Source: Candidatus Pacearchaeota archaeon (GTDB lineage Archaea > Nanobdellota > Nanobdellia > Pacearchaeales > GW2011-AR1). From it: DNA of 64,000 bases. Made by a program: the position numbers and the translations under genes. This document shows positions 1 through 64,000 of this stretch, piece after piece (within the stretch, counting starts at the first letter, position 1; each line of letters starts with the position of its first letter). The notes beneath the pieces are model-generated. The model made no database searches, was not told the origin of the DNA, and saw only the letters and a program-made list of their open reading frames with translations. The stretch is from positions 45 to 64,044 of the forward strand of contig JACPHA010000005.1 in NCBI GenBank assembly GCA_016188825.1, in the 5' to 3' direction.

Positions 1-125
1 AATTCTACAAGTCTACGCAAGTTTAGCAGGATTTCAGACGCCACGATTCTTTTAGGCTCGGCAATGGATTGCATTTAACTACCTTTCGAGATAATTTTAT
101 ATACTTTATGGGGCTAATTATCTTA

Positions 126-950
126 ATGGAAGAAATAATGAAAAGAGTAGAAATCTCATTAAAGGCTCGAGGGTTAAGCCAGAAAACTGTAAAATCATAC
201 CTTTTTTATATATCAGAATTCATTAGCTATACTAACAAATCAAATAATAACTTTTTAAGAGAGGACATAGAAAAATATCTTGCACATCTGAAAGACAAAA
301 ACTATACCAATATTACTTTGAACATAGCACTTAGCGCCATCAATTTCTTATACGATTTGTTAGGGATAAGGATAAATAAGATAAAACGGCCGAAGAGAGA
401 AAAACATCTTCCTGTTGTTTTATCTAAGGAAGAAGTTGGCCAATTAATTAGCGTTACAAATAATACTAAGCATAAATTAATTTTACAAACAATTTATGGA
501 CTTGGTTTGAGAGTTTCAGAATTGCAAAATTTAAAAAATGAAGATATAGATTTTGATAGGAATCTTGTTCTGATTAAAGATGCTAAATGTAAAAAAGACC
601 GCTACATTTTTTTGCCATTGTCATTAAGAGATAAGCTAAAGAGCCACATTATTCTGAACCAAAACCAGAGATATTTGTTTGAAGGTAGGAATGGAAAAAT
701 AACAATAAAAACAATACAAAAAGTATTTGAAAATGCTCTGAAAAAATCAGGAGTAAAAAAGAAAGCCCATTGTCATACTCTTCGGCACAGTTTTGCAACA
801 CATTTATTGGAAAACGGAGTTGATATAAGAATAATCCAAAAACTTCTTGGGCATACAAAACTTGAAACAACTCAAATTTATACGCATGTTTCAAACTTCC
901 AAATACAAAATATAAAAAGCCCACTAGATAGTTTAGAGGGAAAAAACTAA
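126..950 (+). CDS. xerA: Tyrosine site-specific recombinase, XerA/XerC/XerD family
   Basis: The ORF track (69..950) begins at TTG; in-frame ATGs at 126 and 138 are more plausible starts. The integrase catalytic signature is readable: GLRVSEL (Arg I), HTLRHSFATHLLENG (H-x-x-R), LLGHTKLETTQIYTHV (nucleophile Tyr). N-terminal core-binding region KTVKSYLFYISEF. Confidence 0.9.
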   Translation: MEEIMKRVEISLKARGLSQKTVKSYLFYISEFISYTNKSNNNFLREDIEKYLAHLKDKNYTNITLNIALSAINFLYDLLGIRINKIKRPKREKHLPVVLSKEEVGQLISVTNNTKHKLILQTIYGLGLRVSELQNLKNEDIDFDRNLVLIKDAKCKKDRYIFLPLSLRDKLKSHIILNQNQRYLFEGRNGKITIKTIQKVFENALKKSGVKKKAHCHTLRHSFATHLLENGVDIRIIQKLLGHTKLETTQIYTHVSNFQIQNIKSPLDSLEGKN

Positions 951-951
951 A

Positions 952-3282
952 ATGGCAGTTCAAGACTTTATTCCATTGATGGATGCAAAACAGACAGTTG
1001 AAAAAGAAGTTAAGCAGAAACCGAAATTAACAGAGCTCACGAAGATTGAATCTCCTGGAAGACCTGTTTCTGTTGATTCTTTGATTGATAATAATGGGGA
1101 AGAAAAAGCTGTTAAGAGAAAAGCGAGGAAGAAAACTGAGAGAGTAGAGCCGAGCAAAATTGAAAGAATTGGAAATTACATTTTGATAATAACTGAAAAG
1201 CCTCAGGCAGCTCAGAAAATTGCTTTTGCGCTTGGGAAAACAAAAAAACATTTGGATTCTGGAGTTTCTTATTTTGAGGTTGAGCGCGAGGGCAGGAAAA
1301 TAGTTGTTGCATCTGCTGTAGGGCATTTGTTTAATCTTACCAATGCTCCGGGGCAAAAGGGCTGGCCGATTTTTGAGCTTGAATGGAGGCCGAGCTATGA
1401 AAAGGAGGACACAGGATATACGAAAAAATATTATGACCTTCTAAATAAATTGTCAAAGAGAGCAGGCGACATAATTATTGCTACTGATTATGATGTTGAA
1501 GGAGAGGTTATTGGATGGAATGTTTTGAGATTTATATGCAAGAGAGAAGATGCGAAGAGAATGAAGTTTTCGACTTTGACAAAAAACGAATTGGAAAAAG
1601 CATTTTTGAATCCACTGATAGAGATTGACTGGAGACAGGCGTATGCTGGAGAGGCAAGGCACATAATGGACTGGCTTTACGGCATTAATTTATCTAGGGC
1701 ACTAATGTCTGCGATAAAAACAACAGGCTCTTTTAAGATTCTTTCAATTGGGAGAGTTCAAGGCCCCGCTTTGAAAGTTATTGTTGAGAGAGAAAGGGAA
1801 ATAGAAAATTTCAAGCCAGAGCCATACTGGCAGGTTTTTGCAGTTATTGACGGATTTGATTTCAAACACAGTAAGGACATATTTGAGAAAGAATTACTTG
1901 AGAAATTTAAGGATATAAAATCAGGAATTGCAGAAACAAAAGAGGAAGATGAAAAAATAATTCCTCCGCATCCCTTTGATTTAACAACGCTGCAGAGAGA
2001 GATTTATAGAGTTTATGGCATTAGTCCTTCTCAAGCTTTACAGGTAGCCCAGAGCCTGTATTTGGCTGGCTTGATTTCTTATCCTAGAACCTCATCTCAA
2101 AAAATTCCTGTTTCAATCAACGCAAAAAAGATTTTGAAAGAATTGGAGAAAAATTATCCTGAAGCAAAAGAAGTTGTTAGAGAGAAACCAGTTGAGGGAG
2201 AAAAGTCAGATCCTGCGCATCCTTCTATTTATCCAACTGGAGAATTTAAGAGGCTCAAAGAAAATGAGAAGAAGATTTATGAGCTGATTGTCAAAAGATT
2301 TATTGGAGTTTTTTCTGACGATGCGCTTGTTAAAAATAAGAACGTAAAGATAATTGCAGACAAAAAAGAAAAAGGAGAGGAAATAAAATTTACTGCAAAT
2401 GGATTGAAAATAATTAAGAAAGGTTGGACAAAGGTTTATCCTGCAACACTTGAGGAGAAAGATGTTCCAACTTTGAATGGTCCTGTTAAAATAGATGAAA
2501 TAAAAAATGAGGAGAAAGAAACGCAACCGCCTAAAAGATACACCCCAACATCGCTAATCACGTTGCTTGAAAAGAAAAATTTAGGGACAAAGACAACTAG
2601 GTCAATGATAGTTGATACTTTGTTTGAGCGCGGCTATCTTGAAGGAAGGAGCATTAAGGCAACCCCCTTAGGGATGAAACTTATTGAATCTTTGGAGAAA
2701 CATTCTCCGATAATTATTGATGAGAATTTAACAAAAGAATTTGAAGAAGAGATGAATGAAATAGAAGAGAGCGCCGGTGAGAAGGAGGAAAACATAAGAG
2801 AGACGCTTGATAAAAAAGAGAAAGAAATTTTAAACAGAGCAAAGAGAGTTATAACCGATATTTCAAAGGAATTTAGGGCAAAAGAAATTGAGATAGGAAA
2901 GGATATTTTGAAAGGCATTGAGGGTTTGCGGGAGGAGCAAGTTCAGAATAATACCCTAAGGGAATGTCCGAACTGCAAAAAAGGAAATTTGAGAATTATG
3001 TATTCAAGGAAGATAAACAGGTATTTTGTTGCTTGCTCAAATTATCCGGAATGTAAGCACACTTATTCTTTGCCTCCAAATGCGCTGATAAAAAAAGCAG
3101 AGAAGAATTGTGAATCGTGTTTGTGGCCCAAATTATTATCAATAAAAAAGGCTAAAAGACCTTGGGAATTTTGCTTTAATCCCGATTGCGAGATTAACAA
3201 GAAGAGATTGGAGGAGTGGAGAGCAAGGAAAGAATTCGAGAAGAAGACAAATAACGAATCAACTAAGGGCGTTCTGGAATAA
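952..3282 (+). CDS. topA: DNA topoisomerase I (type IA) with C-terminal zinc ribbons
   Basis: 776 aa. Toprim acidic cluster IIATDYDVEGE and type IA active-site region LISYPRTSSQ. C-terminal Cys clusters CPNCKKGNL...CSNYPECKH and CESCLWP...CFNPDC. A ~75 aa Lys-rich N-terminal extension precedes the Toprim fold. The ATG lies 1 nt after the xerA stop. Confidence 0.92.
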   Translation: MAVQDFIPLMDAKQTVEKEVKQKPKLTELTKIESPGRPVSVDSLIDNNGEEKAVKRKARKKTERVEPSKIERIGNYILIITEKPQAAQKIAFALGKTKKHLDSGVSYFEVEREGRKIVVASAVGHLFNLTNAPGQKGWPIFELEWRPSYEKEDTGYTKKYYDLLNKLSKRAGDIIIATDYDVEGEVIGWNVLRFICKREDAKRMKFSTLTKNELEKAFLNPLIEIDWRQAYAGEARHIMDWLYGINLSRALMSAIKTTGSFKILSIGRVQGPALKVIVEREREIENFKPEPYWQVFAVIDGFDFKHSKDIFEKELLEKFKDIKSGIAETKEEDEKIIPPHPFDLTTLQREIYRVYGISPSQALQVAQSLYLAGLISYPRTSSQKIPVSINAKKILKELEKNYPEAKEVVREKPVEGEKSDPAHPSIYPTGEFKRLKENEKKIYELIVKRFIGVFSDDALVKNKNVKIIADKKEKGEEIKFTANGLKIIKKGWTKVYPATLEEKDVPTLNGPVKIDEIKNEEKETQPPKRYTPTSLITLLEKKNLGTKTTRSMIVDTLFERGYLEGRSIKATPLGMKLIESLEKHSPIIIDENLTKEFEEEMNEIEESAGEKEENIRETLDKKEKEILNRAKRVITDISKEFRAKEIEIGKDILKGIEGLREEQVQNNTLRECPNCKKGNLRIMYSRKINRYFVACSNYPECKHTYSLPPNALIKKAEKNCESCLWPKLLSIKKAKRPWEFCFNPDCEINKKRLEEWRARKEFEKKTNNESTKGVLE

Positions 3283-4291
3283 ACCCCAGGTTTTTCTTTC
3301 GTATTCTGGCGCTTATCTCATCTTCTATTTCTTCGTACATATTTTCTATTCTTTCTATCAGAATAGTCATTTCCTCATATGTTTCTTTTTGATGATCTTC
3401 GTCATTCTCTGGTTTTTTACCAATTACTGCAAATATTCCGATAATATTCTCTCTTAATGGCGTTTTTGGTGCACATCCTTGAACAACTAATGTATTATCA
3501 CCAAAATTCAATTCATAACTTTTTTCTGATTCTTCTCTTTCTGAAATAGCATTTGTTAATTCTTCTATTCTTGTTGAAGACAAGCCAATTAATTGTTCAA
3601 TTCCTCTAGAATACCTAGTTGATTTTTCTGCCAAATTAATGAGAACCACGGCATATTTTTTTTCGCTATTTGATTCTTCTTCTATTAAATCAAAAACTCT
3701 ATTATTATATGAAGAAAACAGAGAGTCTATTGTTATCTTTAAATCATCTCTTTCTTGGCGAATATTTTCAAGCTCTTGTTGCAATTCTCTGCTTTCTTTT
3801 ATTATCGAATTGTAAGCTTCTGCTTCTGCTTCTTTAATCAACTCAGAGGGCAATTCTCCTTCTCCCATACGGAAAAGTAGCGCCCGAGCCACAATTCCTT
3901 TTCTATCTCTTGATAGATATTCATTCTGTTCTAAAAGTTTATCATACCTCTCGTTTAATTCGGTATATTCTCCAGTTTTATCTTTAATCTTACTTTCTAA
4001 TTCATTAATTCTTGTAATAAGAATGCCTTCTTCAGATTTATTAAATTGGCCACTTCCAGATGCTATTTCTTCTAGTCCCCTTTTCGATTCTTCCAGTTTT
4101 CTTTTTAATTTTTCATTTTCGTCTGTTAATTTTTTTATATCTTTCATCAACTCTATCTCTTTAGTATTGCTTCCTTCTTCATAGGGGTATGTTTTTTTTA
4201 GTAATTCATCTAGTAGTTTTCTGGACAATCTATTTATGTTCCATATGCGATATTTTTCTATCCACCTAGTTATTCTTTCTCTAATTCCCAT
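3263..4291 (-). CDS. Hypothetical coiled-coil protein
   Basis: 342 aa ORF, Glu/Lys/Leu-rich and heptad-like over most of its length, with no catalytic motif recognised. Its 3' end overlaps the topA 3' end by 20 nt (convergent). Confidence 0.5.
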   Translation of the reverse strand: MGIRERITRWIEKYRIWNINRLSRKLLDELLKKTYPYEEGSNTKEIELMKDIKKLTDENEKLKRKLEESKRGLEEIASGSGQFNKSEEGILITRINELESKIKDKTGEYTELNERYDKLLEQNEYLSRDRKGIVARALLFRMGEGELPSELIKEAEAEAYNSIIKESRELQQELENIRQERDDLKITIDSLFSSYNNRVFDLIEEESNSEKKYAVVLINLAEKSTRYSRGIEQLIGLSSTRIEELTNAISEREESEKSYELNFGDNTLVVQGCAPKTPLRENIIGIFAVIGKKPENDEDHQKETYEEMTILIERIENMYEEIEDEISARIRKKNLGFIPERP

Positions 4292-4365
4292 AATTTGACA
4301 GAATAGAATTGGCTTATAAATATTGTTGGAGTAAGGTTTAAAAATGAATTTTCACAGAAAATACA

Positions 4366-4941
4366 ATGGCACGAGGAATGTATCATTATTTAAGAGAAGC
4401 ATGGAAAAAACCATCTAGAGAGATTCTTCATGGGAGAATGATTGAATGGAGAGCTAGTGATGCTATTACAAGGGTTGAAAAGCCCTTGAGGCTTGACAAA
4501 GCAAGAGCATTGGGGTATAAAGCAAAAAAGGGATTTGTTGTTTTGAGAGTCAGATTGATGCGGGGAGGAAGAAAAAGAGAAAGGGCTGGAGTCAAGGGAA
4601 GAAAATCAAGAAAGCAGACGATAAGGAAAACATTGAAAATGAGTTATCAATGGGTTGCTGAAATAAGAGCAGCAAGAAAATATAAAAATTTAGAGGTTTT
4701 AAATTCGTACCCTATTGGAAAAGATGGGAAGCATTATTTCTTTGAAGTAATCATGGTTGACCCAAACAGACCGGAAATAAAAAATGATCGGACGATGAAA
4801 TGGATTTCTGACAGCGCGAACAGGAAAAGAGCAGAGAGAGGATTGACAAGCGCAGCTAAAAAGTCAAGAGGATTGAGAAAGAAAAGCCACGAGATGAAGG
4901 TAAGGCCGAGTTTGAGGTCCTGGAAGAGAAGAGGGAAATAG
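4366..4941 (+). CDS. rpl15e: 50S ribosomal protein L15e
   Basis: 191 aa. The N-terminus MARGMYHYLREAWKKP and the very basic composition are the L15e signature (an archaea/eukaryote-specific ribosomal protein). Confidence 0.95.
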   Translation: MARGMYHYLREAWKKPSREILHGRMIEWRASDAITRVEKPLRLDKARALGYKAKKGFVVLRVRLMRGGRKRERAGVKGRKSRKQTIRKTLKMSYQWVAEIRAARKYKNLEVLNSYPIGKDGKHYFFEVIMVDPNRPEIKNDRTMKWISDSANRKRAERGLTSAAKKSRGLRKKSHEMKVRPSLRSWKRRGK

Positions 4942-4973
4942 TTTTTAGTTAGTTTTTTATATCCTACCAATTT

Positions 4974-6425
4974 ATGGTTTTCATGAAAAGCAAAAATACA
5001 TTTTATGTCACAACACCCATATACTATCCTAATGATGTTCCACATATTGGGCATGCTTATACGACACTGGCGGCAGATATTTTGGCTAGATGGCACAAAC
5101 TTCTTGAAAAAGAGGTTTTCTTTTTAACGGGCACCGATGAGCACGGCAAGAAGATTGAGACCGTTGCGAAAAAATCTGGAAAAACCGCGAAAGAATTTGT
5201 TGATTCTTTGGTTCCCGAATTCAAAAAAGCATGGAAAAAATTAAACATTGATTATGATAGTTTTATCAGGACAACTGATAAGGACCATGAAAAAGTTGTG
5301 CAGAAAATTTTATCCATTGTTAATAAAAAAGGGGATATTTATAAAGGATTTTACGAAGGCTATTATTGTACGGAATGTGAAGCATATTACACAGAAAAAG
5401 ATTTAGTTGAGCTTTGTTGCCCGGTACACAAAACAAGAATTGAAAAGTTAAAAGAGGAATCTTATTTTTTTAGATTGTCCAAATATCAAAACAAATTGCT
5501 TGAGTTTTATAAAAAAAACCAAGATTTTATCTCTCCGGAATATAGAAGGCAGGAAATAATTAACAGAGTTAAAGAAGACTTGCAGGATTTGTCGATTTCA
5601 AGAACTTCTTTCACTTGGGGAATTCCATTGCCTTTTGACAAAAAACATGTTTGCTATGTCTGGTTTGACGCATTAACAAATTATTATAGCGCGACAAGAG
5701 AAAAAGGAAAGGAAAAATTCTGGCCGGCGGATGTTCATCTGATTGGAAAGGATATTTTATGGTTTCATTCTGTGATTTGGCCGGCAATCTTGTTTTCTGC
5801 TGGAATAGAACAACCGAAAAAAGTATTTGCTCATGGGTGGTGGACATTTAACAAAGAAAAAATTTCGAAATCTAGGGGGAAGATAATAAATGTCGAAGAG
5901 CTAATTACTATTGCAGGAGTTGATTCTGCAAGATATTTTTTATTTCGTGAAACTCCTTTTGGCGAGGACGGAGATTTTTCTGAAAATGCATTAAAAGACA
6001 GGCACAACAATGAACTTGCAAATAAGCTTGGGAATTTGGTTTTGAGGGTTTCCACTTTGATTGATAAATACGGATTAGAAAAAACAACAATAAGAAATTT
6101 GGATTCAAAAAAATTATTTGAAAGAGTTCAAAAAGGTTTTGAAAATTTGGAGTTTGACAAGGTTTTGAATGAAATTTTTGCTTTTGTTGATTTGTGCAAT
6201 GAGTTTATTCAGGATAAAAAACCTTGGGAGACAAGGGACAAGAGGGTTTTATATGAACTGGCTAATGCGATAAAGAATTTTTCTATTTTGTTAAACCCTT
6301 TTATGCCTGAAACTTGCGAAAAAATATCAAAAACATTTAATTTTGATTTTACATTGAAGGAGCTTAAAAAAGAATTTAAAATAGGGAAAATAAAAAAGGC
6401 AGAGGTTTTGTTTAGGAAGGTTTGA
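4974..6425 (+). CDS. metG: Methionine--tRNA ligase (core enzyme, no C-terminal appendix)
   Basis: Class I signatures PHIGHAYT (HIGH) and KISKSRG (KMSKS). Cys knuckle CTECEAYY...CCPVHK. 483 aa. Confidence 0.95.
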   Translation: MVFMKSKNTFYVTTPIYYPNDVPHIGHAYTTLAADILARWHKLLEKEVFFLTGTDEHGKKIETVAKKSGKTAKEFVDSLVPEFKKAWKKLNIDYDSFIRTTDKDHEKVVQKILSIVNKKGDIYKGFYEGYYCTECEAYYTEKDLVELCCPVHKTRIEKLKEESYFFRLSKYQNKLLEFYKKNQDFISPEYRRQEIINRVKEDLQDLSISRTSFTWGIPLPFDKKHVCYVWFDALTNYYSATREKGKEKFWPADVHLIGKDILWFHSVIWPAILFSAGIEQPKKVFAHGWWTFNKEKISKSRGKIINVEELITIAGVDSARYFLFRETPFGEDGDFSENALKDRHNNELANKLGNLVLRVSTLIDKYGLEKTTIRNLDSKKLFERVQKGFENLEFDKVLNEIFAFVDLCNEFIQDKKPWETRDKRVLYELANAIKNFSILLNPFMPETCEKISKTFNFDFTLKELKKEFKIGKIKKAEVLFRKV

Positions 6426-6931
6426 TGATGGTAAATAAGAATATAAGAAAAGACAAATATGTGATAATGTGTCCGAAATGTAATAGCACGGATGTTCAAA
6501 CAGATTTTTCTAATCCTGCAATGGTAGAATCTGGAATGTTTATTAATTCTAGAGTTTGCAATAATTGCGGTTATAGAGGCGACTTTTTTCCGAAGGCGGT
6601 AAAGGATAGAATACCTAAATTGAAAAATTTAAAACATATAGGAAAAAGAGAATTGGTTAATCCTAAGTATTACTCAAATGTCATCTGGTTATTTAGAATT
6701 ATTGGACCGATAGCAGCGATAGTCTCGCTTTTGTTTATATTATTTGGAAATAGTTCTCTGTTTATTCTTGGTTTAATTTCTATTCTTCCTTTTTCACTCG
6801 CAGCAATTATTTTATCATACAAAAACGATTGGACAAAAAAACATAAATTGATTAAAGCAATTATAGGGTTTATACTTGTTTATTCTTGCGCAATTGCTAC
6901 TTTTTTAGCATATTACTTTATTTATAGATAG
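6425..6931 (+). CDS. Zinc-ribbon membrane protein, unknown function
   Basis: The ATG at 6425 overlaps the metG TGA (TGATG). An N-terminal CPKC...CNNC ribbon is followed by hydrophobic helices. Confidence 0.5.
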   Translation: MMVNKNIRKDKYVIMCPKCNSTDVQTDFSNPAMVESGMFINSRVCNNCGYRGDFFPKAVKDRIPKLKNLKHIGKRELVNPKYYSNVIWLFRIIGPIAAIVSLLFILFGNSSLFILGLISILPFSLAAIILSYKNDWTKKHKLIKAIIGFILVYSCAIATFLAYYFIYR

Positions 6932-6939
6932 TGCGGAGT

Positions 6940-7734
6940 TTACAATATCCCTAAAATCAACAAAACCCCAATAATAACTCCAAGAGTAAGGGCATAAATC
7001 CCAAACCAAATTAGGTTTTTCTTTTTTGTTAATATGTATTTCAGAAGAATATGGATCATTATTAAGCCGACAAATAAAGAAACCAGACTCGCCCAAATCA
7101 TATTGGCTGGGATTTTATTATTTCCAATAACAAGAATGTTTGCTCCGAAAATAATTGGAATTGACATTAAGAAAGAAAATTTGACTGCGTTTTTTTCATT
7201 CAGACCGAGCAAGATTGCAGAAGCAATTGTTGTTCCGCTTCTTGATATTCCCGGGAAGATTGCAATTGTTTGAGCTATTCCGATTAAAAGAGCATCTTTC
7301 CATGTGAGATTTGTGAGGGATTTTTTTGAGCTTGTTTTTGTTATTGCAGTAATTAGCAAGAGCAAACCAGTAATGCCGAAACCCAGAGCAATTGCTGTTA
7401 ATTGCGAGAATGAAAATTCAAAAAAATCTTTGAATAAAAATCCGATTATTGCTGCGGGAATTGTGGCGATTATTAGCAATAGACCTATATGACCATTTTC
7501 ATTTTGCCATTTTCCTCCTAATAAATCTCTTATAATGTTTACAATATCAGAGCCAAAGTAGACAAAGGCCGCCATTAAGGTTCCGAAATGCAGAGCGACG
7601 TCGAGAGTTAGACCACCTTTAAAATTGAGAAGTTTTTCTGTCAAGACCAAATGCCCTGAACTGGAAACAGGAAGCCATTCAGTTATTCCCTGAACAACAG
7701 CCATGAGCAAAGATTCAATCAGATGATTTGTCAT
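6940..7734 (-). CDS. uppP: Undecaprenyl-diphosphate phosphatase (BacA/UppP)
   Basis: 264 aa polytopic membrane protein with UppP motifs EWLPVSSSGHL and PGISRSGTT. Confidence 0.9.
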   Translation of the reverse strand: MTNHLIESLLMAVVQGITEWLPVSSSGHLVLTEKLLNFKGGLTLDVALHFGTLMAAFVYFGSDIVNIIRDLLGGKWQNENGHIGLLLIIATIPAAIIGFLFKDFFEFSFSQLTAIALGFGITGLLLLITAITKTSSKKSLTNLTWKDALLIGIAQTIAIFPGISRSGTTIASAILLGLNEKNAVKFSFLMSIPIIFGANILVIGNNKIPANMIWASLVSLFVGLIMIHILLKYILTKKKNLIWFGIYALTLGVIIGVLLILGIL

Positions 7735-7894
7735 TTATTTTTTTAAATCAAGAGGCTTATAAAGTTAATTGAGAATTCTAGAAAAGTTCTTGATGTAATC
7801 CAATGACAAAACAAGGAGAAATTAATATCGCTGGCTATAATGAAGAGTATAAAAACCCATTATAGAAAATCATAAATAAAAGAAAAAAATAAAT

Positions 7895-8131
7895 TTATTC
7901 GAATTCGTAGGAGATTTCGTCGTCAACTTCCAATTCATTTTCATATTCAAACTTGCTTTCCCACTCTTTTACGAATTTTTGTCTGCAATGCCAGCACAAA
8001 AATTGGTTTAAATTTTTGTTGTAGTTTGTTATAATTTCTGCTTGGTCTTCTTTTTGCAGTTCATACCAGAGGTCAAACACGGCATTGCATCTTTTACACC
8101 TTACCGGCAAAATATACATTTCTTGCACCAT
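7895..8131 (-). CDS. Small zinc-ribbon protein
   Basis: 78 aa with CxxC...CxxC (RCKRCN ... CWHCRQ) and an acidic C-terminus. Confidence 0.4.
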   Translation of the reverse strand: MVQEMYILPVRCKRCNAVFDLWYELQKEDQAEIITNYNKNLNQFLCWHCRQKFVKEWESKFEYENELEVDDEISYEFE

Positions 8132-8363
8132 GCCCTATAAAGAGCGCTTTTCTTTATATATATTCAAGTCGCACAAAAAGATATTTCAGAGGGCAACAGA
8201 ATTTATATATCAGATACCTCTAGAGTTACAAATAGTAACTTGGAAAAAATGAAGAAAAATTTTTAAACTGATTTACTGGGAAAAGACGAAAAATTATCGG
8301 GTGTTTATCCATTTATTTGCGTTGCCCAACAAAATTTAATAACTTTGTTTTTATTATATTTTT

Positions 8364-9806
8364 ATGGATTATCAGAAAATTGGTTTGAAAGCGGGGCTTG
8401 AAATTCATCAACAGCTTGATGCAGGGAAACTGTTTTGTCATTGTCCTTCTTACTTGAGACGGGACGAGCCCGATTTTATTGTTAGGAGGAAATTGCACAA
8501 GGTTGCCGGAGAAACTGGAGAGATTGATACGGCAGTTGAATACGAGGCTTCGTTGGGAAAAGAGTTTGAATATCAGGGATATAATGATACAACTTGTTTG
8601 GTTGAGCTTGATGAATGTCCTCCTTATGAGATTAATGAAATTGCTTTGAATGAAGCAATAAAAATTGCCTTGCTTTTAAACTGTGAAATTTATCCAATAA
8701 CGCAAATTATGAGGAAGACAGTTATCGACGGGAGCAATACAAGCGGGTTTCAGAGAACTGTTTTGATTGCACACAAGGGATTTGTTGAAACAGGCTTTGG
8801 CAAAGTTGAAATCGACAGTGTTTGTTTGGAGGAAGATGCTGCGAGGATAATTTTAAAGAATGACAAGAAAGTTGTATACAGGCTTGACAGGCTGGGAATT
8901 CCTTTGATAGAGATTGCTACTGCCCCAGTGATTTATCGACCGGAGCAGGTTAAGGAGTGTGCTTTGAAAATCGGAGAAATTTTAAGAGCTTGTAAAGTTA
9001 AGAGAGGAATTGGGACGATAAGGCAGGACATTAACATGAGCATCAAGGGGCATGACAGGGTCGAGATTAAGGGTTTTCAAGAACCGAACATGATGGTTAA
9101 GGCAATCCAGCTTGAGATTGAAAGGCAATTGAGTGAAATTAGGGAGGGGAAGAAAGAAGGGGAAGTAAGGAATGCTTTTGCTGATGGTAAAACACAATTT
9201 TTAAGACCTTTGCCAGGAAGAGCAAGAATGTATCCTGAAACAGATCTGCCTTTGTTGAAAATTTCAAAAGAGAGAATTGATAAAATTAAGAAAACACTTC
9301 CGAGATTAAAGTCTGAAATAAGAGATGAATTGAAAAAAATTGGTTTAGGAGAGGAATTAATTAATCTTGTTTTGGAAGGTAATTTGGACGAGTTTAAAAC
9401 TTTGATGAATGTTTATAGTAAAGATGCAAATTTAGTAGCTAAAATGATTTCTTTATGGAGGAGCGAGCTGGCCAGTAAATTGAAAAAAGAGTTTGACGAA
9501 ATCAGGGATATTTTAGATGAGGGTGTTTTGGAAAAGATTTTGGAGGCATTAAGGGAAAAGAAAATTTCAGAGGGAGATGTTAAGGAAATTATGCTGAAAG
9601 TTGCCAATGGAGAGAAAATTGAAAATGCCTTGAGGATTGAAAAAATTTCGCATGATGCCTTGGAAGAAGAAATAGCGAAATTGGTAAAGGAAAAGCCAGG
9701 ATTGACTTTGAATGGGTATATGGGTCTTTTGATGGCAAAACATAAGGGGAAAATTGATGCTAAAAAAGCTATGGAGATTTTGAGGAAAATTTTGGAGGGG
9801 AAATGA
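8364..9806 (+). CDS. gatE: Glutamyl-tRNA(Gln) amidotransferase subunit E, short form
   Basis: MDYQKIGLKAGLEIHQQLD..KLFCHCP, TCLVELDECPP, RKTVIDGSNTSGFQRT and RPLPGRARMYPETDLP fit the archaea-specific GatE, not GatB (no CPVCLG or YFYPDLPKGYQ motifs). At 480 aa, the AspRS-like insertion domain of canonical ~620 aa GatE appears to be missing. Confidence 0.8.
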   Translation: MDYQKIGLKAGLEIHQQLDAGKLFCHCPSYLRRDEPDFIVRRKLHKVAGETGEIDTAVEYEASLGKEFEYQGYNDTTCLVELDECPPYEINEIALNEAIKIALLLNCEIYPITQIMRKTVIDGSNTSGFQRTVLIAHKGFVETGFGKVEIDSVCLEEDAARIILKNDKKVVYRLDRLGIPLIEIATAPVIYRPEQVKECALKIGEILRACKVKRGIGTIRQDINMSIKGHDRVEIKGFQEPNMMVKAIQLEIERQLSEIREGKKEGEVRNAFADGKTQFLRPLPGRARMYPETDLPLLKISKERIDKIKKTLPRLKSEIRDELKKIGLGEELINLVLEGNLDEFKTLMNVYSKDANLVAKMISLWRSELASKLKKEFDEIRDILDEGVLEKILEALREKKISEGDVKEIMLKVANGEKIENALRIEKISHDALEEEIAKLVKEKPGLTLNGYMGLLMAKHKGKIDAKKAMEILRKILEGK

Positions 9807-10093
9807 AAAGAAAAAATTTTTTCCTGTTGCTATTAATTTTTGCATTTGGGCTAGCAGGCGGCTTTTTTTTAAACAAATTCTTCATTATTGGCCTTGCCAC
9901 ATTATACGGCCAAGAAACTGAAAGAACCCACACATACACAAAAGCAGTCTGCAACGAAAAAAATGAATGCATGGATTTTTTAATTAAATGTGTTAATGGG
10001 GAATTAGATAGCATGGAATCGATTTCTGAAGTTATTAAATTCAGCCCCGAATGGGAAGATCCTCGAGAGGAAAAAGAGAAGTTTTGTGATTAA
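9803..10093 (+). CDS. Small membrane-anchored Cys-containing protein
   Basis: 96 aa with an N-terminal hydrophobic helix and 4 Cys. ATGA overlap with the gatE stop. Confidence 0.4.
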   Translation: MKRKNFFLLLLIFAFGLAGGFFLNKFFIIGLATLYGQETERTHTYTKAVCNEKNECMDFLIKCVNGELDSMESISEVIKFSPEWEDPREEKEKFCD

Positions 10094-11082
10094 ATTCTGA
10101 TTAAAGCACCGCCGAAAGCCAGGCCAGAGCCCATGTCAACCAAGACAACTAAATCTCCTTCTTTAATATCTCCCCTTTCTTTTGCTTCTGCTAATGCTAT
10201 AGGGACAGTCGCAGCAGACATGTTTCCGTACCTTTCAATATTTCTATAAACCCTGCCGCTTTTTTCTGGATCAATTCTATTTTCTATATTTTCTATTATT
10301 CTTAAGTTTGCTTGATGCGGAATGTATTTATTAATTGCATCTTTATCAATTCCTGCCTTTCTTACTAATTTATGAGCATTGTCAATCATTCCTCTCGTTG
10401 CTCTTTTTAGCACTTCACGACCGCCAGTCATTCTCAATATTCCTTGGCTGTCTTCGTATATCCAACTAATTCCGGAAACAATGCTATCAAATATTGTTGC
10501 GCGGACTCCCTCGTCCTCGCTATTTGTCGGACCCAAAACAACCAAACCACAACCGTCGCCAAACAATATACAGTTTCTTTCAGTGTAATCAACTTTTCTT
10601 GTTAATGTTTCTACTCCACCAACCAAATAATAACCTCCATTTTCTTTAATTCTCAATCGAGCAATTTCTAAAGAATGAGTAAATCCCGAACAAGCAGCAG
10701 CAATATCCGGAGCAAAGCTAACATTTTTTGCTCCTATTCTTTCCTGAACTCTGCATCCAACAGAAGGAAACCTTTGTCTATTACTTATTGTCCCGATTAG
10801 TATGCCGCTTAGTTCTTCAGCAGGAAAGCCGGTTTTTCTATATGCGTTTTCAATTAAATCAACAACGCTTTCATGTTCAGCAACCTTTCTTCTTTCCCTT
10901 ATGCCGCTAATCTCAATAATTTTTTCATTTGTCATATCTTCTTTACCATCCTCATATTTGGGTTGTCTATATTCATCTTCTCCAACATATTTTCTACGAG
11001 GATTTAGTGCAACAAAATATGCATTATCTAAAACGGTTTCAGGAACATACCACCCAAAGGCCACAATTTTTGCGTTTGTCAC
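10090..11082 (-). CDS. 3-oxoacyl-ACP synthase III-like condensing enzyme (FabH/KAS III thiolase fold)
   Basis: 330 aa. The Cys-His-Asn triad contexts are DIAAACSGF, IPHQANLRII and YGNMSAAT. C-terminal GSGLAFGG. Confidence 0.85.
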   Translation of the reverse strand: MTNAKIVAFGWYVPETVLDNAYFVALNPRRKYVGEDEYRQPKYEDGKEDMTNEKIIEISGIRERRKVAEHESVVDLIENAYRKTGFPAEELSGILIGTISNRQRFPSVGCRVQERIGAKNVSFAPDIAAACSGFTHSLEIARLRIKENGGYYLVGGVETLTRKVDYTERNCILFGDGCGLVVLGPTNSEDEGVRATIFDSIVSGISWIYEDSQGILRMTGGREVLKRATRGMIDNAHKLVRKAGIDKDAINKYIPHQANLRIIENIENRIDPEKSGRVYRNIERYGNMSAATVPIALAEAKERGDIKEGDLVVLVDMGSGLAFGGALIRI

Positions 11083-11121
11083 GATAATTTAAAATTAACT
11101 ATTCTTATAAACATTATTGCT

Positions 11122-11637
11122 CTACCAAATTAAATAAACATATAAGGTTTCAAAGAAAAATCTTTTTTTCGCTAATTTTTTAAATTTGTAATTGTATTTT
11201 TTAATTATTTTAGAAATATTTTTTGTTAAACTGCTAAATAGAATCAGGATTTTACCGTTTTTATTTAAATGTGCCTTTGCTTCTTTTAAAAATTTTTCAA
11301 TTGTTTCAGAACCAATTTTTCCAGAAGTTAAATCAGGTTCATTTCCATAATCATTATCTGATTTTGGCAAATAAGGAGGATTGAAAATTATCAAATCAAA
11401 TTTTTTTCCATGAAGATTTTCAAATAAATTACTTTGAATCGCATTAATTCCTTTTTTCTTGCAGAATTTTACAGCTTCAGGATTTATATCAACAGCAAGA
11501 ACAGAGGGTGTTTTTTTCAAAGCAGTTAGGGACTGTATTCCAGAGCCACAGCCCATGTCTAGAACATTTCCTTTTGTGTATTTAAGGACAAGTTTTTGCA
11601 ATAAAAAAGAGTCTTCGTCTGCAGGGTAGATCATCAT
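11122..11637 (-). CDS. SAM-dependent methyltransferase, HemK/PrmC-like
   Basis: VLDMGCGSGI (SAM motif I) and IIFNPPYLP (NPPY motif IV). Confidence 0.85.
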   Translation of the reverse strand: MMIYPADEDSFLLQKLVLKYTKGNVLDMGCGSGIQSLTALKKTPSVLAVDINPEAVKFCKKKGINAIQSNLFENLHGKKFDLIIFNPPYLPKSDNDYGNEPDLTSGKIGSETIEKFLKEAKAHLNKNGKILILFSSLTKNISKIIKKYNYKFKKLAKKRFFFETLYVYLIW

Positions 11638-11664
11638 TCAAGGAGTAGAAAGGGAATTTTAAAA

Positions 11665-12420
11665 TTATCTTTTATCACTTTCCGTAGCTTTTATTTTGTC
11701 TTTTTCTATAATGATCCCTTGATTTCCAATGTCATTAACTGAATTTGGCATGGCGACTTTTGGTACAGGAAAGCCAAAATATTTTCTTCTCTCTCTGATT
11801 TCTGCTGTTGAAATGCCGAATGTTTTATCTCTTGCATCAATTAAAGGTTTTTTTGCTTGTCCGTCTGCTCCAAAGGACCACATCAATAACGGTTCGCCTA
11901 GTGGAAATTCTGTTGAAGGGTCTCTCCATGTATGCCATGTTTTGCCCCATGTTGTTAAAAGTTCGGGGAAGATATCGTCGCCTTGGTTTGGCATGTCAGG
12001 AGCAATTAACTGCCCGGAAAGAATTTCATAAGCGTGAGGATGCCAGAATTTTTTTTCTTCCCTTGGCAATTTTTGGTAAGATTCATCTGCAATAATGTAT
12101 TCAACACCAAGCAACTTTGAATTTTGTCCTCTGCCATCGTAAACAACGCACTGATGCACTTTTCCGCCCGGATGTCCGCAGTAATGATGTGCTTCTATTT
12201 GGAAATTAGGATTTTCTTTTGCAACATGAAAAGCGCAAAGATAAAGGCGCATATTATTTACTGGAGTCCAGTTTTCTGTTCTTTGTGGTTGTTCTGTTCT
12301 ATGTTCTTTATGTTCTTGGCCTTCAGCTAACCAAGAGGGAATTAATAAGGATGCCGCGCCAATGCCCGCTACAAATCTTCTGCGGTCGCTTATTACGTAA
12401 TTCTCTTTTCTTTCACTCAT
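11665..12420 (-). CDS. DUF1264 (OBAP-like) protein with twin-arginine-type signal
   Basis: N-terminus SDRRRFVAGIGAASLL. The core LLGVEYIIADESYQKLPREEKKFWHPHAYEILSGQL resembles DUF1264. Confidence 0.7.
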   Translation of the reverse strand: MSERKENYVISDRRRFVAGIGAASLLIPSWLAEGQEHKEHRTEQPQRTENWTPVNNMRLYLCAFHVAKENPNFQIEAHHYCGHPGGKVHQCVVYDGRGQNSKLLGVEYIIADESYQKLPREEKKFWHPHAYEILSGQLIAPDMPNQGDDIFPELLTTWGKTWHTWRDPSTEFPLGEPLLMWSFGADGQAKKPLIDARDKTFGISTAEIRERRKYFGFPVPKVAMPNSVNDIGNQGIIIEKDKIKATESDKR

Positions 12421-12601
12421 TTTTTATTTTATTAATTTTTATTTTATTAATTCACCTATTTAAATATTTCTTTAGTGCAATCCATATTTTTCATTCAAAT
12501 ATTTGGTTTTGTAAAGTTAAAAGGCGATAAATTCACTTGTTTTTACGATTTTGTCTAGGATAATTATCTGCCATCTCACATTGGCTTAACATTATTATCG
12601 T

Positions 12602-12688
12602 GAATTCTGGTAATTGGTATAAAATTTGTCCAGAATTCCCGTGATAGATAATTCCCAAAACCCCATACTAATTAAGGGAATTATCTAT
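12602..12688. repeat. Paired-hairpin intergenic element, copy A
   Basis: Hairpin 1: GAATTCTGG (12602-12610) / CCAGAATTC (12630-12638), 19 nt loop. Hairpin 2: ATAGATAATTCCC (12644-12656) / GGGAATTATCTAT (12676-12688), 19 nt loop. A perfect palindrome GATAATTATC lies at 12559-12568 just upstream. Confidence 0.8.
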
Positions 12689-12875
12689 AAATAATTTTTC
12701 TTATGGTGCTTTGTTGCACGAGTGAAGAATAAATTACAATTATCTACGATATAATAATTAAAACGAATCATTAATAATTTCTTTTTATCTAAGACAAATC
12801 AACCCAGCCTCATTCAATGCAATAGAATCTCTTACGAGTAAAAAGAATTAAAAAGAGTTCTTTTTTTTATAAGTC

Positions 12876-14270
12876 ATGTTAAGAACACACACTTGCGGAG
12901 AATTGAGAAAGAAGGATGTTGGAAAGAAAACGGTTTTATGCGGCTGGATTGATACAATAAGGGAGCACGGGAAAATTAGCTTTGTTGATTTGAGAGACAG
13001 GTATGGAAAAACACAAATAGTTATTATTGGAAAGCATGAGTTAAAGCCAGAATATTGCATTAAGATTGAAGGAAAAGTTCAGGAAAGAAAAAAGGGGACA
13101 GAGAATAAAAATTTTGAAACCGGCGAGATTGAAGTTCTTTCTGAAAAGTTAGAGGTTTTGAGCGAGGCGAAAACATTGCCTTTTGAGATAGGAAGTGATG
13201 TTGTCGGAGAAGATGTCAGATTAAAATATAGATATTTAGATTTGCGCAGGCCTAAAATTCAGAAAAACCTTTTGATGAGGCACAAGCTGGTTAGTTTTAT
13301 AAGGGAATACATGGACAGATATGGATTTTTAGATATTGCCACGCCGATTTTGACAAAGTCAACTCCTGAAGGAGCCAGAGATTTTATTGTGCCATCGAGA
13401 ATACATCCTGGAAAATTTTATGCCCTGCCACAAAGCCCGCAGCAATATAAGCAGTTATTAATGGTTGCTGGTTTGGACAGATATTATCAGATAGCTCCCT
13501 GCTTCAGAGACGAAGATGCGAGAGCTGACAGATCTCCGGGAGAATTTTACCAGCTTGATGTGGAGATGTCCTTTGTTGAGCAAAAGGATATTCTGAATTT
13601 GATAGAAACAATGTATATTGAAATGGTAGAGAAATTATTTCCAAAAGCCAAGATAACACAAGTTCCATTTCCGAGATTGAAATATGACGAGGTTGTTAAA
13701 AAATATGGAACAGATAAACCAGATTTGAGAAAAGATAAAAATAATTCTAATGAGTTTGCATTTTGTTTTGTTGTTGATTTTCCTTTGTTTGAGGAAGAGC
13801 TGGATAATAGGCATTATGCACCGAAGCACCATATGTTTACGATGCCGAAAGAGGAAGACTGGAAATATTTGAATAAAAATGATGCCCATAAAGTAAAATC
13901 CTACCAGCACGACTTTGTTTTAAACGGCTTTGAAATTGGCGGCGGGAGTATTAGAATTCACAAAGCAGATATACAAAGTAAGATTTTTGATCTTATTGGA
14001 TTCAGCGAAAAAGAGAAAAAATATTTCTCGCATATGCTGATTGCTTTTGAGTATGGCGTGCCTCCTCACGGCGGTATAGCATTAGGGATAGATAGGTCAA
14101 TAATGATTTTATTAAATGAGCCGAGCATTAGAGAAGTGATTGCATTTCCGAAGAACAAGGCGGCACAGGACGTTATGATGAATGCTCCTTCTGATGTGAG
14201 CGAAGAGCAGCTAAAAGAAGTTCATATTAAAATTGATTTGCCTACTAAGGGAGAGAAAAAGAAAAAATGA
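12876..14270 (+). CDS. aspS: Aspartate--tRNA ligase, bacterial-type core without GAD insertion
   Basis: [12 protein letters not shown]-terminus. Class II motifs [18 protein letters not shown] and [12 protein letters not shown]. Only ~140 aa separate motifs 2 and 3. 464 aa. Confidence 0.92.
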
Positions 14271-14557
14271 AAGCTTTTTCTTTTACAGAACACAGAATTA
14301 AATATTTAGAGAATTTGAGTGTTCTGGCTAATTATATAAGATATTCTAGAAATGGTGGCTGGCAGGAGAATCCTGAAGTTTTGGTTTTGGAAACAAGAAG
14401 GAGGAGATGCAATTATGATTTATGTCCAAATAAGAAAAAACCAAGCGATGCGCTTGTGCGAAAGATATGGGATAATGGAAATTTTCATGAGCAGAGTTTT
14501 CATTCTTCCTGCATTGAAATGATTTTAAAAGACCAGAGACTTGATTCTGTAAATTAA
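14267..14557 (+). CDS. Hypothetical protein
   Basis: 96 aa ORF with an ATGA overlap with the aspS stop. No motif recognised. Confidence 0.35.
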
Positions 14558-14603
14558 TTGTCATTTTAGATAGATTTATTAACCCCTTTTACGTGACATA
14601 ATA

Positions 14604-15014
14604 ATGACATTAACACAAGAAAGAATTGGAAAATTGAAAAGTCATTACTCTGAAAGAAAAGTTAATTATATTTCTGCTGTTTTGACAGAAGAAGAAGTGA
14701 ATATTATTGAGGGGAATCCTAATTTCCAGCCAGAGGATTTTTTGATAATTGCAAGAGTTAATAGAATGATTAGAGATAAAACTTCGCGGGCGAAGAGTTA
14801 TGATAGTTATAGAGCAAAAGATTTTCATCATTATATGGGTTTGGAAGAGGAATGGTTAAAGCAGGAGGAAGTTCTTTTGGGAAAGAGTTTGCATAAACAT
14901 CCGACATCGCGTGAATTGTTTGAGGATTTTTCTTCTCATGATAATGGTTTGAGGTTTAAGATTTTTTATTGTTTGAAATTCAGGGATAAAGTTGAGAAAC
15001 CAAGAGTTTTATAA
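14604..15014 (+). CDS. Hypothetical protein
   Basis: 136 aa ORF on the same strand as its neighbours. No motif recognised. Confidence 0.4.
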   Translation: MTLTQERIGKLKSHYSERKVNYISAVLTEEEVNIIEGNPNFQPEDFLIIARVNRMIRDKTSRAKSYDSYRAKDFHHYMGLEEEWLKQEEVLLGKSLHKHPTSRELFEDFSSHDNGLRFKIFYCLKFRDKVEKPRVL

Positions 15015-15036
15015 ATAAAGTTTATCTTAATTTAAA

Positions 15037-15891
15037 ATGAAAATTTTAGCACTTGGAGATTTCCACGGCGAATTTCCAAAAAAGTTTGAAAGAATAATTA
15101 AAAAAGAAAAAATTGATTTGATTGTTTCTAATGGTGATTATTTTCCTTTTTATTATAGGGAGTTGTGGTTTGAGCATTGTTATAGGAAGGATGTTGAGCT
15201 TTGGGAAGTTATTGGAAAGAAAAAATATAGAAAATTAATTGAAAAAGATTTGAGAGACGGGGAAAACGCAATAAGAAAATTAAACAAACTAAAAATTCCG
15301 GTTATTACAGTTGTTGGAAATATTGACTATACAAGAACTCCAGATGTTTCTGATTTTAAAAAACCGCGGGGAAAAAGATATTGGGCTTGGGATTGGCAGG
15401 ACTTTTTTTCTCCTATAATAAGAAAATACAAAAACATTAGGAGGTTTGATTACTCGTATCTTAAATTTAGAAATTATGTTTTTATTGGCGCTATTGGCGG
15501 TAGTTTTTCCGGGAAAGTAAAAAGTAAAGCATATAAAAAACACAGAAAAATTTTAGAAAAATTGTTTAAAAAATTTGCACAAGAAAATAAAGAAAGAAAA
15601 GTGATTTTTGTTTCTCACAATGTTCCTTACAAAACAAAACTTGATTTGATTGGAATGAAAGCACACAAATTGGTAAGAGGAAAACATTTTGGCTCAAAAT
15701 TAGTCAGAAGAATAATTGATAAATATAAACCTATTTTGCATACTGGAGGGCATATTCATGAATCAGTAGGGATGCAAAAATTGGGAAGAACATTATGCAT
15801 TAATCCTGGAGCAGCCCATGAAGGCAAGGCAGCGATAATTATTCTGCCGGAAGAGAAGAAAGAGAAGATGAGAGTAAGGTTTATTAAATAA
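15037..15891 (+). CDS. Metallophosphoesterase (calcineurin-like)
   Basis: LALGDFHG, NGDYF, VVGNIDY, VSHNVPY and GGHIHE occur in the canonical order. Confidence 0.85.
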   Translation: MKILALGDFHGEFPKKFERIIKKEKIDLIVSNGDYFPFYYRELWFEHCYRKDVELWEVIGKKKYRKLIEKDLRDGENAIRKLNKLKIPVITVVGNIDYTRTPDVSDFKKPRGKRYWAWDWQDFFSPIIRKYKNIRRFDYSYLKFRNYVFIGAIGGSFSGKVKSKAYKKHRKILEKLFKKFAQENKERKVIFVSHNVPYKTKLDLIGMKAHKLVRGKHFGSKLVRRIIDKYKPILHTGGHIHESVGMQKLGRTLCINPGAAHEGKAAIIILPEEKKEKMRVRFIK

Positions 15892-15908
15892 AAACACAAA
15901 GAAAAAAT

Positions 15909-16148
15909 ATGGAAGAAAAAAAACAGGAAGAGATAAAAAAACAGGCGAGGGAAATTCTTGATAAATTTTCCAAGACACTTGCGAAAGTTGAGTTTAAGGA
16001 GAAAAAAATAGAAAGAGAAAAAGAAGCGGGAGGTTTCAGGGAAGAAGGAGAGGGGAAAGAAGTTGATCCTGATTTTAGAAAAAGGTTTTTTGAAAATGCG
16101 CCGAAAACAGAGGGGGATTTTATAATTGCAGAAAAGAAAAAGTGGTGA
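15909..16148 (+). CDS. Small acidic protein, possibly GatC-like
   Basis: 79 aa. The C-terminal FFENAPKTEGDFIIAEK resembles the GatC C-terminal NAP..G.F.VP motif. This is a weak call. Confidence 0.4.
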   Translation: MEEKKQEEIKKQAREILDKFSKTLAKVEFKEKKIEREKEAGGFREEGEGKEVDPDFRKRFFENAPKTEGDFIIAEKKKW

Positions 16149-16629
16149 ATTTGATGTATAGAAGAATTTGAATACCTATATTTTAAGAAATTTAATTACC
16201 CATAACAAGATGCTTATTTTATTATCTTATTTATTTTTGATGAATTACCGACTATATTATTAATCATCTAATTTCATTATTATCACGCCTTTTTATTGAT
16301 AAAAAGAAAACCATATTTTGAAGGTTTTTCAAAACCCCCTATATTAGATGACACGAACTTACCCAATCTTCATTATAAGAAATATAAAAATACTTTCTTG
16401 TCTTAATTATTAATAATGATTGAAAACAAAGAATTTTCATTAGCCAATTTAGAGTATTATTTTTGATTCGTTCTTTTTAATATAACTCGCGAGTCTAGGA
16501 CGGATTTAGAATATTAATCATACATATTAAGCTCTTTTATGTTATTTTTTAATATATCTTAGGCTATTTTTATAATAAAAGACTTAAAAAAGAAAGGTTT
16601 TTAAAGAAAATTTCATACATAATAAGCTT

Positions 16630-19600
16630 ATGATTAATGACTTGAAGAGAAAAATAATAGAACTGAAAAAAAATAGAGTGTTGGCTGTTAGAAATAAAGA
16701 GAAAATCATTCAAATTGCTAAAAAATTATTTTTGGATTATCAAAAAGGCAAGATAACAGAAGAAGAATATAAGGAAGAACTGAAGAAAAGTTTCGGCGGG
16801 AAAGAGGTAAAAGAATGGATTGAATATTATGATGTGTACATTGAGCAGTGCACCGGACAGATTGAATTTTATGGGTATAAATTAATGCAGGAGAAGACAA
16901 GAGCATTGACAAAGAAATTTGTTTCTTTTGTTTTAATTCTTGTTTTGTTTTTGATTCTGTTTTTTGTCTATTTACAACTGCAAAAACAGGTTTTTTTTGC
17001 TCCTATTACCGAAACCTATGTTGATAATTTGAATTTGTTTTATAATGAAAGTGCCGAATATGTTTGGAAACCGGAAAATGAAGGAAGAATCAACGGCGTG
17101 AAATTATCTGGTTTAATAGAAGGCGACGGCGAGGTTAAAGTTTATTTTGAGGATAAATTAATTTTGGACAGCAAGAATTTAGAAATCACCGAGGGAAAAA
17201 TAATAAGTGGAAACACAGTCTATAATAATTTAGATAATACAAGCGAAAATAATAATTTTAGTTCAGATAATATTTACGGCGGCGATGTTAATTTTTCTGG
17301 CAGCAGCGAGAATTTTGTTAGTAATCAGGCACAAGTTGAGAATACAATAAAGAAATTTAGTGAAATATGCGAAGAAACTTGTGACTTGAGTGAATTTAAT
17401 TTTAGTTCTGGAAATTATAAACTAAGAATTGAGATAAACGGAAACGCAAAGGTAAGAATTGATAATTTAAGTTATGGAATTTTTACAAAGGTAAGAATTG
17501 ATAATTTAAGTTATGGAATTTTTAAAGAAGTAGCAAAGGCAGAGGTTAAAGAGACTGCCCAAAGAGAGGAAAAAACTGCAAAAGGGAAAAAGGTTAATTT
17601 TGATGGCTTGATTCAGGGAGATTTAATTTCTACGGAAATTCCAGAGAGTTGGAATGTAAAAGATAAGAGCAAATTAAAAGTTTATTGGAAAGAAGGAGGG
17701 GAAGAAATTGATTTTGATGCTGTTGACAATAATAATGACGGAATTATCGACGAGCTTTCTTGGGAGAGTTCTCAGGGCGGAACTCAGACGTTTGAAATAA
17801 TTGTCATAACAAAAGCAGAGCATTTGGATTCTAATAAAGAATTTATTTCTGATATTTACGATTCCGTGAAGGAACTAGACGGGATTTGGAGCGAGGAGAT
17901 TCCAGACAAACATTATATAAGAGTTAAATTTGAAAGAAAATTGACAAACACGAATGATATTACAATTTATCCTCGAAAAATTAGCGGAAATCCAAGAATT
18001 GAGATTTATGAAATTAATGGGACTTCAACGATAGCTTCGTTTGACACTTTGAAAGATAATGAATATAACAAGGTTTATTTGACTTCATTGCAGAACAGCC
18101 AAGATAGTTTTGACCTTTTGGTTTTAGACGGAGCAATTGAGATTGAGCATATTGTGGATCCGAGCGCATCGCCGGGAAATGGAGTTGATTTAAGAGCGCA
18201 AGCTTGTGCTAGACAAAATCAACAAGGAAGTCAAAATACATTTGATTTAGCTTGTTTTGGAACATATCCTAATTCAACATGTTCCAGTTCTGGGGATAGA
18301 TTAAGCTGTGATGATGGAATTGTCGAAACCGCAACAACTTTCACAGGCACCTACGGAGGGATTAATGCCTCTTTTTATAATAGTTCAATAACAAACTGCG
18401 TTCAAATTGTGCAGGTATTTTTGTGTTATAATTTTTGGGGCAGTGCTCCTAATCAACATTCCTGTGAGGTTGGAGTTGATTCAGACGGGGGAGCTTCTTG
18501 GAGTAGTTTCAGTGTATCATGTTTTGGTGGTGATAGTGGAATAAGTTGTACTAACTTTACAGCAGGTCAAAATTGGCAGTGCAGCAATTTCTTTGGAGCG
18601 AACGGAACAAGTGCATTGGCAAAGGCACAAGCATTCAAGCAGGGCGGGGGCGGAATAAGGTCATGGAACTTTGATGTTTTATTCTTTAATTTAACTTATA
18701 CAGCGGATACAACACCTCCGCAAGTCACAATAATAGATCCTCAGAATAATTTTTATAACACTTCCTTTATTTACTTTAATATTTCTACTAATGAAAACAG
18801 CACTGCAAATTATAGTTTAGACGGCGGAAGAACAAATATTTCAATGAGCGCAAATGCATCTTTAACTGGTTTTACGGCTTTTAATAATTCAATTGCAGAT
18901 GGAATTTATACAGTTAATTATTATGTTAGAGATATTTATGGAAACTCTAATAACACGGAAAATGTAACATTTACAGTTGACACCACTGCTCCAACAGCAA
19001 ATTATGTTTCTCCGACTGAAAATTCTGGAGTTGCAAGAAACAGAGATTATATTGAGGTTAATGTTACAGCATCTGATTCTGGCGTTGGATTAGATAGCAT
19101 TTTGATAAGATTGTATAACTCTTCTCAAAATCAAATAAATAGCTCAACAACTTCATCTCCAAATTATATTAATTTTTCCGGCTTATCTGATGGATTATAT
19201 TTCTACAATACAACAGCAAATGATACTTTAAACAACAAAGTTGACTTAACAACAAGGAATATTACTTTGGATAGAACATTTCCTTTAATTTCTTATGGAG
19301 TTGGCACTGAAAATGACAATGCTGTTGTAAATAGAGACTGGATTTATGTTAATGTCACATTCTTAGAGATTAATTTTGCAAATATAACTTTCTTGTTGGT
19401 TAATGATTTTGGAATTGTTAATTCAACTACCCACACTACAGAAATTTATGAAATAAATTGGACAAATTTGCCTGCAGGGAATTATACTTACAATGTTTCA
19501 ATTTATGACCTCGCGGGAAACTTTAATTCAACTGCAACAAGAAAAATTAATTTGTCTGCCAGCGCCGGAAATTCCGCGCCAGAAATAATTTTTGTCGGTT

Positions 19601-20934
19601 TGGTAAATGATAGCTTTACTCCTTTGGGAAGTGCAACGCCGTTGGAAAGCAATGCGAGAAATGTAAGTTTTGTTTTCACTGCTTATGATGGGAATGGCGC
19701 AGGAAATTTAAACGGCAGCACAGCACAAGCAAGATTTCAGAGGACAGGGCAGATAACAAGAGAGAATTTAACTTGCTCTGAAATTTCAGGGCAAAACACA
19801 ACAAGCACAAAGAATTATAGTTGCACAATCGGAATGTGGTACTTCGATCAATCAGGAAATTGGATTGTAAATGCGACGATAAAAGACAATTCAAATGCAA
19901 TGGCGGAGAACTCATCAGCACAGTTCTTTTATGCAACTCTCGGCACTTTTGCTTTTTCACCTAAATCATTCGGGTTTGGAATTTTATTGCCCGGAGAGAT
20001 TAATAAATTGGCTTTGGAAGCGATGCTGATTAACAATACTGGAAATGCAAATTCTTCAAGTTTGAACATAACTGCTATTAATTTGTTGGGAGAGCAGGAT
20101 AGCAATTATATGATTCCTGCAGAAAACTTTACGGTTCATATTTCTGCTTTCTGTGATGTTGGGACAAGGATGCAAAATGGTACGAATGTTTCTGTTATCG
20201 GATCTTTATTGCCTCCAGGGAACAATTCGTTAAATTATAGGAATGAAACTTCAGGGCAGGAAGAATTGTATTTTTGTATTGAAGAAGTTCCAAACAGCAT
20301 TATTTCACAGGATTATTCAACAAGAATTGGCGGCTCTTGGGAGATTTTTATTTTTGTTGCGCCTTTTGTTATAAGAAGGAAGAGGAAAAAACATGGAAAA
20401 GAAATTAATGAAAAAATTGAAGTTGACAAAGAAGAGCTTCTTGATTTGTTGGGAGATAAATTAGAAGAATTGTTAATTTTAGTTAAGGAAAGAAAGATTA
20501 AGCGGGAAGAAAAAGAAATTATTAAGAAGGAGAAAATGGAGAAGAAAGAAATTGAAGTTCCTTTGGGAGTATTTAGAGAGAAAGCTGGAGCGGCGGAAGT
20601 ATTATGTAAATATCTGAGAGAAAACACTGGCTTGAAATTTGTTGAAATCGCAGAATTATTGAACAGAGACAGAAGGACAATAGGAGCCAATTACAAGAAT
20701 GCAGTTAGGAGAATAAAGAACAAGATAAAGATTGACAAAACAGGAGAGGAAATTTATATACCAATAGAAATTTTGGCAAACAGGAAATTGAGTATTTTAG
20801 AATCTGTCGTTCATTACTTGAGAGAAAAAGGCTTGAGAAATTCTGAAATAGCGGGCATGCTTAATAGAGACCCGAGGAATGTTTGGACTTTGTACTCAAG
20901 GGCAGTAAAGAAATTAAGGAAGAGTAATATTTAA
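16630..20934 (+). CDS. Giant two-TM surface protein with cytoplasmic C-terminal tandem HTH (cassette 1, gene 1)
   Basis: 1,434 aa. In order: a Lys/Glu-rich N-terminal ~95 aa; TM1 FVSFVLILVLFLILFFVYL (~16915-16985); a ~1,150 aa Asn/Cys-rich middle part full of N-x-S/T sequons; TM2 WEIFIFVAPFVI (~20338-20373) followed by RRKRKKHGK (positive-inside); then two HTH repeats. The last ~290 ectodomain residues are homologous to the signal-peptide protein encoded at 20980, which supports an extracellular location. Confidence 0.85.
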   Translation: MINDLKRKIIELKKNRVLAVRNKEKIIQIAKKLFLDYQKGKITEEEYKEELKKSFGGKEVKEWIEYYDVYIEQCTGQIEFYGYKLMQEKTRALTKKFVSFVLILVLFLILFFVYLQLQKQVFFAPITETYVDNLNLFYNESAEYVWKPENEGRINGVKLSGLIEGDGEVKVYFEDKLILDSKNLEITEGKIISGNTVYNNLDNTSENNNFSSDNIYGGDVNFSGSSENFVSNQAQVENTIKKFSEICEETCDLSEFNFSSGNYKLRIEINGNAKVRIDNLSYGIFTKVRIDNLSYGIFKEVAKAEVKETAQREEKTAKGKKVNFDGLIQGDLISTEIPESWNVKDKSKLKVYWKEGGEEIDFDAVDNNNDGIIDELSWESSQGGTQTFEIIVITKAEHLDSNKEFISDIYDSVKELDGIWSEEIPDKHYIRVKFERKLTNTNDITIYPRKISGNPRIEIYEINGTSTIASFDTLKDNEYNKVYLTSLQNSQDSFDLLVLDGAIEIEHIVDPSASPGNGVDLRAQACARQNQQGSQNTFDLACFGTYPNSTCSSSGDRLSCDDGIVETATTFTGTYGGINASFYNSSITNCVQIVQVFLCYNFWGSAPNQHSCEVGVDSDGGASWSSFSVSCFGGDSGISCTNFTAGQNWQCSNFFGANGTSALAKAQAFKQGGGGIRSWNFDVLFFNLTYTADTTPPQVTIIDPQNNFYNTSFIYFNISTNENSTANYSLDGGRTNISMSANASLTGFTAFNNSIADGIYTVNYYVRDIYGNSNNTENVTFTVDTTAPTANYVSPTENSGVARNRDYIEVNVTASDSGVGLDSILIRLYNSSQNQINSSTTSSPNYINFSGLSDGLYFYNTTANDTLNNKVDLTTRNITLDRTFPLISYGVGTENDNAVVNRDWIYVNVTFLEINFANITFLLVNDFGIVNSTTHTTEIYEINWTNLPAGNYTYNVSIYDLAGNFNSTATRKINLSASAGNSAPEIIFVGLVNDSFTPLGSATPLESNARNVSFVFTAYDGNGAGNLNGSTAQARFQRTGQITRENLTCSEISGQNTTSTKNYSCTIGMWYFDQSGNWIVNATIKDNSNAMAENSSAQFFYATLGTFAFSPKSFGFGILLPGEINKLALEAMLINNTGNANSSSLNITAINLLGEQDSNYMIPAENFTVHISAFCDVGTRMQNGTNVSVIGSLLPPGNNSLNYRNETSGQEELYFCIEEVPNSIISQDYSTRIGGSWEIFIFVAPFVIRRKRKKHGKEINEKIEVDKEELLDLLGDKLEELLILVKERKIKREEKEIIKKEKMEKKEIEVPLGVFREKAGAAEVLCKYLRENTGLKFVEIAELLNRDRRTIGANYKNAVRRIKNKIKIDKTGEEIYIPIEILANRKLSILESVVHYLREKGLRNSEIAGMLNRDPRNVWTLYSRAVKKLRKSNI
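17447..17524 (+). repeat. Perfect 39 bp tandem duplication inside cassette-1 gene 1
   Basis: caaaggtaagaattgataatttaagttatggaattttta occurs at 17447-17485 and again at 17486-17524 (protein KVRIDNLSYGIFT / KVRIDNLSYGIFK). The paralog at 25435-25473 has one copy. Confidence 0.95.
20560..20931 (+). other. Tandem HTH domains (sigma-70 region 4 / LuxR-GerE-like) of the 1,434 aa protein
   Basis: AAEVLCKYLRENTGLKFVEIAELLNRDRRTIGANYKNAVRRIKNK and ILESVVHYLREKGLRNSEIAGMLNRDPRNVWTLYSRAVKKLRK. The pattern h-L-E-x(4)-L-x-E-x-G-x(3)-EIA-x-L-x-R-x(2)-R-T/N-V-W-x(2)-Y-x-R-A-x-KKL matches the sigma70_r4/GerE helix-turn-helix layout. Confidence 0.7.
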
Positions 20935-20979
20935 AAGTGTAAATTAGTTAGTTAATAATAGGAGAAACAAAAAGAGGAC

Positions 20980-21918
20980 ATGGAAAAGACAAAAATTATT
21001 TATTTTTTTATTATGTTTGTTGTTATCGCTTTGTTTTTGATTAATTTTGTTTCTGCTAGTTTTGGTGATTGGCTTAGAGAATTGTTTGGAGGAGAGCCGC
21101 AACTTGCGCCATTTAATCTTACTGTAACTGTTGGGAATACTCCGCCCAATATAACTTTTGTTATTGCTCCCGGAGCTTCGCCAGTAGAAAACGGAACTTC
21201 TTTTGTCAATGTTATTTTCACAGCATTTGACCAAAATGGAGCAGGAGATTTAAATAGCAGTACAGCGCAAGCAAGATTTCAGAGGACAGGGCAGATAACA
21301 AGAGAGAATTTAACTTGTGCTGAAGTTTTAGGACAGGCAACAACGAACACGAAGAACTATAGTTGCACAATCGGAATGTTGTACTTCGATCAATCTGGAA
21401 ATTGGATTGTAAATGCGACGATAAAAGACAATTCTAATGCAATGGCGGAGAATTCCAGCGCAATATTTTCATATGGGACTTTTATTGGCACATTCTTTTC
21501 TCCTAAACAAATGTCGTGGGATTCATTAAGCGCCGGAGCCGCTAATGTACCCTCGGGCAATAATCCCATGCTTTTGAATAATACAGGCAATGTTAACATT
21601 AATTATACTAATGGCAACTTTAATATTACCGCTATTGATTTGGAGATAGAAAATCCTGGAAGCGGCGAATATATATATGCCGGAAACTTCAGCGTTGATA
21701 TAAGTGCTGCAGGATGTTTAGGAACACAAATGGCAAATGGAACTTCAAGAGCAATAGTAAATGCCATCTTACCACCGGGAAACAATTCATTAAATTATAG
21801 AAATGATAGTTCAGGACAGGAAGAATTATACTTCTGCATAACCGCCTTAAGCGGAACTTTATCACCTGGAACATATTCAGCTTTGAAAGGAGGCTCATGG
21901 AAACTTGATTATTTGTAA
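20980..21918 (+). CDS. Secreted Asn-rich protein, free-standing paralog of the membrane-proximal ectodomain of the upstream gene (cassette 1, gene 2)
   Basis: 312 aa. Signal peptide IIYFFIMFVVIALFLINFVSA followed by SFGDW. Blocks are identical or nearly identical to 19726-19910 of the upstream gene (e.g. 21268-21317 = 19726-19775, 50/50 nt). No TM or HTH at the C-terminus. Confidence 0.8.
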   Translation: MEKTKIIYFFIMFVVIALFLINFVSASFGDWLRELFGGEPQLAPFNLTVTVGNTPPNITFVIAPGASPVENGTSFVNVIFTAFDQNGAGDLNSSTAQARFQRTGQITRENLTCAEVLGQATTNTKNYSCTIGMLYFDQSGNWIVNATIKDNSNAMAENSSAIFSYGTFIGTFFSPKQMSWDSLSAGAANVPSGNNPMLLNNTGNVNINYTNGNFNITAIDLEIENPGSGEYIYAGNFSVDISAAGCLGTQMANGTSRAIVNAILPPGNNSLNYRNDSSGQEELYFCITALSGTLSPGTYSALKGGSWKLDYL

Positions 21919-21919
21919 A

Positions 21920-22585
21920 ATGATAAAAAGTAATTCAATTATAAAGTTCGGAATTTGTAGTTTGTTTTTGATTATTATTTTGAGCTCGGGAGTAATTTCC
22001 CCAGGAGTTGCTTCTCCGCCCTATGGCCCTGAGAGCCCCCTAGAACTTGTGCCAGGAGAGAGTAAGAGTTTAGATTTTATCTTGCAAAATGCCGGCGGAG
22101 AAGATATTAAATTTAGAGTAACTTTGACACAAGGAGAGGCGATTGCAAGGCTAACAGATAATAATTTGGAGTATCTTGTTCCTGCCGGAAGAACAGACGT
22201 CAAAGTTCCTGTTTTGGTCAGCATTCCAGAAGAGGCAGTTTTAGGAAGCGAACACACGGTTGGTATTTCTGTTGAGGAAATCCCTGTTACAAGCGAAGGA
22301 ACTTTACAGTTTGCAACCCGCTACGGCAGTTCTTTTCCTGTAGTTGTTAAGGCTTTTTCGCCAGGAGAGGCGGGTGGAGAAACAGAAGAGGGATTGAGCA
22401 CAGGGCTTTTGATTGGAATTGCAATTGGAATTTTGGTTTTGTTAATAATAATTTTAGTTGTCGTTTTGAAGAGAAGAAGTAAAGCAGGAAGCATGATGGC
22501 AGGAACTGGGCAGACAGAGGCTCAAATGCAGACAAGCGGAGAAATGGAAGATGAAAGGAAAGGACCTGTTTATTCTTTGAAGTGA
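21920..22585 (+). CDS. C-terminally anchored single beta-sandwich surface protein (cassette 1, gene 3)
   Basis: The ORF track starts at TTG 21905; ATG 21920 lies 1 nt after the upstream stop. In order: signal peptide, PGESKSLDFILQNAGGEDIKFRV-type strand pattern, Gly/Glu linker, TM LLIGIAIGILVLLIIILVVVL, then KRRSK. Confidence 0.7.
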   Translation: MIKSNSIIKFGICSLFLIIILSSGVISPGVASPPYGPESPLELVPGESKSLDFILQNAGGEDIKFRVTLTQGEAIARLTDNNLEYLVPAGRTDVKVPVLVSIPEEAVLGSEHTVGISVEEIPVTSEGTLQFATRYGSSFPVVVKAFSPGEAGGETEEGLSTGLLIGIAIGILVLLIIILVVVLKRRSKAGSMMAGTGQTEAQMQTSGEMEDERKGPVYSLK

Positions 22586-22601
22586 AACAAAAATAAGGTT
22601 T

Positions 22602-22961
22602 CTATTCTATTATGCCTTTTCCACCCCTAAATTCTTTTTTTCTTTCTGTTAATAGAGCCATGTCCTTTCCGTAAACACTAATAATCTGTTCATCTACTCG
22701 ATGAAGATAGGCATATATGTAGCTATTATGATCTACGTAAGTACGATTATTTTGCTCTCTCTTAAAAGCAAGCCCATTAGGGGAATAAAATGTAATCTGG
22801 CCTCCTTTTTTGATAACATTAACTTCTATAGGTAGCCTAAATAGAAAATTTTCTCCTTAAAATTCTCTTTTCACCATTAGCTCGGTGCGTCAGTCTGAAC
22901 CCATTGCATTGACAGAAGAATATTCAACAACTCCATTTACATAATCATCAATTTCTGGCAT
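22602..22961 (-). pseudogene. Decayed ORF of unknown function (one frame, two in-frame stops)
   Basis: The minus-strand ATG at 22961 opens a 120-codon frame ending at TAG 22604-22602. It is interrupted by TGA (22892-22890) and TAA (22859-22857): MPEIDDYVNGVVEYSSVNAMGSD*RTELMVKREF*GENFLFRLPIEVNVIKKGGQITFYSPNGLAFKREQNNRTYVDHNSYIYAYLHRVDEQIISVYGKDMALLTERKKEFRGGKGIIE. The 85-codon stop-free tail has no canonical start. Confidence 0.45.
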
Positions 22962-23012
22962 GTTATTTTAAAAAAATAGCAAGACTATAAACATTATTGT
23001 TTTTCAAAATAA

Positions 23013-23486
23013 TCAACATTTCACAATATTTTTTTCTCCGAGTTTGCAGGTATAATAATATAAGGAGAGAGTTTTTGGGTTTTTTGAAGATTCTTCAGAG
23101 AAGAAGTAGGTTTTTGTTGTTCCGGGAGCAAGGATTTCACAGCCAGGACAGGAATTTGTGTTTTCGCAAATCCATGATGACTCCGAATTTTCATAACTGA
23201 TTATGAATGTTAAAGAGTTGATATTGATGTTTTCAGAAGATCTTGTTAGCGTTGCTTCTGTTTCATTTGTCTCTTGACTGAAGCAAACATTATTTATTGT
23301 TATGGGATTTTTTATCTGCAAATCAATGCAATTAAATTCTGGAGAAAGGGTTTTTGTGCCAATTGGTTTTATTAGAGTGTTATATAATAAAAATGCCGCC
23401 GCGATTATAATTAATACTAGAGATAATGTTATGACTATTTCAGCCAAACCCTTTTTATTTAATTTTTCTATTTTCATATTCTGCAT
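23013..23486 (-). CDS. Type IV pilin-like protein (class III signal peptide)
   Basis: N-terminus MQNMKIEKLNKKG/LAEIVITLSLVLIIIAAAFLLY: a short basic region, Gly, then ~22 hydrophobic residues, as in archaeal prepilins. 13 nt overlap with the upstream protease gene. Confidence 0.55.
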   Translation of the reverse strand: MQNMKIEKLNKKGLAEIVITLSLVLIIIAAAFLLYNTLIKPIGTKTLSPEFNCIDLQIKNPITINNVCFSQETNETEATLTRSSENININSLTFIISYENSESSWICENTNSCPGCEILAPGTTKTYFFSEESSKNPKTLSLYYYTCKLGEKNIVKC

Positions 23487-24589
23487 GGTCTTGCTCCGAT
23501 ATCATTTAGTTTAAGTTCTCCTATTTTTCCGTTATAAATTATTTGAAGTTTTGCTGCTTTTTCTAATATAGGTATTTTCAATATAAATTCTCCAGAGTTC
23601 TCGAATATTTCTCCAGTTAAATCAGTGTTTGCTTCTGTTGCAGGGGAATCTGTGAAAATTAATTCTGCGTTGAAATCTCCAGAATGAATAACTTGGCCGT
23701 CTTTTAAGATAACATTAAATTTAAATTCTCCGAAGCCATTAGATCCCACGCAGCCATCTGCGATTTCCCTTGAAGTTATTCTAACTTCTTGGTTTTGGTA
23801 GACACCAGTTATAAGGAAATATTTTTGATTTTCGCAGTCTAGTTCCGGAGAAATTACAGAGCCGGTGATTTTTGAATTTTTTTCTGTGTTTTCATTTATT
23901 CTGGATTGCACGAGAAAAGAATTAAACTTGCCGTAGGCATTTGATTCAAGAGTTCTCATGACTCCGTTTTCAATTGACCTTGTGTAATCATCTCTTGAGC
24001 AGCCTTCGAAACAGCCGTCTTTTATTTCTGAGAATTCAGAGCAGGATGAAACGCAATTTTTTGCTTCTCTTGGCAAACGCGCAGGGACATATTCTTCTGC
24101 GAGATTTGCAAACGCGTGTCCGAATTCATGAGTCAGGACAGATGAAGGGTGCCTTGAATTTATGCTCATTACGTTCATGTAAGAAGAGCTTCTTATTTCT
24201 GGAGACTGCTTTTCAACGACGACGACGTAATCATTAGGGCATGAAGAAGCTGTTTTAATTAAATCTTTTGAATAACATAGCAAAGCAATTTCCTTGTATA
24301 GTTTGCAATCCGGCTTATAGGAATCAATGTAGAAGAAGTTAAATTTGTCCTTGTTTTCTCTTATGGGGGTTGTTTCCATTAGGTGATTTGTGTATCTCTC
24401 TGCAGTGTTTTTATCTGAAAAGAAAACAAGGTTGATTTTATCATTTCCATTAAACCTGATTGCTTTGCATTCCTGCAATTGGACTGGAGAGCTCTTTATG
24501 TTTAAACTATATATGAATATAATGAGGAAAATAAAGGAAACGGACAAGGCCGATACTATTAATGTTATTAATAATTTTCTTTTTTCCAT
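23474..24589 (-). CDS. Anchored/secreted zinc metalloprotease, M64 (IgA-peptidase)-like
   Basis: N-terminal signal anchor. HEFGHAFANLAEEY is HExxH plus a downstream Glu, arranged as remembered for peptidase family M64. An INLVFFSD block lies near the N-terminus and there are several Cys. Confidence 0.65.
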   Translation of the reverse strand: MEKRKLLITLIVSALSVSFIFLIIFIYSLNIKSSPVQLQECKAIRFNGNDKINLVFFSDKNTAERYTNHLMETTPIRENKDKFNFFYIDSYKPDCKLYKEIALLCYSKDLIKTASSCPNDYVVVVEKQSPEIRSSSYMNVMSINSRHPSSVLTHEFGHAFANLAEEYVPARLPREAKNCVSSCSEFSEIKDGCFEGCSRDDYTRSIENGVMRTLESNAYGKFNSFLVQSRINENTEKNSKITGSVISPELDCENQKYFLITGVYQNQEVRITSREIADGCVGSNGFGEFKFNVILKDGQVIHSGDFNAELIFTDSPATEANTDLTGEIFENSGEFILKIPILEKAAKLQIIYNGKIGELKLNDIGARPCRI

Positions 24590-24803
24590 TTTGTGTTAAT
24601 TTAGTGTTTTTTTTGGTTAATAAGTTTGATGTTTTTATTTTTTATGCCAAGAGGGTTTCTAAAGTATGCTGTTATTAAATAGTACATAAATAATAAGTAT
24701 AATTAATAAAAGCACAATATTTATAAGTATTAATACATAAATAATAGGTAAATTTGGAGTGTATTGGGAGACGTATTATGAATAGATGTAAAAATAGCGG
24801 GAA

Positions 24804-27800
24804 ATGAGCAAAATAAAAAATAAAATTTTTGAATTGCAGGAGAAAAAGAGAGAGATTTTTGTTAAAATCGCCCAATTAAAAAAAGAGAAAGATAAATCAG
24901 ATTATAATATCCAGTTAAGAACTTATCATGCACAGAAAGAATGGGTTGAGAGCGAGATAAGGCGAGAAAAAAGAAAATCTGTTAGAAATATTTTAATTCC
25001 GATATTTTTCATTTCTTTATTTTTAGTTGTGATTTTTCTTTATGTATTTTTTAAACCAACGCTGACAGGGTTTGCAGTTTTTGAAGGAGTTAGTAAGATT
25101 TATACAAAACAATTGGATATTTGGGAGAATAATAGTGAGGAATATACAATTGAAATTAATGAGAGTGGAAGAATCAACAGCGTGAAATTATCTGGTTTAA
25201 TAGAAGGCGACGGCGAAGTCAAAGTTTATTTTGAGGATAAATTAATTCTTTATAGCAATAATCTGAAAGTTAGCGAGACCAAGTTAATAAATAAAACTCT
25301 AGATGATAACCAAACACAAGAAGTTGAAGTTGCAATAAAGAAATTTAGTGAAATATGCGAAGAAACTTGTGACTTGAGTGAATTTAATTTTAGTTCTGGA
25401 AATTATAAACTAAGAATTGAGATAAACGGAAACGCAAAGGTAAGAATTGATAATTTAAGTTATGGAATTTTTAGAGAAGAGAAAATTGAAAGAGGGAAAA
25501 GAGCAGAGTTTGTTGAGCTGGTTGAGGGAGATATAATTTCGACGGAAATTCCGGAAAGCTGGAATATAAAAAATAAAAATAAAATAAAAATTTATTGGGA
25601 AGAAGGAGGAAAAGAAATTGATTTTGACGTCGGTGATAATGATAATGATGGAGTTATTGATGAAGTTTCTTGGACAAGCCCGCAGGGCGGAACTCAGACG
25701 TTTGAAATAATTGTCATAACAAAAGCAGAGCATTTGGATTCTAATAAAGAATTTATTTCTGATATTTACGAGGATGTTCGCGAGCTGGATGGAAAGTGGA
25801 GCGAGGAAATTCCATCAGGGGATTTTGTAAGAGTTAAATTTGAAAGAAAATTGACAAACACGAATGATATTACAATTTATCCTCGAAAAATTAGTGGAAA
25901 TCCAAGAATTGAGATTTATGAAATTAACGGGACTTCAACGATAGCTTCGTTTGACACTTTGAAAGATAATGAGTATAACAAAGTATTTTTGACTTCATTA
26001 CAAGGTGAGCAGGATAGTTTTGACCTTTTGGTTTTAGACGGAGCAATTGAGATTGAGCATATTATTGACCCTACACAACTATTCTTTGAGAATTTTGAAG
26101 CTGGGAATTTAAATAATTGGAATAACGTAGCTTTATGGAATAATGCATCAGACCGAAAGGACACGGGGACATATAGCGCTAAATGCACAGGTGCTAATGA
26201 TTGTGATATGAGTCTTGCTACTGCCTTAGATACTTCAACTGCTTCAGAAGTTAATGTAACTTTCAGATTTAATGATGATGATTTGGATGGAGTAGGCGAC
26301 GCACCATATTATTGGAATGACAGTTCTGGAAATTGGGATTTGATAGGAGAACTTGATTCAGCCACAGAAGATACATGGCTTACTTTTTCAAATTCATCAA
26401 CTGATTCGCAATATTTCCATAAAGGATTTAACATAAGGTTTACTACCACTCTTGATGGTGGTGGTGGCGTTGAAAATCTTTGGCTTGATAATATAAATGT
26501 TTCTTATACTCCCGATACAACTCCTCCAATAGTAACAATAAATCAGCCAACTCCTCCCTATGTGAATATCTCAACATCAAGCGTTGACTTCAATGTAACA
26601 ATAGACGAGAATGGCGATACAGCTAGATACACATTAGACAGTGGAGCAAACAATGTAACAATGCAAAAAAACGGCCAGAGAGACTTTAATCATACAAATT
26701 CCAGCATAGCAGATGGCTTGTATACTATAAGATTTTATGTAAATGATACAGCAGGCAATTTAAATGATACAGCAAATAGAACATTTACAGTTGACACCAC
26801 TTCTCCAACAGCAAATTATGTTTCTCCGACTGAAAATTCTGGAGCTGCAAGAAACAGAGATTATATTGAGGTTAATGTTACAGCATCTGATTCTGGCGTT
26901 GGATTAGATAGCATTTTGATAAGATTGTATAACTCTTCTCAAAATCAAATAAATAGCTCAACAACAACTTCATCTCCAAATTATATTAATTTTTCAGGCT
27001 TATCTGACGGATTATATTTCTACAATGCAACAGCAAATGATACTTTAAACAACAAAGTTGACTTAACAACAAGGAATATTACTTTGGATAGAACATTTCC
27101 TTTAATTTCTTATGGAGTTGGCACAGCAGACGACGGAGCAAATTTAACACAATCAAATATTTATGTTAATGTCTCGGTTACAGAAACAAACTTTGCAAAT
27201 ATAACTTTCTTGTTGAGGAATGATACCGCAACAGTAAATTCTACAACATTTACAACCGCAACTTATGAAATTAACTGGACAGGTCTTCCATTGACAAATT
27301 ATACATACAATGTTTCAATTTATGATACGGCCGGGAATTTTAATTCAACAGCTACGAGGAAGATTAATTTATCAGAGGCAGCGCTAAATTCAGCTCCAAC
27401 AATAACGTTTGTAAGCATTATGCCTGCGACAGACCCAAGTGAAAACACCATTAAGAATATTTTATTTAATTTTACAGCTACAGATGCAGATGGTGGAGGA
27501 AATATTAATATTAGTACAGCGCAAGCAAGATTCCAACTTACTGGACAGACAACAAGGTCCAATTTAACTTGCGCAAATATTACCGGTGTTTTTAGCAGTA
27601 ATAATATGAACTTCACTTGCACTGTTGGAATGTGGTATTTTGACTATCCAGGAGCATGGACAGTTAATGTTACAATTTCTGATAATAGCGCAGCAAATGG
27701 CGAGAATTCAACAACAACATTTACTTATAATACTCTGAATGCGATGGTAATGTCTCCCAATGCTTTAACATGGGCAAGTTTATCAGCCGGGGCTTTGAAC

Positions 27801-28742
27801 ACGCTTTCTAACAATGACCCAATCTTGATAAACAACACAGGAAACAAGAATGTAACAAACATTACTATAAATGCGATAAATTTGATTGGTGAGCAGAATG
27901 GTGCTTATAATATTCCTGCGGCGAATTTTACAGTCAGCATAACCGATTCTTGTGATTCCGGAACAATTATGGGAAATAACTCTCAAATTCAAGTTGGCAG
28001 TGCAATTTTGCCGAGAGGGAATAACTCATTAAATTATGGGAACGAAACTTCAGGACAGGAGCAGTTTTACTTTTGTTTGGAAGAAGTTCCGCAAAGCATT
28101 CCTTCACAACCATATTCAACATCTGCAGGAGGCGCATGGACCATAACAATTCTTGCGACAGTGTTTGCTGTTGCCGGGAGCGCTAGAAGAAAGAGGAAGA
28201 AGAAAATTAAGGATGATAAGCTAGTAGATGTTTTGGGCTCGATAATAGACGAGATAAAAGAAAAACATTCTTTGAGTAAGGCAGAAATACTAAACTTGGT
28301 TGTGAAAGAATTAAAAGAGAAGTATAAGATTAGCAATAGTGAGATAGCTGAGATTCTTGAACTGAAGCAGAAGGACAATATTCCAATAACAATATTTTCC
28401 AGCAAACTTGGAGGTTTAGAAGCACTGGTTAAATATTTGAAGGAGAATGTTGAGATGAGATTCAGTGAGATTGCTAAAGTGCTGGGAAGAGATGACAGGA
28501 CGGTATGGACTGCATACAAAAAAGCATCAGAAAAAGAAAAAGAGAGGTTGAAAGTTAAGGAAACAGAAGTTTTGCTGCCGATTTCAATATTTAAAGACAG
28601 GAGAACGACTGTGCTTGAAGCTGCTATAATGCATCTTAAAGAAAAGGGCATGAAATATAGTGAAATAGGAGAATTGCTTGGAAGAGACCAGAGAAATGTC
28701 TGGGCTATTTATTCGAGAGCAGTTAAGAAGTTGAGGAAATAA
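24804..28742 (+). CDS. Giant two-TM surface protein with cytoplasmic C-terminal tandem HTH (cassette 2, gene 1)
   Basis: 1,312 aa paralog of 16630..20934. TM1 ILIPIFFISLFLVVIFLYVFF (~24990-25055). TM2 WTITILATVFAVAG (~28138-28180) followed by SARRKRKKK. Two HTH repeats follow. Several blocks are 100% identical to the cassette-1 gene. Confidence 0.85.
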   Translation: MSKIKNKIFELQEKKREIFVKIAQLKKEKDKSDYNIQLRTYHAQKEWVESEIRREKRKSVRNILIPIFFISLFLVVIFLYVFFKPTLTGFAVFEGVSKIYTKQLDIWENNSEEYTIEINESGRINSVKLSGLIEGDGEVKVYFEDKLILYSNNLKVSETKLINKTLDDNQTQEVEVAIKKFSEICEETCDLSEFNFSSGNYKLRIEINGNAKVRIDNLSYGIFREEKIERGKRAEFVELVEGDIISTEIPESWNIKNKNKIKIYWEEGGKEIDFDVGDNDNDGVIDEVSWTSPQGGTQTFEIIVITKAEHLDSNKEFISDIYEDVRELDGKWSEEIPSGDFVRVKFERKLTNTNDITIYPRKISGNPRIEIYEINGTSTIASFDTLKDNEYNKVFLTSLQGEQDSFDLLVLDGAIEIEHIIDPTQLFFENFEAGNLNNWNNVALWNNASDRKDTGTYSAKCTGANDCDMSLATALDTSTASEVNVTFRFNDDDLDGVGDAPYYWNDSSGNWDLIGELDSATEDTWLTFSNSSTDSQYFHKGFNIRFTTTLDGGGGVENLWLDNINVSYTPDTTPPIVTINQPTPPYVNISTSSVDFNVTIDENGDTARYTLDSGANNVTMQKNGQRDFNHTNSSIADGLYTIRFYVNDTAGNLNDTANRTFTVDTTSPTANYVSPTENSGAARNRDYIEVNVTASDSGVGLDSILIRLYNSSQNQINSSTTTSSPNYINFSGLSDGLYFYNATANDTLNNKVDLTTRNITLDRTFPLISYGVGTADDGANLTQSNIYVNVSVTETNFANITFLLRNDTATVNSTTFTTATYEINWTGLPLTNYTYNVSIYDTAGNFNSTATRKINLSEAALNSAPTITFVSIMPATDPSENTIKNILFNFTATDADGGGNINISTAQARFQLTGQTTRSNLTCANITGVFSSNNMNFTCTVGMWYFDYPGAWTVNVTISDNSAANGENSTTTFTYNTLNAMVMSPNALTWASLSAGALNTLSNNDPILINNTGNKNVTNITINAINLIGEQNGAYNIPAANFTVSITDSCDSGTIMGNNSQIQVGSAILPRGNNSLNYGNETSGQEQFYFCLEEVPQSIPSQPYSTSAGGAWTITILATVFAVAGSARRKRKKKIKDDKLVDVLGSIIDEIKEKHSLSKAEILNLVVKELKEKYKISNSEIAEILELKQKDNIPITIFSSKLGGLEALVKYLKENVEMRFSEIAKVLGRDDRTVWTAYKKASEKEKERLKVKETEVLLPISIFKDRRTTVLEAAIMHLKEKGMKYSEIGELLGRDQRNVWAIYSRAVKKLRK
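28380..28739 (+). other. Tandem HTH domains of the 1,312 aa protein
   Basis: GLEALVKYLKENVEMRFSEIAKVLGRDDRTVWTAYKKASEK and VLEAAIMHLKEKGMKYSEIGELLGRDQRNVWAIYSRAVKKLRK. Confidence 0.7.
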
Positions 28743-28845
28743 TCCATGAGAAAAATAAAATAAGTGACAATCCCTAAATTCCTTTCTAAGTAATTGATTA
28801 CCAAATCTTGATCCTGATTAATATAAAATATTTTATCAAATTATT

Positions 28846-28930
28846 GGCAATAATTAAAATATTAAAAAAACCTTATTTATTATAGTCATAATGGTTATTA
28901 TCAATAATCTATTAAAAAGTTGGCGCGGTA
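28846..28930 (+). promoter_or_regulatory. Conserved ~80 bp upstream element, copy A (~118 nt before the ATG at 29048)
   Basis: ggcaataattaaaatattaaaaaaaccttatttattatagtcataatggttattatcaataatctattaaaaagttggcgcgg aligns with 53664-53743 and 57903-57981. Confidence 0.6.
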
Positions 28931-29047
28931 ATCTTTGGTCAGAAAAAACATTTTAAAGACTAAAGATATTGTTATGTTGTTATAAAATGGAAAAAAGAAA
29001 TAATTAAAAAGGGTTGTTGGTTAATTAAATAAATAAAAAGAGGTTAA

Positions 29048-29983
29048 ATGGACAATAAAAAGAGTGTCTACGGAAAGATTTTGTTTTTGATTTTGATATT
29101 TGCTATTGTTTTTGCCCTTTCTTCGTCTGAATTTTTTAATTGGCCTCTTTCTTTATATAATCTTATCACTGGACGAGCAACAACTAGCACAACAAGTTTG
29201 AATATTAGCGTTACAAATACAGCACCGATAATAACCTTTGTCAGCGCGATTGCTGCGACAGATCCGACCGAAAGCAGCACAGTTAATATCAGAGTTAATT
29301 TTACAGCAAATGATGCCAATGGAGGAAGCGATCTGGATAGGTTTGGTGGGCAAGCAAGATTTCAGTTTACTGGACAGACAACAAGATCCAATTTATCATG
29401 CTCAAATGTAACAGGGGTTTTTAGCAGTAATAATATGAACTTCACTTGCACTGTTGGAATGTGGTATTTTGATGTGCCTGCCAGCTGGACTGCTAATATA
29501 ACTATAAATGATTCGGCAAATGCCAGAGGAGAGAATAGCACAACGACATTTACTTTCAATACATTAAATGCAATGGTTATGTCTCCTACGGCATTAACAT
29601 GGGCTTCTTTAAGTATAACTTCAACAAATGTAGGTTCTAATAATGATCCAATCACAATAAATAACACAGGCAATAAGAACGTGACCAATGTAACTGTTAC
29701 AGGAATTGATCTTCGTGGAGAATCAAATGGTGCATTTGCTATTTTTGCAAGAAATATTTCAGTAAATGCGGTTGATGTTTCGGATGGGTTCCTTATGTTA
29801 AATAATTCTGCTGTTCAAGTTGAAAACGCAACATTATTAAGAGGAAATAACTCATTAAATTATGGGAATGAAACTTCAGGACAGGAGCAGATTTACTTTT
29901 ACGTAGAGGCTCTTAATCCGGATTTAACATCGCAGGCATATTCAACATTGGCCGGAGGTGCATGGACTGTGACATCGCAATAA
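29048..29983 (+). CDS. Secreted Asn-rich protein, free-standing paralog of the upstream ectodomain (cassette 2, gene 2)
   Basis: 311 aa. Signal peptide ILFLILIFAIVFALSSS followed by EFFNW. 29417-29472 is identical (56/56 nt) to 27588-27643 of the upstream gene. No TM or HTH. Confidence 0.8.
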   Translation: MDNKKSVYGKILFLILIFAIVFALSSSEFFNWPLSLYNLITGRATTSTTSLNISVTNTAPIITFVSAIAATDPTESSTVNIRVNFTANDANGGSDLDRFGGQARFQFTGQTTRSNLSCSNVTGVFSSNNMNFTCTVGMWYFDVPASWTANITINDSANARGENSTTTFTFNTLNAMVMSPTALTWASLSITSTNVGSNNDPITINNTGNKNVTNVTVTGIDLRGESNGAFAIFARNISVNAVDVSDGFLMLNNSAVQVENATLLRGNNSLNYGNETSGQEQIYFYVEALNPDLTSQAYSTLAGGAWTVTSQ

Positions 29984-29984
29984 A

Positions 29985-30608
29985 ATGATGAATCACAAAA
30001 GAAATTATTTGCTTATTGGAGCATTATTATTTGTAATTATTTTTGTTTCTTACGTAGAATCAGCAGGAGTTGCTACTTCTTATTGGGAAGGATATGAGCT
30101 TAAAATGGCTCCGGGAGAGACGAGAGAAGTTTCTATGAGACTGCAAAATATGGTCGGAAGTGAAGACCTTACTTTTAGAGCAGAGCTTAAGGAGGGGGGA
30201 GAAATAGCCGTTTTAACAGATGAAAATTTAGATTATTTAGTTCCGCTTGGCAGGAACGATGTTAGAGTTAATTTGAGAATTACAATTCCTCAAGATGCTA
30301 AATTCGGAGATAAATATAATGTAAGGGTTTTGTTTAGAGAGATTAAAAGCGGAGAGGGAAAGACAGTGGAGTTTGCAACGGCCGTTGAAGGTTCTTTCCC
30401 TGTTTTGATTGTTGGAGAGGGCGAGCAGAGTCTTCAGGAAAGTCCTACAACTGGACAAATAACTGCGGAATCAGGAGCAAAAGGAAAAATAGCTATTATT
30501 TTATTAATTATTGCAGGCGTTATTGTAATAATATATTTGATTATTAAGAAAAGAAAAAAGACAGAAGATAAAAAAAGTTCTAAAACAAAGGCAGAGAAGA
30601 AATTTTAA
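29985..30608 (+). CDS. C-terminally anchored single beta-sandwich surface protein (cassette 2, gene 3)
   Basis: 207 aa paralog of 21920..22585. In order: signal peptide, PGETREVSMRLQNMVGSEDLTFRA, linker, TM IAIILLIIAGVIVIIYLII, then KKRKK. The ATG lies 1 nt after the upstream stop. Confidence 0.75.
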   Translation: MMNHKRNYLLIGALLFVIIFVSYVESAGVATSYWEGYELKMAPGETREVSMRLQNMVGSEDLTFRAELKEGGEIAVLTDENLDYLVPLGRNDVRVNLRITIPQDAKFGDKYNVRVLFREIKSGEGKTVEFATAVEGSFPVLIVGEGEQSLQESPTTGQITAESGAKGKIAIILLIIAGVIVIIYLIIKKRKKTEDKKSSKTKAEKKF

Positions 30609-30674
30609 CTGTAATGTTTATTCAATTATATTATAGCCCCCGACATTAATAAAGTCATAAAAATTTGGTTAATT

Positions 30675-30760
30675 ATAGATAATTCCCTTGATTAGTATAG
30701 GGCTTGGGGAATTATCTATCACGAGAATTCTGGACAATTTTTAGACTAATTACCAGAATT
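30675..30760. repeat. Paired-hairpin intergenic element, copy B (inverted relative to copy A)
   Basis: ATAGATAATTCCC (30675-30687) / GGGAATTATCTAT (30707-30719) with a 19 nt loop. GAATTCTGG (30725-30733) / CCAGAATT (30753-30760) with a 19 nt loop. The reverse-complemented loops match copy A at 15/19 and 16/19 positions. Confidence 0.8.
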
Positions 30761-30877
30761 ATCGATATTTATAAGTTTTTCAAAACTCTATATATCTTAC
30801 TTTTTTAATAAGCGCAATAAACAACAATAAATATTGAGAGAGGATAATTTTAAATATTTCTGTTGGTGCTTTCATAG

Positions 30878-32575
30878 ATGAAAAAAGAGGGTTTCATAAT
30901 TTTATTATTGGCAATAGGAGTTTTTTTTATTTTATTATTTTTATTTTATTATAATCTTGACAACTTTAAAAAAGGAAAATTTACAGGGAAAGCAACAAGC
31001 GAGAGTGTTGGACTTAATATAACTGTTGTAGGCTCAATTCCCACACTAACGATAGAAAAACCAAGAAATGAAACATATTTTAATAATCAATCATTAAGAT
31101 TAAAAATAACGAGCAATGGAAATAATTTTTGGTATAATTTAGATAATAATGCAAACACAACATTTAATGGCGATACATATTTTAATACTTCAGAAGGCGC
31201 ACACACGATTTATGTCTTTGCAAATAATTCTGCCGGAATAACAAAGAAAAATGTCAGTTTTTTTGTTAATTTTATGATATATAACATTTCTTTTAGTAAT
31301 TTTATAGGAGCATATGCGGGCAATTCAACCAATTTCAGAGAATTATCATATGAAGAAATGCAAAATCTAAGCAATGTTATACTTGAAAATACTTTGTTCG
31401 GAGGAATGAGATTTATTGATATAATTAATATGACTGCTGATTTTAATATGCATGATAATTTTACTGATATTGACAGTTTTATTAATGTTTCTTTTAATAG
31501 AATTGAATTAAATTCAAGCGGGTTGCCTAATTTTAACAAGAGCGCAGTTTTGACAATTCGTAATTTGTCATTGGCAAATCCGAGAATAGCCAGAGATGGT
31601 GTTGTTTGCCCTTCAACTATTTGCAAGATTATTAGTTATTCAAGTGGAACTCTAACTTTTAATGTTACTGGATTCAGTATTTATAGCGCAGAGGAAACTC
31701 CAGGAGTATCGCTTTCTCCTTCTGGCGGCGGAGGAGGCGGCGGAGGAACAATAGGAGTAGTAAAGAGCATTGGTAAAGAACTTTCAATTGATAAAGAAGA
31801 AATAAAGGTTTCTTTGAAGCAAGGAGAAACAAAGAGAGAGCAGTTTATAATCGAAAACACAGGAGAAGATGAGTTAAAGATATGGATTAATACCAGTAGT
31901 CTTAATGAATTTTTAGTAGTTAAACTAACGCAATTTACCCTTAGGCCAAATGAAAAAATAGTTGTTTTTGTTGACTTCTTTGCCCCTGAGACAACAAATC
32001 CTGATTTGTATTTAGGAAAGATTTTTGTTTCTTCTGGAGAAATTAAGAAAGAAATTCTTGTTTCTCTTGAGGTTGAATCAAAGAAACCATTGTTTGATGT
32101 TGAAGTTGAAATACTAAAAAAGGATTTAAGTTTTGAGCCAGGGGAAGAAATCATTGCAAATATAAAAATTTTTAATTTAGGAGAAATAGGAAGGGTTGAT
32201 GTTGGTGTTAGGTACGTTATAAAAGACGGAGAAGGAAATGTGATAATAGAAGAACTAAAAACCACTGCTGTTGAAACACAAATAAATTTTGTAAAAACCA
32301 TTACGATTCCAGAGGATGCAAAACCAGGGAAGTACGTGTTTTATACTAAAGTAGAATATAACGGAGGCGCAAGCGCAACAACACTTTTTACAATTAAGAA
32401 AAAATCTTTAGATTTTGTAATTTATTATATTGCGGGAGCCATTATATTAATTATTTTGACAGTTGTAATTTTTTACTTAATTCACAGATTAATACATAAG
32501 GAAGTAGAGTTTGCTATGACAGAGAAAAAAGATCATGAAAGAGATCAGAATTTTAAAAGAGAAGGGAATCTTTAA
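30878..32575 (+). CDS. Surface protein with poly-Gly hinge and C-terminal TM anchor (tandem paralog 1)
   Basis: 565 aa. In order: signal peptide, Asn-rich N-domain, SGGGGGGGGT hinge (~31724-31750), beta-sandwich repeats (SLKQGETKREQFIIENTGEDELKI...), TM and a basic tail. Confidence 0.75.
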   Translation: MKKEGFIILLLAIGVFFILLFLFYYNLDNFKKGKFTGKATSESVGLNITVVGSIPTLTIEKPRNETYFNNQSLRLKITSNGNNFWYNLDNNANTTFNGDTYFNTSEGAHTIYVFANNSAGITKKNVSFFVNFMIYNISFSNFIGAYAGNSTNFRELSYEEMQNLSNVILENTLFGGMRFIDIINMTADFNMHDNFTDIDSFINVSFNRIELNSSGLPNFNKSAVLTIRNLSLANPRIARDGVVCPSTICKIISYSSGTLTFNVTGFSIYSAEETPGVSLSPSGGGGGGGGTIGVVKSIGKELSIDKEEIKVSLKQGETKREQFIIENTGEDELKIWINTSSLNEFLVVKLTQFTLRPNEKIVVFVDFFAPETTNPDLYLGKIFVSSGEIKKEILVSLEVESKKPLFDVEVEILKKDLSFEPGEEIIANIKIFNLGEIGRVDVGVRYVIKDGEGNVIIEELKTTAVETQINFVKTITIPEDAKPGKYVFYTKVEYNGGASATTLFTIKKKSLDFVIYYIAGAIILIILTVVIFYLIHRLIHKEVEFAMTEKKDHERDQNFKREGNL

Positions 32576-32599
32576 ATATTTGCCTTGGTGTTTTTTATT

Positions 32600-34237
32600 A
32601 TGAAAAGAGGAGCAATTATTTTTTTGTCAATTATTCTGTTTTTTATTTTGATTTTATTAGAAAGAATTACGATTGCCGCTCCGAACGACGTTGCTTTGCA
32701 AGTTAGTGTTATTGAATCAGTGCCTGGATTGATAATAGAAAAGCCAACCAGCGGAACTTATTTTAGCAATGTTTCTTTGAGATTAAAAATAACGAGCAAC
32801 GGAAATAATTTTTGGTATAATTTAGATAACGGCGCAAACATAACATTTTCAGGAGATACTTATTTTAACACGTCAGAAGGCGCACACACGATTTATGTTT
32901 TTGCAAATAATTCTGCCGGAATAACAAAAAAGAACGTGACTTTTAATGTTAATTTATCAAAATATAGGGTTATCTATGACGAATATAGGAGTTCTAATAA
33001 AGGAACATCAACAAATTTTGACGAGTTTTCCTTTGAGGAAATACAAAGTTTAAGTGGAATTATTCTTGAAAATACGCAATATGGAAAAATTAGTTTTAAT
33101 TCAGAAATAAATGTAACAAACGACGGAGTTAATGATGGAATAACTGACTTGGATTTTAATACAAATGTTTCTTTCAATAGAATTGAAATAAATTCAACAG
33201 GATTGCCGAACTTTGATGTAAATGCGACCTTTAGTTTGTATGGTTTGACTTTTAGCAATCCAAGAATTTTGAAAGATGGAATAGTGTGTGGAGTAGAGTG
33301 TAATATTAATAGTTATTCTGGAGGGAATTTGACTTTTAATGTAACAGGATTTAGTGTTTATAGCGTAGAGGAAACTCCGGCAGGGCAGCCGCCGGCAGGA
33401 AGCAACGAAGGTGGCGGAGGTGGCGGTGGGCAAACTGTCAATTTTAGTATAGACAAAGAAACCATAAGTGTTTCTTTGAAACAAGGGGAAACGAAACGAG
33501 AAGGGTTTATTATTGAAAATTTTGGAGGAAGTGAAATAAGGATAAATATAAATTCTAGTTTAGGAGAATTATTAAGAATAAGAGAAAGTGAAATTAGTTT
33601 AAAGGCCGGAGAAAAGAAAGAGGTTTTTATCGATGTGATTGCTTTGGAAACAACGAATCCTGATTTGTATTTAGGAAAGATTGTTATTTTTTCTGGGACG
33701 AGTTCGAAAGAAATTCTTTTTAGTATAGAAGTAGAGTCAAAAAAACCACTCTTTGACGTCAGTGCAAGGATTTTGGATGAATATTTGAAAGTAAAGCCCG
33801 GAGAGAAATTATTAGTTGAGATAAGTTTATTTAATTTAGCAGGAATTGGAAAAGTTGATGTTCTTTTGGATTATGAGATAAGAGATTCAGAGGGAAATGT
33901 CATTACCAAGGAACAGGAAACAGTCGGAGTTGAAACGCAGACAAAATTTGTCAAGACATTTATTATTCCTGTTGATGAGCAATTAGGGGAATATATTTTT
34001 TACACTGCGGCAAAATATGACGGCCAAACAGGGAGTAGCAGTGCTAGTTTTGAAGTTATTTCTGATAAATACGGATTTAGTTACAGATGGTTAGTTATCT
34101 TGTTTGTTATAATCGTTATTTTATTAGTTATTTTGGCTAGAAAAATTAGACAAGCAAGAAATAGGGGAATTGAGAAGAAAAGAGAGGAGCTAATAAAGGG
34201 CGCCGAGCGGTGGGGAGAAAGTTATAAAGTTAATTAA
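32600..34237 (+). CDS. Surface protein with poly-Gly hinge and C-terminal TM anchor (tandem paralog 2)
   Basis: The ORF track starts at TTG 32585; ATG 32600 (MKRGAIIFLS...) is more plausible. Same architecture as 30878..32575, with long identical DNA stretches (e.g. around 31187-31250 vs 32870-32930). Confidence 0.75.
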   Translation: MKRGAIIFLSIILFFILILLERITIAAPNDVALQVSVIESVPGLIIEKPTSGTYFSNVSLRLKITSNGNNFWYNLDNGANITFSGDTYFNTSEGAHTIYVFANNSAGITKKNVTFNVNLSKYRVIYDEYRSSNKGTSTNFDEFSFEEIQSLSGIILENTQYGKISFNSEINVTNDGVNDGITDLDFNTNVSFNRIEINSTGLPNFDVNATFSLYGLTFSNPRILKDGIVCGVECNINSYSGGNLTFNVTGFSVYSVEETPAGQPPAGSNEGGGGGGGQTVNFSIDKETISVSLKQGETKREGFIIENFGGSEIRININSSLGELLRIRESEISLKAGEKKEVFIDVIALETTNPDLYLGKIVIFSGTSSKEILFSIEVESKKPLFDVSARILDEYLKVKPGEKLLVEISLFNLAGIGKVDVLLDYEIRDSEGNVITKEQETVGVETQTKFVKTFIIPVDEQLGEYIFYTAAKYDGQTGSSSASFEVISDKYGFSYRWLVILFVIIVILLVILARKIRQARNRGIEKKREELIKGAERWGESYKVN

Positions 34238-34249
34238 TTTTAATATGCT

Positions 34250-34290
34250 CAAGAACCAAACACGCCACCTACTTTAGCGGGCGGTTCTTG
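34250..34290 (+). terminator. Hairpin after the 32600..34237 stop
   Basis: CAAGAACC (34250-34257) / GGTTCTTG (34283-34290) around a GC-rich 25 nt loop, followed by an AT-rich tract. The same CAAGAAYC stem sequence recurs at 52067-52123. Confidence 0.3.
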
Positions 34291-34325
34291 GCAAGTTTTA
34301 AATATTTGTTTTATTATCTTTTATT

Positions 34326-35753
34326 ATGAAAAAAGAGATTACAGCATTTTTTATTTTTTTTAGTTTGTTATTATTATTCATAGGTATTGTTAGTGCAATT
34401 GATGAGAATAGTTTGTTGGGAAAAATTATTACCGGGAAAATTGTAAGTGGAAAGGCGACACAGCAACCAGTGAATGTTTCAGTTGTTGTTAGTGGAGGAG
34501 GCAGTGCACCAGTATTGGGCACAATAGAAAATTCAATACTTGTTTGTGAAAACAATGCATTAAGTTATCCAATTAATGCAACTGACATTGACGGAGATAA
34601 TTTGACTTTTAGTATTTCTCCTTCGGTAACTTTTTTTGTTGATCCTGCGGCAAGATATAATGCAACTGTTATGACTTCAAAGATTTTTTCGGGTAATCTA
34701 AAGAAGAGCAATGTAGGGAATCATTCCAGGACTATTTCTGTAACAGATGGAAGTTTTTCTGATAGCAAGCAGACAAATATAACAGTCATTGCTGTGAATA
34801 ATCAACCAACAATGGAAACAATCGGAAATCAAAGCGTTCAAGCAGGAAGCAATTTTTACAAGCAAGTAATGATTAATGATACTGAGGATGGAAATTCAAG
34901 CTCTGGAAATTTGACTTTTAATATAACTTTTATTTCCGGAAATGCAATTTTTAATATAAGCAATCTTGGGGTTATGAATTTTACTACAAATTCTTCGCAC
35001 ATAGGAAGTTATGAGATAAGGGTTTGTGCAAGAGATTTGGGATTGTCAAACCAACACCCGAATATAAGTCTTTGCGGCACAGGAGCGGGTTCGAATAAAA
35101 GTGTTTGCGATAGTTTTAATTTGAGTATTACAGCCGAGCCGGTGAGCGGGCAGGTTTTAAGTGTTGGCGGCGGGGGAGCAACTGGCGGAGCTGTCCAGTG
35201 TGAACCAAAGTGGGGATGTGAGGATTGGGGAACTTGTCAAAACACAAAAGAAGCTCTAAATACCGGGGAATTAAGTGGGGAGGATTACAGAATTGCAAGC
35301 GAGGAGTGTAATGAGAACAATTGGGATAATATTATCTGCGGTTATCAGAGAAGGAATTGTATTGATGTGAAAAATTGTAACACTGGAAAAAATAAGCCAA
35401 ATGAAGCGCAGGGATGTTATTATACTATAAATCCCAGCTGTTTTGATTCTATAAAAAATTGCCACGATGGTAGGTGCGAATTGTTAGTTGATTGCGGCGG
35501 TCCTTGTGGGGTTTGCCCGACATGTTCTGACTTAATACAAAATCAAGGCGAAGAAGGAATTGATTGTGGCGGGCCATGTGCAAATGAGTGTTTGGCTTTT
35601 GCTCCGCCAGGTTTTGACAAATTTGAAAAATTTTTTAATTATTTAATTGCTTTTATTTTTGCTGTTATAGCAATTATTTTAATCGTTGTGTTGGTAATTA
35701 AACTTTATAATGTTTTAATTTTGAAAAAAGGCGAAAGTAACAGACACAGATAA
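34326..35753 (+). CDS. Surface protein: Ig/cadherin-like repeats + Gly hinge + Cys-rich module + TM anchor
   Basis: 475 aa. Signal peptide, then LVCENNALSYPINATDIDGDNLTFSISP-type repeats, a GGGGATGG hinge, a Cys-rich block CEPKWGCEDWGTC...CSDLIQNQGEEGIDCGGPCANEC, and a C-terminal TM. Paralog of 55709..57754. Confidence 0.75.
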   Translation: MKKEITAFFIFFSLLLLFIGIVSAIDENSLLGKIITGKIVSGKATQQPVNVSVVVSGGGSAPVLGTIENSILVCENNALSYPINATDIDGDNLTFSISPSVTFFVDPAARYNATVMTSKIFSGNLKKSNVGNHSRTISVTDGSFSDSKQTNITVIAVNNQPTMETIGNQSVQAGSNFYKQVMINDTEDGNSSSGNLTFNITFISGNAIFNISNLGVMNFTTNSSHIGSYEIRVCARDLGLSNQHPNISLCGTGAGSNKSVCDSFNLSITAEPVSGQVLSVGGGGATGGAVQCEPKWGCEDWGTCQNTKEALNTGELSGEDYRIASEECNENNWDNIICGYQRRNCIDVKNCNTGKNKPNEAQGCYYTINPSCFDSIKNCHDGRCELLVDCGGPCGVCPTCSDLIQNQGEEGIDCGGPCANECLAFAPPGFDKFEKFFNYLIAFIFAVIAIILIVVLVIKLYNVLILKKGESNRHR

Positions 35754-35856
35754 ATTTTATTGTAGGAGAACCATTTTTATCCTTTTATTAGTGTAGATTT
35801 CATAGGAGAAATGCTTATAAAAGGGTTTTACTTGTTTTTAATGTTTAAAAAGGGGG

Positions 35857-38800
35857 TTGTCCTACACATTGGCTCATAAAAAATATACTTATAAGAATGG
35901 AAAAAGGTATGGGCCATATTTGTATGAAAATAAGAGAGTAGGAAATAAAGTTTTTACAAGATATTTAGGGCCAGCAAAAGAAGGAAAAAATTATAAAATT
36001 AACTTTAGATTTTTTTCGTACGTTTTTTTAGCTTTAATTTTGTTAGGAGGCATAATTTTTATTTTTTTAAATGTAGGGGAAATTTTTAATTTGTTATTAT
36101 CGCCTTTTGTTGGAGAAAAGCCATTTTTATCAATAGAAGATATTAATTATCAGAGAGGCGAGATTATCAAAGGAGAATTAAAGTTAAATGTTAAAGCTGG
36201 AGAGTTAATACCAAGCGATTCTAAATTAATCATTAATTTTGGTGATATAGAAAAGGAGTTTGTTTTGACAGAATTAATTGATAAAGAAACATTAGACGGG
36301 GATTTTTATATTGAGGGAAATAATTTAGATGGGTTTGGTAATGGTTTTGGAATTGTAGGTGAAAAAGAGGTTTTTCCTGAAATTGAATTTGAATTAATGA
36401 TTTTAGAAGCAGAAAAAAATGTTAGTGAAGAAATTCCAGCTGGGGGCGGTGTTGGTGAGGGAGAGGAAAATGAGACTATTGAAGAAAAGCTCATGAATGA
36501 AACACCAAAAGAGCCAGTAGAAGAACAACCCCAAGTGCCAAGTGGAGAAATTCCATCTGGAGAACAGCCGCCCGAAGTGCCTGCAGAAGAGACGCCTTCT
36601 GGGGAAGTTGTTGAGCAACCCCCCATAGAGGCGCCACCGGAGGAGCAACCACAAAAAGAAATAATTGAACAACCAATAGAGGGGGAGCAACCTTCAGAAA
36701 GCCAACCAACCGAAAGTCAGCCGAGTGAAGAAACTTCAACAGAGCCATCTTTATCTCCAGAAGAAAATATAATTTCTGGAATAGTAACCAAAGGAAACGA
36801 TTTTGTTTATGAGTTAAGTGAGGGGAAAACAGCAAAAATTATTGAAGGGAGCATTAAGATTAATGATACTCAATTAGCCGATAGCAATTTAATTTTAAGA
36901 ATAGAAGATAATAAAGTAATAATTTCAACAGAATATAGTATTAAGGAAAAAGGTTTTGGAGAGGAGTTTTTAGGGGATGAGCGAGTTGAGTTTTTAAGCA
37001 TTGATCTTGATGAACTTGGTTTTGTAGTTGAAAATGATTCTGTTTTGAAGGCAAAATTGGTTTATGAAGAGCAAACATTGGCTGAAGCAGAAGAAGAAAT
37101 AATAATCGAAGAAAAAATTGAGAAAAATATTACGGTTCCGATTGAAAACCAAACAATTACTAACATTACAATACTGGAAAATATAACAATTGAGAATGTT
37201 ACGCAATTGACTGCAGTTTTGGGACAGTCGGTTAAGTGGGTTAAATATGTGGATGCCAGTGATTCTGGAAATATAAGCATTGAATTGCCGAAAAGTGCGG
37301 AGAAGATTGATGTAAAGAAAGTTAAGAAAGAAAAGAAAGGAGATAAGGAAGAAGAAACTGAAGAGGAAGAAAAGATTGAGGGGGTAATAGAAGAAAATAT
37401 AACAGAAGAGAAAATAGAGGGCGTGGAAAATCAAACAGCTGAAGAAGTTATTAATAAAAGCTTCTCAGAGGAAGTTATTGAAAAGGAAGAAGGAAATGTT
37501 TCAGAAGAGGAAGTTGCTCTTAGCCCTCCTGAAGCAGGCTTTAGCGATTTTATTGAAGAGGAATTGGAAGATAGAAAGGAGATAACTGTTGAAGTTTCTC
37601 CTGCTGAAATTGGCAAGGTAGTTATAGAAGTTATTTATGAAACTCCTGCGCCTTATGCTGTTGAGGAGGATACAACAAGAGGGAAAAAAGTAAAAATAAT
37701 TGGCCCAAAAGACGTTCATTATGAAAATGTTTTAGCATTTACTAATTTGTCTGAAAATCTTGGTATTATTAATCCGAGTTCAATAAAAATATATTGGGTT
37801 GAAAATAATAGTTATATATATCCTGAAAATGTTAGTGATACAAACTCTAATGGAATTTACGATTATGTTTCTTGGACAATCTTAAGACTGAGCAATCAAA
37901 CATTTGAAATAATTGTCATAACAAAAGCAGAACATTTAGATGAGAATAGAACAGTCATAAGTGATATTTACGATTCCATGAAGGAACTAGACGGGATTTG
38001 GAGCGAGGAGATTCCAGACAAACATTATGTAAGAGTTAAGTTTGAGATACCGCTTGATAATAAGAGAGATATAACTATTTATCCTAGAGCGGCAAGCGGA
38101 AATCCTAAAATAGAAATTTACGAAATTAATGGAACAGAAAAGATTGCAGAGTTTAGTTCTTTAGTTGATAATGAATATAATAAAGTTTATTTGACTTCAT
38201 TGCAAAACAGTCAGGATACTTTTGATTTATTGGTTTTAGGAGGGAGTGTTGAGTTTGAGCATATTATTGACCCGAGCGCATCGCCTGGAAATGGAATTGA
38301 TTTGAGACCGCAGGCTTGCGGACTGCAAAAGCGCCAACCATCTCAAAATCTTTTTGAGAACGATTGTAATAATGAGAATTATCCGTATTTATCCAATGCA
38401 ACATATCCTTCTAATTGTGGCATTACCGGAGATAGGTTAAGTTGTGATGATGGAATAGTTCACGGTTCACTTACAGATCAAAGAGATGAATTTGCAGGAG
38501 TTAATATAACTTCCTTCAACCAAACAATAACAGATTGTATAAACATAGAGCAAGTCTTTTTATGTTATGAGTTTTGGCAGCAACAAGGAGAACGGGCGCA
38601 TACTTGCACAGTTGGCGTTGATGCAAATGGTGATGCTTCGTGGAGTGATACTTCAATTACCTGTTCAGTTAGTGAGCCCGGAGTAACGTGTACTGATGTC
38701 ACAGCATCTGAACCTTGGGAGTGTAGTAATTTCTTTGGCCCAAGTGGGACAAGAGCATTGGCAAGGGCACAGGCAAAAAGAGGTCAAGGGGCATCGGGAA

Positions 38801-41800
38801 ACAATACTTGGTATTTTGATGTTTTGTTTTTCAATGTAACTTACAGCAACAACACAGATCTAACTTCTTGTAGGGATTTAAATGAGGCGGGAGAAACTTA
38901 CAAAGTTATTAATAATATCAATGCTTTAGGAACTTGTTTCAAAATTAATGCGGATAATATAACTCTAGACGGGCAAGGATTTAATATAACTGGAAATAGA
39001 ATAGGAGATGGAGTAAATTTCACTGGAAGATTAAATATAACAATAAAGAACCTTAATATTTATAATTTCAGCAGAGGGATTTATTTTGACAAAACAAATG
39101 ACTCCTTTATTTTAGATAACGCGATTAGGAACAATTCCAACGAGGGCATTAGACTTTTCCTTTTGAGTTTTAATAATGTTATAAAAAACAACATAGTAAG
39201 CGGCAATCAACAAGATGGCATTATAATCATTTCTGCTTCAAAGAATAATACTATTGAGAATAATACAGTAAATAATAATAATCACGGGATTAGACTTTCA
39301 TCTGCTAGTGGTAATCAATTAATAAATAATAGAGTTAAATCACATTCTTCTAATGGAATTTATGTTTTGAGTAGTAATGGTAACACTTTAATAAACAACA
39401 CAATAGAATTAAGCAATTTTAATGAGCTTTCGGTTGAAGCTAGTTCAGATAATCTAATAAACGGAGGAATTATAAATAATAGCAATTCTGGGCAGAATGC
39501 GCTTTTTATATCAGGCTCCTCTTCAAGAAACAATACCTTTAACAATATTACAATCACAAACACAGACACTAGAGATTATGACATTAACTTTGCAACTGCA
39601 GGAATAAATGAAACCTACTTAATAGACATGCCACATATAGGCAATTACTCATTTGCAGGAGCAGGCGGAATTGTTATTTTCAGAAACTCACAATTTGGAG
39701 AAATAAGATTCTTACAAACAATAAACGGAACAGGAACAAATTTAACAAGAGATGTTAGAATTAGGAATAATAGTGCGGTTGTTGAAAGCGGAATTAATAA
39801 GGGATTGAATAAATCAGCGAATTTAACACTTTATGGCATAGGAAATAGGGGATTTAGTATACCAACCATATTAAGAGATTCTTCCATATGCCCTTCAAAC
39901 ATATGTTATAATTTCACTGCCTTAAATGCAACAAATGTAATATTTAATGTTACGTATTGGACTAATTATAGTATAGGAGGAGAGATAGGTTTTGAAGCAA
40001 ATTTGGACTCTTGCGATACATTGGGAGTTGCCAATACTTATTATAGAATTATTAACAACATAAGCACTCAAGGGACATGCTTCACAATCACTGCGGATAA
40101 TATAACTCTAGACGGGCAAGGATTTAATATAACTGGAAATAGAATAGGAGATGGAGTAAATGTTACTGGAAGATTAAATATAACAATAAAGAACCTTAAT
40201 ATTTATAATTTCAGCAGAGGGATTTATTTTGACAAAACAAATGACTCTCTGGTTTTCAATAACACGGCAAACAACAATTCAGGATTCTTTGGCTATGGTA
40301 TTCATTTACTTTTTTCAAATAATAATACAATAGAGAATAATACATTGAAGTCTAATGCTATAGGTATTTCTGTTAATTCTTTTTCAACCAATAACGCGTT
40401 AGTAAGGAACATATTGGTTTCTAATAATCTTTTGGGACTTGGTAAGGGAATTAGCATAGGTGGTTCTTCCGGTAAGAATATAATAGAGGAAAATATAGCA
40501 AACCTAAATATCGAGGGCATCTCAATTAGCACTGCTGGCAATCAACTAATCAATAATACAATGAACTCAAATAGTGTAATAGGTATAGGACTTACATCAG
40601 CTTCGAATAATATAATAAGTGGAGGAATAATAAATAATTCAGGAGGAAATTCTATTCGTCTCTCACAAGTATCCACAAGAAACAATACATTTAACAATGT
40701 TACAATTATAAATACAAACAAAAGTTTTTATGATATTTTCGTAACTGCTGGAATCAACGAAACCTATCTAATAGACATGCCACATATAGGCAATTACTCA
40801 TTCACTGGAGCTGGCGGAATTGTTATTTTTAAGAACAGTCAATTTGGAGAAATAAGATTCCTTCAACCAATAAACGGAACAGGAACAAATTTAACAAGAG
40901 ATGTTAGAATATTTAATAATTCTGTAGTTGTAAGAAGTGATTTAAACATTGGGCTGAACAAATCAGCCAATATTACACTTTATGGAATAGGAAATAGGGG
41001 ATTTACAAAGCCGTTGTTAATAAGAGACAACGCTTCATGTGGTAATATTTGTTATAACTTTACAGATTTAAATGCAACAAATGTAATATTTAACGTTACT
41101 TATTGGACTAATTATAGTATAGGAGGAGAGATAACAAGTTCAACCCCTCCGTATGTTATATTAAAAAAACCAGACAATAATTCGTTGTTTGGATTGGGAG
41201 TTTTTAATATTATATTAAATGCAACTGTATTTGATATAAATAATGATGCAATAGATGTATTTATTTATGGAGTTAATTCAACAGACACAACAAACTTTTA
41301 TAATTATTTGTTGCATAAACAACTTAATGTTTCTAATGGTTCAACAATCACTTATAATTTTACAGCTTTGCCGGTTGATAAGAATTCCGCTGGATTGAGA
41401 GTTTTATATCATTTTGATAATTTGTCGCAATATCAAGAGAGCGAGGCCAAATCTTATGATTTCTCCGGCAATAATAACAATGGAACATGGTTTAATGGGC
41501 CTGTTTATAATACATCAAGAGAAGGAAGTAAATTTGGTTATGCAGCACAGCTTGATGGAATAGATGACTTTATTGAGAGAAGCTCTGCTCTTGGCATAAC
41601 CAACTATCCTTTTACATTTTCTGCATGGGTAAGAAAAAATAACGACTCTGGCACGAAAGGAACAATAATTTCTTTTGGCGAGTCTCTTAGTAGCAACATA
41701 TATTATGGATTGAGAATCAACGAAAGCGGACAAGCAGAGATTTATGCTGCTGGCTCGGGTCCGGAGGGAAAAATTGGGGGATCAGCAGATTTGAGAGGCG

Positions 41801-44800
41801 CATGGCACCATGTTGCTGGTGTTTTTATAAAAAACACTGCGAAAGAATTGTATGTTGATGGAAAATTTGTTGAAAGTCTTAATACTACTACAAATTTTTT
41901 TACTGTAAACAGGTTTGCTGTCGGAAGGAAAGCAGGCCCAGTCCCTTTGGAATTTTTTAACGGAACAATTGATGAAGTCGCAGTTTGGAATAGAGCATTG
42001 AGCGCAGACGAAATAGTTAATTTATACAGACTAAAAGCGGGGAAATATTATTGGAAGGTTAATGTTTCAGATGGTTTGCTTAGTAATGAATCAGAAACAA
42101 GGGAATTTATAGTTGAGTCGTTGGGCTTGACTATTAATTTTCCTGAGAATAAGACATATAGAATTGGTTTACCGTTAGTTTTTAATGTTACTTTAGATAA
42201 AGATGGAAGTGAAGTTCGGTATAGTTTAGATAACGGTGTCAACAATAAAACAATGTCTTCGACGGATAGTAGAACATACAATGCGACAAACAGTTCAATT
42301 GCGGATGGAACTTATACTTTTAGAGTTTATGCAAAAGATGCATATGGAAATATAAATGAAACAGAAAAAGTGACTTTTGTTTTTGAAAATACAGAAATTG
42401 ATTCTTGCAGAGATTTGGATTTGAATGATACAGTTTATTTATTAAAGAGTGATGTCAGCTCAAGCGGAAATTGTTTCGTTATTGAAGCAAGCAACATAAC
42501 GCTTGATGGACAAGGACGCAGGATTTCTGGCTCTGGAATAAGTTTCGGAATTTCTGCTTCAGATGGAAAAAGAGATATAACCATTAAAAATGTTAATATT
42601 ACTAATTTTGCTTATGGAATTCGTTTTTACCGAGCTTTTGGTGAAATTGGGAGCATAAACTCTTTAATTTTCAATAATTCAGTTTATAATAATCAGATAG
42701 GAATTGATATTGGCGACACCAACAATACAATTATTAAAGAGAACCTTTTTAGAAATAATACAAATGAGGGGGTTTCTCTGTTTTATAGCCATAATAACAC
42801 AATCCAAAAAAATATTATTGTCATGAACACAAATGGAGTCGTTTTTAGTTCTTCCTCGGGCAATGTTATTGAAGGAAACACATTAAGCAATAATTCTCAA
42901 TATGGAATTAATCTTCAGTCGTCTAGCTCAAATAATCAAATAATAAACAACACAGCAAATTCTAATGGACAACGCGGGATGTATATTTCATCAAGTTCAA
43001 ACAATTTATTTACAAATAATAATCTCAATTCTAATGGTTTTTTTGGCATAAGTCTTGACAGCGGGGCAAGCCACAATGTTTTTAGAGGAGGATTAGTTAA
43101 TGGCTCTCAAGGCGATGCAATAAGAATTACTACCTCTTCTACATTCAATAACACATTCAACAATATAACAATCACAAACACAGACACTGGAGATTATGAC
43201 ATTAACTTTGCAACCGCAAGCATTAATGAAACCTATCTAATAGACATGCCACATATAGGCAATTATTCATTTGCAGGAGCAGGCGGAATTGTTATTTTTA
43301 AGAACAGTCAATTTGGAGAAATAAGATTCCTTAAACCAATAAACGGAACTGGAAATAACTTAACAAATCATGTGAGAATAAGTGATAATTTGGCAGTTGT
43401 TGAAAGCGGAATTAATAAGGGATTGAATAAAACAGCGAATATAACACTTTATGGCATAGGAGAAAGAGGATTTATTGGTCCTTATATCTTAAGAGATGAA
43501 GCAATATGTCAGTCGAATGTATGTTATAATTTTACTGCTTTGAATGAAACAAATGTAATATTTAACGTCAGCTACTGGACTGAATATGAGATTGGATACA
43601 CAGATGATTTGGATTCTTGCAGAACATTAGGAGTTGCCAATACTTATTATAGAATTATTAATAACATAAGCACTCAAGGGACATGCTTCACAATCACTGC
43701 GGATAATATAACTCTAGACGGGCAGGGATTTAATGTTACTGGGAACAAAAGTGGAGATGGAGTTTCTGCAACCGGAAGAACAAATATAACAATAAAGAAC
43801 TTGAACATTGGTAATTTCAGCAGGGGAATTTTCTTTACTACAACAAGCAATTCTTTAATTTTCAATAACACTTTATTTAATAATACACAATACGGCATTA
43901 GATTGGTTTCAACTTCAAATAACAATAGATTAACTAACAACACCATAAGTTCAAATAGCTTAAATGGGATTAGAATAGAAGGCAGCCAGAGCAATACAAT
44001 TTATGGTGGAATAGCAACGGGCTCCGGAGAAAACTCAATTCATTTAACAGGAAATTCTGATAATAATACATTAAACAATATTCAAATTACGAATACAAAT
44101 TCAAGTTTTTATGACATTAATTTTGCCTCTGGAGCAGTAGATTTAATTTATTTAATAGATATGCCTTACATTGGAAACTATTCATTTAATTCGGTGGACT
44201 TTATAATTTTTAGAAACTCACAATTCGGAGAAATAAAATTTTTCCAGCCAATAACTGCCTCTGGAAATAATTTAACAAATGAAGTTAGGATTGGGAATAA
44301 TTCTGCTATAGTGGAGAGTGGGATTAATAATGGATTAAATAGAAGTGCGAATGTAACACTTTATGGCATAGGAGAAAGAGGACTTTTTGGACCACTTATT
44401 TTGAGAGATGATGTTAAATGTCCTTCTAATATTTGTTATAACTTTACTGCTTTGAATGAAACAAATGTAATATTCAACGTCAGCTACTGGACTAATTACA
44501 GCATCGGTATAAATACTGTTTTGAGTTCATGCGGAGCTTTAAATAATCCAAACAGATATCATAAAGTTATAAACAATATAAATGCAAGTGGAACCTGTTT
44601 CACAATAACAGCAGACAATATAACTCTAGACGGGCAGGGATTTAATGTAACTGGAAATACAACAGGAGATGGAGTTTCTGCAACCGGAAGAACAAATATA
44701 ACAGTTAAAAATATAAATATTGTTAATTTCACTTCTGGAATATACTTTAGCGGAACTAATTACTCATTTGTTTTGAATAATTCAATTAGGAATAACACAG

Positions 44801-47800
44801 ATTCTGGGATTTATTTCATTAGTTCAAATAATAATACTATAGAAGACAATTTAGGGAGCGGAAATGTGCCCCTGACTTTTTCTTCAGGCATATACTTAAC
44901 AACTTCAAATGGCAATAATATTCGGAATAATCGCTTTAATTTGAATAAGAATGGAATTACTCTTTCTTCCAATGCAAACAACAATCAAATAATAAACAAC
45001 ACAGCAAATAACAATTCTCAATATGGAATTTATCTTCAGTCTAGCTCCAGCAACAACATAATAAACAACTTAGCAAATAACAATTCTCAATATGGAATTT
45101 ATCTTCAGTCTAGCTCCAATAATCAAATAATAAACAACACAGCAAATTCTAATTCTATTAATGGACTGCTTATGTTATTAAGTTCAAACAACAATCAAAT
45201 AATAAACAACACAGCAAATTCTAATTCTATTAATGGACTGCTTATTTCCTCAAGTTCAAACAATTTATTTACAAATAATAATCTCAATTCTAATGGTTTT
45301 TTTGGCATAAGTCTTGACAGCGGGGCAAGCCACAATGTTTTTAGAGGAGGATTAGTTAATGGCTCTCAAGGCGATGCAATAAGCACTAGAGATTATGACA
45401 TTAATTTTGCAATCGCAAGCATCAATGAAACCTATCTAATTGACATGCCACATATAGGCAATTACTCATTCGCTGGAGCTGGAGGAACTGTAATATTTAG
45501 AAACTCACAATTTGGAGAAATAAGATTCTTACAAACAATAAATGGAACAGGAAATAATTTAACAAGAGATGTTAGAATATTGAATAATAGTGCGGTTGTA
45601 AGAAGTGATTTGAACATTGGATTGAACAAATCAGCTAACATAACTCTTTATGGAATAGGGAACAGAGGATTTATTGGGCCATATATTTTGAGAGATAGTG
45701 CTATTTGCCCTTCTAATATTTGTTATAATTTTACATTATTGACAGCAGATATTGTAATATTTAATGTAACCTCATGGACTAAATACGAGATAGGTTTTGA
45801 AGCAAATTTGGACTCTTGCGATACATTGGGAGTTGCCAATACTTATTATAGAATTATTAACAACATAAGCACTCAAGGGACATGCTTTACAATTACAGCA
45901 GATAATATAACTCTTGACGGGCAAGGAAATATTATTAATAGTACTGGAACAGGCGACGGTGTTAATTCTGTTAGTACATCTAATATAACAGTAAAGAATA
46001 TTAATATAAATAATTTCAGCAGAGGAATATTTTTTGATAGAGTTAATAATTCTAATGTTTTATATAGTAATATTACAAACAACACTCAAAATGGTTTTGA
46101 GTTATCAAATGGCTATGGCAATACAATCCAAAATAATAGTTTTGACAATAATTTTCAATCTGGAATATACTTACAGTCTGGCTCAAGAAATAATAATTTA
46201 ATAAAGAACGTAGGCACAAGAAATAACCATGGAATACGCTTGTTTGGAAGCTCAAACAATAATCTCACAGAAAACAGGGTAATAGCTAATAGTATAGGGT
46301 TGCTTATTTTTTCTGATTCTGACAACAATAGATTGTCAAGTAACATAGCTAATGATAATGGTGATGGAATAAGAATAGATTTAAATTCTGATAATAACCA
46401 ATTATTGAACAATACAGCAAACAACAATAGTTTAGGAATTAATGTTCGTTCTAATTCAAATAATAATTCAGTTGAAAATGGCTCTCTGAATATGAATAAT
46501 AATACTCTCCTTATAAATGCTGTCACCGACCTTCTAGTAAGAGGAGGCACAATTAATGGCTCAAGACAAGATGCAATTACTATTAAGGGCTTAGGCACCA
46601 GAAATATTACATTAGATAATATCAAAATCACGAATACAAATTTAAGCAAATATGATTTATTTTTTGAAAGTGCCGGAATCAATGAAACCTACTTAATAGA
46701 CATGCCGCACATTGGAAATTATTCATTTGCAGGAGCAGGCGGAACAGTAATAGTAAAGAACTCACAATTTGGAGAAATAAGATTCTTACAATCAGTAAAT
46801 GGAACAGGAAATAATTTAACAAGAGATGTTAGAATATTAAATAACTCTGCTACTGTTAGGTCTGATTTAAATAGCGGTTTGAATAAATCTGCGAATATAA
46901 CTTTGTATGGTATTGGAGAAAGAGGATTTGTAAATCCTACATTATTTAGAGACGGCATTAAATGCCCGGCAGGGATTTGTTATAACTTTACATCATTAAC
47001 GGCTGAAAATGTTAGTTTAAACGTTACTTATTGGACTAATTATAGTATTGGAGACGAGCCCTGCGTTCCTCCTGCGAATGAAAACTGGAATATTACAGCA
47101 AATATAACTTGTGAGAATAAAGTTATTAGAGTTGCGAGGGATAAGAATGTTAATGTAAACAACGGTGGAAGTTTATCTTTAGTTAATTCTAGTTTGTTAA
47201 TGAACCTTACAGTAAACGGGGGAGGGAATATAACTGTTTTTATCGGAGGAAAAATGAACATAACCAAAGGAAGCAATATTACAACAGGGCAAACAGATAA
47301 GTCATTTGAGTTTAATTTTAAGGTCGGAAATGGAATAGATCTTAATGCTGGTTTCTATATGAGTGATAGTTTCTTGAGCGAGGTCGGACTTAATATGCAG
47401 GGATTGGAAATATACGTTCCTGTTAATTTAACAAATAACACATTTGATGTTAGAAGTATTGTTTTGGGAGGTATTTTAACAGACGGTTCTATTATAGAAA
47501 ATAACACAATTGTAAGTTCTAGGACATCTATCAGTATCGGGAGATCAAGGAACACAAAGATATTAGGTAATAAATTTAACTCGCAAAGAAGTTGTATTGG
47601 AGTGAGTATTGGTTCTGATTTCTTAATTATGAGAGAAAATAATTTTATTTGTTTGGATGGAGATGCCATGCCAGTAGCAAGTCCCGGGATGATTATAGAA
47701 AGAAATATATTTAGTAATGTTGTTGGCGGTGCTTTTCATTTAGCTGATGTTGCTCCAAGCGCAAACATCACAGATAATGTTATTCTTAACGCCAATACAC

Positions 47801-49245
47801 ATATTTCTACACAAGCCAATTTTAATGGTAATAATAATATTGTTTTCTTGAATTTGACCGGGCTTAATAAATCCAGAATAATTACTGATCCGAGCTCCAG
47901 CGGGAGTTTTAAAGTTAAATGGTATTTGACAATTAATGTTACAGATTCTGTAAGCAATGGAGAAGTAAGCGGGGCAGACGTTAGAGTTTATAATAACTCT
48001 GGAGGTTTAGTTGCTAATGGTTTAACAGGAGCAAATGGTTTAACAACAAGATTCAATGTCACAGAATTCAGTAGAAACGGGACTGCTTTTATGTATGAAA
48101 CAAATTTGACAATTAATGTTTCTGCTGTTGGCTTTAATAATTTTACAGGAGAGCTTAATTTAACTAATAATACAGTTTATGATGTGAAATTAATTAAAAA
48201 TAGGGCTCCGACAGAACCAACACCAGAGATAAATTCAACAGACGGAAGCAACAGGACAAAACAAGATTTACATTGTTTTGATACAATAACTGATTTGGAT
48301 AAAGATAGATTAAATGTTACAGTTAAATGGTATAAGAATTCAGTTCAGTTTTTGGTTGTTGATTATAATAATAGCTTTGTTAATGGGAGTTTCTTTGATG
48401 CTGTGCTTGGACATGGAAACACAACAAAGGGAGAAAATTGGAGTTGTGCGATTAGATTATTTGATGGACAAGCGTATACAAACTTTGTAAATAGTTCGCA
48501 ATTGAAGATATTAAATACACCGCCGGTTGTTACACTTGATAGTCCTTCTAATGATTTTACAACAACAGATAGAACGCCGATGTTTAACTGGACAGCAAGC
48601 GATGATGATAATGATGTTTTGACGTTTGAATTGAATTTGAGCTGTTATTCTGGATGTTCAGTTGACAACAGGTATAACGGAACAATAACTGCTATAAGCC
48701 ATACTTTTCCGGGAGACTTGAAATATTTGTCTGATAAGGGTTTCTATTATAATTGGAGTGTTAGAGCTAATGATACTGAATCCTTGAGTGCGTGGACTTT
48801 AGAAAGAGTGATAAAAATTAATTCTTTTGTAGCTATAACATTAATCAGAGATTTAGTTGAATTTGGACCGATTGATTTTAAAGCATGGAACGATACAAGC
48901 GATGATTCGCCATTGCCTTTCTTGTTGGAAAACATCGGAAATGTTTTTGTTAATATAACCGGCGGGGCGACTAGTTTGTGGCAGACAATTGCAAATCCAA
49001 GCCAGTATTATCAGTTTAAGATTGATAATAATACACTTGCAAATAAGTCATTTAATTGGTTTTCTTCGAGGACGACATATACAAATATGCCGAGCAATGC
49101 AACTCCAATTTTTGCAATTGCAGAATTGAATTATACAGATGCGACAAATACAGCAGAAATCGATATTAATATTACAGTTCCGCCAAATGAGGGTTCCGGA
49201 GTAAGAAGCTCGACGATAACTTTCACGGCAGAGCTGGGAGAATAA
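35857..49245 (+). CDS. Giant (4,462 aa) N-terminally anchored surface protein with repeated right-handed beta-helix (PbH1/NosD-like) modules and a LamG-like domain
   Basis: Uninterrupted 13.4 kb ORF. The only in-frame start after the upstream TAA (35839-35841) is TTG 35857. In order: basic N-terminus; TM FFSYVFLALILLGGIIFIFL; Pro/Glu-rich spacer; a domain shared with the two HTH proteins (FEIIVITKAEHLD...); a Cys-rich domain; six modules containing ADNITLDGQGFNITGN and 22-residue N-rich repeats; a Laminin_G_3-like block; Ig-like domains. There is no C-terminal TM. Confidence 0.9.
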   Translation: MSYTLAHKKYTYKNGKRYGPYLYENKRVGNKVFTRYLGPAKEGKNYKINFRFFSYVFLALILLGGIIFIFLNVGEIFNLLLSPFVGEKPFLSIEDINYQRGEIIKGELKLNVKAGELIPSDSKLIINFGDIEKEFVLTELIDKETLDGDFYIEGNNLDGFGNGFGIVGEKEVFPEIEFELMILEAEKNVSEEIPAGGGVGEGEENETIEEKLMNETPKEPVEEQPQVPSGEIPSGEQPPEVPAEETPSGEVVEQPPIEAPPEEQPQKEIIEQPIEGEQPSESQPTESQPSEETSTEPSLSPEENIISGIVTKGNDFVYELSEGKTAKIIEGSIKINDTQLADSNLILRIEDNKVIISTEYSIKEKGFGEEFLGDERVEFLSIDLDELGFVVENDSVLKAKLVYEEQTLAEAEEEIIIEEKIEKNITVPIENQTITNITILENITIENVTQLTAVLGQSVKWVKYVDASDSGNISIELPKSAEKIDVKKVKKEKKGDKEEETEEEEKIEGVIEENITEEKIEGVENQTAEEVINKSFSEEVIEKEEGNVSEEEVALSPPEAGFSDFIEEELEDRKEITVEVSPAEIGKVVIEVIYETPAPYAVEEDTTRGKKVKIIGPKDVHYENVLAFTNLSENLGIINPSSIKIYWVENNSYIYPENVSDTNSNGIYDYVSWTILRLSNQTFEIIVITKAEHLDENRTVISDIYDSMKELDGIWSEEIPDKHYVRVKFEIPLDNKRDITIYPRAASGNPKIEIYEINGTEKIAEFSSLVDNEYNKVYLTSLQNSQDTFDLLVLGGSVEFEHIIDPSASPGNGIDLRPQACGLQKRQPSQNLFENDCNNENYPYLSNATYPSNCGITGDRLSCDDGIVHGSLTDQRDEFAGVNITSFNQTITDCINIEQVFLCYEFWQQQGERAHTCTVGVDANGDASWSDTSITCSVSEPGVTCTDVTASEPWECSNFFGPSGTRALARAQAKRGQGASGNNTWYFDVLFFNVTYSNNTDLTSCRDLNEAGETYKVINNINALGTCFKINADNITLDGQGFNITGNRIGDGVNFTGRLNITIKNLNIYNFSRGIYFDKTNDSFILDNAIRNNSNEGIRLFLLSFNNVIKNNIVSGNQQDGIIIISASKNNTIENNTVNNNNHGIRLSSASGNQLINNRVKSHSSNGIYVLSSNGNTLINNTIELSNFNELSVEASSDNLINGGIINNSNSGQNALFISGSSSRNNTFNNITITNTDTRDYDINFATAGINETYLIDMPHIGNYSFAGAGGIVIFRNSQFGEIRFLQTINGTGTNLTRDVRIRNNSAVVESGINKGLNKSANLTLYGIGNRGFSIPTILRDSSICPSNICYNFTALNATNVIFNVTYWTNYSIGGEIGFEANLDSCDTLGVANTYYRIINNISTQGTCFTITADNITLDGQGFNITGNRIGDGVNVTGRLNITIKNLNIYNFSRGIYFDKTNDSLVFNNTANNNSGFFGYGIHLLFSNNNTIENNTLKSNAIGISVNSFSTNNALVRNILVSNNLLGLGKGISIGGSSGKNIIEENIANLNIEGISISTAGNQLINNTMNSNSVIGIGLTSASNNIISGGIINNSGGNSIRLSQVSTRNNTFNNVTIINTNKSFYDIFVTAGINETYLIDMPHIGNYSFTGAGGIVIFKNSQFGEIRFLQPINGTGTNLTRDVRIFNNSVVVRSDLNIGLNKSANITLYGIGNRGFTKPLLIRDNASCGNICYNFTDLNATNVIFNVTYWTNYSIGGEITSSTPPYVILKKPDNNSLFGLGVFNIILNATVFDINNDAIDVFIYGVNSTDTTNFYNYLLHKQLNVSNGSTITYNFTALPVDKNSAGLRVLYHFDNLSQYQESEAKSYDFSGNNNNGTWFNGPVYNTSREGSKFGYAAQLDGIDDFIERSSALGITNYPFTFSAWVRKNNDSGTKGTIISFGESLSSNIYYGLRINESGQAEIYAAGSGPEGKIGGSADLRGAWHHVAGVFIKNTAKELYVDGKFVESLNTTTNFFTVNRFAVGRKAGPVPLEFFNGTIDEVAVWNRALSADEIVNLYRLKAGKYYWKVNVSDGLLSNESETREFIVESLGLTINFPENKTYRIGLPLVFNVTLDKDGSEVRYSLDNGVNNKTMSSTDSRTYNATNSSIADGTYTFRVYAKDAYGNINETEKVTFVFENTEIDSCRDLDLNDTVYLLKSDVSSSGNCFVIEASNITLDGQGRRISGSGISFGISASDGKRDITIKNVNITNFAYGIRFYRAFGEIGSINSLIFNNSVYNNQIGIDIGDTNNTIIKENLFRNNTNEGVSLFYSHNNTIQKNIIVMNTNGVVFSSSSGNVIEGNTLSNNSQYGINLQSSSSNNQIINNTANSNGQRGMYISSSSNNLFTNNNLNSNGFFGISLDSGASHNVFRGGLVNGSQGDAIRITTSSTFNNTFNNITITNTDTGDYDINFATASINETYLIDMPHIGNYSFAGAGGIVIFKNSQFGEIRFLKPINGTGNNLTNHVRISDNLAVVESGINKGLNKTANITLYGIGERGFIGPYILRDEAICQSNVCYNFTALNETNVIFNVSYWTEYEIGYTDDLDSCRTLGVANTYYRIINNISTQGTCFTITADNITLDGQGFNVTGNKSGDGVSATGRTNITIKNLNIGNFSRGIFFTTTSNSLIFNNTLFNNTQYGIRLVSTSNNNRLTNNTISSNSLNGIRIEGSQSNTIYGGIATGSGENSIHLTGNSDNNTLNNIQITNTNSSFYDINFASGAVDLIYLIDMPYIGNYSFNSVDFIIFRNSQFGEIKFFQPITASGNNLTNEVRIGNNSAIVESGINNGLNRSANVTLYGIGERGLFGPLILRDDVKCPSNICYNFTALNETNVIFNVSYWTNYSIGINTVLSSCGALNNPNRYHKVINNINASGTCFTITADNITLDGQGFNVTGNTTGDGVSATGRTNITVKNINIVNFTSGIYFSGTNYSFVLNNSIRNNTDSGIYFISSNNNTIEDNLGSGNVPLTFSSGIYLTTSNGNNIRNNRFNLNKNGITLSSNANNNQIINNTANNNSQYGIYLQSSSSNNIINNLANNNSQYGIYLQSSSNNQIINNTANSNSINGLLMLLSSNNNQIINNTANSNSINGLLISSSSNNLFTNNNLNSNGFFGISLDSGASHNVFRGGLVNGSQGDAISTRDYDINFAIASINETYLIDMPHIGNYSFAGAGGTVIFRNSQFGEIRFLQTINGTGNNLTRDVRILNNSAVVRSDLNIGLNKSANITLYGIGNRGFIGPYILRDSAICPSNICYNFTLLTADIVIFNVTSWTKYEIGFEANLDSCDTLGVANTYYRIINNISTQGTCFTITADNITLDGQGNIINSTGTGDGVNSVSTSNITVKNININNFSRGIFFDRVNNSNVLYSNITNNTQNGFELSNGYGNTIQNNSFDNNFQSGIYLQSGSRNNNLIKNVGTRNNHGIRLFGSSNNNLTENRVIANSIGLLIFSDSDNNRLSSNIANDNGDGIRIDLNSDNNQLLNNTANNNSLGINVRSNSNNNSVENGSLNMNNNTLLINAVTDLLVRGGTINGSRQDAITIKGLGTRNITLDNIKITNTNLSKYDLFFESAGINETYLIDMPHIGNYSFAGAGGTVIVKNSQFGEIRFLQSVNGTGNNLTRDVRILNNSATVRSDLNSGLNKSANITLYGIGERGFVNPTLFRDGIKCPAGICYNFTSLTAENVSLNVTYWTNYSIGDEPCVPPANENWNITANITCENKVIRVARDKNVNVNNGGSLSLVNSSLLMNLTVNGGGNITVFIGGKMNITKGSNITTGQTDKSFEFNFKVGNGIDLNAGFYMSDSFLSEVGLNMQGLEIYVPVNLTNNTFDVRSIVLGGILTDGSIIENNTIVSSRTSISIGRSRNTKILGNKFNSQRSCIGVSIGSDFLIMRENNFICLDGDAMPVASPGMIIERNIFSNVVGGAFHLADVAPSANITDNVILNANTHISTQANFNGNNNIVFLNLTGLNKSRIITDPSSSGSFKVKWYLTINVTDSVSNGEVSGADVRVYNNSGGLVANGLTGANGLTTRFNVTEFSRNGTAFMYETNLTINVSAVGFNNFTGELNLTNNTVYDVKLIKNRAPTEPTPEINSTDGSNRTKQDLHCFDTITDLDKDRLNVTVKWYKNSVQFLVVDYNNSFVNGSFFDAVLGHGNTTKGENWSCAIRLFDGQAYTNFVNSSQLKILNTPPVVTLDSPSNDFTTTDRTPMFNWTASDDDNDVLTFELNLSCYSGCSVDNRYNGTITAISHTFPGDLKYLSDKGFYYNWSVRANDTESLSAWTLERVIKINSFVAITLIRDLVEFGPIDFKAWNDTSDDSPLPFLLENIGNVFVNITGGATSLWQTIANPSQYYQFKIDNNTLANKSFNWFSSRTTYTNMPSNATPIFAIAELNYTDATNTAEIDINITVPPNEGSGVRSSTITFTAELGE
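36505..36770 (+). repeat. Pro/Glu/Gln-rich low-complexity spacer in the giant protein
   Basis: EEQPQVPSGEIPSGEQPPEVPAEETPSGEVVEQPPIEAPPEEQPQKEIIEQPIEGEQPSESQPTESQPSEETSTEPS. Confidence 0.85.
41396..42035 (+). other. LamG / concanavalin-A-like lectin domain in the giant protein
   Basis: LRVLYHFDN...DFSGNNNNG...LDGIDDFIE...FTFSAWVR...WHHVAGVF...LYVDG...FNGTIDEVAVWNRALSADEI is the typical Laminin_G_3 motif order. Confidence 0.7.
44980..45257 (+). repeat. Four near-identical 66-72 bp tandem units (22-24 aa beta-helix coils)
   Basis: Units at ~44980-45050, 45051-45116, 45117-45185 and 45186-45257, encoding NNQIINNTANNNSQYGIYLQSSS / NNIINNLANNNSQYGIYLQSSS / NNQIINNTANSNSINGLLMLLSS / NNNQIINNTANSNSINGLLISSSS. 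Confidence 0.9.
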
Positions 49246-49542
49246 GATGGAAAATATAATTGGTATGATAATGGAAAGAAGGAAAGGGAATAAGATGATC
49301 AATGCAAGAGAGTTAGCTATCAACAAAAAATTAGCGAAGGAGGCGGTTATGACAAAATTGACTAAACAAATTAATTACAGAGAAGATGATAATAAGGAAT
49401 ACATAGTAACTAGACCCGTCAATCCTACTAACCGTCTCAATGGACGGGATTCGTCAGGGTCCTTTCCTCTAGTCCCGCTTGAGAATGCTTTTGGAGTTTA
49501 TAAATTTTGCAATGGGTTGAAAAAAGAGGGAAAAAGCCAGAC

Positions 49543-49989
49543 TTATTCGTTGGAAGATAAAAGTCTTAGCAAGTCTTCTGTTGAAAATACTTTTATCTTG
49601 GATTGTTTTTTAAAAGCTTTTTCATCTGACCAAATTGGAATGTTTCTTGCCAACGCCAGAGCAAAATATGGATCATCTCTTGGTGAGTCTATATGCGGAG
49701 GGATGGTGTGTGCTTCAGCTAGGAAATCTTCATATTCTTCTTCTGAGAAAAAGATTATTTCGCTTCTTAGTGTAAAAAAGATAAATTCAAAATCAGCTAT
49801 TGATACACCACCGAACTTTATTATTTTCTCTTTTGCAAAGTATAATTCTTCTAATACAAATTGCGGAGAAAGAATTTTACAATTATTATCTAATAAGTCT
49901 TTAGTTACTTGTCTCCTAACAGAATTCGATTTAAAAAATGAGAATAATATGTTGGCATCAACTACTAAAATTTTTGGCAGTTTTACCAT
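49543..49989 (-). CDS. vapC: PIN-domain ribonuclease (VapC-like toxin)
   Basis: 148 aa. ILVVDANILFSFF (first acidic residue), SPQFVLEEL, DDPYFALALARNIPIWSDEKAF (distal acidic residues). Size and motif order are typical for a PIN domain. Confidence 0.8.
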   Translation of the reverse strand: MVKLPKILVVDANILFSFFKSNSVRRQVTKDLLDNNCKILSPQFVLEELYFAKEKIIKFGGVSIADFEFIFFTLRSEIIFFSEEEYEDFLAEAHTIPPHIDSPRDDPYFALALARNIPIWSDEKAFKKQSKIKVFSTEDLLRLLSSNE

Positions 49990-49992
49990 TTT

Positions 49993-50202
49993 TTATAAAC
50001 CGTGTCTTTTCGCAACCCTTTCTTTAAGTTCTTTTGACAATTCCCATATTTGTTCATCTGTTAATTTTGATTTTGACATGATTTCGTCTAATACGGCAAA
50101 TCTTATACTTCTTTCAAATTGTTTCATCACTCTAGTTAAAACTATTTCAAATTTCTTTTTCAATTCCTTAGGAACTTCAACTTTAACAACAATTTCAGCC
50201 AT
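49993..50202 (-). CDS. Small antitoxin-like protein upstream of the PIN gene
   Basis: 69 aa. Its stop lies 3 nt before the PIN start. The C-terminal SKSKLTDEQIWELSKELKERVAKRHG resembles small archaeal PIN partners. Confidence 0.6.
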   Translation of the reverse strand: MAEIVVKVEVPKELKKKFEIVLTRVMKQFERSIRFAVLDEIMSKSKLTDEQIWELSKELKERVAKRHGL

Positions 50203-50252
50203 AGAAAATAGTTATATTAATGGATATAAAAAACTATCGGAGATTATAAAGA

Positions 50253-50759
50253 ATGATAAATAAAAAATATTTAGTTTTCGGAATTGACTTGATTTTGGTA
50301 GTTGGAAGCTTTTTGGTTATTTGGAGTGTTTATAATTATTCACAGCCGGTTTTGCTTTCTCCTCCTGATGAACTTGTTACCACAGAAAATGCGGTCCTGT
50401 TTGAGTTTGACAAGGCAGGAGTTATTTTAATAGACGATAATGTTGATTTTACTTCTCCTCAAGAGATTTATGCAGAGAATAATTTGGTGGTAAATCTGAA
50501 ACCTGGAGTTTATTATTGGAAGGTTAAGGGTGCTGTCGAAAGTGAAATAAGGCAGTTTACCATAAAATCAGCAGTGGAGCTGAAATTGAAAAGAACAGAG
50601 ACAGGAGATGGCTACAGGGTTGTTAACGCAGGCAATACAAGATTGAATGTTGATGTTTATGAGAAAGGAGAATATGTGGATAGCGTTGTTTTGAAAATTG
50701 ACGAGGAAAAAGAAGTTTCAGGAACTACTTTTATAGGAGAGGAGGAAGAAAATGGATAA
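50253..50759 (+). CDS. N-terminally anchored small surface protein
   Basis: 168 aa. TM LVFGIDLILVVGSFLVIWSV is followed by a beta-rich domain. 8 nt overlap with the next gene. Confidence 0.6.
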   Translation: MINKKYLVFGIDLILVVGSFLVIWSVYNYSQPVLLSPPDELVTTENAVLFEFDKAGVILIDDNVDFTSPQEIYAENNLVVNLKPGVYYWKVKGAVESEIRQFTIKSAVELKLKRTETGDGYRVVNAGNTRLNVDVYEKGEYVDSVVLKIDEEKEVSGTTFIGEEEENG

Positions 50760-51951
50760 AAAATTATTTTTGATAGTTTTATTTGTAGGAATAGTTTTGT
50801 TAAATATCAGCAATACAATGGCTTTGGGAATAGCACCGGGCAGAAGCACATTTGATTATTCTCCAGGCGAACAGAAAAAAGTTGATTTTACAATTGTTAA
50901 TACTGACAAGAGAGATTTAAGTTTGGTTATTTTTACGCAGGGGGAGTTTAATAATTCAATTGCATTGTCTGAAGTTTTTGTTAAGATGAGCGCAAATGAG
51001 GAAAGCAAAACTCTGAGCTATACTTTTACAATGCCTTCGGTTTTATCACCCGGATTGCACAAGGGAGAGATTGTTGTTTTGCAGCTGCCTGAAAAGAGCG
51101 GGAGCAGTGAAACATTTGTTGGAGCAACAGTGGGGGTTATAACACAGCTTTATGTTTATGTTCCTTATCCTGGGAAATATGCAGAATCAGAGTTGGATGT
51201 TATTGGCCCTGAAAATGACGGCAAGATAACTTTTGTCATGCCTGTTACCAGCAGGGGAGAATTGGATATTGCGAGAGTCAGAGGGACAATTGATATTTAT
51301 AGCGTTTTGAATGAGAAAGTTGCGACTTTGACGACGAATGAGATTCCTTTGGCCAGCAAGCAAAGAGCAGAAATAGCGGCTGTTTGGGAACCGAAAGTTG
51401 CGCCCGGGCCGTATAGAGCAGTTGCAACAGTTTTGTATGACGAGCAAACATTGACAGTTGAAAAGAAATTTAATGTTGGCAAGAAAAGTTTAGTTGTAGA
51501 GGGAATTGAAGTAAATGATTTTTCTCTTGGCGAGATAGCCAAGTTTGAAGTTCTCATAAAAAATGAGTGGAGTGATGAGATTCAGGGAGCATACTCGGAA
51601 ATAATTGTTTATAATCAAGAAGGAAAAGTAATGGCTACTTTCAAATCGCCGACATATGATATCCCGCCGTTGGAAAAAAGCTTGATGGTTTCGTTCTGGG
51701 ATACAGAAGGAGTGAGGAAAGGAACTTATGAATCATCGCTATTTTTGAAATATGGCGACAGCGCAGACAGAAAAGATTTGAAATTTGAGATTGCAGATAA
51801 ATCAATTAAGATAATTGGAGCAGGATATGTAATAGAAGAAATAGCACGAGGCGATAACACAGTTAAAATTTTGATTGGCGTTATAGTGTTTTTAATTTTA
51901 ATTAACTTGAGCTGGTTTATTTTCTTGAGGAAGAAATTTGTGAAGAAGTGA
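50752..51951 (+). CDS. Surface protein, beta-sandwich repeats with C-terminal TM anchor
   Basis: 399 aa. Signal peptide, GIAPGRSTFDYSPGEQKKVDFTIVN, a PYPGKYAE motif, and C-terminal TM ILIGVIVFLILINLSWFIFL followed by RKKFVKK. Paralog of 53863..55041. Confidence 0.75.
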   Translation: MDKKLFLIVLFVGIVLLNISNTMALGIAPGRSTFDYSPGEQKKVDFTIVNTDKRDLSLVIFTQGEFNNSIALSEVFVKMSANEESKTLSYTFTMPSVLSPGLHKGEIVVLQLPEKSGSSETFVGATVGVITQLYVYVPYPGKYAESELDVIGPENDGKITFVMPVTSRGELDIARVRGTIDIYSVLNEKVATLTTNEIPLASKQRAEIAAVWEPKVAPGPYRAVATVLYDEQTLTVEKKFNVGKKSLVVEGIEVNDFSLGEIAKFEVLIKNEWSDEIQGAYSEIIVYNQEGKVMATFKSPTYDIPPLEKSLMVSFWDTEGVRKGTYESSLFLKYGDSADRKDLKFEIADKSIKIIGAGYVIEEIARGDNTVKILIGVIVFLILINLSWFIFLRKKFVKK

Positions 51952-52019
51952 TTTATTTTTAGCAATAATTTTTGTCGAAGATTGTATTAATAATATAAGA
52001 GGACAATATTTAAGATATA

Positions 52020-52167
52020 GATAATTCCGATAATTATGTCACCCTTCTCTTCGGAATTCTCTAACGTCAAGAATCTCCGATTCTTGAGCGTATTCAAGAA
52101 CCCGAATCCGTAAGGGTTCTTGATGTAAGACAATTCCCAAAAATTTAACTTATTTAAGGGAATTGTC
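52020..52167. repeat. Intergenic triple-hairpin element related to the 12.6/30.7 kb repeat
   Basis: TCAAGAATC (52067-52075) / GATTCTTGA (52079-52087). TCAAGAACCC (52094-52103) / GGGTTCTTGA (52114-52123). GACAATTCCC (52129-52138) / GGGAATTGTC (52158-52167) with a 19 nt loop, as in copies A and B. Confidence 0.7.
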
Positions 52168-52437
52168 CATAGTTGATATAAGAAGAGAGTTAATTATTAA
52201 TAAATAAATAGATAGCGAGATTATTGTATCTGACGATTGAGTGAATCATAATTTATCATTAAGATTTTTTCGATTTAATTTAAGATTATCTGACAATAAA
52301 TTTAGAGAGTGATTATTTTTCTGTTCAATTATTTTCTTATAAAAAGTAGTAAAGAAAACATTGCGAGCGAAGACAGAAAGATTTATAAAGAAAACAATTT
52401 TTGTATTAGATAATTATTTAATGAGGTAAAAAAGAGG

Positions 52438-52647
52438 ATGAATACGCAACAAGTGATTATCGTGTTGTTGGTTATTGCGATTATTTTTTCTGTAGTTTCG
52501 ATTGTTTTGAATTTGTGGATGAATAGCAGCTTTATTCCTTTGGAAGTTGGTGTTAGGAGAGAAGTAAGAAATATAAATACAATAGTTGATAACGCAGGAC
52601 CGAGTGAAGGAAATGTTGGAGTAACTATAGTGGGGGGTGGAGCATGA
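52438..52647 (+). CDS. Small membrane protein
   Basis: 69 aa with N-terminal TM VIIVLLVIAIIFSVVSIVLNLW. ATGA overlap with the next gene. Confidence 0.45.
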   Translation: MNTQQVIIVLLVIAIIFSVVSIVLNLWMNSSFIPLEVGVRREVRNINTIVDNAGPSEGNVGVTIVGGGA

Positions 52648-53363
52648 GTTCCGACAATGTTTTATTGACACTTGCATTTTTGGCAGTTGCAGTTTCTGTA
52701 GTTGGTGCAGGCTATTCTTTGTGGACAGTTGCTAATTTTAATGATTGGCTGGTTGGATTGTCTCCGGGCGCTACGACGAATCAAACCATAGCAACAGTTA
52801 ATATTACAATTGTGCAGAACCTTGCTATTGAATTTACAAGAGATGTTATTAATTGGGGAAATGGAAGCGTGGCTTCTGCGCAGACAAACGCAAATTTAAC
52901 ATCCGAGGGGCAATTTGACAGGTGGGCTAATCTGACACCCGCAAATGTTACTAGTGGTTTTGTGCTGGAAAACGTGGGAAATATTAATGGTAGCTTATAT
53001 GTGCGCACAGAAAAAAACGCAACTAACTTTTTCTTTGGCCCTAGCGGACCAATAGGTTTAGGCGAAGTGGCATATCAATACAAAGTTAGAAGTTGCAATA
53101 CACTAAGCGGAGTAATAAACTGTACTGTGACTGGACGAGTGGATGACACAGCCGACTCCTGTGGCTTTAAAAACATTACTTTCGGAGTTTATGGAGATGT
53201 TAATGCTGCGACAACTGCTTTAGGCGATTTGGTGTGCACAAACTTTGGTTTTGGTCCAGAAACAGCAGATGCATTGAGAATAGATGTTTTGATAACTGTT
53301 CCATTTAGCGCGGCGGGTACAAAAGGAGATAGAATGATAGCTACAGCCGAGAGGCAGCCATAA
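52644..53363 (+). CDS. Secreted protein with TasA/SipW-type-like N-terminus
   Basis: 239 aa. LLTLAFLAVAVSVVGAGYSLWTVANFNDW resembles the SipW-cognate signal region of TasA (..GGGTWAAFND). GFVLENVGNINGSL and INWGNGSV patterns are shared with the C-terminal domains of the 311/312 aa proteins. Its G+C is noticeably higher than its neighbours. Confidence 0.6.
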   Translation: MSSDNVLLTLAFLAVAVSVVGAGYSLWTVANFNDWLVGLSPGATTNQTIATVNITIVQNLAIEFTRDVINWGNGSVASAQTNANLTSEGQFDRWANLTPANVTSGFVLENVGNINGSLYVRTEKNATNFFFGPSGPIGLGEVAYQYKVRSCNTLSGVINCTVTGRVDDTADSCGFKNITFGVYGDVNAATTALGDLVCTNFGFGPETADALRIDVLITVPFSAAGTKGDRMIATAERQP

Positions 53364-53370
53364 CTGTTTA

Positions 53371-53419
53371 TTTTCAAATTGGGTTTAATAGCCAGCAGCT
53401 TGCTGCTCCAATTTGGAAA
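53371..53419 (+). terminator. Long hairpin immediately after the 52644..53363 stop
   Basis: TTTTCAAATTGG (53371-53382) pairs with CCAATTTGGAAA (53408-53419), 12 bp with one G-U. An inner AGCAG/CTGCT stem is present. Confidence 0.35.
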
Positions 53420-53421
53420 TT

Positions 53422-53545
53422 AGAGATTGCTGGTCGCGAAACGAAAAATTTCGCGAGGAATATTCCGCCAGTTTGCTGTGGAGACAACGAATTTTTAGGC
53501 AATCTCTTTATTTTTCCCTAGTGCCCTGTGGTCTTGCCATGGGGG
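53422..53545. other. GC-rich structured intergenic segment (candidate small RNA or gene remnant)
   Basis: AGAGATTGC (53422-53430) / GCAATCTCT (53499-53507) encloses TCGCGAAA (53434-53441) / TTTCGCGA (53449-53456) and GGAATATTCC. It is followed by the GC-rich 53516-53545. No ORF of 60 aa or more on either strand. Confidence 0.3.
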
Positions 53546-53663
53546 AAGCTTCACTGAATATATTTAATAGGTAATTGGTGCTAAAACGCTCCAATCAAAA
53601 CCATTAAAAAAATAATACATTAATACGTTTTAAAAAGCCAGTTTAGACTACATTTAATTGTCA

Positions 53664-53743
53664 GACATTAATTAATTTCTAAAAACCTCATTTATTATAG
53701 TTATAATATATATTATTAATAACCGGTTAAAGAGTTAGTGCTG
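53664..53743 (+). promoter_or_regulatory. Conserved ~80 bp upstream element, copy B (~120 nt before the ATG at 53863)
   Basis: gacattaattaatttctaaaaacctcatttattatagttataatatatattattaataaccggttaaagagttagtgctg aligns with copies A and C. Confidence 0.6.
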
Positions 53744-53862
53744 ATTTCAATTAATTACCTATTTATAATATTTTCTCGCCGAATCAAAAGAGTCGCTAAT
53801 TGTTTTAATCTCCCAACATAATTTTTAGAAAGCTATAAAAAGTATTTAATTTTTTATATGTC

Positions 53863-55041
53863 ATGAAATTAAAAAGAGGCAACCTATATTTTTTTTTATT
53901 TTCAATTATATTTATTTTAGAATATGTTGAGGCTGCGCCCATAGGAGTTACTCCGGCAGGGTATGACGTTAATTTTGAGCCGGGTTTAAGTCAAGTTTTT
54001 AGCTTTTATTTTGGAATAGATGATACTTCTGCTAAATATGAAGTATATGTGCTGGGAGATTTGTCAGATTATGTGAAGATAAGCAGAGATGAGCTGAATG
54101 GCCCCGGAAATGTCAATGTTCTTTTACAACTTCCAGACAAAATTGAAAAGCCGGGAGTTCATAGAATAAGAGTTGGAATAAATAAAATTGGCGGAGGACA
54201 ACAGGGAGCAATCAGCGTTGTTGCAAGCGTAGTCGGAGTGATAGATGTAAGAGTTCCATATCCTGGTAAATATGCAGAGATTCAATTTAGTGCAACAAAT
54301 GCAAATGTCGGAGAGCCTGTTGAATTTAAATTAACAATAAGTAGTCTAGGACACGAAACAATTTTAGCTGATTCAAGAGTTGAACTTTATGATTCAAGGG
54401 GAAAGAAAGTAGACACAATTGATATGGGAACCAATGAAATTTCTTCTACTGAAACAAGAGAGATTGTTAAGAATGTTGATACGAAAAATTATGCTGCCGG
54501 AAGCTATAAAGCAGTCGCAGTAGTTGATTATGGCGGCGAGAAACCGGCAAGCGCAGAAGCGGATTTTAGGCTTGGCGAGCTTTTTGTTGATATTGTGAAC
54601 CACACAAAAGAATTTGAAAGGGGAAAGATAAATAAGATGGACATTCAGATTGAGAGCCATTGGAATGACCCGATAGAAAATGTTTACGGAGAAGTTTTTA
54701 TTTTGGGTTATAATATTCCTTCATTTTTGACTCCTTCTGTAAATTTGGATAAATTCGGCAAGGCGATTTTAACGGGTTATTTTGATACAACAACTATTGA
54801 TAAAAACAAATTTCAAGCCAAGGTTGTTTTGCGTTACAAAGGCAAAACAACAGAAAAAACAGTAGACTTGAGATTCAAAAGAGAAGTTAATAAATTAGCT
54901 GTTGGAATAATGATTGTAAGTTTGCTGATTGTGATAGTTTTGATATTGTTAATAATTATAAATAGAAGAAGGAGAAAAGAAGCAAGAGAAGATGTTATTA
55001 AAAGAATAATTGGAAAAAATGAAAAAAAGAAGAAAAAATAA
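53863..55041 (+). CDS. Surface protein, beta-sandwich repeats with C-terminal TM anchor
   Basis: 392 aa. Signal peptide, GVTPAGYDVNFEPGLSQVFSFYF, a PYPGKYAE motif, and TM LAVGIMIVSLLIVIVLILLIII followed by NRRRRK. Confidence 0.75.
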   Translation: MKLKRGNLYFFLFSIIFILEYVEAAPIGVTPAGYDVNFEPGLSQVFSFYFGIDDTSAKYEVYVLGDLSDYVKISRDELNGPGNVNVLLQLPDKIEKPGVHRIRVGINKIGGGQQGAISVVASVVGVIDVRVPYPGKYAEIQFSATNANVGEPVEFKLTISSLGHETILADSRVELYDSRGKKVDTIDMGTNEISSTETREIVKNVDTKNYAAGSYKAVAVVDYGGEKPASAEADFRLGELFVDIVNHTKEFERGKINKMDIQIESHWNDPIENVYGEVFILGYNIPSFLTPSVNLDKFGKAILTGYFDTTTIDKNKFQAKVVLRYKGKTTEKTVDLRFKREVNKLAVGIMIVSLLIVIVLILLIIINRRRRKEAREDVIKRIIGKNEKKKKK

Positions 55042-55474
55042 ATTTGAAAAAAAATTTAGAGGAATATATTTTTATATTTTGTTTTTAATTGCTGTTATTA
55101 TAGTATTTTTTTCTGTTTTGCTCTGGGTTTCAGGACCAATTGAAACAAAAGAATTTGATGTTAGGTTTAGTGTTAAGAATGAAGTGGGGGGATTTGATTT
55201 GAACGGCACAGCTTTAACTTATGGCATAATTCCTTTGGGGGGAGCAGGCGTTAGAACAGTTATAATTGGGAATTATCATGAATTTCCTGTTGAAGTTAAG
55301 ATTTTAGCAAACAGAGAAATTTTTGATTTCATTGACGCCCCAGAGAAAATTTTTCTTGGTGCTGGAGAAGAAAAGAATGTAACTATAAGAATAGAGATTC
55401 CAGAAGATGCAGAAGAGAAAGAATATAACGGGAAAATTAGGTTTGATACTTATTCTTTAAAGAATATTAAATGA
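55019..55474 (+). CDS. N-terminally anchored small surface protein
   Basis: The ORF track starts at TTG 55010; ATG 55019 is more plausible. Basic N-terminus, TM IYFYILFLIAVIIVFFSVLLWV, and a beta-rich domain ending IPEDAEEKEYNGKIRF. Confidence 0.6.
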   Translation: MKKRRKNKFEKKFRGIYFYILFLIAVIIVFFSVLLWVSGPIETKEFDVRFSVKNEVGGFDLNGTALTYGIIPLGGAGVRTVIIGNYHEFPVEVKILANREIFDFIDAPEKIFLGAGEEKNVTIRIEIPEDAEEKEYNGKIRFDTYSLKNIK

Positions 55475-55524
55475 TTTTCATCTGGAAATTTATTGGAAAT
55501 GAAAACCCCATGATTTATTAAATA

Positions 55525-55628
55525 TAGAGAATTGCGATAATTTGAATAATTTTTCTTGCGATTCTCTAAAGGATAATTGCTAAAAAACATAGATTAATCA
55601 ACACAATTCCTAATCAACACAATTATCC
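55525..55628. repeat. Intergenic hairpin pair with an internal 14 bp direct repeat
   Basis: TAGAGAATTGC (55525-55535) / GCGATTCTCTA (55558-55568), 11 bp with one G-U and a 22 nt loop. GGATAATTG (55571-55579) / CAATTATCC (55620-55628). TAATCAACACAATT occurs at 55594-55607 and 55611-55624. Confidence 0.6.
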
Positions 55629-55708
55629 ATAATTATGTTAAATATTTTAAACAACCAAGATGAGGCGAATTAAGGAAGTTTTTTATATTATGGTTTGTTT
55701 TTTTATTA

Positions 55709-57754
55709 ATGAAAAAGAGGAAGAATTTAATTAATTTTTTAGTTATTTTATTTGCAATTTTATTAATTTCATTTAATGCTATTTTTATTGGAAATAAACT
55801 TTTTTTTAGTAAGATTGTTCCTAGTTTAGAAATTGCTACTTTTAGTCCAGAAGGGATTGGAATAATAGGCTTGCTTATAATAAGCCAGAATTTAGAAATT
55901 TTTATTCATAGTCCACAGAACATTACATATTTTTTTACAATCAGCGATTGGCTTGATAGTAATTTAACGCTAGATTTGAATGTATCTTCAAATACTGAAA
56001 GCATGGACAAATGGTGGTACACATTAGAAGACGTTAGACATGGAGTTATAGTTAATAATTCTGTTTATTTTACACCGAACACAACAATCAATGCAGTAAG
56101 ATGGAATAATAAACTGACAGTTTATGCTAATGATACTTTTGGTCGATTTGCAAACACAAGCGTTGAATTTTTTATTTCAGTGCCAAATACTGCTCCGATA
56201 CTTGAACCAATTCCAGATGAAATGCTTGCTTGTGAAGGACAGCAATTTTCGCAACAAGTAAATGCGACAGATATTGATGAAGATGATTTGGATTTTGGTA
56301 TTGTTCCAAGCGGGCCATTTTTTATTGAGTTTGAGCCATTTGGAAGAAGATACAATTTAACCGTTGTTTACAACAACATATTCTCTGGATTTTTACAGAA
56401 AAACCATGCCGGGACACACCAGGAAACGGTTTCAGTTATCGATAATAATGGGGGCTCAGATTCAAAGCAGACAAATATTACAGTTATCGAAATTAATAAT
56501 AATCCTGCAATGGAGAATTTGACTATTTTTACAGTTTGGACGCAGGGAGATAACAGCACTTTTTATAAGGAAGTTCAGATAAATGATATTGAAAGTGGTT
56601 TACAGAGTTCTGGTAATTTTAATTTTAATTTAACTTTCCTTAATGGAGTGAAATTCTTTGATATCAATAAAAGCAGTGTTATGAACTTTACAGGAAACAC
56701 GAGCTTGATTGGAGTTTATAATATAAGTTTGTGCGTGACTGATCAGGCATTGGCAAATATTCATCCCAATATTAGTTTGTGTAATAACGATGGTTTGAAT
56801 AATACTGTTTGTGATACTTTTCAGGTTGTTGTTACGAATCAAAATAGGCAGCCGAGAATTTTGAGTTATTATCCTGCTAATTTGACTTTTAATGTCCAGG
56901 GAACAGACGGCCTGTACTTTAATATTTCAAAGCACGATCCAGACGGAGGAATACCGCCAGGGTATTGGTATGTTAACGGTGTTTTAAGAGAGTTAGATGA
57001 ATTTTCTAATTCAGATAATTTTACATTTAGTTTCGGCTGTGGTGTTTCTGGATTGCACTTTGTTAAGGCAGAGATAACAGACGGAGAATTAAATGATTCT
57101 GTGCAGTGGAATATTACAGTTAATGAGGTTGAATGTCCTTTGCCTTCTGCAGGCGGCGGAGGCGGAGGAGGTGGTGGAGGAGGGTGTAGCGAGAAGTGGG
57201 GTTGCTATGACTGGCAAATTTGTAAAAATGCTGTTTTTGGGCTTAGTCAAGGAGAATTGACGGGAGAAGATTACAGAAAGGTTAAGGAAAAATGCGCGGA
57301 GAAAAATTGGAATGATGAAATTTGCGGTTTTCAAATGAGAGAATGTGTTGATGTTAATTCTTGCGACAGAATACTTAACAGACCCATAATATTTCAGGAA
57401 TGCTTCTATACGGAAAATCCGACTTGCGATGATGGCATAAAAAATTGTCACACTAATGGCTGTGAATTGTTAGTTGATTGCGGAGGACCATGCGGGGCGT
57501 GTCCAACTTGCTCTGATGGAACACAAAATCAGGGAGAAGAAGAAATTGATTGCGGCGGACCATGTCCAAGACAATGTCCTGCTGAAAGCCCGTTAAGAAA
57601 AAATTGGTGGTGGTTGCTGATACTTTTAATATTATTGGTAACATTAATTATAACTATACGTAGATATTATATGCTAAGAAAAGAAGAGAGAGAAAGGGAA
57701 GAAAAGGAAAAAACATTAAAGAGAAGCAGTATTATGCCTGGTGTTGGAAAGTAA
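55709..57754 (+). CDS. Surface protein: Ig/cadherin-like repeats + poly-Gly hinge + Cys-rich module + TM anchor
   Basis: 681 aa paralog of 34326..35753. LACEGQQFSQQVNATDIDEDDLDFGIVP, a hinge of 11 Gly (~57150-57185), CSEKWGCYDWQIC...CSDGTQNQGEEEIDCGGPCPRQC, and TM WWWLLILLILLVTLIITI. Confidence 0.75.
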   Translation: MKKRKNLINFLVILFAILLISFNAIFIGNKLFFSKIVPSLEIATFSPEGIGIIGLLIISQNLEIFIHSPQNITYFFTISDWLDSNLTLDLNVSSNTESMDKWWYTLEDVRHGVIVNNSVYFTPNTTINAVRWNNKLTVYANDTFGRFANTSVEFFISVPNTAPILEPIPDEMLACEGQQFSQQVNATDIDEDDLDFGIVPSGPFFIEFEPFGRRYNLTVVYNNIFSGFLQKNHAGTHQETVSVIDNNGGSDSKQTNITVIEINNNPAMENLTIFTVWTQGDNSTFYKEVQINDIESGLQSSGNFNFNLTFLNGVKFFDINKSSVMNFTGNTSLIGVYNISLCVTDQALANIHPNISLCNNDGLNNTVCDTFQVVVTNQNRQPRILSYYPANLTFNVQGTDGLYFNISKHDPDGGIPPGYWYVNGVLRELDEFSNSDNFTFSFGCGVSGLHFVKAEITDGELNDSVQWNITVNEVECPLPSAGGGGGGGGGGGCSEKWGCYDWQICKNAVFGLSQGELTGEDYRKVKEKCAEKNWNDEICGFQMRECVDVNSCDRILNRPIIFQECFYTENPTCDDGIKNCHTNGCELLVDCGGPCGACPTCSDGTQNQGEEEIDCGGPCPRQCPAESPLRKNWWWLLILLILLVTLIITIRRYYMLRKEEREREEKEKTLKRSSIMPGVGK

Positions 57755-57902
57755 AAATAGTTGCTTAGCGGAAATCAGCACAGCATGTTAATTATTCTTG
57801 GAATTAAGTGATGTAGCATTTTAGCACCAATGAAAAACCCTAGAACCATAAATATGAATCAATAAGACTTTAAACACCAATTTAGCTCATATTTGAATGT
57901 CT

Positions 57903-57981
57903 GGCATTAATTAATCTCCCAAACCCAATTTATAATACTTATAAGGGCGATTGTTAATAATCTACTAAAATATTGGTGTGG
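57903..57981 (+). promoter_or_regulatory. Conserved ~80 bp upstream element, copy C (~108 nt before the ATG at 58089)
   Basis: ggcattaattaatctcccaaacccaatttataatacttataagggcgattgttaataatctactaaaatattggtgtgg aligns with copies A and B. Confidence 0.6.
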
Positions 57982-58088
57982 ATTTGCCTTAATTACCGGA
58001 ATTAATTACGTTTTAAATCCCATTGATTAATGAAAATATCGTAACCACTTTATTATTTTCTATTAGATAAATAATTATAAACGAATTT

Positions 58089-58622
58089 ATGGTCTATTTT
58101 TTATTATTTAATATGAAAAACGGAAAGTTAAATTTTATTAGGATTTTATTTTTAGTTTTTGTTTTTTTAGCAGGATTTATTTTGGGACAAATTTTTAATT
58201 TTAGTTTTGACAGTGAGAGAATTACGGGTTTTGATATTTTTTCTAATAAGATAACAGGTTATGCGATTGAGCCACCTTCGGATTTAATTGATGATAAGAA
58301 CATAATTATTTACCCGGACAAAGTTGTTATTCTGGTAGGGGGAGCAAGGCTAAACAATTACGAGGGAAGCGGCAGCATGTCCCCCTTGTTTGGAAAAAAT
58401 TCAAACGGAATAACGATTAAACCCAATAGCGAAGACGAAATAGCGGTTGGAGATATTGTAAGTTTTAGAAAAAATGATGAATTAATTGTTCATAGAGTTG
58501 TTGAGAAAGGTTTTGACAGAGAGGGAGTTTATTTTATTACTAAAGGAGATAATTCACAAGTTGTTGACGGAAAAATAAGGTTTTCAGAAATTGAGCATGT
58601 TTTAATTGGGGTTGTTTATTAG
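58089..58622 (+). CDS. Signal peptidase I, archaeal/ER (Sec11/SipW) type
   Basis: N-terminal TM, then GSGSMSPLF (Ser nucleophile box), GDIVSF, IVHRV (His in place of the bacterial Lys) and TKGDNS. An alternative start ATG is at 58113. Confidence 0.85.
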   Translation: MVYFLLFNMKNGKLNFIRILFLVFVFLAGFILGQIFNFSFDSERITGFDIFSNKITGYAIEPPSDLIDDKNIIIYPDKVVILVGGARLNNYEGSGSMSPLFGKNSNGITIKPNSEDEIAVGDIVSFRKNDELIVHRVVEKGFDREGVYFITKGDNSQVVDGKIRFSEIEHVLIGVVY

Positions 58623-58984
58623 TTATAGAAGGTTTTGAAAAGTTAATTCATCGTCAACTGCTCCGTATTTATGGACCAGAATGTTTCTAAATCCTTTCAT
58701 TTTATTTATGGTTTTTTCCATTTTTTTCGTAATAATTTTTTTATCTTTTAATTTCTTAAAGACTTCTTCCTCTTCTGACGGAATGCCCAGTTTTAAATTC
58801 GAGATTATAATATTTGTAATATCAATTAGCGTTTCTATTGAAATTTGCAACAATCTTTCACACGCCCGCTTTTTTTTATAGACTTAGAAAATTCTTAAAA
58901 ATCAGATGGCTTGCTTTTTTCCAATTCGTCCAAATAAGAGTTTAATTCATCAATTTTTGAAAGTATTTTTTGTTTATCTATCAT
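58623..58984 (-). pseudogene. hepT: HepT (DUF86/HEPN) toxin gene, disrupted
   Basis: ATG 58984-58982 overlaps the mntA TGA (ATGA). The frame reads MIDKQKILSKIDELNSYLDELEKSKPSDF, then an in-frame TAA (58897-58895). A one-base shift in the A7 run (58871-58877) is then needed to join ..SIKK to KRACERLLQISIETL... The C-terminal 76 aa fragment (58623..58853) keeps the R-x4-H motif RNILVH. Confidence 0.7.
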
Positions 58985-59364
58985 TTTAGTTCTTCAATTT
59001 TTCCAAGATAATTATAGTATATTTTTTTATAAAATTCAAATTCCTTTATAGTAGAAAAAGCAATTTCATATAACAGAGATTCATTTTTACATAAAATTAT
59101 TTTTCCTTCTTTAAGTATTCTTTTTCTGATATATAGGGGGAGCTGTTGGAATATGGTTATGTCGAATTTCGAAGGAACGAGAGAAGAGTATTCCAGCTTA
59201 ATTCTAGACATTTTTAGAGCAGGATATTTTTTATCTAAAACAAGGCAAACATCAATGTCTCTGTAAGGTTCTTTTCTTGCGTACGAGCCAAATAATAGCA
59301 CAGCTATAATCTCTTTGTTTCTTTTTATCTTTTCGATAATTTTTTTACTAAATAATTCTTTCAT
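58981..59364 (-). CDS. mntA: Nucleotidyltransferase (MntA-type antitoxin)
   Basis: 127 aa. LLFGSYARKEPYRDIDVCLV is the G-S-x(n)-D-x-D minimal nucleotidyltransferase motif. It lies directly upstream of the HEPN remnant. Confidence 0.85.
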   Translation of the reverse strand: MKELFSKKIIEKIKRNKEIIAVLLFGSYARKEPYRDIDVCLVLDKKYPALKMSRIKLEYSSLVPSKFDITIFQQLPLYIRKRILKEGKIILCKNESLLYEIAFSTIKEFEFYKKIYYNYLGKIEELK

Positions 59365-59447
59365 TTTTCAAACAGAGAAATTCAACTTATATATTTTTGC
59401 TTTATGCTGTATTTATAAAAAAATAAAAAAGAAAAAATAAAAATTTA

Positions 59448-60152
59448 TTAGATATTTTTACAAGCCCCGCTTGAGCAACGAGCGGTTTGGTTGCACTCGT
59501 ATGTAGAGTTAATTGCGAAATTTCCAGAGCAATACCACTCTAAAAGATTTGTGCTAGTTAAACAGGTGTCATTATAGCTATAGAAGCTTCGATACCCTCT
59601 AGTGCCTGAAACAATTCCAAATGCTCCGGGTAAGAATCCGCCATCTGTTTCTGCGCATGTGTAGCATATATTGTTCTCGTCTATTATTCCATCGCAGTCA
59701 TTGTCTTTAAGATCGCAAGTCTCTGTTGTTGGTCCGATGCTTCCTTGACAAGTTCCCCAATTTCCTATAGAACAAGTTTGTGTTCCTGCTTGGCATTCGC
59801 CAACATCGCTTCCACATGTTCTTGTTAACTGTTCGTCAATTAAGCCATCACAATCGTCATCTAGGTTGTTGCAAGTTTCTGGAGCAGGGTCGCATTCTGT
59901 GTTGTCTTCCGCGCTAGAGCATCCACTGTCTCCTTTTATGGCTCCTGTTACAGATCTGCATCCTATTCTATTACCAATGTAGTCGCAATAACCGTCATTG
60001 TCATTGTCCCATCTGTCAGAACATTCCGGGAGACTTCCGTCAGGGGAGAAACTTATAACATCTGTTAGGAAAAGCATTTCTGCAACGACCGCGGCAAGCA
60101 CGACAACTACTATTACTGCAGTAATTGTCTTAGTTTTTTTATCCATTTTCAC
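59448..60152 (-). CDS. Secreted Cys-rich protein with MopE-type C-x-D-x-D-C-D-G repeats
   Basis: 234 aa. Signal anchor AVIVVVVLAAVVAEMLFL. Repeats CSDRWDNDNDGYCDY, CNNLDDDCDGLIDE and CDLKDNDCDGIIDE. About 30 Cys. Confidence 0.7.
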   Translation of the reverse strand: MKMDKKTKTITAVIVVVVLAAVVAEMLFLTDVISFSPDGSLPECSDRWDNDNDGYCDYIGNRIGCRSVTGAIKGDSGCSSAEDNTECDPAPETCNNLDDDCDGLIDEQLTRTCGSDVGECQAGTQTCSIGNWGTCQGSIGPTTETCDLKDNDCDGIIDENNICYTCAETDGGFLPGAFGIVSGTRGYRSFYSYNDTCLTSTNLLEWYCSGNFAINSTYECNQTARCSSGACKNI

Positions 60153-60398
60153 CTCCTTTTTATTTCTTAAATATTATAAAAGAGAGTTTTTTGGTATATA
60201 TATCGGTAGTAACTTTAGATTCTGTTAACTTAAAAGGTGATAAATATTCCAGATGGTTTAGATTTGGGATAATAAAGTTTCATAATAAATTAATATTTGG
60301 GGCTTGTTGAGATAATTATATGATTTCAAGTCAGAATTAACGATAAATTTCTATTTTATCACCCGCCGGCTTAACAAAATCAATTATTATTATATATA

Positions 60399-63344
60399 TT
60401 ATCCGTAAACATACTCAGTGCAAAATTCACAGTTTTTTTCTATTGGGCAGGTTTTAAAGCCAGAGTTGTAACATTGCAGAATTTGCTTTGCGGTTTCTAC
60501 AAGCTCTTTTTTTACTTCTTCTAATTGAAATGACATTCTTTTTGTGTTGATTTCTATTGCGGTGCCATCCTTTGTGAGTGCGAATTCTAAAGGATGATCA
60601 TGTTTTAACATGTCCAACGTTACCTTTTTTACCTTTCCGAATTTTTCGCAGGCAAGGGCATAGTAGCCCAATTGAAAATTCCTTTCTTTTGGATGTATTT
60701 GCGATTGGCCTGTTTTATAGTCTATTATTTCAATTCCGTCAGGATGGAAATCAATTCTGTCCGCGATGCCAAAGAAATTTAAGCCATCGATTTTCATAGA
60801 TAAACGCTCTTCTGTTTTTGAATTTTTGTTATATTTGTTTTTGTTTCTTTCAAAAAAAACTTTAAGAAGAAGCAGAGCTTCATTAAGGTCTAAGCCTCGC
60901 CATTCTTGTTTTAGAGATTCTTCTCTAGCGCACAATAAAAAGGTTTGTTCTGTGCTAAATCCTTCTTTAATTCCTTTTTCTATGATCTGGTGAACAAAAG
61001 AGCCCAGGAGCAGGGCTTCCCAAGATATGGGCTCTGTCTCAGGCATGTTTAATACATATTTATATTCATATTTTTTTCTGCATTCTATAAACAATCTTAG
61101 AGACGAGGGAGAGAAGGTGATCTCTTTTTCGTGTTGATTTTCTACGGAAAGACTTATTTCTTGGACATTTTTAGAATCTTGATATTTTTCTTCATTATCT
61201 TCTATGAATTCTATGTCAGGGTTGTTTTTATAGTTTGTTTCTACTAAGAATTGTGAAACCTCATGTTGTTTTTGATAATATTCTTTTGCGTATGTTGCGC
61301 ATAATTTTTCTTTTGCGCGAGTGAAAGCAACATAGCACAATCTTCTCTCGTCTCTGAGCTGGTTTTCTCTTTCGTATTCTTCAATTGCTTCTTCTATGAG
61401 ATAAGAGGGAATTTTTTTTATTTCTTCTTTTATTTCGGGAATTAACTCCACGGGAATCAAATAGGCTTTTTTAATCTTAAAAATTGGGAATTTTCTTTGA
61501 ACAAGATTTGCAACAATGACAACAGGATATTCAAGACCTTTTGTTGCGTGAGCAGTCATTATTTTTATTCCGTTGTTTTCGACTTTTGGAGCTTCTAGTT
61601 CCAACTCAAGCGCTTTCATTATTTCTATATGATAGAGTAAAGTTGGCAAATCGAAAAATTCCTCGTCATTATAATCCTTGATTACTTTTTTAAATTCTTC
61701 AAGAACCAATAAATTTTCCCTGCCTTCTTTTGTTTTTTCCAAGTCGGCTGCAGAAAATATTTTTGATAAGTCGTCAATTATTTCAGGAACAGTTTTATTT
61801 ACACTTTCATTAATTTTATTTATTTTTACTATTAAACCTTCGATTTTTAATTTACTCTCATGAGAAAAATTAAGCAAAAGAAGCTTTTCCATGAGCAATT
61901 TACTTGTATTTTCTTCATCTTTGCTTTTTTTGATAAGCTCGGCGATTGCAATTTGATCGTTTTTAGGCAATTCAAGATGGTTAATAATTTCCCACCAAGC
62001 ATTCGCAGAGCCTTTAGTTTTATTTTTTAAATTGTTTATTATTTTAAGGTAATTTATTATTTGTTTTATTATTTTATGTTTTAATAAAGGCTTTTTTGTT
62101 GTTGACTGATATTGTATTCCTTTTTGCTCGAGAGACTTTTTTAGCAAGTTTGCCTGTTGATGTGTTCTGAACATTACGCAAATATCCTCTGGTTTTTTAT
62201 TGCTAGATAATTCATGAGCTATGATTTCAATTATTTTTCTGACTTCTTCTTTTTCATTTTTTAACTCGTAAACCAGGATTTTATTTCCTTCGCGATTGTT
62301 AGCATTTCTGACTTCAAAATTTTCTGTTTTTTTACTATAATTGCTGCCTATTATTTGATGTGCCAATCTTAAAACTGTGTTTGGAGAACGATATGATTTA
62401 TCAAGAGCAAATATTTCTTTTTCGGAAACATTAAAAATCTTTTTGAAGTTTTCAAATGTTTCTTTGTATGCCCCTCTAAACCGATAGATTGATTGATTTA
62501 AATCTCCAACAATTGTTATATTTTTTTTATCTTTGGCAAGCACGGAAATAATTTCAAGCTGGATTTTATTTGTGTCTTGAAACTCATCAACAACAATATA
62601 TTTCCATTCTTTTGCTAACTGCGGATTTTCTTTTAATAAGGTTAGGGCATTTTTGTTCAAATCTGAATAGTCTTGAGAATTTTTTTTAATCTTTAATTTT
62701 TCGTAAGCCTTCCATGCGGTTAGAAATTTTTTTCTTCTTATAAAAGAGCCAAGGTTTTCAATTTTTTCCAGAAGATAATGTTTTTCTTCTCTAGAGGCTT
62801 TTTTTGTGTGCATAGTTCTTAGCTCAAACTGCGCTGATTCAAGTTCCTTTTCAATTTCGTTCGGCATTTTTTTTAATAAGTTATTAAGAAAAGATTCGTA
62901 TTCTTCTATTGTAATTCCTAGGTCTTTTGCTTTTCCTATTGCCGAAACATATTCTAAGCAGAGATGTGCGGGAATTTTTAAATTTTTATGGAGCATTATC
63001 ATTGCATCATCAGGAGTCAAGATTCTGAAATTGGGATTTATGTTTATTAATTGGCCGTATTTTTTCAGAATATCTGCGCATAGCGCATGAAAAGTTCTGA
63101 CAATTGGCTTGCTGTCAGGAAATTCAGAATCCCCCATAATTCTTGATTCCATAGCGAGAGCTGCCTCGTTTGAAAAAGTCAAGCAGACAATTTCCTCAGG
63201 CCGATAAATTTTATTTCTTATTAAATACCTGACTTTTTCTGTTATTGTTCTGGTTTTTCCTGTTCCTGCTCCGGCCAGGATTATACAAGGGCCGGTTGTT
63301 TTTTCAAGGATTTCATTTATGCTGTTAGTTTGTGAATTTTCCAT
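60399..63344 (-). CDS. UvrD/PcrA-family helicase fused to a C-terminal PD-(D/E)xK (Cas4/AddB-like) nuclease
   Basis: 981 aa. Walker A AGAGTGKT, motif II VVDEFQDTN, TAHATKGLEYPVV, YVAFTRAKEKL. C-terminal DRIDFHPDGIEIIDYKTGQ and QLGYYAL nuclease motifs. Cys at FIECRKKY plus CPIEKNCEFC suggests an Fe-S cluster. Confidence 0.85.
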   Translation of the reverse strand: MENSQTNSINEILEKTTGPCIILAGAGTGKTRTITEKVRYLIRNKIYRPEEIVCLTFSNEAALAMESRIMGDSEFPDSKPIVRTFHALCADILKKYGQLININPNFRILTPDDAMIMLHKNLKIPAHLCLEYVSAIGKAKDLGITIEEYESFLNNLLKKMPNEIEKELESAQFELRTMHTKKASREEKHYLLEKIENLGSFIRRKKFLTAWKAYEKLKIKKNSQDYSDLNKNALTLLKENPQLAKEWKYIVVDEFQDTNKIQLEIISVLAKDKKNITIVGDLNQSIYRFRGAYKETFENFKKIFNVSEKEIFALDKSYRSPNTVLRLAHQIIGSNYSKKTENFEVRNANNREGNKILVYELKNEKEEVRKIIEIIAHELSSNKKPEDICVMFRTHQQANLLKKSLEQKGIQYQSTTKKPLLKHKIIKQIINYLKIINNLKNKTKGSANAWWEIINHLELPKNDQIAIAELIKKSKDEENTSKLLMEKLLLLNFSHESKLKIEGLIVKINKINESVNKTVPEIIDDLSKIFSAADLEKTKEGRENLLVLEEFKKVIKDYNDEEFFDLPTLLYHIEIMKALELELEAPKVENNGIKIMTAHATKGLEYPVVIVANLVQRKFPIFKIKKAYLIPVELIPEIKEEIKKIPSYLIEEAIEEYERENQLRDERRLCYVAFTRAKEKLCATYAKEYYQKQHEVSQFLVETNYKNNPDIEFIEDNEEKYQDSKNVQEISLSVENQHEKEITFSPSSLRLFIECRKKYEYKYVLNMPETEPISWEALLLGSFVHQIIEKGIKEGFSTEQTFLLCAREESLKQEWRGLDLNEALLLLKVFFERNKNKYNKNSKTEERLSMKIDGLNFFGIADRIDFHPDGIEIIDYKTGQSQIHPKERNFQLGYYALACEKFGKVKKVTLDMLKHDHPLEFALTKDGTAIEINTKRMSFQLEEVKKELVETAKQILQCYNSGFKTCPIEKNCEFCTEYVYG

Positions 63345-63383
63345 TTTTCTATTTTTAGAATTAGAGGAAGGGAGTTTTAAATA

Positions 63384-64000
63384 TTATTCTACTTTTCTGA
63401 TTTCAAAACCATTAGGTTTGTCTTCAATTAAATATCCAAGGGATTTTATTTTTTCCCTGAGCATGTCAGCTTCTGCGAATTTTTTTTGTTTTCTTAATTC
63501 TTGGCGCCCTATTATTAGTTCTTTGATATATACAGGGAGTTTTGCTTTTTCTTCTTTGATTTTTTTTAGGCCAAGACCCAGAACAGAATCAAATTTTTCT
63601 ATCAGCTTTATTTTTAGTTTTGAATCAAAGTTTAGGTCGTCAACGACTTGCCAGAGAGTTTGAATAGCTTTCGGCGTGTTTAACTCGTCATTTATTGCTT
63701 CGAGGAAAGTTAGATTATAGTACTTTGTTTTGTCTTGGCCCTTAAGGCGTTCTTTTTTTATTTCTATAATTTTTCTTTTTAGTCTTTCATAAGTATTTTT
63801 TGCTGCTTCGAGGTTTTCAAATGTAAAATTCAATGGCTTTCTATAATGTGTGAGAAGACATAAATAGCGAAAGTGGAGCGGAGAAAAACCTTGCGATTTT
63901 ATTTCTTTTAATGTTAGTATGTTTCCTAGGGATTTTGACATTTTTCCCTCTTTCATATTTAAAAATTCTCCATGAATCCAAAAATTAACGAATTTTTTTC
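63384..64000 (-). CDS. cysS: Cysteine--tRNA ligase, C-terminal part (gene continues past the window end)
   Basis: The frame is open to nt 64000 (..FVNFWIHGEFLNMKEGKMSKSLGN). It has the KMSKS motif and the helical anticodon-binding tail. The ORF-track Met at 63956 is internal. Confidence 0.85.
   Translation of the reverse strand, partial: KKFVNFWIHGEFLNMKEGKMSKSLGNILTLKEIKSQGFSPLHFRYLCLLTHYRKPLNFTFENLEAAKNTYERLKRKIIEIKKERLKGQDKTKYYNLTFLEAINDELNTPKAIQTLWQVVDDLNFDSKLKIKLIEKFDSVLGLGLKKIKEEKAKLPVYIKELIIGRQELRKQKKFAEADMLREKIKSLGYLIEDKPNGFEIRKVE

Follow-up and report, generated by a model that had tools for sequence, protein, structure and literature searches.

The window discussed here is the whole stretch of 64,000 nucleotides that was analysed. 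It raises the question of why the last extracellular module of a giant anchored surface protein should match the small secreted product of the adjacent gene, and why this should be so in each of two separate gene cassettes. The initial annotation had held that the repetition argues for selection on pair matching rather than a one-off duplication. Judging from the sequences, we consider that recurrent gene conversion within the operon (concerted evolution) is very probably the best explanation for the match between module D of the big protein and the small protein. Selection for pair matching is possible, and the match does not require it.

Two copies of a surface-protein operon

The window was taken from a tiny groundwater archaeon, a DPANN member of the Pacearchaeota/Nanoarchaeota type with low GC content. 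The window contains two copies (cassettes 1 and 2; Table 1) of a conserved operon in which the gene for a big multi-Ig membrane protein is followed by those for a small secreted protein, an anchored Ig protein of about 200 aa and another of about 560 aa. Homologues of the third gene lie directly 3' of the small gene in 65 loci and fourth-gene homologues lie downstream in 53, making the four-gene order recurrent in 53-65 loci. In cassette 2, the third gene starts 1 nt past the stop codon of sm2, and this spacing of the small and third genes suggests stoichiometric co-production. The fourth protein has a signal peptide, a leader motif as in sm2, Ig-like domains and a C-terminal transmembrane (TM) segment. 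The operon is widespread, and was previously uncharacterised and unannotated. The small, third and fourth proteins gave nothing significant in Pfam and NCBIfam, neither of which has a model for the small protein; no viral relatives were found among IMG/VR contigs; and literature searches returned nothing specific on the D family or on gene conversion in Pacearchaeota. All loci, including the window, are metagenome assemblies.

Table 1. Features of the two cassettes, in window coordinates
Feature	Coordinates	Strand	Basis or remarks
big1, 1434-aa paralogue of big2, cassette 1	16630-20934	+	module D at 19567-20346
Putative conversion tract, cassette 1, big1	19687-19911	+	88% identical to 21229-21453 in sm1
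sm1, 312-aa secreted paralogue, cassette 1	20980-21918	+	module D from about 21133
third1, anchored Ig-like protein, cassette 1	21920-22585	+	likely ATG at 21920, 1 nt past sm1 stop
big2, 1312 aa, cassette 2 surface protein	24804-28742	+	ORF; Pfam Big_13, Big_3_2, Sigma70_r4_2
Module D in big2, aa 861-1114	27384-28145	+	66% aa identity to sm2; HMM match
Putative conversion tract, big2 copy	27513-27647	+	84% identical to 29342-29476; holds perfect block 27588-27643
Hydrophobic segment WTITILATVFAVAGSA, 16 aa, then polybasic RRKRKKK	28134-28202	+	presumed second membrane crossing
Cytoplasmic tail, two sigma-70-region-4/Tfx/EnfR-like HTH units	28203-28739	+	Pfam PF08281
sm2, 311-aa secreted protein	29048-29983	+	ORF; homologues; AF2 model
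Putative conversion tract, sm2 copy	29342-29476	+	holds perfect 56-nt block 29417-29472
third2, 207 aa: signal peptide, one Ig-like domain, C-terminal TM anchor	29985-30608	+	ORF, homologues
Fourth gene, 565 aa	30878-32575	+	downstream homologues in 53 loci; Pfam HYDIN/VesB-like Ig
Tandem paralogue of fourth gene, 550 aa	32585-34237

From its N-terminus, big2 runs through a cytoplasmic coiled region and a first membrane segment (TM1, about aa 62-83) into a long Ig-rich ectodomain that closes with module D. A short hydrophobic segment comes next, and the protein ends in a cytoplasmic tail that carries two HTH units. The ectodomain is dense in glycosylation sequons (3.9 NxS/T per 100 aa, against 1.7 expected). 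Module D spans about 255 aa and is built of two Ig-like beta sandwiches in tandem. Its paralogue is the small protein, over the entire mature length; the HMM of the small-protein family matches big2 at aa 853-1116 (E 5.5e-107). The two D copies of a cassette lie about 1.8 kb apart in direct orientation. In sm2, a signal peptide and a conserved leader (ITGxAT...LNI) precede module D, and there is no membrane anchor. The fold of D is predicted from an AF2 model of sm2 (pLDDT 87.9), for which Foldseek returned only tandem Ig/FnIII proteins as generic matches. A word-indexed search found at least 188 homologues of sm2, and an exhaustive search placed 1859 representatives in the D family after clustering at 50% identity.

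DPANN archaea are presumed to live in attachment to other cells, and to our knowledge their surface proteins have hardly been described. A defined family and a widespread operon are now available for study of the DPANN surface.

The match is mosaic and extends to synonymous sites

The matching segments of big2 and sm2 start at LNSAPTITFVS (27384) and NTAPIITFVS (29216), as the initial annotation had proposed, and the shared peptide stretches that it quoted are present in the alignment of the two proteins. We could also confirm the identity of 27588-27643 with 29417-29472 (56/56 nt), which breaks off exactly at both ends. The tract around this block is 84% identical, compared with an average of 68.5% for D and about 55% across cassettes. 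Cassette 1 holds a perfect block of its own, 50 nt in length (19726-19775 = 21268-21317). The match between anchored and soluble copies is real and is independently repeated in both cassettes. Against two nulls, one made by 5000 shuffles of codon columns and the other by 5000 synonymous-codon resamplings that kept both protein sequences, the expected longest identical run was about 18 nt and the maxima were 38 and 47 nt, respectively; 56 nt was reached in 0/5000 of each, and the 50-nt block of cassette 1 likewise scored 0/5000. In each of the window cassettes the tract falls within the first Ig domain, a placement that is not a family-wide rule.

Since all of these loci are metagenome-assembled, and strain-variant unitigs branch at 28189, 28866 and 29011, identical blocks might be produced by collapsed or chimeric assembly of strain variants. 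We examined this in Logan unitigs from four independently assembled groundwater metagenome runs. The 56-nt block forms a separate unitig whose depth is two to four times that of its flanks in three of the four runs and about 1.3 times in the fourth, and the flanking unitigs (27095-27617, 27614-29446 and 29443 onward) form a single linear path. In a de Bruijn graph, such a structure marks a genuine two-copy repeat, and the block is shorter than a read. Furthermore, dozens of unrelated assemblies show the same pattern with graded tract lengths. An assembly artefact, which the initial annotation had named as a possible refutation, is therefore extremely improbable and was rejected on the unitig structure in the four runs.

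At the protein level, D is 66% and 59% identical within the cassettes, compared with 54% and 45% across them. The patches around the perfect blocks have a dS of 0.40-0.45, whereas dS is saturated in the rest of D and across cassettes. Because the copies match at synonymous sites too, DNA exchange is indicated rather than amino-acid co-adaptation. Among the informative sites of the window quartet, 76 follow a 'concerted' pattern, 43 an 'orthologous' pattern and 11 are noise; concerted sites are concentrated in the first Ig domain, orthologous ones in the second. This split suggests that the cassettes were duplicated as units of big plus small gene, each of which was homogenised separately later. 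Some blocks of big1 and big2 are 97-100% identical, which indicates that recombination between paralogues is active in this genome.

Two similar repeats lying close together in a surface protein could also reflect programmed variation, either by a diversity-generating retroelement (DGR, with its template and variable repeats), as known from DPANN archaea, or by antigenic variation of the pilE/pilS type with the small gene as silent donor for the big one; we find this scarcely credible. Mismatches between the copies are not biased towards adenines: each of the 12 substitution types is present, and third codon positions account for half of the mismatches. Among window ORFs of 120 aa or longer, a motif scan found no YxDD reverse-transcriptase motif. 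A DGR was rejected on this unbiased spectrum and the missing motif. As for a silent donor, the pilE/pilS arrangement has several promoterless donors and one expression locus, whereas the small gene is a complete, conserved and secreted ORF with its own start, single in each cassette.

The match is general across genomes

The comparison set consisted of 39 adjacent big/small gene pairs from other DPANN (Pacearchaeota-type) genomes. The D module of the big protein is closest to its own neighbour in 35 of these, and mean D identity is 0.67 within own pairs but 0.40 with non-own partners. Perfect runs in other loci reach 734, 678, 422, 396 and 287 nt, and mosaic maps show that tract positions vary among lineages. 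Synonymous matching, combined with mosaic tracts that differ in place and length by lineage, is what gene conversion characteristically leaves behind. We also considered a hot spot for conversion shared by the whole family and rejected it, as the excess of own-pair identity is uniform over HMM columns 51-300; no 10-column block of this range carried a big-specific or small-specific signal.

As the MAGs come from short reads, assembly errors might in principle contribute to the very long identical runs; the gradation of tract lengths argues against this, and so does the L045/L064 contig break, which falls at D. Where conversion is recent, a pair carries exact repeats of as much as 0.7 kb, which can interrupt a MAG contig, to judge from L045/L064. 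Short-read assemblies therefore probably under-recover or split such loci.

The dS between orthologues is always at least 1.0, whereas that of own pairs falls as low as 0.05; in L019/L020, for example, orthologue dS is 1.6-1.8 and own-pair dS 0.54-0.69. The concerted pattern was favoured in all seven quartets tested. By dS, quartets and tract positions alike, exchange post-dates the lineage splits and occurred independently in each lineage.

Big and small D are sister tips in a tree for 33 of the 39 pairs (with bootstrap values of 94 and 100 for the two window cassettes). This topology would also be expected if, in each cassette or genome, the small gene had newly arisen from the 3' portion of the big gene with no later exchange, and by itself it cannot separate duplication from conversion. 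However, the signal peptide and leader of the small proteins, which big proteins lack, are kept between genomes; in HMM columns 41-50, identity is 0.41 from small to small protein and 0.21 from big to small. Divergence within D is also uneven, perfect blocks adjoining segments of less than 65% identity, the 43 orthologous sites survive in the second Ig domain of the window quartet, and the four-gene order recurs in the loci counted above. We therefore rejected independent recent duplications, which had been raised as a second way of refuting the initial annotation, on the conserved leader, uneven divergence and residual orthologous sites; they are very improbable. In this respect the original claim holds, as the site patterns of the window and the 35 pairs elsewhere both speak against a one-off duplication.

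Under the gene-conversion reading, big D and the small gene would exchange DNA repeatedly by non-reciprocal homologous recombination, in tracts of tens to more than 700 nt whose placement differs by lineage. Conversion would make D of the big protein and the neighbouring small protein evolve in concert, each remaining closer to the other than to its own orthologue. The window tracts would be old, short survivors of this process: 56 and 50 identical nucleotides within patches of 84-88% identity in the first Ig domain. What results would be a two-Ig module that a giant anchored protein shares with its secreted neighbour and that gene conversion homogenises all the time. The general framework of concerted evolution by gene conversion is described elsewhere (PMC3924837, PMC2720389).

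Does selection also maintain the match? One could argue that binding, to each other or to a common ligand, obliges the anchored and the soluble D to match, and that divergence across cassettes insulates the pairs. Consistent with this, the big-to-small order and the boundaries of D are kept in more than 39 lineages, and the 1-nt spacing of the small and third genes points to co-production in fixed proportion. Moreover, the D modules of big1 and big2 share only 50-60% nucleotide identity and are among the most divergent parts of these proteins, despite near-identical blocks elsewhere. In the other two-cassette genome sampled (L056/L065), D identity is 0.29-0.35 across cassettes, against 0.66 and 0.38 within them. 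Insulation of this kind would, however, be mimicked by the self-arrest of homology-dependent conversion, which ceases unaided across cassettes once the D copies have diverged, and the agreement at synonymous sites needs no more than DNA exchange. Several pairs have drifted to 37-46% identity (L056, L054, L048, L021 and L072), so close matching cannot be essential, and the non-adjacent pairs L042, L062 and L072 have lost the match and show orthologue rather than pair signal. Finally, the dN/dS of own pairs (0.13-0.60) is not below that of orthologues (0.06-0.23), a comparison in which orthologue dS is saturated and own pairs mix converted and unconverted segments. Selected co-variation is thus a doubtful reading, and the part of the initial annotation that took the repeated pattern as an argument for selection on pair matching is not supported.

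Gene conversion of this kind has counterparts in other systems. Archibald and Roger reportedly described, in 2002, concerted evolution by gene conversion of the alpha and beta subunits of the archaeal thermosome (chaperonin). As with those subunits, paralogues within a genome are closer than orthologues between genomes, tracts are mosaic, events are recurrent and independent, and the D paralogues are plausibly parts of one assembly, although co-assembly is putative here. Unlike the thermosome, the exchange is limited to a single module within a membrane protein of many domains, the partner being a short secreted protein from the same operon, and the D family is fast-evolving and extracellular. 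In vertebrates, the ectodomains of paired receptors (for example SIGLEC11/SIGLEC16, KIR and LILR pairs) are homogenised by gene conversion. The likeness here is that conversion is confined to an Ig-like ectodomain, which binds ligand in those receptors and is common to two neighbouring genes with different anchoring or signalling parts, and that ectodomains diverge rapidly between lineages. However, paired receptors are eukaryotic immune receptors and usually both partners are membrane proteins. By analogy, we hypothesise that the small archaeal protein might serve as a decoy or counter-receptor.

Membrane segment, HTH tail and candidate functions

The hydrophobic segment that precedes the polybasic run spans 12-16 aa, and typically only 12-14, in 42 homologues. 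A second membrane crossing at this point is suggested by the tail, whose homologue elsewhere is a stand-alone cytoplasmic protein. The tail matches PF08281 (Sigma70_r4_2) with 33.3 bits in big2 and 29.0 bits in big1 (cut-off 25.7), gives weak NCBIfam matches to sigma70-ECF and EnfR, and resembles an archaeal transcription regulator in the PDB (8hnp, E 0.0034). In a model of D plus tail (A2), which was built from a shallow alignment and has a mean pLDDT of 54, only the HTH part is confident, being helical with a pLDDT of 80-90. The two-HTH tail is conserved in 57 loci. Thus, big1 and big2 each unite a putative DNA-binding HTH and an extracytoplasmic domain in one polypeptide. The tail may regulate the operon; in some genomes it is a separate upstream gene.

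The two D modules may work together, in which case conversion between them would be tolerated or favoured. They could form a side-by-side pseudo-homodimer, in the manner of an anchored heavy and a secreted light chain. As in an antibody Fab, one copy is anchored and the other soluble, and the small-protein model consists of two tandem Ig/FnIII-like beta sandwiches. The top Foldseek matches of this model were V. cholerae RbmA (4be6) and Fab light chains, with TM-scores of 0.2-0.3 and about 10% sequence identity, a generic fold similarity to be taken as structural analogy only. We can imagine, while thinking it unlikely, that anchored D pairs with the small protein into a Fab-like heterodimer, which would serve an episymbiotic DPANN cell as a recognition head at its surface. 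Such a head would be fast-evolving, for example in host or virus recognition; conversion would keep its chains compatible while each cassette gained its own specificity, and the class B fusion would wire it, via the short membrane segment, to a two-HTH transcription factor. If this were true, the Fab-like head and two-HTH tail would constitute a surface-receptor-to-gene switch in one polypeptide, and we know of none described in archaea.

Membrane-tethered one-component regulators with a co-encoded extracytoplasmic partner are familiar from ToxR/ToxS, TcpP/TcpH and CadC. The big proteins resemble these in that an HTH is joined through a presumed membrane segment to an extracytoplasmic domain, and a small secreted or periplasmic partner is encoded alongside. 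They differ in the C-terminal position of the HTH and its sigma-70 region 4/Tfx/EnfR type, in having a partner that is paralogous to the sensor module, and in the unusual shortness of the presumed membrane segment; moreover, in about a quarter of homologues the fusion is lacking and the HTH is a separate gene. This fusion and fission of the HTH ties a Tfx/EnfR-like regulator to the operon.

Identical blocks in the two cassettes

In the window, whose GC content is low (about 33%), two paralogous cassettes lie on the forward strand (see table), each encoding a giant surface protein (big1, big2) and a small secreted protein (sm1, sm2). The initial annotation described parallel stretches in big2 and sm2, beginning with the peptides LNSAPTITFVS and NTAPIITFVS, and both were located, with starts at 27384 and 29216. 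The 56-nt match between them is real and statistically solid: positions 27588-27643 equal 29417-29472 at 56 of 56 nt, and identity ends precisely at either side. When aligned codon columns were shuffled, or synonymous codons were redrawn from the window's own usage with both protein sequences fixed, the longest identical run averaged about 18 nt and reached at most 38 and 47 nt, respectively; 56 nt was never attained in 5000 trials of each. The counterpart in cassette 1 is a 50-nt perfect run (19726-19775 = 21268-21317).

An assembly artefact was rejected: in four groundwater metagenome runs, the Logan unitigs reproduce the region. The 56-nt block forms a separate unitig in these data, with a depth relative to its flanks of 2-4x in three runs and about 1.3x in the remaining one, and the flanking unitigs cover 27095-27617, 27614-29446 and 29443 onward. 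Such a pattern is that of a genuine two-copy repeat in a de Bruijn graph, and a single linear path uses all the pieces. Unitigs of two runs (X3, X4) diverge from the window at 28189, 28866-28901 and 29011, sites within the tail of big2 and the spacer between big2 and sm2, which points to another strain in the samples or to a second setting of the locus.

The matched region belongs to module D, about 255 aa of two tandem Ig-like domains, which lies at the end of the big2 ectodomain (aa 861-1114; 27384-28145) and makes up all of sm2 past its signal peptide and short leader. Only four copies of D occur in the window. Amino acid identity over D is 66% for big2-sm2 and 59% for big1-sm1, as against 54% for big1-big2 and 45% for sm1-sm2. 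Within a cassette, one patch of the first Ig domain (codon-alignment columns 120-345 in cassette 1; 150-285 plus smaller patches in cassette 2) has a raised nucleotide identity of 80-95%, whereas the same columns are near 55% identical across cassettes. Patch dS within a cassette is 0.40-0.45, and dS is saturated in the remainder of D and across cassettes; the match is thus at the DNA level. Among quartet site patterns, 76 join big1 with sm1 and big2 with sm2 (columns 60-360), 43 join big1 with big2 and sm1 with sm2 (columns 420-660 and 720-780), and 11 are noise, which indicates that the cassettes derive from a duplicated big-plus-small unit and that each was later homogenised separately.

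The big1/big2 comparison is itself a mosaic in which blocks of 97-100% nucleotide identity (big1 aa about 231-290, 380-410, 440-500 and 786-875) alternate with blocks of 35-50%, D being among the divergent parts. Recombination or conversion has therefore also acted between the cassettes, which are 8 kb apart, but has homogenised neither module D nor the helix-turn-helix (HTH) tail. A 39-nt tandem duplication in big1 (17447-17530; KVRIDNLSYGIFT / KVRIDNLSYGIFK) has a single-copy counterpart in big2 (25435-25479).

Coordinates of the cassette genes and of separate two-HTH genes at other loci with D relatives
Sequence	Feature	Coordinates	Strand	Length
Window	big1 (cassette 1)	16630-20934	+	1434 aa
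Window	sm1 (cassette 1)	20980-21918	+	312 aa
Window	third protein, cassette 1	21920-22585	+	
Window	big2 (cassette 2)	24804-28742	+	1312 aa
Window	sm2 (cassette 2)	29048-29983	+	311 aa
Window	third protein, cassette 2	29985-30608	+	
L017	separate two-HTH gene	369-962		
L030	separate two-HTH gene	4044-4595		
L033	separate two-HTH gene	4389-4934		
L042	separate two-HTH gene	5871-6470		
L061	separate two-HTH gene	2845-3354		
L062	separate two-HTH gene	5347-5946		
L063	separate two-HTH gene	1023-1517		
L072	separate two-HTH gene	4850-5413		

Concerted evolution across the operon family

The pattern extends to a large and uncharacterised family of DPANN operons, and its mechanism, gene conversion, is ordinary. 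A word-indexed search returned 188 relatives of the small protein, nearly all unannotated, the named ones coming from Pacearchaeota, Nanoarchaeota or Woesearchaeota MAGs; no relatives occurred in IMG/VR viral contigs. An exhaustive profile search gave 1859 cluster representatives (775 at E 1e-30 or better) of two architectures, either about 300 aa long or large with D near the C-terminus. Species-representative genomes yielded 74 loci, in which gene order (big, small, third, fourth) is conserved, with the third present in 65 and the fourth in 53.

In 35 of the 39 complete adjacent big/small pairs, the small protein closest to the D of the big protein is its own neighbour; mean D identity is 0.67 for own and 0.40 for non-own partners, and own-pair identity usually exceeds that of the best big-big or small-small orthologue. 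Partners are sister tips of a neighbour-joining tree in 33 of these pairs, most at bootstrap 95-100. Across HMM columns 51-300, a big- or small-specific signal is absent from every 10-column block; the small-specific signal is confined to the leader of the small protein. The longest perfect partner runs are 734, 678, 422, 396, 287, 155 and 142 nt, followed by shorter ones, and the place and length of tracts vary among lineages. Own-pair dS falls as low as 0.05, while orthologue comparisons always give at least 1.0. Together, these features are a textbook case of concerted evolution through recurrent gene conversion.

The initial annotation was also right to discount a one-off duplication: fresh duplications can be dismissed, given the conserved leader of the small protein, the heterogeneous divergence and the 43 residual orthologous sites. 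A DGR was excluded because the mismatch spectrum is unbiased and a YxDD RT motif is lacking from the window ORFs of at least 120 aa. Silent-cassette variation is likewise excluded, as the small gene exists as one complete and conserved ORF for a secreted protein. In one MAG (L045, L064), a small protein on one contig is 75% identical to a big protein truncated by the end of another contig, which suggests that such repeats break assemblies; recent conversions are thus probably under-sampled. The small-plus-third unit can also be tandemly duplicated, with two 100% identical small-protein copies in L034 (134-3443) and three small-protein genes of 36-60% mutual identity in L040 (5103-9993).

The process is the one by which tandem or co-assembling paralogues evolve in concert, archaeal chaperonin subunits being an example. 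In vertebrate paired receptors, conversion is limited to the common Ig-like ectodomain, and exchange of D is similarly restricted to the Ig-like ectodomain common to both proteins. General treatments of concerted evolution are available (PMC3924837, PMC2720389); our literature searches found neither the family nor its concerted evolution described.

Selection on pair matching

The proposal that the repeated pattern reflects selection on pair matching fared less well than the pattern itself, which does recur in both cassettes; synonymous sites match too. The operon arrangement is strictly conserved, small and third genes lie 1 nt apart, and the two genomes with two cassettes each show strong divergence of D between cassettes where the rest of the big protein can be near-identical, all of which would be compatible with such selection. 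However, five pairs have decayed to only 37-46% identity in operons that are still intact. Furthermore, where the small gene is 3-5 kb from the big gene (L042, L062) or on the opposite strand (L072), the D of the big protein is nearer to D from other genomes than to its own small protein, the nearest in L042 and L062 being that of orthologous big proteins; such loss of matching is what proximity-dependent recombination would predict. The dN/dS of own pairs (0.13-0.60) does not fall below that of orthologues (0.06-0.23), in a comparison blurred by saturation and tract mixtures. These latter results suggest that selection for matching is either not needed or not strong. That the two D modules pair functionally is therefore something we infer rather than observe, and we give it a modest probability.

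Fold, regulator tail and neighbouring genes

An AlphaFold2 model of sm2 from 33 homologues (mean pLDDT 87.9) has two tandem beta-sandwich domains, and Foldseek matched it in the PDB to generic tandem Ig/FnIII proteins only, namely RbmA and Fab light chains (E ~1e-4, TM-scores 0.2-0.3). The small protein sm2 lacks the family's second cysteine pair, which is otherwise nearly invariant: C245 and C285 of the family alignment are S/D and Y there, while big2, big1 and sm1 keep the pair. Sequons (NxS/T) occur at 2-2.5 times expectation in big, small and fourth proteins, which fits extracellular glycoproteins.

In big2, D is followed by a short hydrophobic stretch and then a polybasic run, and the chain ends in a tail of some 180 aa bearing two sigma-70-region-4/Tfx/EnfR-like HTH units. 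Pfam PF08281 exceeds its cut-off there, the archaeal transcription regulator 8hnp, of a structure family described as EnfR (PMC10570040), matches at E 0.0034, and the tail is helical in a second structure model (pLDDT 80-90). The presumed second membrane-spanning segment (28134-28202), counted from the conserved W in the final strand of D up to the polybasic run, is 12-14 aa long in most of 42 homologues (L001-L069); ordinary anchors in the operon, those of third and fourth proteins, exceed 20 aa. About a quarter of big proteins end directly after D, and several such loci encode, immediately upstream, a soluble two-HTH homologue of the tail (165-200 aa), whose gene usually abuts or overlaps the big gene start. 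This Rosetta-stone fusion and fission links the regulator to the surface-protein operon, and it implies a cytoplasmic location for the tail where the two are fused. The fused form would resemble ToxR-type membrane-tethered regulators with a co-encoded partner, here with a predicted regulator and a short putative membrane segment. A candidate reading, which we consider improbable, has two chains forming a Fab-like recognition head that is coupled to a transcription factor.

Between the cassettes, on the reverse strand within 23013-24589, the gene of a 371-aa protein that weakly matches M64 (IgA-peptidase-like) metalloproteases overlaps that of a 157-aa membrane protein; neither was found beside the operon in the other 74 loci. 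The archaeal TATA box-like motif TTTAAATATTT occurs four times in the window (1.2 expected), at 12459-12469 and, about 15-30 nt upstream of three successive surface-protein gene starts (30878, 32585, 34326), at 30849-30859, 32571-32581 and 34297-34307; some 46 nt around it are likewise conserved (repeat family D18). Downstream of the cassettes, a 4462-aa ORF (35857-49245) from which module D is absent shares a region of about 400 aa (37663-38856; 56% amino acid identity) with the N-terminal ectodomains of both big proteins. Repeats within it recur about every 1146 nt from 38839 to 43871, and its sequon density, 5.3 per 100 aa, is the highest in the window.

Follow-up and report, generated by a model that had tools for sequence, protein, structure and literature searches.

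We analysed a stretch of DNA of 64,000 nucleotides (the window) and found that three proteins encoded in it, A, B and C, carry an N-terminal module common to two otherwise unrelated protein families, one containing A and the other containing B and C. A is a member of a large, unnamed and unannotated family of small DPANN surface proteins. B and C are tandem Ig proteins, each copying the membrane-proximal module of the adjacent giant protein. The three proteins failed every sequence test of membership in the TasA/SipW family, to which an earlier note on this DNA had tentatively linked them, and by these tests they lie outside it. We propose, as the best explanation of their motifs, that these are part of a DPANN lineage-specific N-terminal export and assembly module.

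The earlier note had reported a shared [AS]xFx[DN]W motif after the hydrophobic core of the three proteins, and the translations verified it. The motif peptide is VVGAGYSLWTVANFNDW in A (open reading frame 52644-53363), NFVSASFGDW in B and ALSSSEFFNW in C, each directly behind the N-terminal hydrophobic stretch. Positions 52644, 20980 and 29048 are the starts of the reading frames; the motif itself lies at nucleotides 52731-52748 (A), 21055-21072 (B) and 29126-29143 (C). A six-frame scan of the window gave four occurrences, three of them those in A, B and C; the fourth falls in a frame with a stop codon, and no other real reading frame in the window has the motif. The positions of all features are given in Table 1.

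Table 1. Genes and domains discussed in the text, with their positions in the window
Feature	Size or residues	Position	Strand	Characteristics and basis
B-like two-domain module of G1	residues 974-1239	19549..20346	+	57% identical to B
B	312 aa	20980..21918	+	signal peptide ending VSA/SFGDW, unplaced FNLTVTV strand, two Ig-like domains
E	226 aa	21905..22585	+	signal peptide, one Ig-like domain, C-terminal TM segment; follows B
C-like two-domain module of G2	residues 833-1115	27300..28148	+	61-64% identical to C
C	311 aa	29048..29983	+	B paralog; motif SEFFNW, then ITGRAT and LNISV
F		29985-30608		E paralog; follows C
G3	4462 residues	35857..49245	+	N-terminal TM segment, 11 beta-helix/NosD stretches, Laminin_G_3, A-like terminal domain
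A-like beta domain of G3	residues 4354-4459 of 4462	48916..49233	+	A2 HMM E 8e-11 (local database)
K	168 aa	50253..50759	+	N-terminal TM segment and beta domain; conserved operon member
H	399 aa	50752..51951	+	signal peptide, Ig-like domains, VPYPGKYAE motif, C-terminal TM segment; I paralog
u69	69 residues	52438..52647	+	ORF; A-family HMM matches residues 1-50
A	239 aa	52644..53363	+	ORF, family alignments, AlphaFold model, Foldseek
A layout				leader 1-22; spacer with ANFNDW 30-35; SPGA; TVNITIV strand 51-57; beta-sandwich 62-237
I	392 aa	53863..55041	+	H paralog; downstream of A in 9/9 A-family loci
J	154 aa	55010..55474	+	N-terminal TM segment and single beta-sandwich
O	681 aa	55709..57754	+	cadherin-like repeats, Cys-rich module, C-terminal TM segment
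Probable Sec11/SipW-type (S26B) signal peptidase I	177 aa	58089..58622	+	TIGR02228 E 7e-12

The motif is a local variant of a longer module that runs from the hydrophobic leader through an F..W spacer and (I/L)TG(F/Y)A to a VN(I/L)TV strand. Profiles of the A family and of the B/C family aligned over the N-terminal region only (hhalign probability 87%, E 4e-6), and the likeness of the motifs in A, B and C therefore exceeds chance. The strict motif is poorly kept: of 152 A-family representatives one has it, and of 15 B-family members about four; residues 23-38 are the least conserved in A. The leader of A carries 2.42 bits per column compared with 2.17 for the beta domain and equals the most conserved strand; together with the profile alignment, this marks the N-terminal region as an unusually conserved module common to both families and bears out the earlier note in spirit. 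Conservation of this degree is unusual for a generic signal peptide, and it suits a retained membrane anchor equally well. TGxA occurs in 98 and the VNxT strand in 120 of the 152 A-family representatives. A itself is without TGxA and has VGLSPGA instead, at a distance of 18 residues from the hydrophobic core that is long for signal peptidase I. The proposed module would consist of a strongly conserved hydrophobic leader, a short F..W spacer, a small-residue site (in the form of (I/L)TG(F/Y)A, SPGA or VSA) and a beta-strand open to N-glycosylation, VN(I/L)T(V/I).

The A family comprises at least 1,525 representative clusters (E≤1e-3) and has no matching Pfam or NCBIfam model. Related loci, retrieved with a six-sequence alignment, showed that the A operon is conserved across Woesearchaeota, Pacearchaeota and Nanoarchaeota MAGs, with the order giant, K, H, a mini ORF of ~70 residues, A, I, J, in some cases a second A (a paralog found in the L008 operon), and O, the last operon gene in several loci. 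J lies downstream of I in 8/9 A-family loci, and no J homolog was detected in L011; the protein has weak Pfam matches to Cep192_D3, WxLIP_PGBD and FixG_C. No ATPase or type IV pilus gene was found in the A operon. Scans for Rfam families and tRNA genes, run over the window and over the long intergenic spacers around A, were empty, and a repeat search showed no mobile-element-like flanks around A. Directly upstream of A, the stop codon of the mini-protein u69 overlaps the A start codon (ATGA). In u69, an A-like leader helix is followed by a spacer and, at the C-terminus, by the strand GNVGVTIV, which is similar to TVNITIV of A, and an ORF of ~70-105 residues precedes A in six loci (L001, L005, L006/L007, L009 and L010).

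The AlphaFold model of A (pLDDT 83.6, pTM 0.70) has a helix spanning residues 3-38; residues 39-61, among them the conserved strand 51-57, are unpaired, and the sandwich, which holds two invariant Cys, comes next. The linker from helix to head is 22 residues long and of low confidence. Because the mean pLDDT of residues 51-60 is 84, the strand may already pack on A's own domain. A VNITI-type strand in the giants G3 and P0052 lies upstream of the A-like domain in the same chain, and it could be no more than the strand with which the fold begins, left unpaired by AlphaFold. The best PDB matches of the model in Foldseek were TLP-1b and TLP-1a (probability 0.97 and 0.92), and further matches included the Saci_0406 thread, Hyper2, CanA, Csu, CS20 and type-1 pilins; without exception, these are subunits of the donor-strand type. 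The matches are weak, the best having an E value of 5.5e-3 and a TM-score of 0.34, with E values of 5e-3 to 0.1 and TM-scores of 0.2-0.5 across TLP-1, 7PNB, 9BAB, 9HDI and Csu/CS20. In so far as a predicted model with such weak matches can indicate, the fold comes closest to that of subunits in strand-donation fibres. The resemblance to TasA and AbpA that the earlier note had anticipated did not appear; neither was among the top 50 PDB matches, in which 8AUR, 5OF1 and 7UEG do not occur. PDB sequence and profile searches with A, B, the A family and the H/I family returned nothing relevant.

We tentatively favor a reading of A as a strand-donating fibre or docking subunit, which we regard as possible rather than probable, and we infer its assembly step (cleavage and strand donation) and what u69, H, I, J and K do in it as follows. 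The beta-sandwich domain at the end of the giant beta-helix adhesin G3 has A as its small stand-alone form. A would be exported through Sec, and a general Sec11-type signal peptidase would remove its leader at or near the small-residue site. The freed N-terminal strand would then complete an adjacent A-type sandwich by donor-strand complementation, giving either a glycosylated surface fibre or A docked onto the G3 terminal domain. With only a leader and a mimic strand, u69 could act as cap or anchor of the assembly by offering a strand fixed in the membrane, and H, I, J and K would be membrane-anchored Ig-like partners. We count in favor of strand donation the unusual conservation of the leader, the module alignment and the frequency of TGxA and VNxT, as well as the unpaired strand, the donor-strand PDB matches and the mimic strand of u69 in six loci. 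The conserved ATPase-free operon, the A-like ends of giants and the matching of B-family proteins to giants (see below) also count for this explanation. Against strand donation by A, we count the weakness of the fold matches, the same-chain VNITI strand in giants, the pLDDT of residues 51-60, the missing TGxA in A with its distant SPGA site, and a leader conservation that an anchor would explain as well. A more far-reaching version, in which the operon giant-K-H-u69-A-I-J-O encodes a new ATPase-free donor-strand surface fibre widespread in DPANN, with A as the major subunit, a G3-type mega-adhesin joined through its C-terminal A-like domain in the manner of a tip adhesin, u69 as anchor or terminator and a dedicated conserved leader class, is speculative and seems to us somewhat unlikely.

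A credible, if doubtful, alternative is that the operon specifies a static surface complex, in which the leader of A is an uncleaved signal anchor and A, u69, H, I, J, K and O are tethered, glycosylated Ig-like proteins, forming a coat or adhesion complex with the giant adhesins without polymerisation or strand exchange. Such a complex would account for a leader that is conserved like the fold and predicted as a single long helix (3-38), which u69 has as well, and for the lack of a conserved AXA site behind the hydrophobic core in the A family. It also agrees with the TM segment present in every operon partner and with the occurrence of VNITI strand and domain in one chain in giants. However, the top structural matches are filament subunits, not anchored receptors, and a small-residue site (TG/xA) directly precedes the strand in about two-thirds of the A family. 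The second A paralog in the L008 operon is usual for pilin sets, and a mini-protein of helix and strand only is hard to explain by a static complex.

The A-like domain is C-terminal in G3, in the L006 and L007 giants and in P0052. In the giants G1 and G2, the B-like and C-like modules each lie directly before the second TM segment and end the ectodomain, and the chain then continues with this segment and a cytoplasmic HTH tail. The statement that the giants end in the domain of the soluble proteins thus holds for G3 and for the G1 and G2 ectodomains, but not for the G1 and G2 chains as a whole. That the soluble proteins duplicate terminal modules of the giants was confirmed (A with G3, B with G1 and C with G2). 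A and the G3 end are only ~24% identical, as is likewise the case in L006, and a match of A to its own giant of the kind seen for B and C was rejected on this ground. A C-terminal domain common to A, B and C had also been claimed; the A beta domain showed no detectable homology to domain 2 of B/C, and since hhalign gave a probability of only 8.5% for the comparison with B domain 2, shared C-terminal domains are unproven. The xLxNxGN strand pattern is present literally in A, B and the G3 C-terminus, but C has I for L.

The order of a B-type gene followed by an E-type gene recurs in L012 and L014. In four cassettes, the small B-family protein is 75%, 55-59%, 57% and 61-64% identical to its own neighbouring giant, compared with 39-51% for other giants, and the own giant is the closest in 4/4. 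B and C thus each stay in step with the membrane-proximal module of the giant beside them, and we suggest that they probably bind this module homotypically. For B and C only, a different role is conceivable, though unlikely, in which the small genes are gene-conversion donor cassettes that diversify the adjacent giant, or encode secreted decoys, and are not assembly partners. Nucleotide identity between small gene and own giant is indeed mosaic, with a 252-nt tract of 86.5% identity that includes a 50-nt exact run between B and G1, and 70% identity over 771 nt with a 56-nt exact run between C and G2, and in four genomes the own giant is the closest relative. However, B and C retain intact signal peptides and full reading frames, and the genes are conserved, expressed-looking and have a fixed downstream partner, E or F; moreover, gene conversion and homotypic binding are mutually compatible. 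The fold modelled for B is of a general tandem-Ig kind, and its best PDB matches are Vibrio cholerae RbmA, a tandem FnIII biofilm scaffold (E 3.4e-5, probability 1.0), and antibody Fab chains. Like B, RbmA is secreted and has two beta-sandwich domains, but the TM-scores were 0.17-0.25 and Fab chains scored as well, and the likeness is therefore only that of tandem Ig proteins in general.

The earlier note had put forward, as a hypothesis, a reading of A, B and C as true homologs of the TasA/TapA/SipW system, with SipW-cognate signals cut by the peptidase encoded at 58089 and TasA-family fibres on giant anchors; we consider this very improbable. The TIGR04088 model of the SipW-cognate signal matched neither A, B and C at E≤1 (19-bit cut-off) nor the isolated N-termini of these proteins or of the relative P0159 at E≤10, whereas TasA, the positive control, scored 38 bits. 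PF12389 (Peptidase_M73; NF046066) matched none of A, B and C and none of 54 A-family members at E≤0.1, and no match to TasA, M73 or TIGR04088 turned up when A, B, C and seven neighbours were scanned with Pfam and NCBIfam. Against a 38-sequence TasA alignment, hhalign gave nonsignificant probabilities of 10.8% for A, confined to the N-terminus and leader, and 0.8% for B/C; with leaders trimmed, these fell to 0.7% and 0.3%. B also has a tandem Ig fold and not the TasA jelly-roll, and the strict motif is as rare in the A family as noted above. Homology would agree with the B-family consensus VSA/GFxDW, which is like TWA/AFND of TasA in sequence and position, and with the hhalign pairing of TGFA..GTVNLTV of A with FAA..GTLDL of TasA. 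Membership in the TasA/SipW family thus falls away from the earlier interpretation, and the N-terminal module, the duplicated giant modules and the donor-strand-like matches of A stand.

The peptidase gene said to mark the island edge is real, probably of the Sec11/SipW type, lies 4.7 kb downstream of A and encodes GSGSMSP, VHRV and GDN boxes. Its product scored 45.4 bits on TIGR02228, the model of archaeal signal peptidase I, under the curated cut-off of 51.85, and 35.6 bits on the SipW model NF046067, which has a cut-off of 190. As far as is known, archaeal signal peptidases I belong without exception to the Sec11/SipW type. Besides the window, only the close relative L004 has a homolog near the operon, and none was found within 8-10 kb on either side in the A-family loci L006, L008, L010 and L011 or the B-family loci L012 and L014. 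The peptidase is thus not a conserved neighbour, in contrast to the dedicated peptidase that a tapA-sipW-tasA-like arrangement would keep beside the subunit gene, although archaeal TasA/AbpX genes often adjoin signal peptidase I genes (2024 preprint), which, like the peptidase gene near A here and near the operon in L004, speaks for homology.

It is extremely improbable that A is a type IV pilin-like subunit with its conserved N-terminal helix as a filament core, a reading rejected because neither a class III signal peptide nor pilus machinery was found: its lollipop shape (helix 3-38 and Ig-like head), highly conserved hydrophobic N-terminus and acidic residue at position 4 would fit, but there is no [KR][GA] prepilin cleavage motif, positions 2-3 are variable, the 22-residue low-confidence linker separates helix and head, no archaeal pilin or archaellin is among the top 50 fold matches, and the nine loci contain no PilB, PilC or prepilin peptidase genes (ATPase, platform and peptidase).

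Comparison with known systems shows partial likeness. With the Bacillus TasA/CalY (PF12389)-SipW-TapA system, the proteins have in common that they are secreted and beta-rich, with an F-x-D element just past a small-residue site and, in this window, a Sec11-type peptidase near A. TapA nucleates TasA by strand complementation (PMC10151520), and the A locus has a possible strand-donor partner that may be compared with it. Unlike that system, the locus shows no HMM or profile-profile similarity to it and no conserved neighbouring peptidase, and H, I, J and K have no TapA match. Saci_0406, Hyper2 and CanA have been placed in a 'TasA superfamily' whose archaeal filaments are secreted by Sec and signal peptidase I and assemble without chaperone or ATPase (2024 preprint); the A operon is likewise without ATPase. 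Remote TasA homology of AbpA and CanX is detectable by profile-profile comparison. The filaments 7PNB (Saci_0406 thread), 9BAB and 9HDI (CanA/CanX/Hyper2 cannulae) are among the best 30 PDB matches of the A model, but with probabilities of 0.21-0.84 and TM-scores of ≤0.51, AbpA outside the top 50 and no sequence link to A. The literature reports the Saci_0406, cannula and Abp families mainly from Thermoproteota, and none from DPANN.

TLP-1a and TLP-1b form pond-water fibrils (9IKJ and 9IKK; CryoSeek, PMC11494351) and resemble A in size (~237 residues) and in a C-terminal Ig-like head with one short helix. AlphaFold left the TLP-1 donor strand disordered (PMC11494351), and the N-terminal strand of A is likewise unplaced. 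TLP-1 differs in its ordinary 22-residue signal peptide, in having only 12% sequence identity to A with TM-scores of 0.30-0.34, and in its closest predicted relatives, which are bacterial (PMC11494351).

Chaperone-usher pili (Csu, CS20 and type 1) contribute Ig-like, N-terminal-strand-donating subunits to the matches of A. The layout of G3, a huge adhesin with a C-terminal pilin-like domain, recalls tip adhesins, FimH and CsuE among them. These archaea, in contrast, lack an outer membrane; neither an usher nor a PapD chaperone was identified, and J has weak PapD-like matches only. H and I are like the Firmicute WxL-locus proteins DUF916/DUF3324 (WxLIP_PGBD and WxLIP_HBD) in combining a signal peptide, Ig-like domains and a C-terminal TM anchor. 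WxLIP_HBD matched 6/13 H/I family members (best E 4e-6), but mostly below the Pfam cut-off, and the A locus has no WxL proteins.

DPANN make up a large share of archaeal diversity. Most of them are believed to spend their lives attached to other cells, but very little is known of the structures that they use for it. The A family, its operon with giant adhesins and its fold class, which hints at strand-donating fibres, together constitute a concrete candidate for such a structure; if the candidate is real, ultra-small archaea could use the fibre as their organelle of attachment to hosts or surfaces. Since donor-strand filaments have so far come mainly from bacteria and Thermoproteota, a DPANN case would extend them. 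The matched pairs of giant and small protein and the conserved leader module may serve as markers for annotating DPANN surface proteomes. Were A only an anchored Ig-like protein, the TasA/SipW assignment would still be corrected.

Searches with module HMMs gave no support to the idea of an origin of the module as the relic F-G hairpin of some Ig domain, and this idea was dropped. These HMMs matched the orthologous junctions in G1 and G2 only, and one weak internal site in protein N (iE 0.32).

In an earlier note, a TasA/SipW-like signal and fibre system was proposed from a motif, [AS]xFx[DN]W, and a strand pattern, xLxNxGN, shared by three secreted proteins, A, B and C. The quoted motif peptides were all found in real ORFs, and a six-frame scan of the window (G+C content, ~33%) detected the motif at these three sites, at one site in a stop-containing frame and nowhere else. 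The strand pattern was present in A, B and the C terminus of the giant protein G3 but not in C, where I replaces L. There was no BLAST similarity between A and B or C, and the A-family and B-family profiles aligned at the N terminus only (hhalign probability, 87%; E 4e-6). The element common to the two families is longer than the motif: a hydrophobic leader and an F..W spacer precede a small-residue site and a strand, VN(I/L)T(V/I), that is also an N-glycosylation sequon. In the A family the small-residue site is mostly (I/L)TG(F/Y)A, with SPGA in A itself; in the B family it is mostly KITGxAT, with VSA also occurring. Of 152 A-family representatives, 1 has the strict motif, 98 have TGxA and 120 have the VNxT strand. 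Conservation within A is lowest in the motif-bearing stretch, and the leader is conserved as strongly as any strand. Relatives of the window proteins came from Woesearchaeota, Pacearchaeota and 'Nanoarchaeota' MAGs, which marks the window as DPANN archaeal DNA.

Positions of the features discussed (window numbering unless a related locus is named)
Feature	Position	Remark
A (239 aa)	52644-53363	motif peptide
B (312 aa)	20980-21918	motif peptide
C (311 aa)	29048-29983	motif peptide
Giants G1, G2	16630-20934, 24804-28742	adjoin B, C
G1/G2-type giant, L012	4432-9966	
G1/G2-type giant, L014	6546-9953	
Signal peptidase I	58089-58622	best match TIGR02228 (archaeal model), E 7e-12, just below curated cut-off
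TG-type site, examples	24804, 29048, 30878, 34326, 58089	
A paralogs, L008	2363-2953, 4703-5296	before I, after J
PIN_2 domain gene	49543-49989 (-)	E 6e-17
338-residue ORF	49247-50263 (+)	overlies PIN gene
Spacers flanking u69-A	51952-52437, 53364-53862	~490 nt each
N, O	34326-35753, 55709-57754	Cys-rich module
HEFGH protein	23474-24589 (-)	secreted

Neither TIGR04088 (SipW-cognate signal), Pfam PF12389 (TasA) nor the TasA equivalog model matched A, B, C, their N termini or 54 A-family members. The positive control, a Bacillus subtilis TasA sequence validated by 514 bits on NF046066, scored 38 bits on TIGR04088. Comparison by hhalign with a 38-sequence TasA alignment built for this analysis gave a probability of 10.8% for A, confined to the leader region, and one of 0.8% for B/C; with the leaders trimmed, these became 0.7% and 0.3%, respectively. 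The gene described as encoding a Sec11/SipW-type peptidase probably encodes a signal peptidase I, with Ser, His and Asp boxes. However, a homolog near the A operon was found in just one related locus, L004, from a close relative, and phmmer found none in L006, L008, L010, L011, L012 or L014. With the profile models silent, the hhalign probabilities low and the peptidase restricted in this way, neither TasA family membership nor a dedicated SipW is supported. The literature searched contained no paper linking TasA or donor-strand filaments to DPANN. A site of the form (I/L/F)TG(F/Y/K/R)(A/V), a few residues past the first hydrophobic segment, was present in 19 of the 74 ORFs with such a segment across the window and DPANN loci L006-L014, against ~7% expected from background frequency; the signal peptidase itself bears two copies. 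Cleavage or sorting at a site typical of the lineage may be its role.

A word-indexed search returned only 5 relatives of A. With a profile, 1,525 A-family clusters were recovered from 1.84 billion representatives at E<=1e-3, nearly all of 190-240 residues and matched over their full length. These proteins are labelled hypothetical by their sources, and none of 54 members scanned had a Pfam match. The AlphaFold model of A, made from a 54-sequence alignment (pLDDT 83.6, pTM 0.70), consists of a helix (residues 3-38), an unpaired stretch (39-61) that includes the conserved strand, and a beta-sandwich with one short helix. Its best Foldseek PDB matches were TLP-1b (probability 0.97) and TLP-1a (0.92), then birnavirus VP2 jelly-rolls at low probability, followed in order by the Saci_0406 thread, CsuE, CS20, the Hyper2 tube (0.84), Csu, CanA and type-1 pilins; all are weak (best E 5e-3, TM-score <=0.5). 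Neither TasA nor AbpA was in the top 50. A 2024 preprint places Saci_0406, CanA and Hyper2 in a 'TasA superfamily' by HHpred. TLP-1 fibrils, found in pond water by CryoSeek, are assembled by donor-strand exchange (PMC11494351), and their donor strand is left disordered by AlphaFold, as residues 39-61 of A are left unpaired. The modelled fold class is suggestive of strand-donating subunits, short of proof of strand donation.

Nine loci, representing at least six different DPANN genomes, keep the same gene order around A: a G3-like giant, K, H, an ORF of ~70 residues whose stop codon overlaps the A start, A, I, J, a second A paralog in L008, and O. None of the nine contains an ATPase or type IV pilus gene. 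The product of the small ORF in the window, u69, has a leader helix in common with A, and its terminal strand, GNVGVTIV (GSIGITIL, GQIGLDLI, SDVGLQVL, GKIVVTIE and GNVVISIG in other loci), has hydrophobic residues at alternating positions; this strand is like TVNITIV of A without the sequon. The earlier claim that the giants end in the domain of the soluble proteins held for G3 (4462 residues), whose last ~106 residues are matched by the A-family HMM (E 8e-11); an A-like domain also ends the L006 and L007 giants and the giant P0052. The neighbours H and I, paralogous to each other, both combine a signal peptide with Ig-like domains and an anchor at the C terminus, and Pfam WxLIP_HBD matches 6 of 13 H/I members; J and K each contain a single beta domain and a single transmembrane segment.

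The anchor-plus-subunit idea survives in modified form, separated from the unsupported TasA/SipW assignment, as a hypothesis. We tentatively propose that A is an exported, processed, strand-donating subunit. The general signal peptidase, of Sec11 type, would cut off its leader at the small-residue site, and its N-terminal strand would then complement a neighbouring A-type sandwich, either forming a fibre or docking A to the terminal domain of G3; u69 would donate a strand while anchored in the membrane. The main alternative, which we consider only somewhat less likely, is that A belongs to a static, uncleaved, membrane-anchored Ig-like complex. In its favour, the leader is very conserved, the A family lacks an AXA site close to the hydrophobic core, and the VNITI strand of giants lies in one chain with the domain.

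Several further features were observed. In L008 (Pacearchaeota), no mini-ORF was detected upstream of the first of its two A paralogs. A PIN_2 domain gene lies between G3 and K, and K directly follows the giant in L006; the overlying 338-residue ORF, without a family match, is probably spurious. The non-coding spacers flanking u69-A are unusually long, against 35-270 nt between the same genes elsewhere. Positions 53364-53620 are G+C-richer and fold better than shuffled sequence (z = -3.1), and no Rfam family matched the long spacers. O and another window protein, N, have a common C-terminal Cys-rich module, CxDGxxNxxExxxDCGGPC, after a poly-Gly linker and before a TM anchor, and in O and the window proteins L and M, stretches of 7 to 11 glycines separate domains.

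B and C, a paralogous pair, are 41% identical, and the B model (pLDDT 79) contains two Ig/FnIII-like sandwiches, with RbmA and antibody Fab chains as best matches. B is 57% identical to residues 974-1239 of G1 and C is 61-64% identical to residues 833-1115 of G2; in this comparison B and C are 44% identical to each other, and G1 and G2 are 55% identical in this region. Here the B/C-like module is not terminal. A cytoplasmic coiled N terminus and a first TM segment lead into an Ig-repeat ectodomain of ~1100 residues; beyond the module come a second transmembrane segment and then a cytoplasmic tail, whose Sigma70_r4_2 HTH exceeds the Pfam cut-off. G1 and G2 look like membrane-tethered transcription-factor-like mega-proteins. 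The cassette of giant, B-like protein, E/F-like protein (E and F follow B and C) and L/M-like protein also occurs in L012 and L014, where the small proteins are closest to their own giant (75% and 55-59%, versus 39-51% to all others). DNA identity between small gene and neighbouring giant is mosaic: B and G1 share a 252-nt tract (21204-21455 and 19662-19913) that is 86.5% identical with a 50-nt exact run, and C and G2 (29215-29967 and 27386-28141) share 70% identity across 771 nt, including an exact run of 56 nt. At the sequence level, this suggests recurrent gene conversion between giant and small gene, or selection keeping each pair matched. Between the two giant cassettes, the secreted protein with an HEFGH motif matches Peptidase_M64 (IgA-peptidase-like; E 2.5e-6, just above the cut-off).
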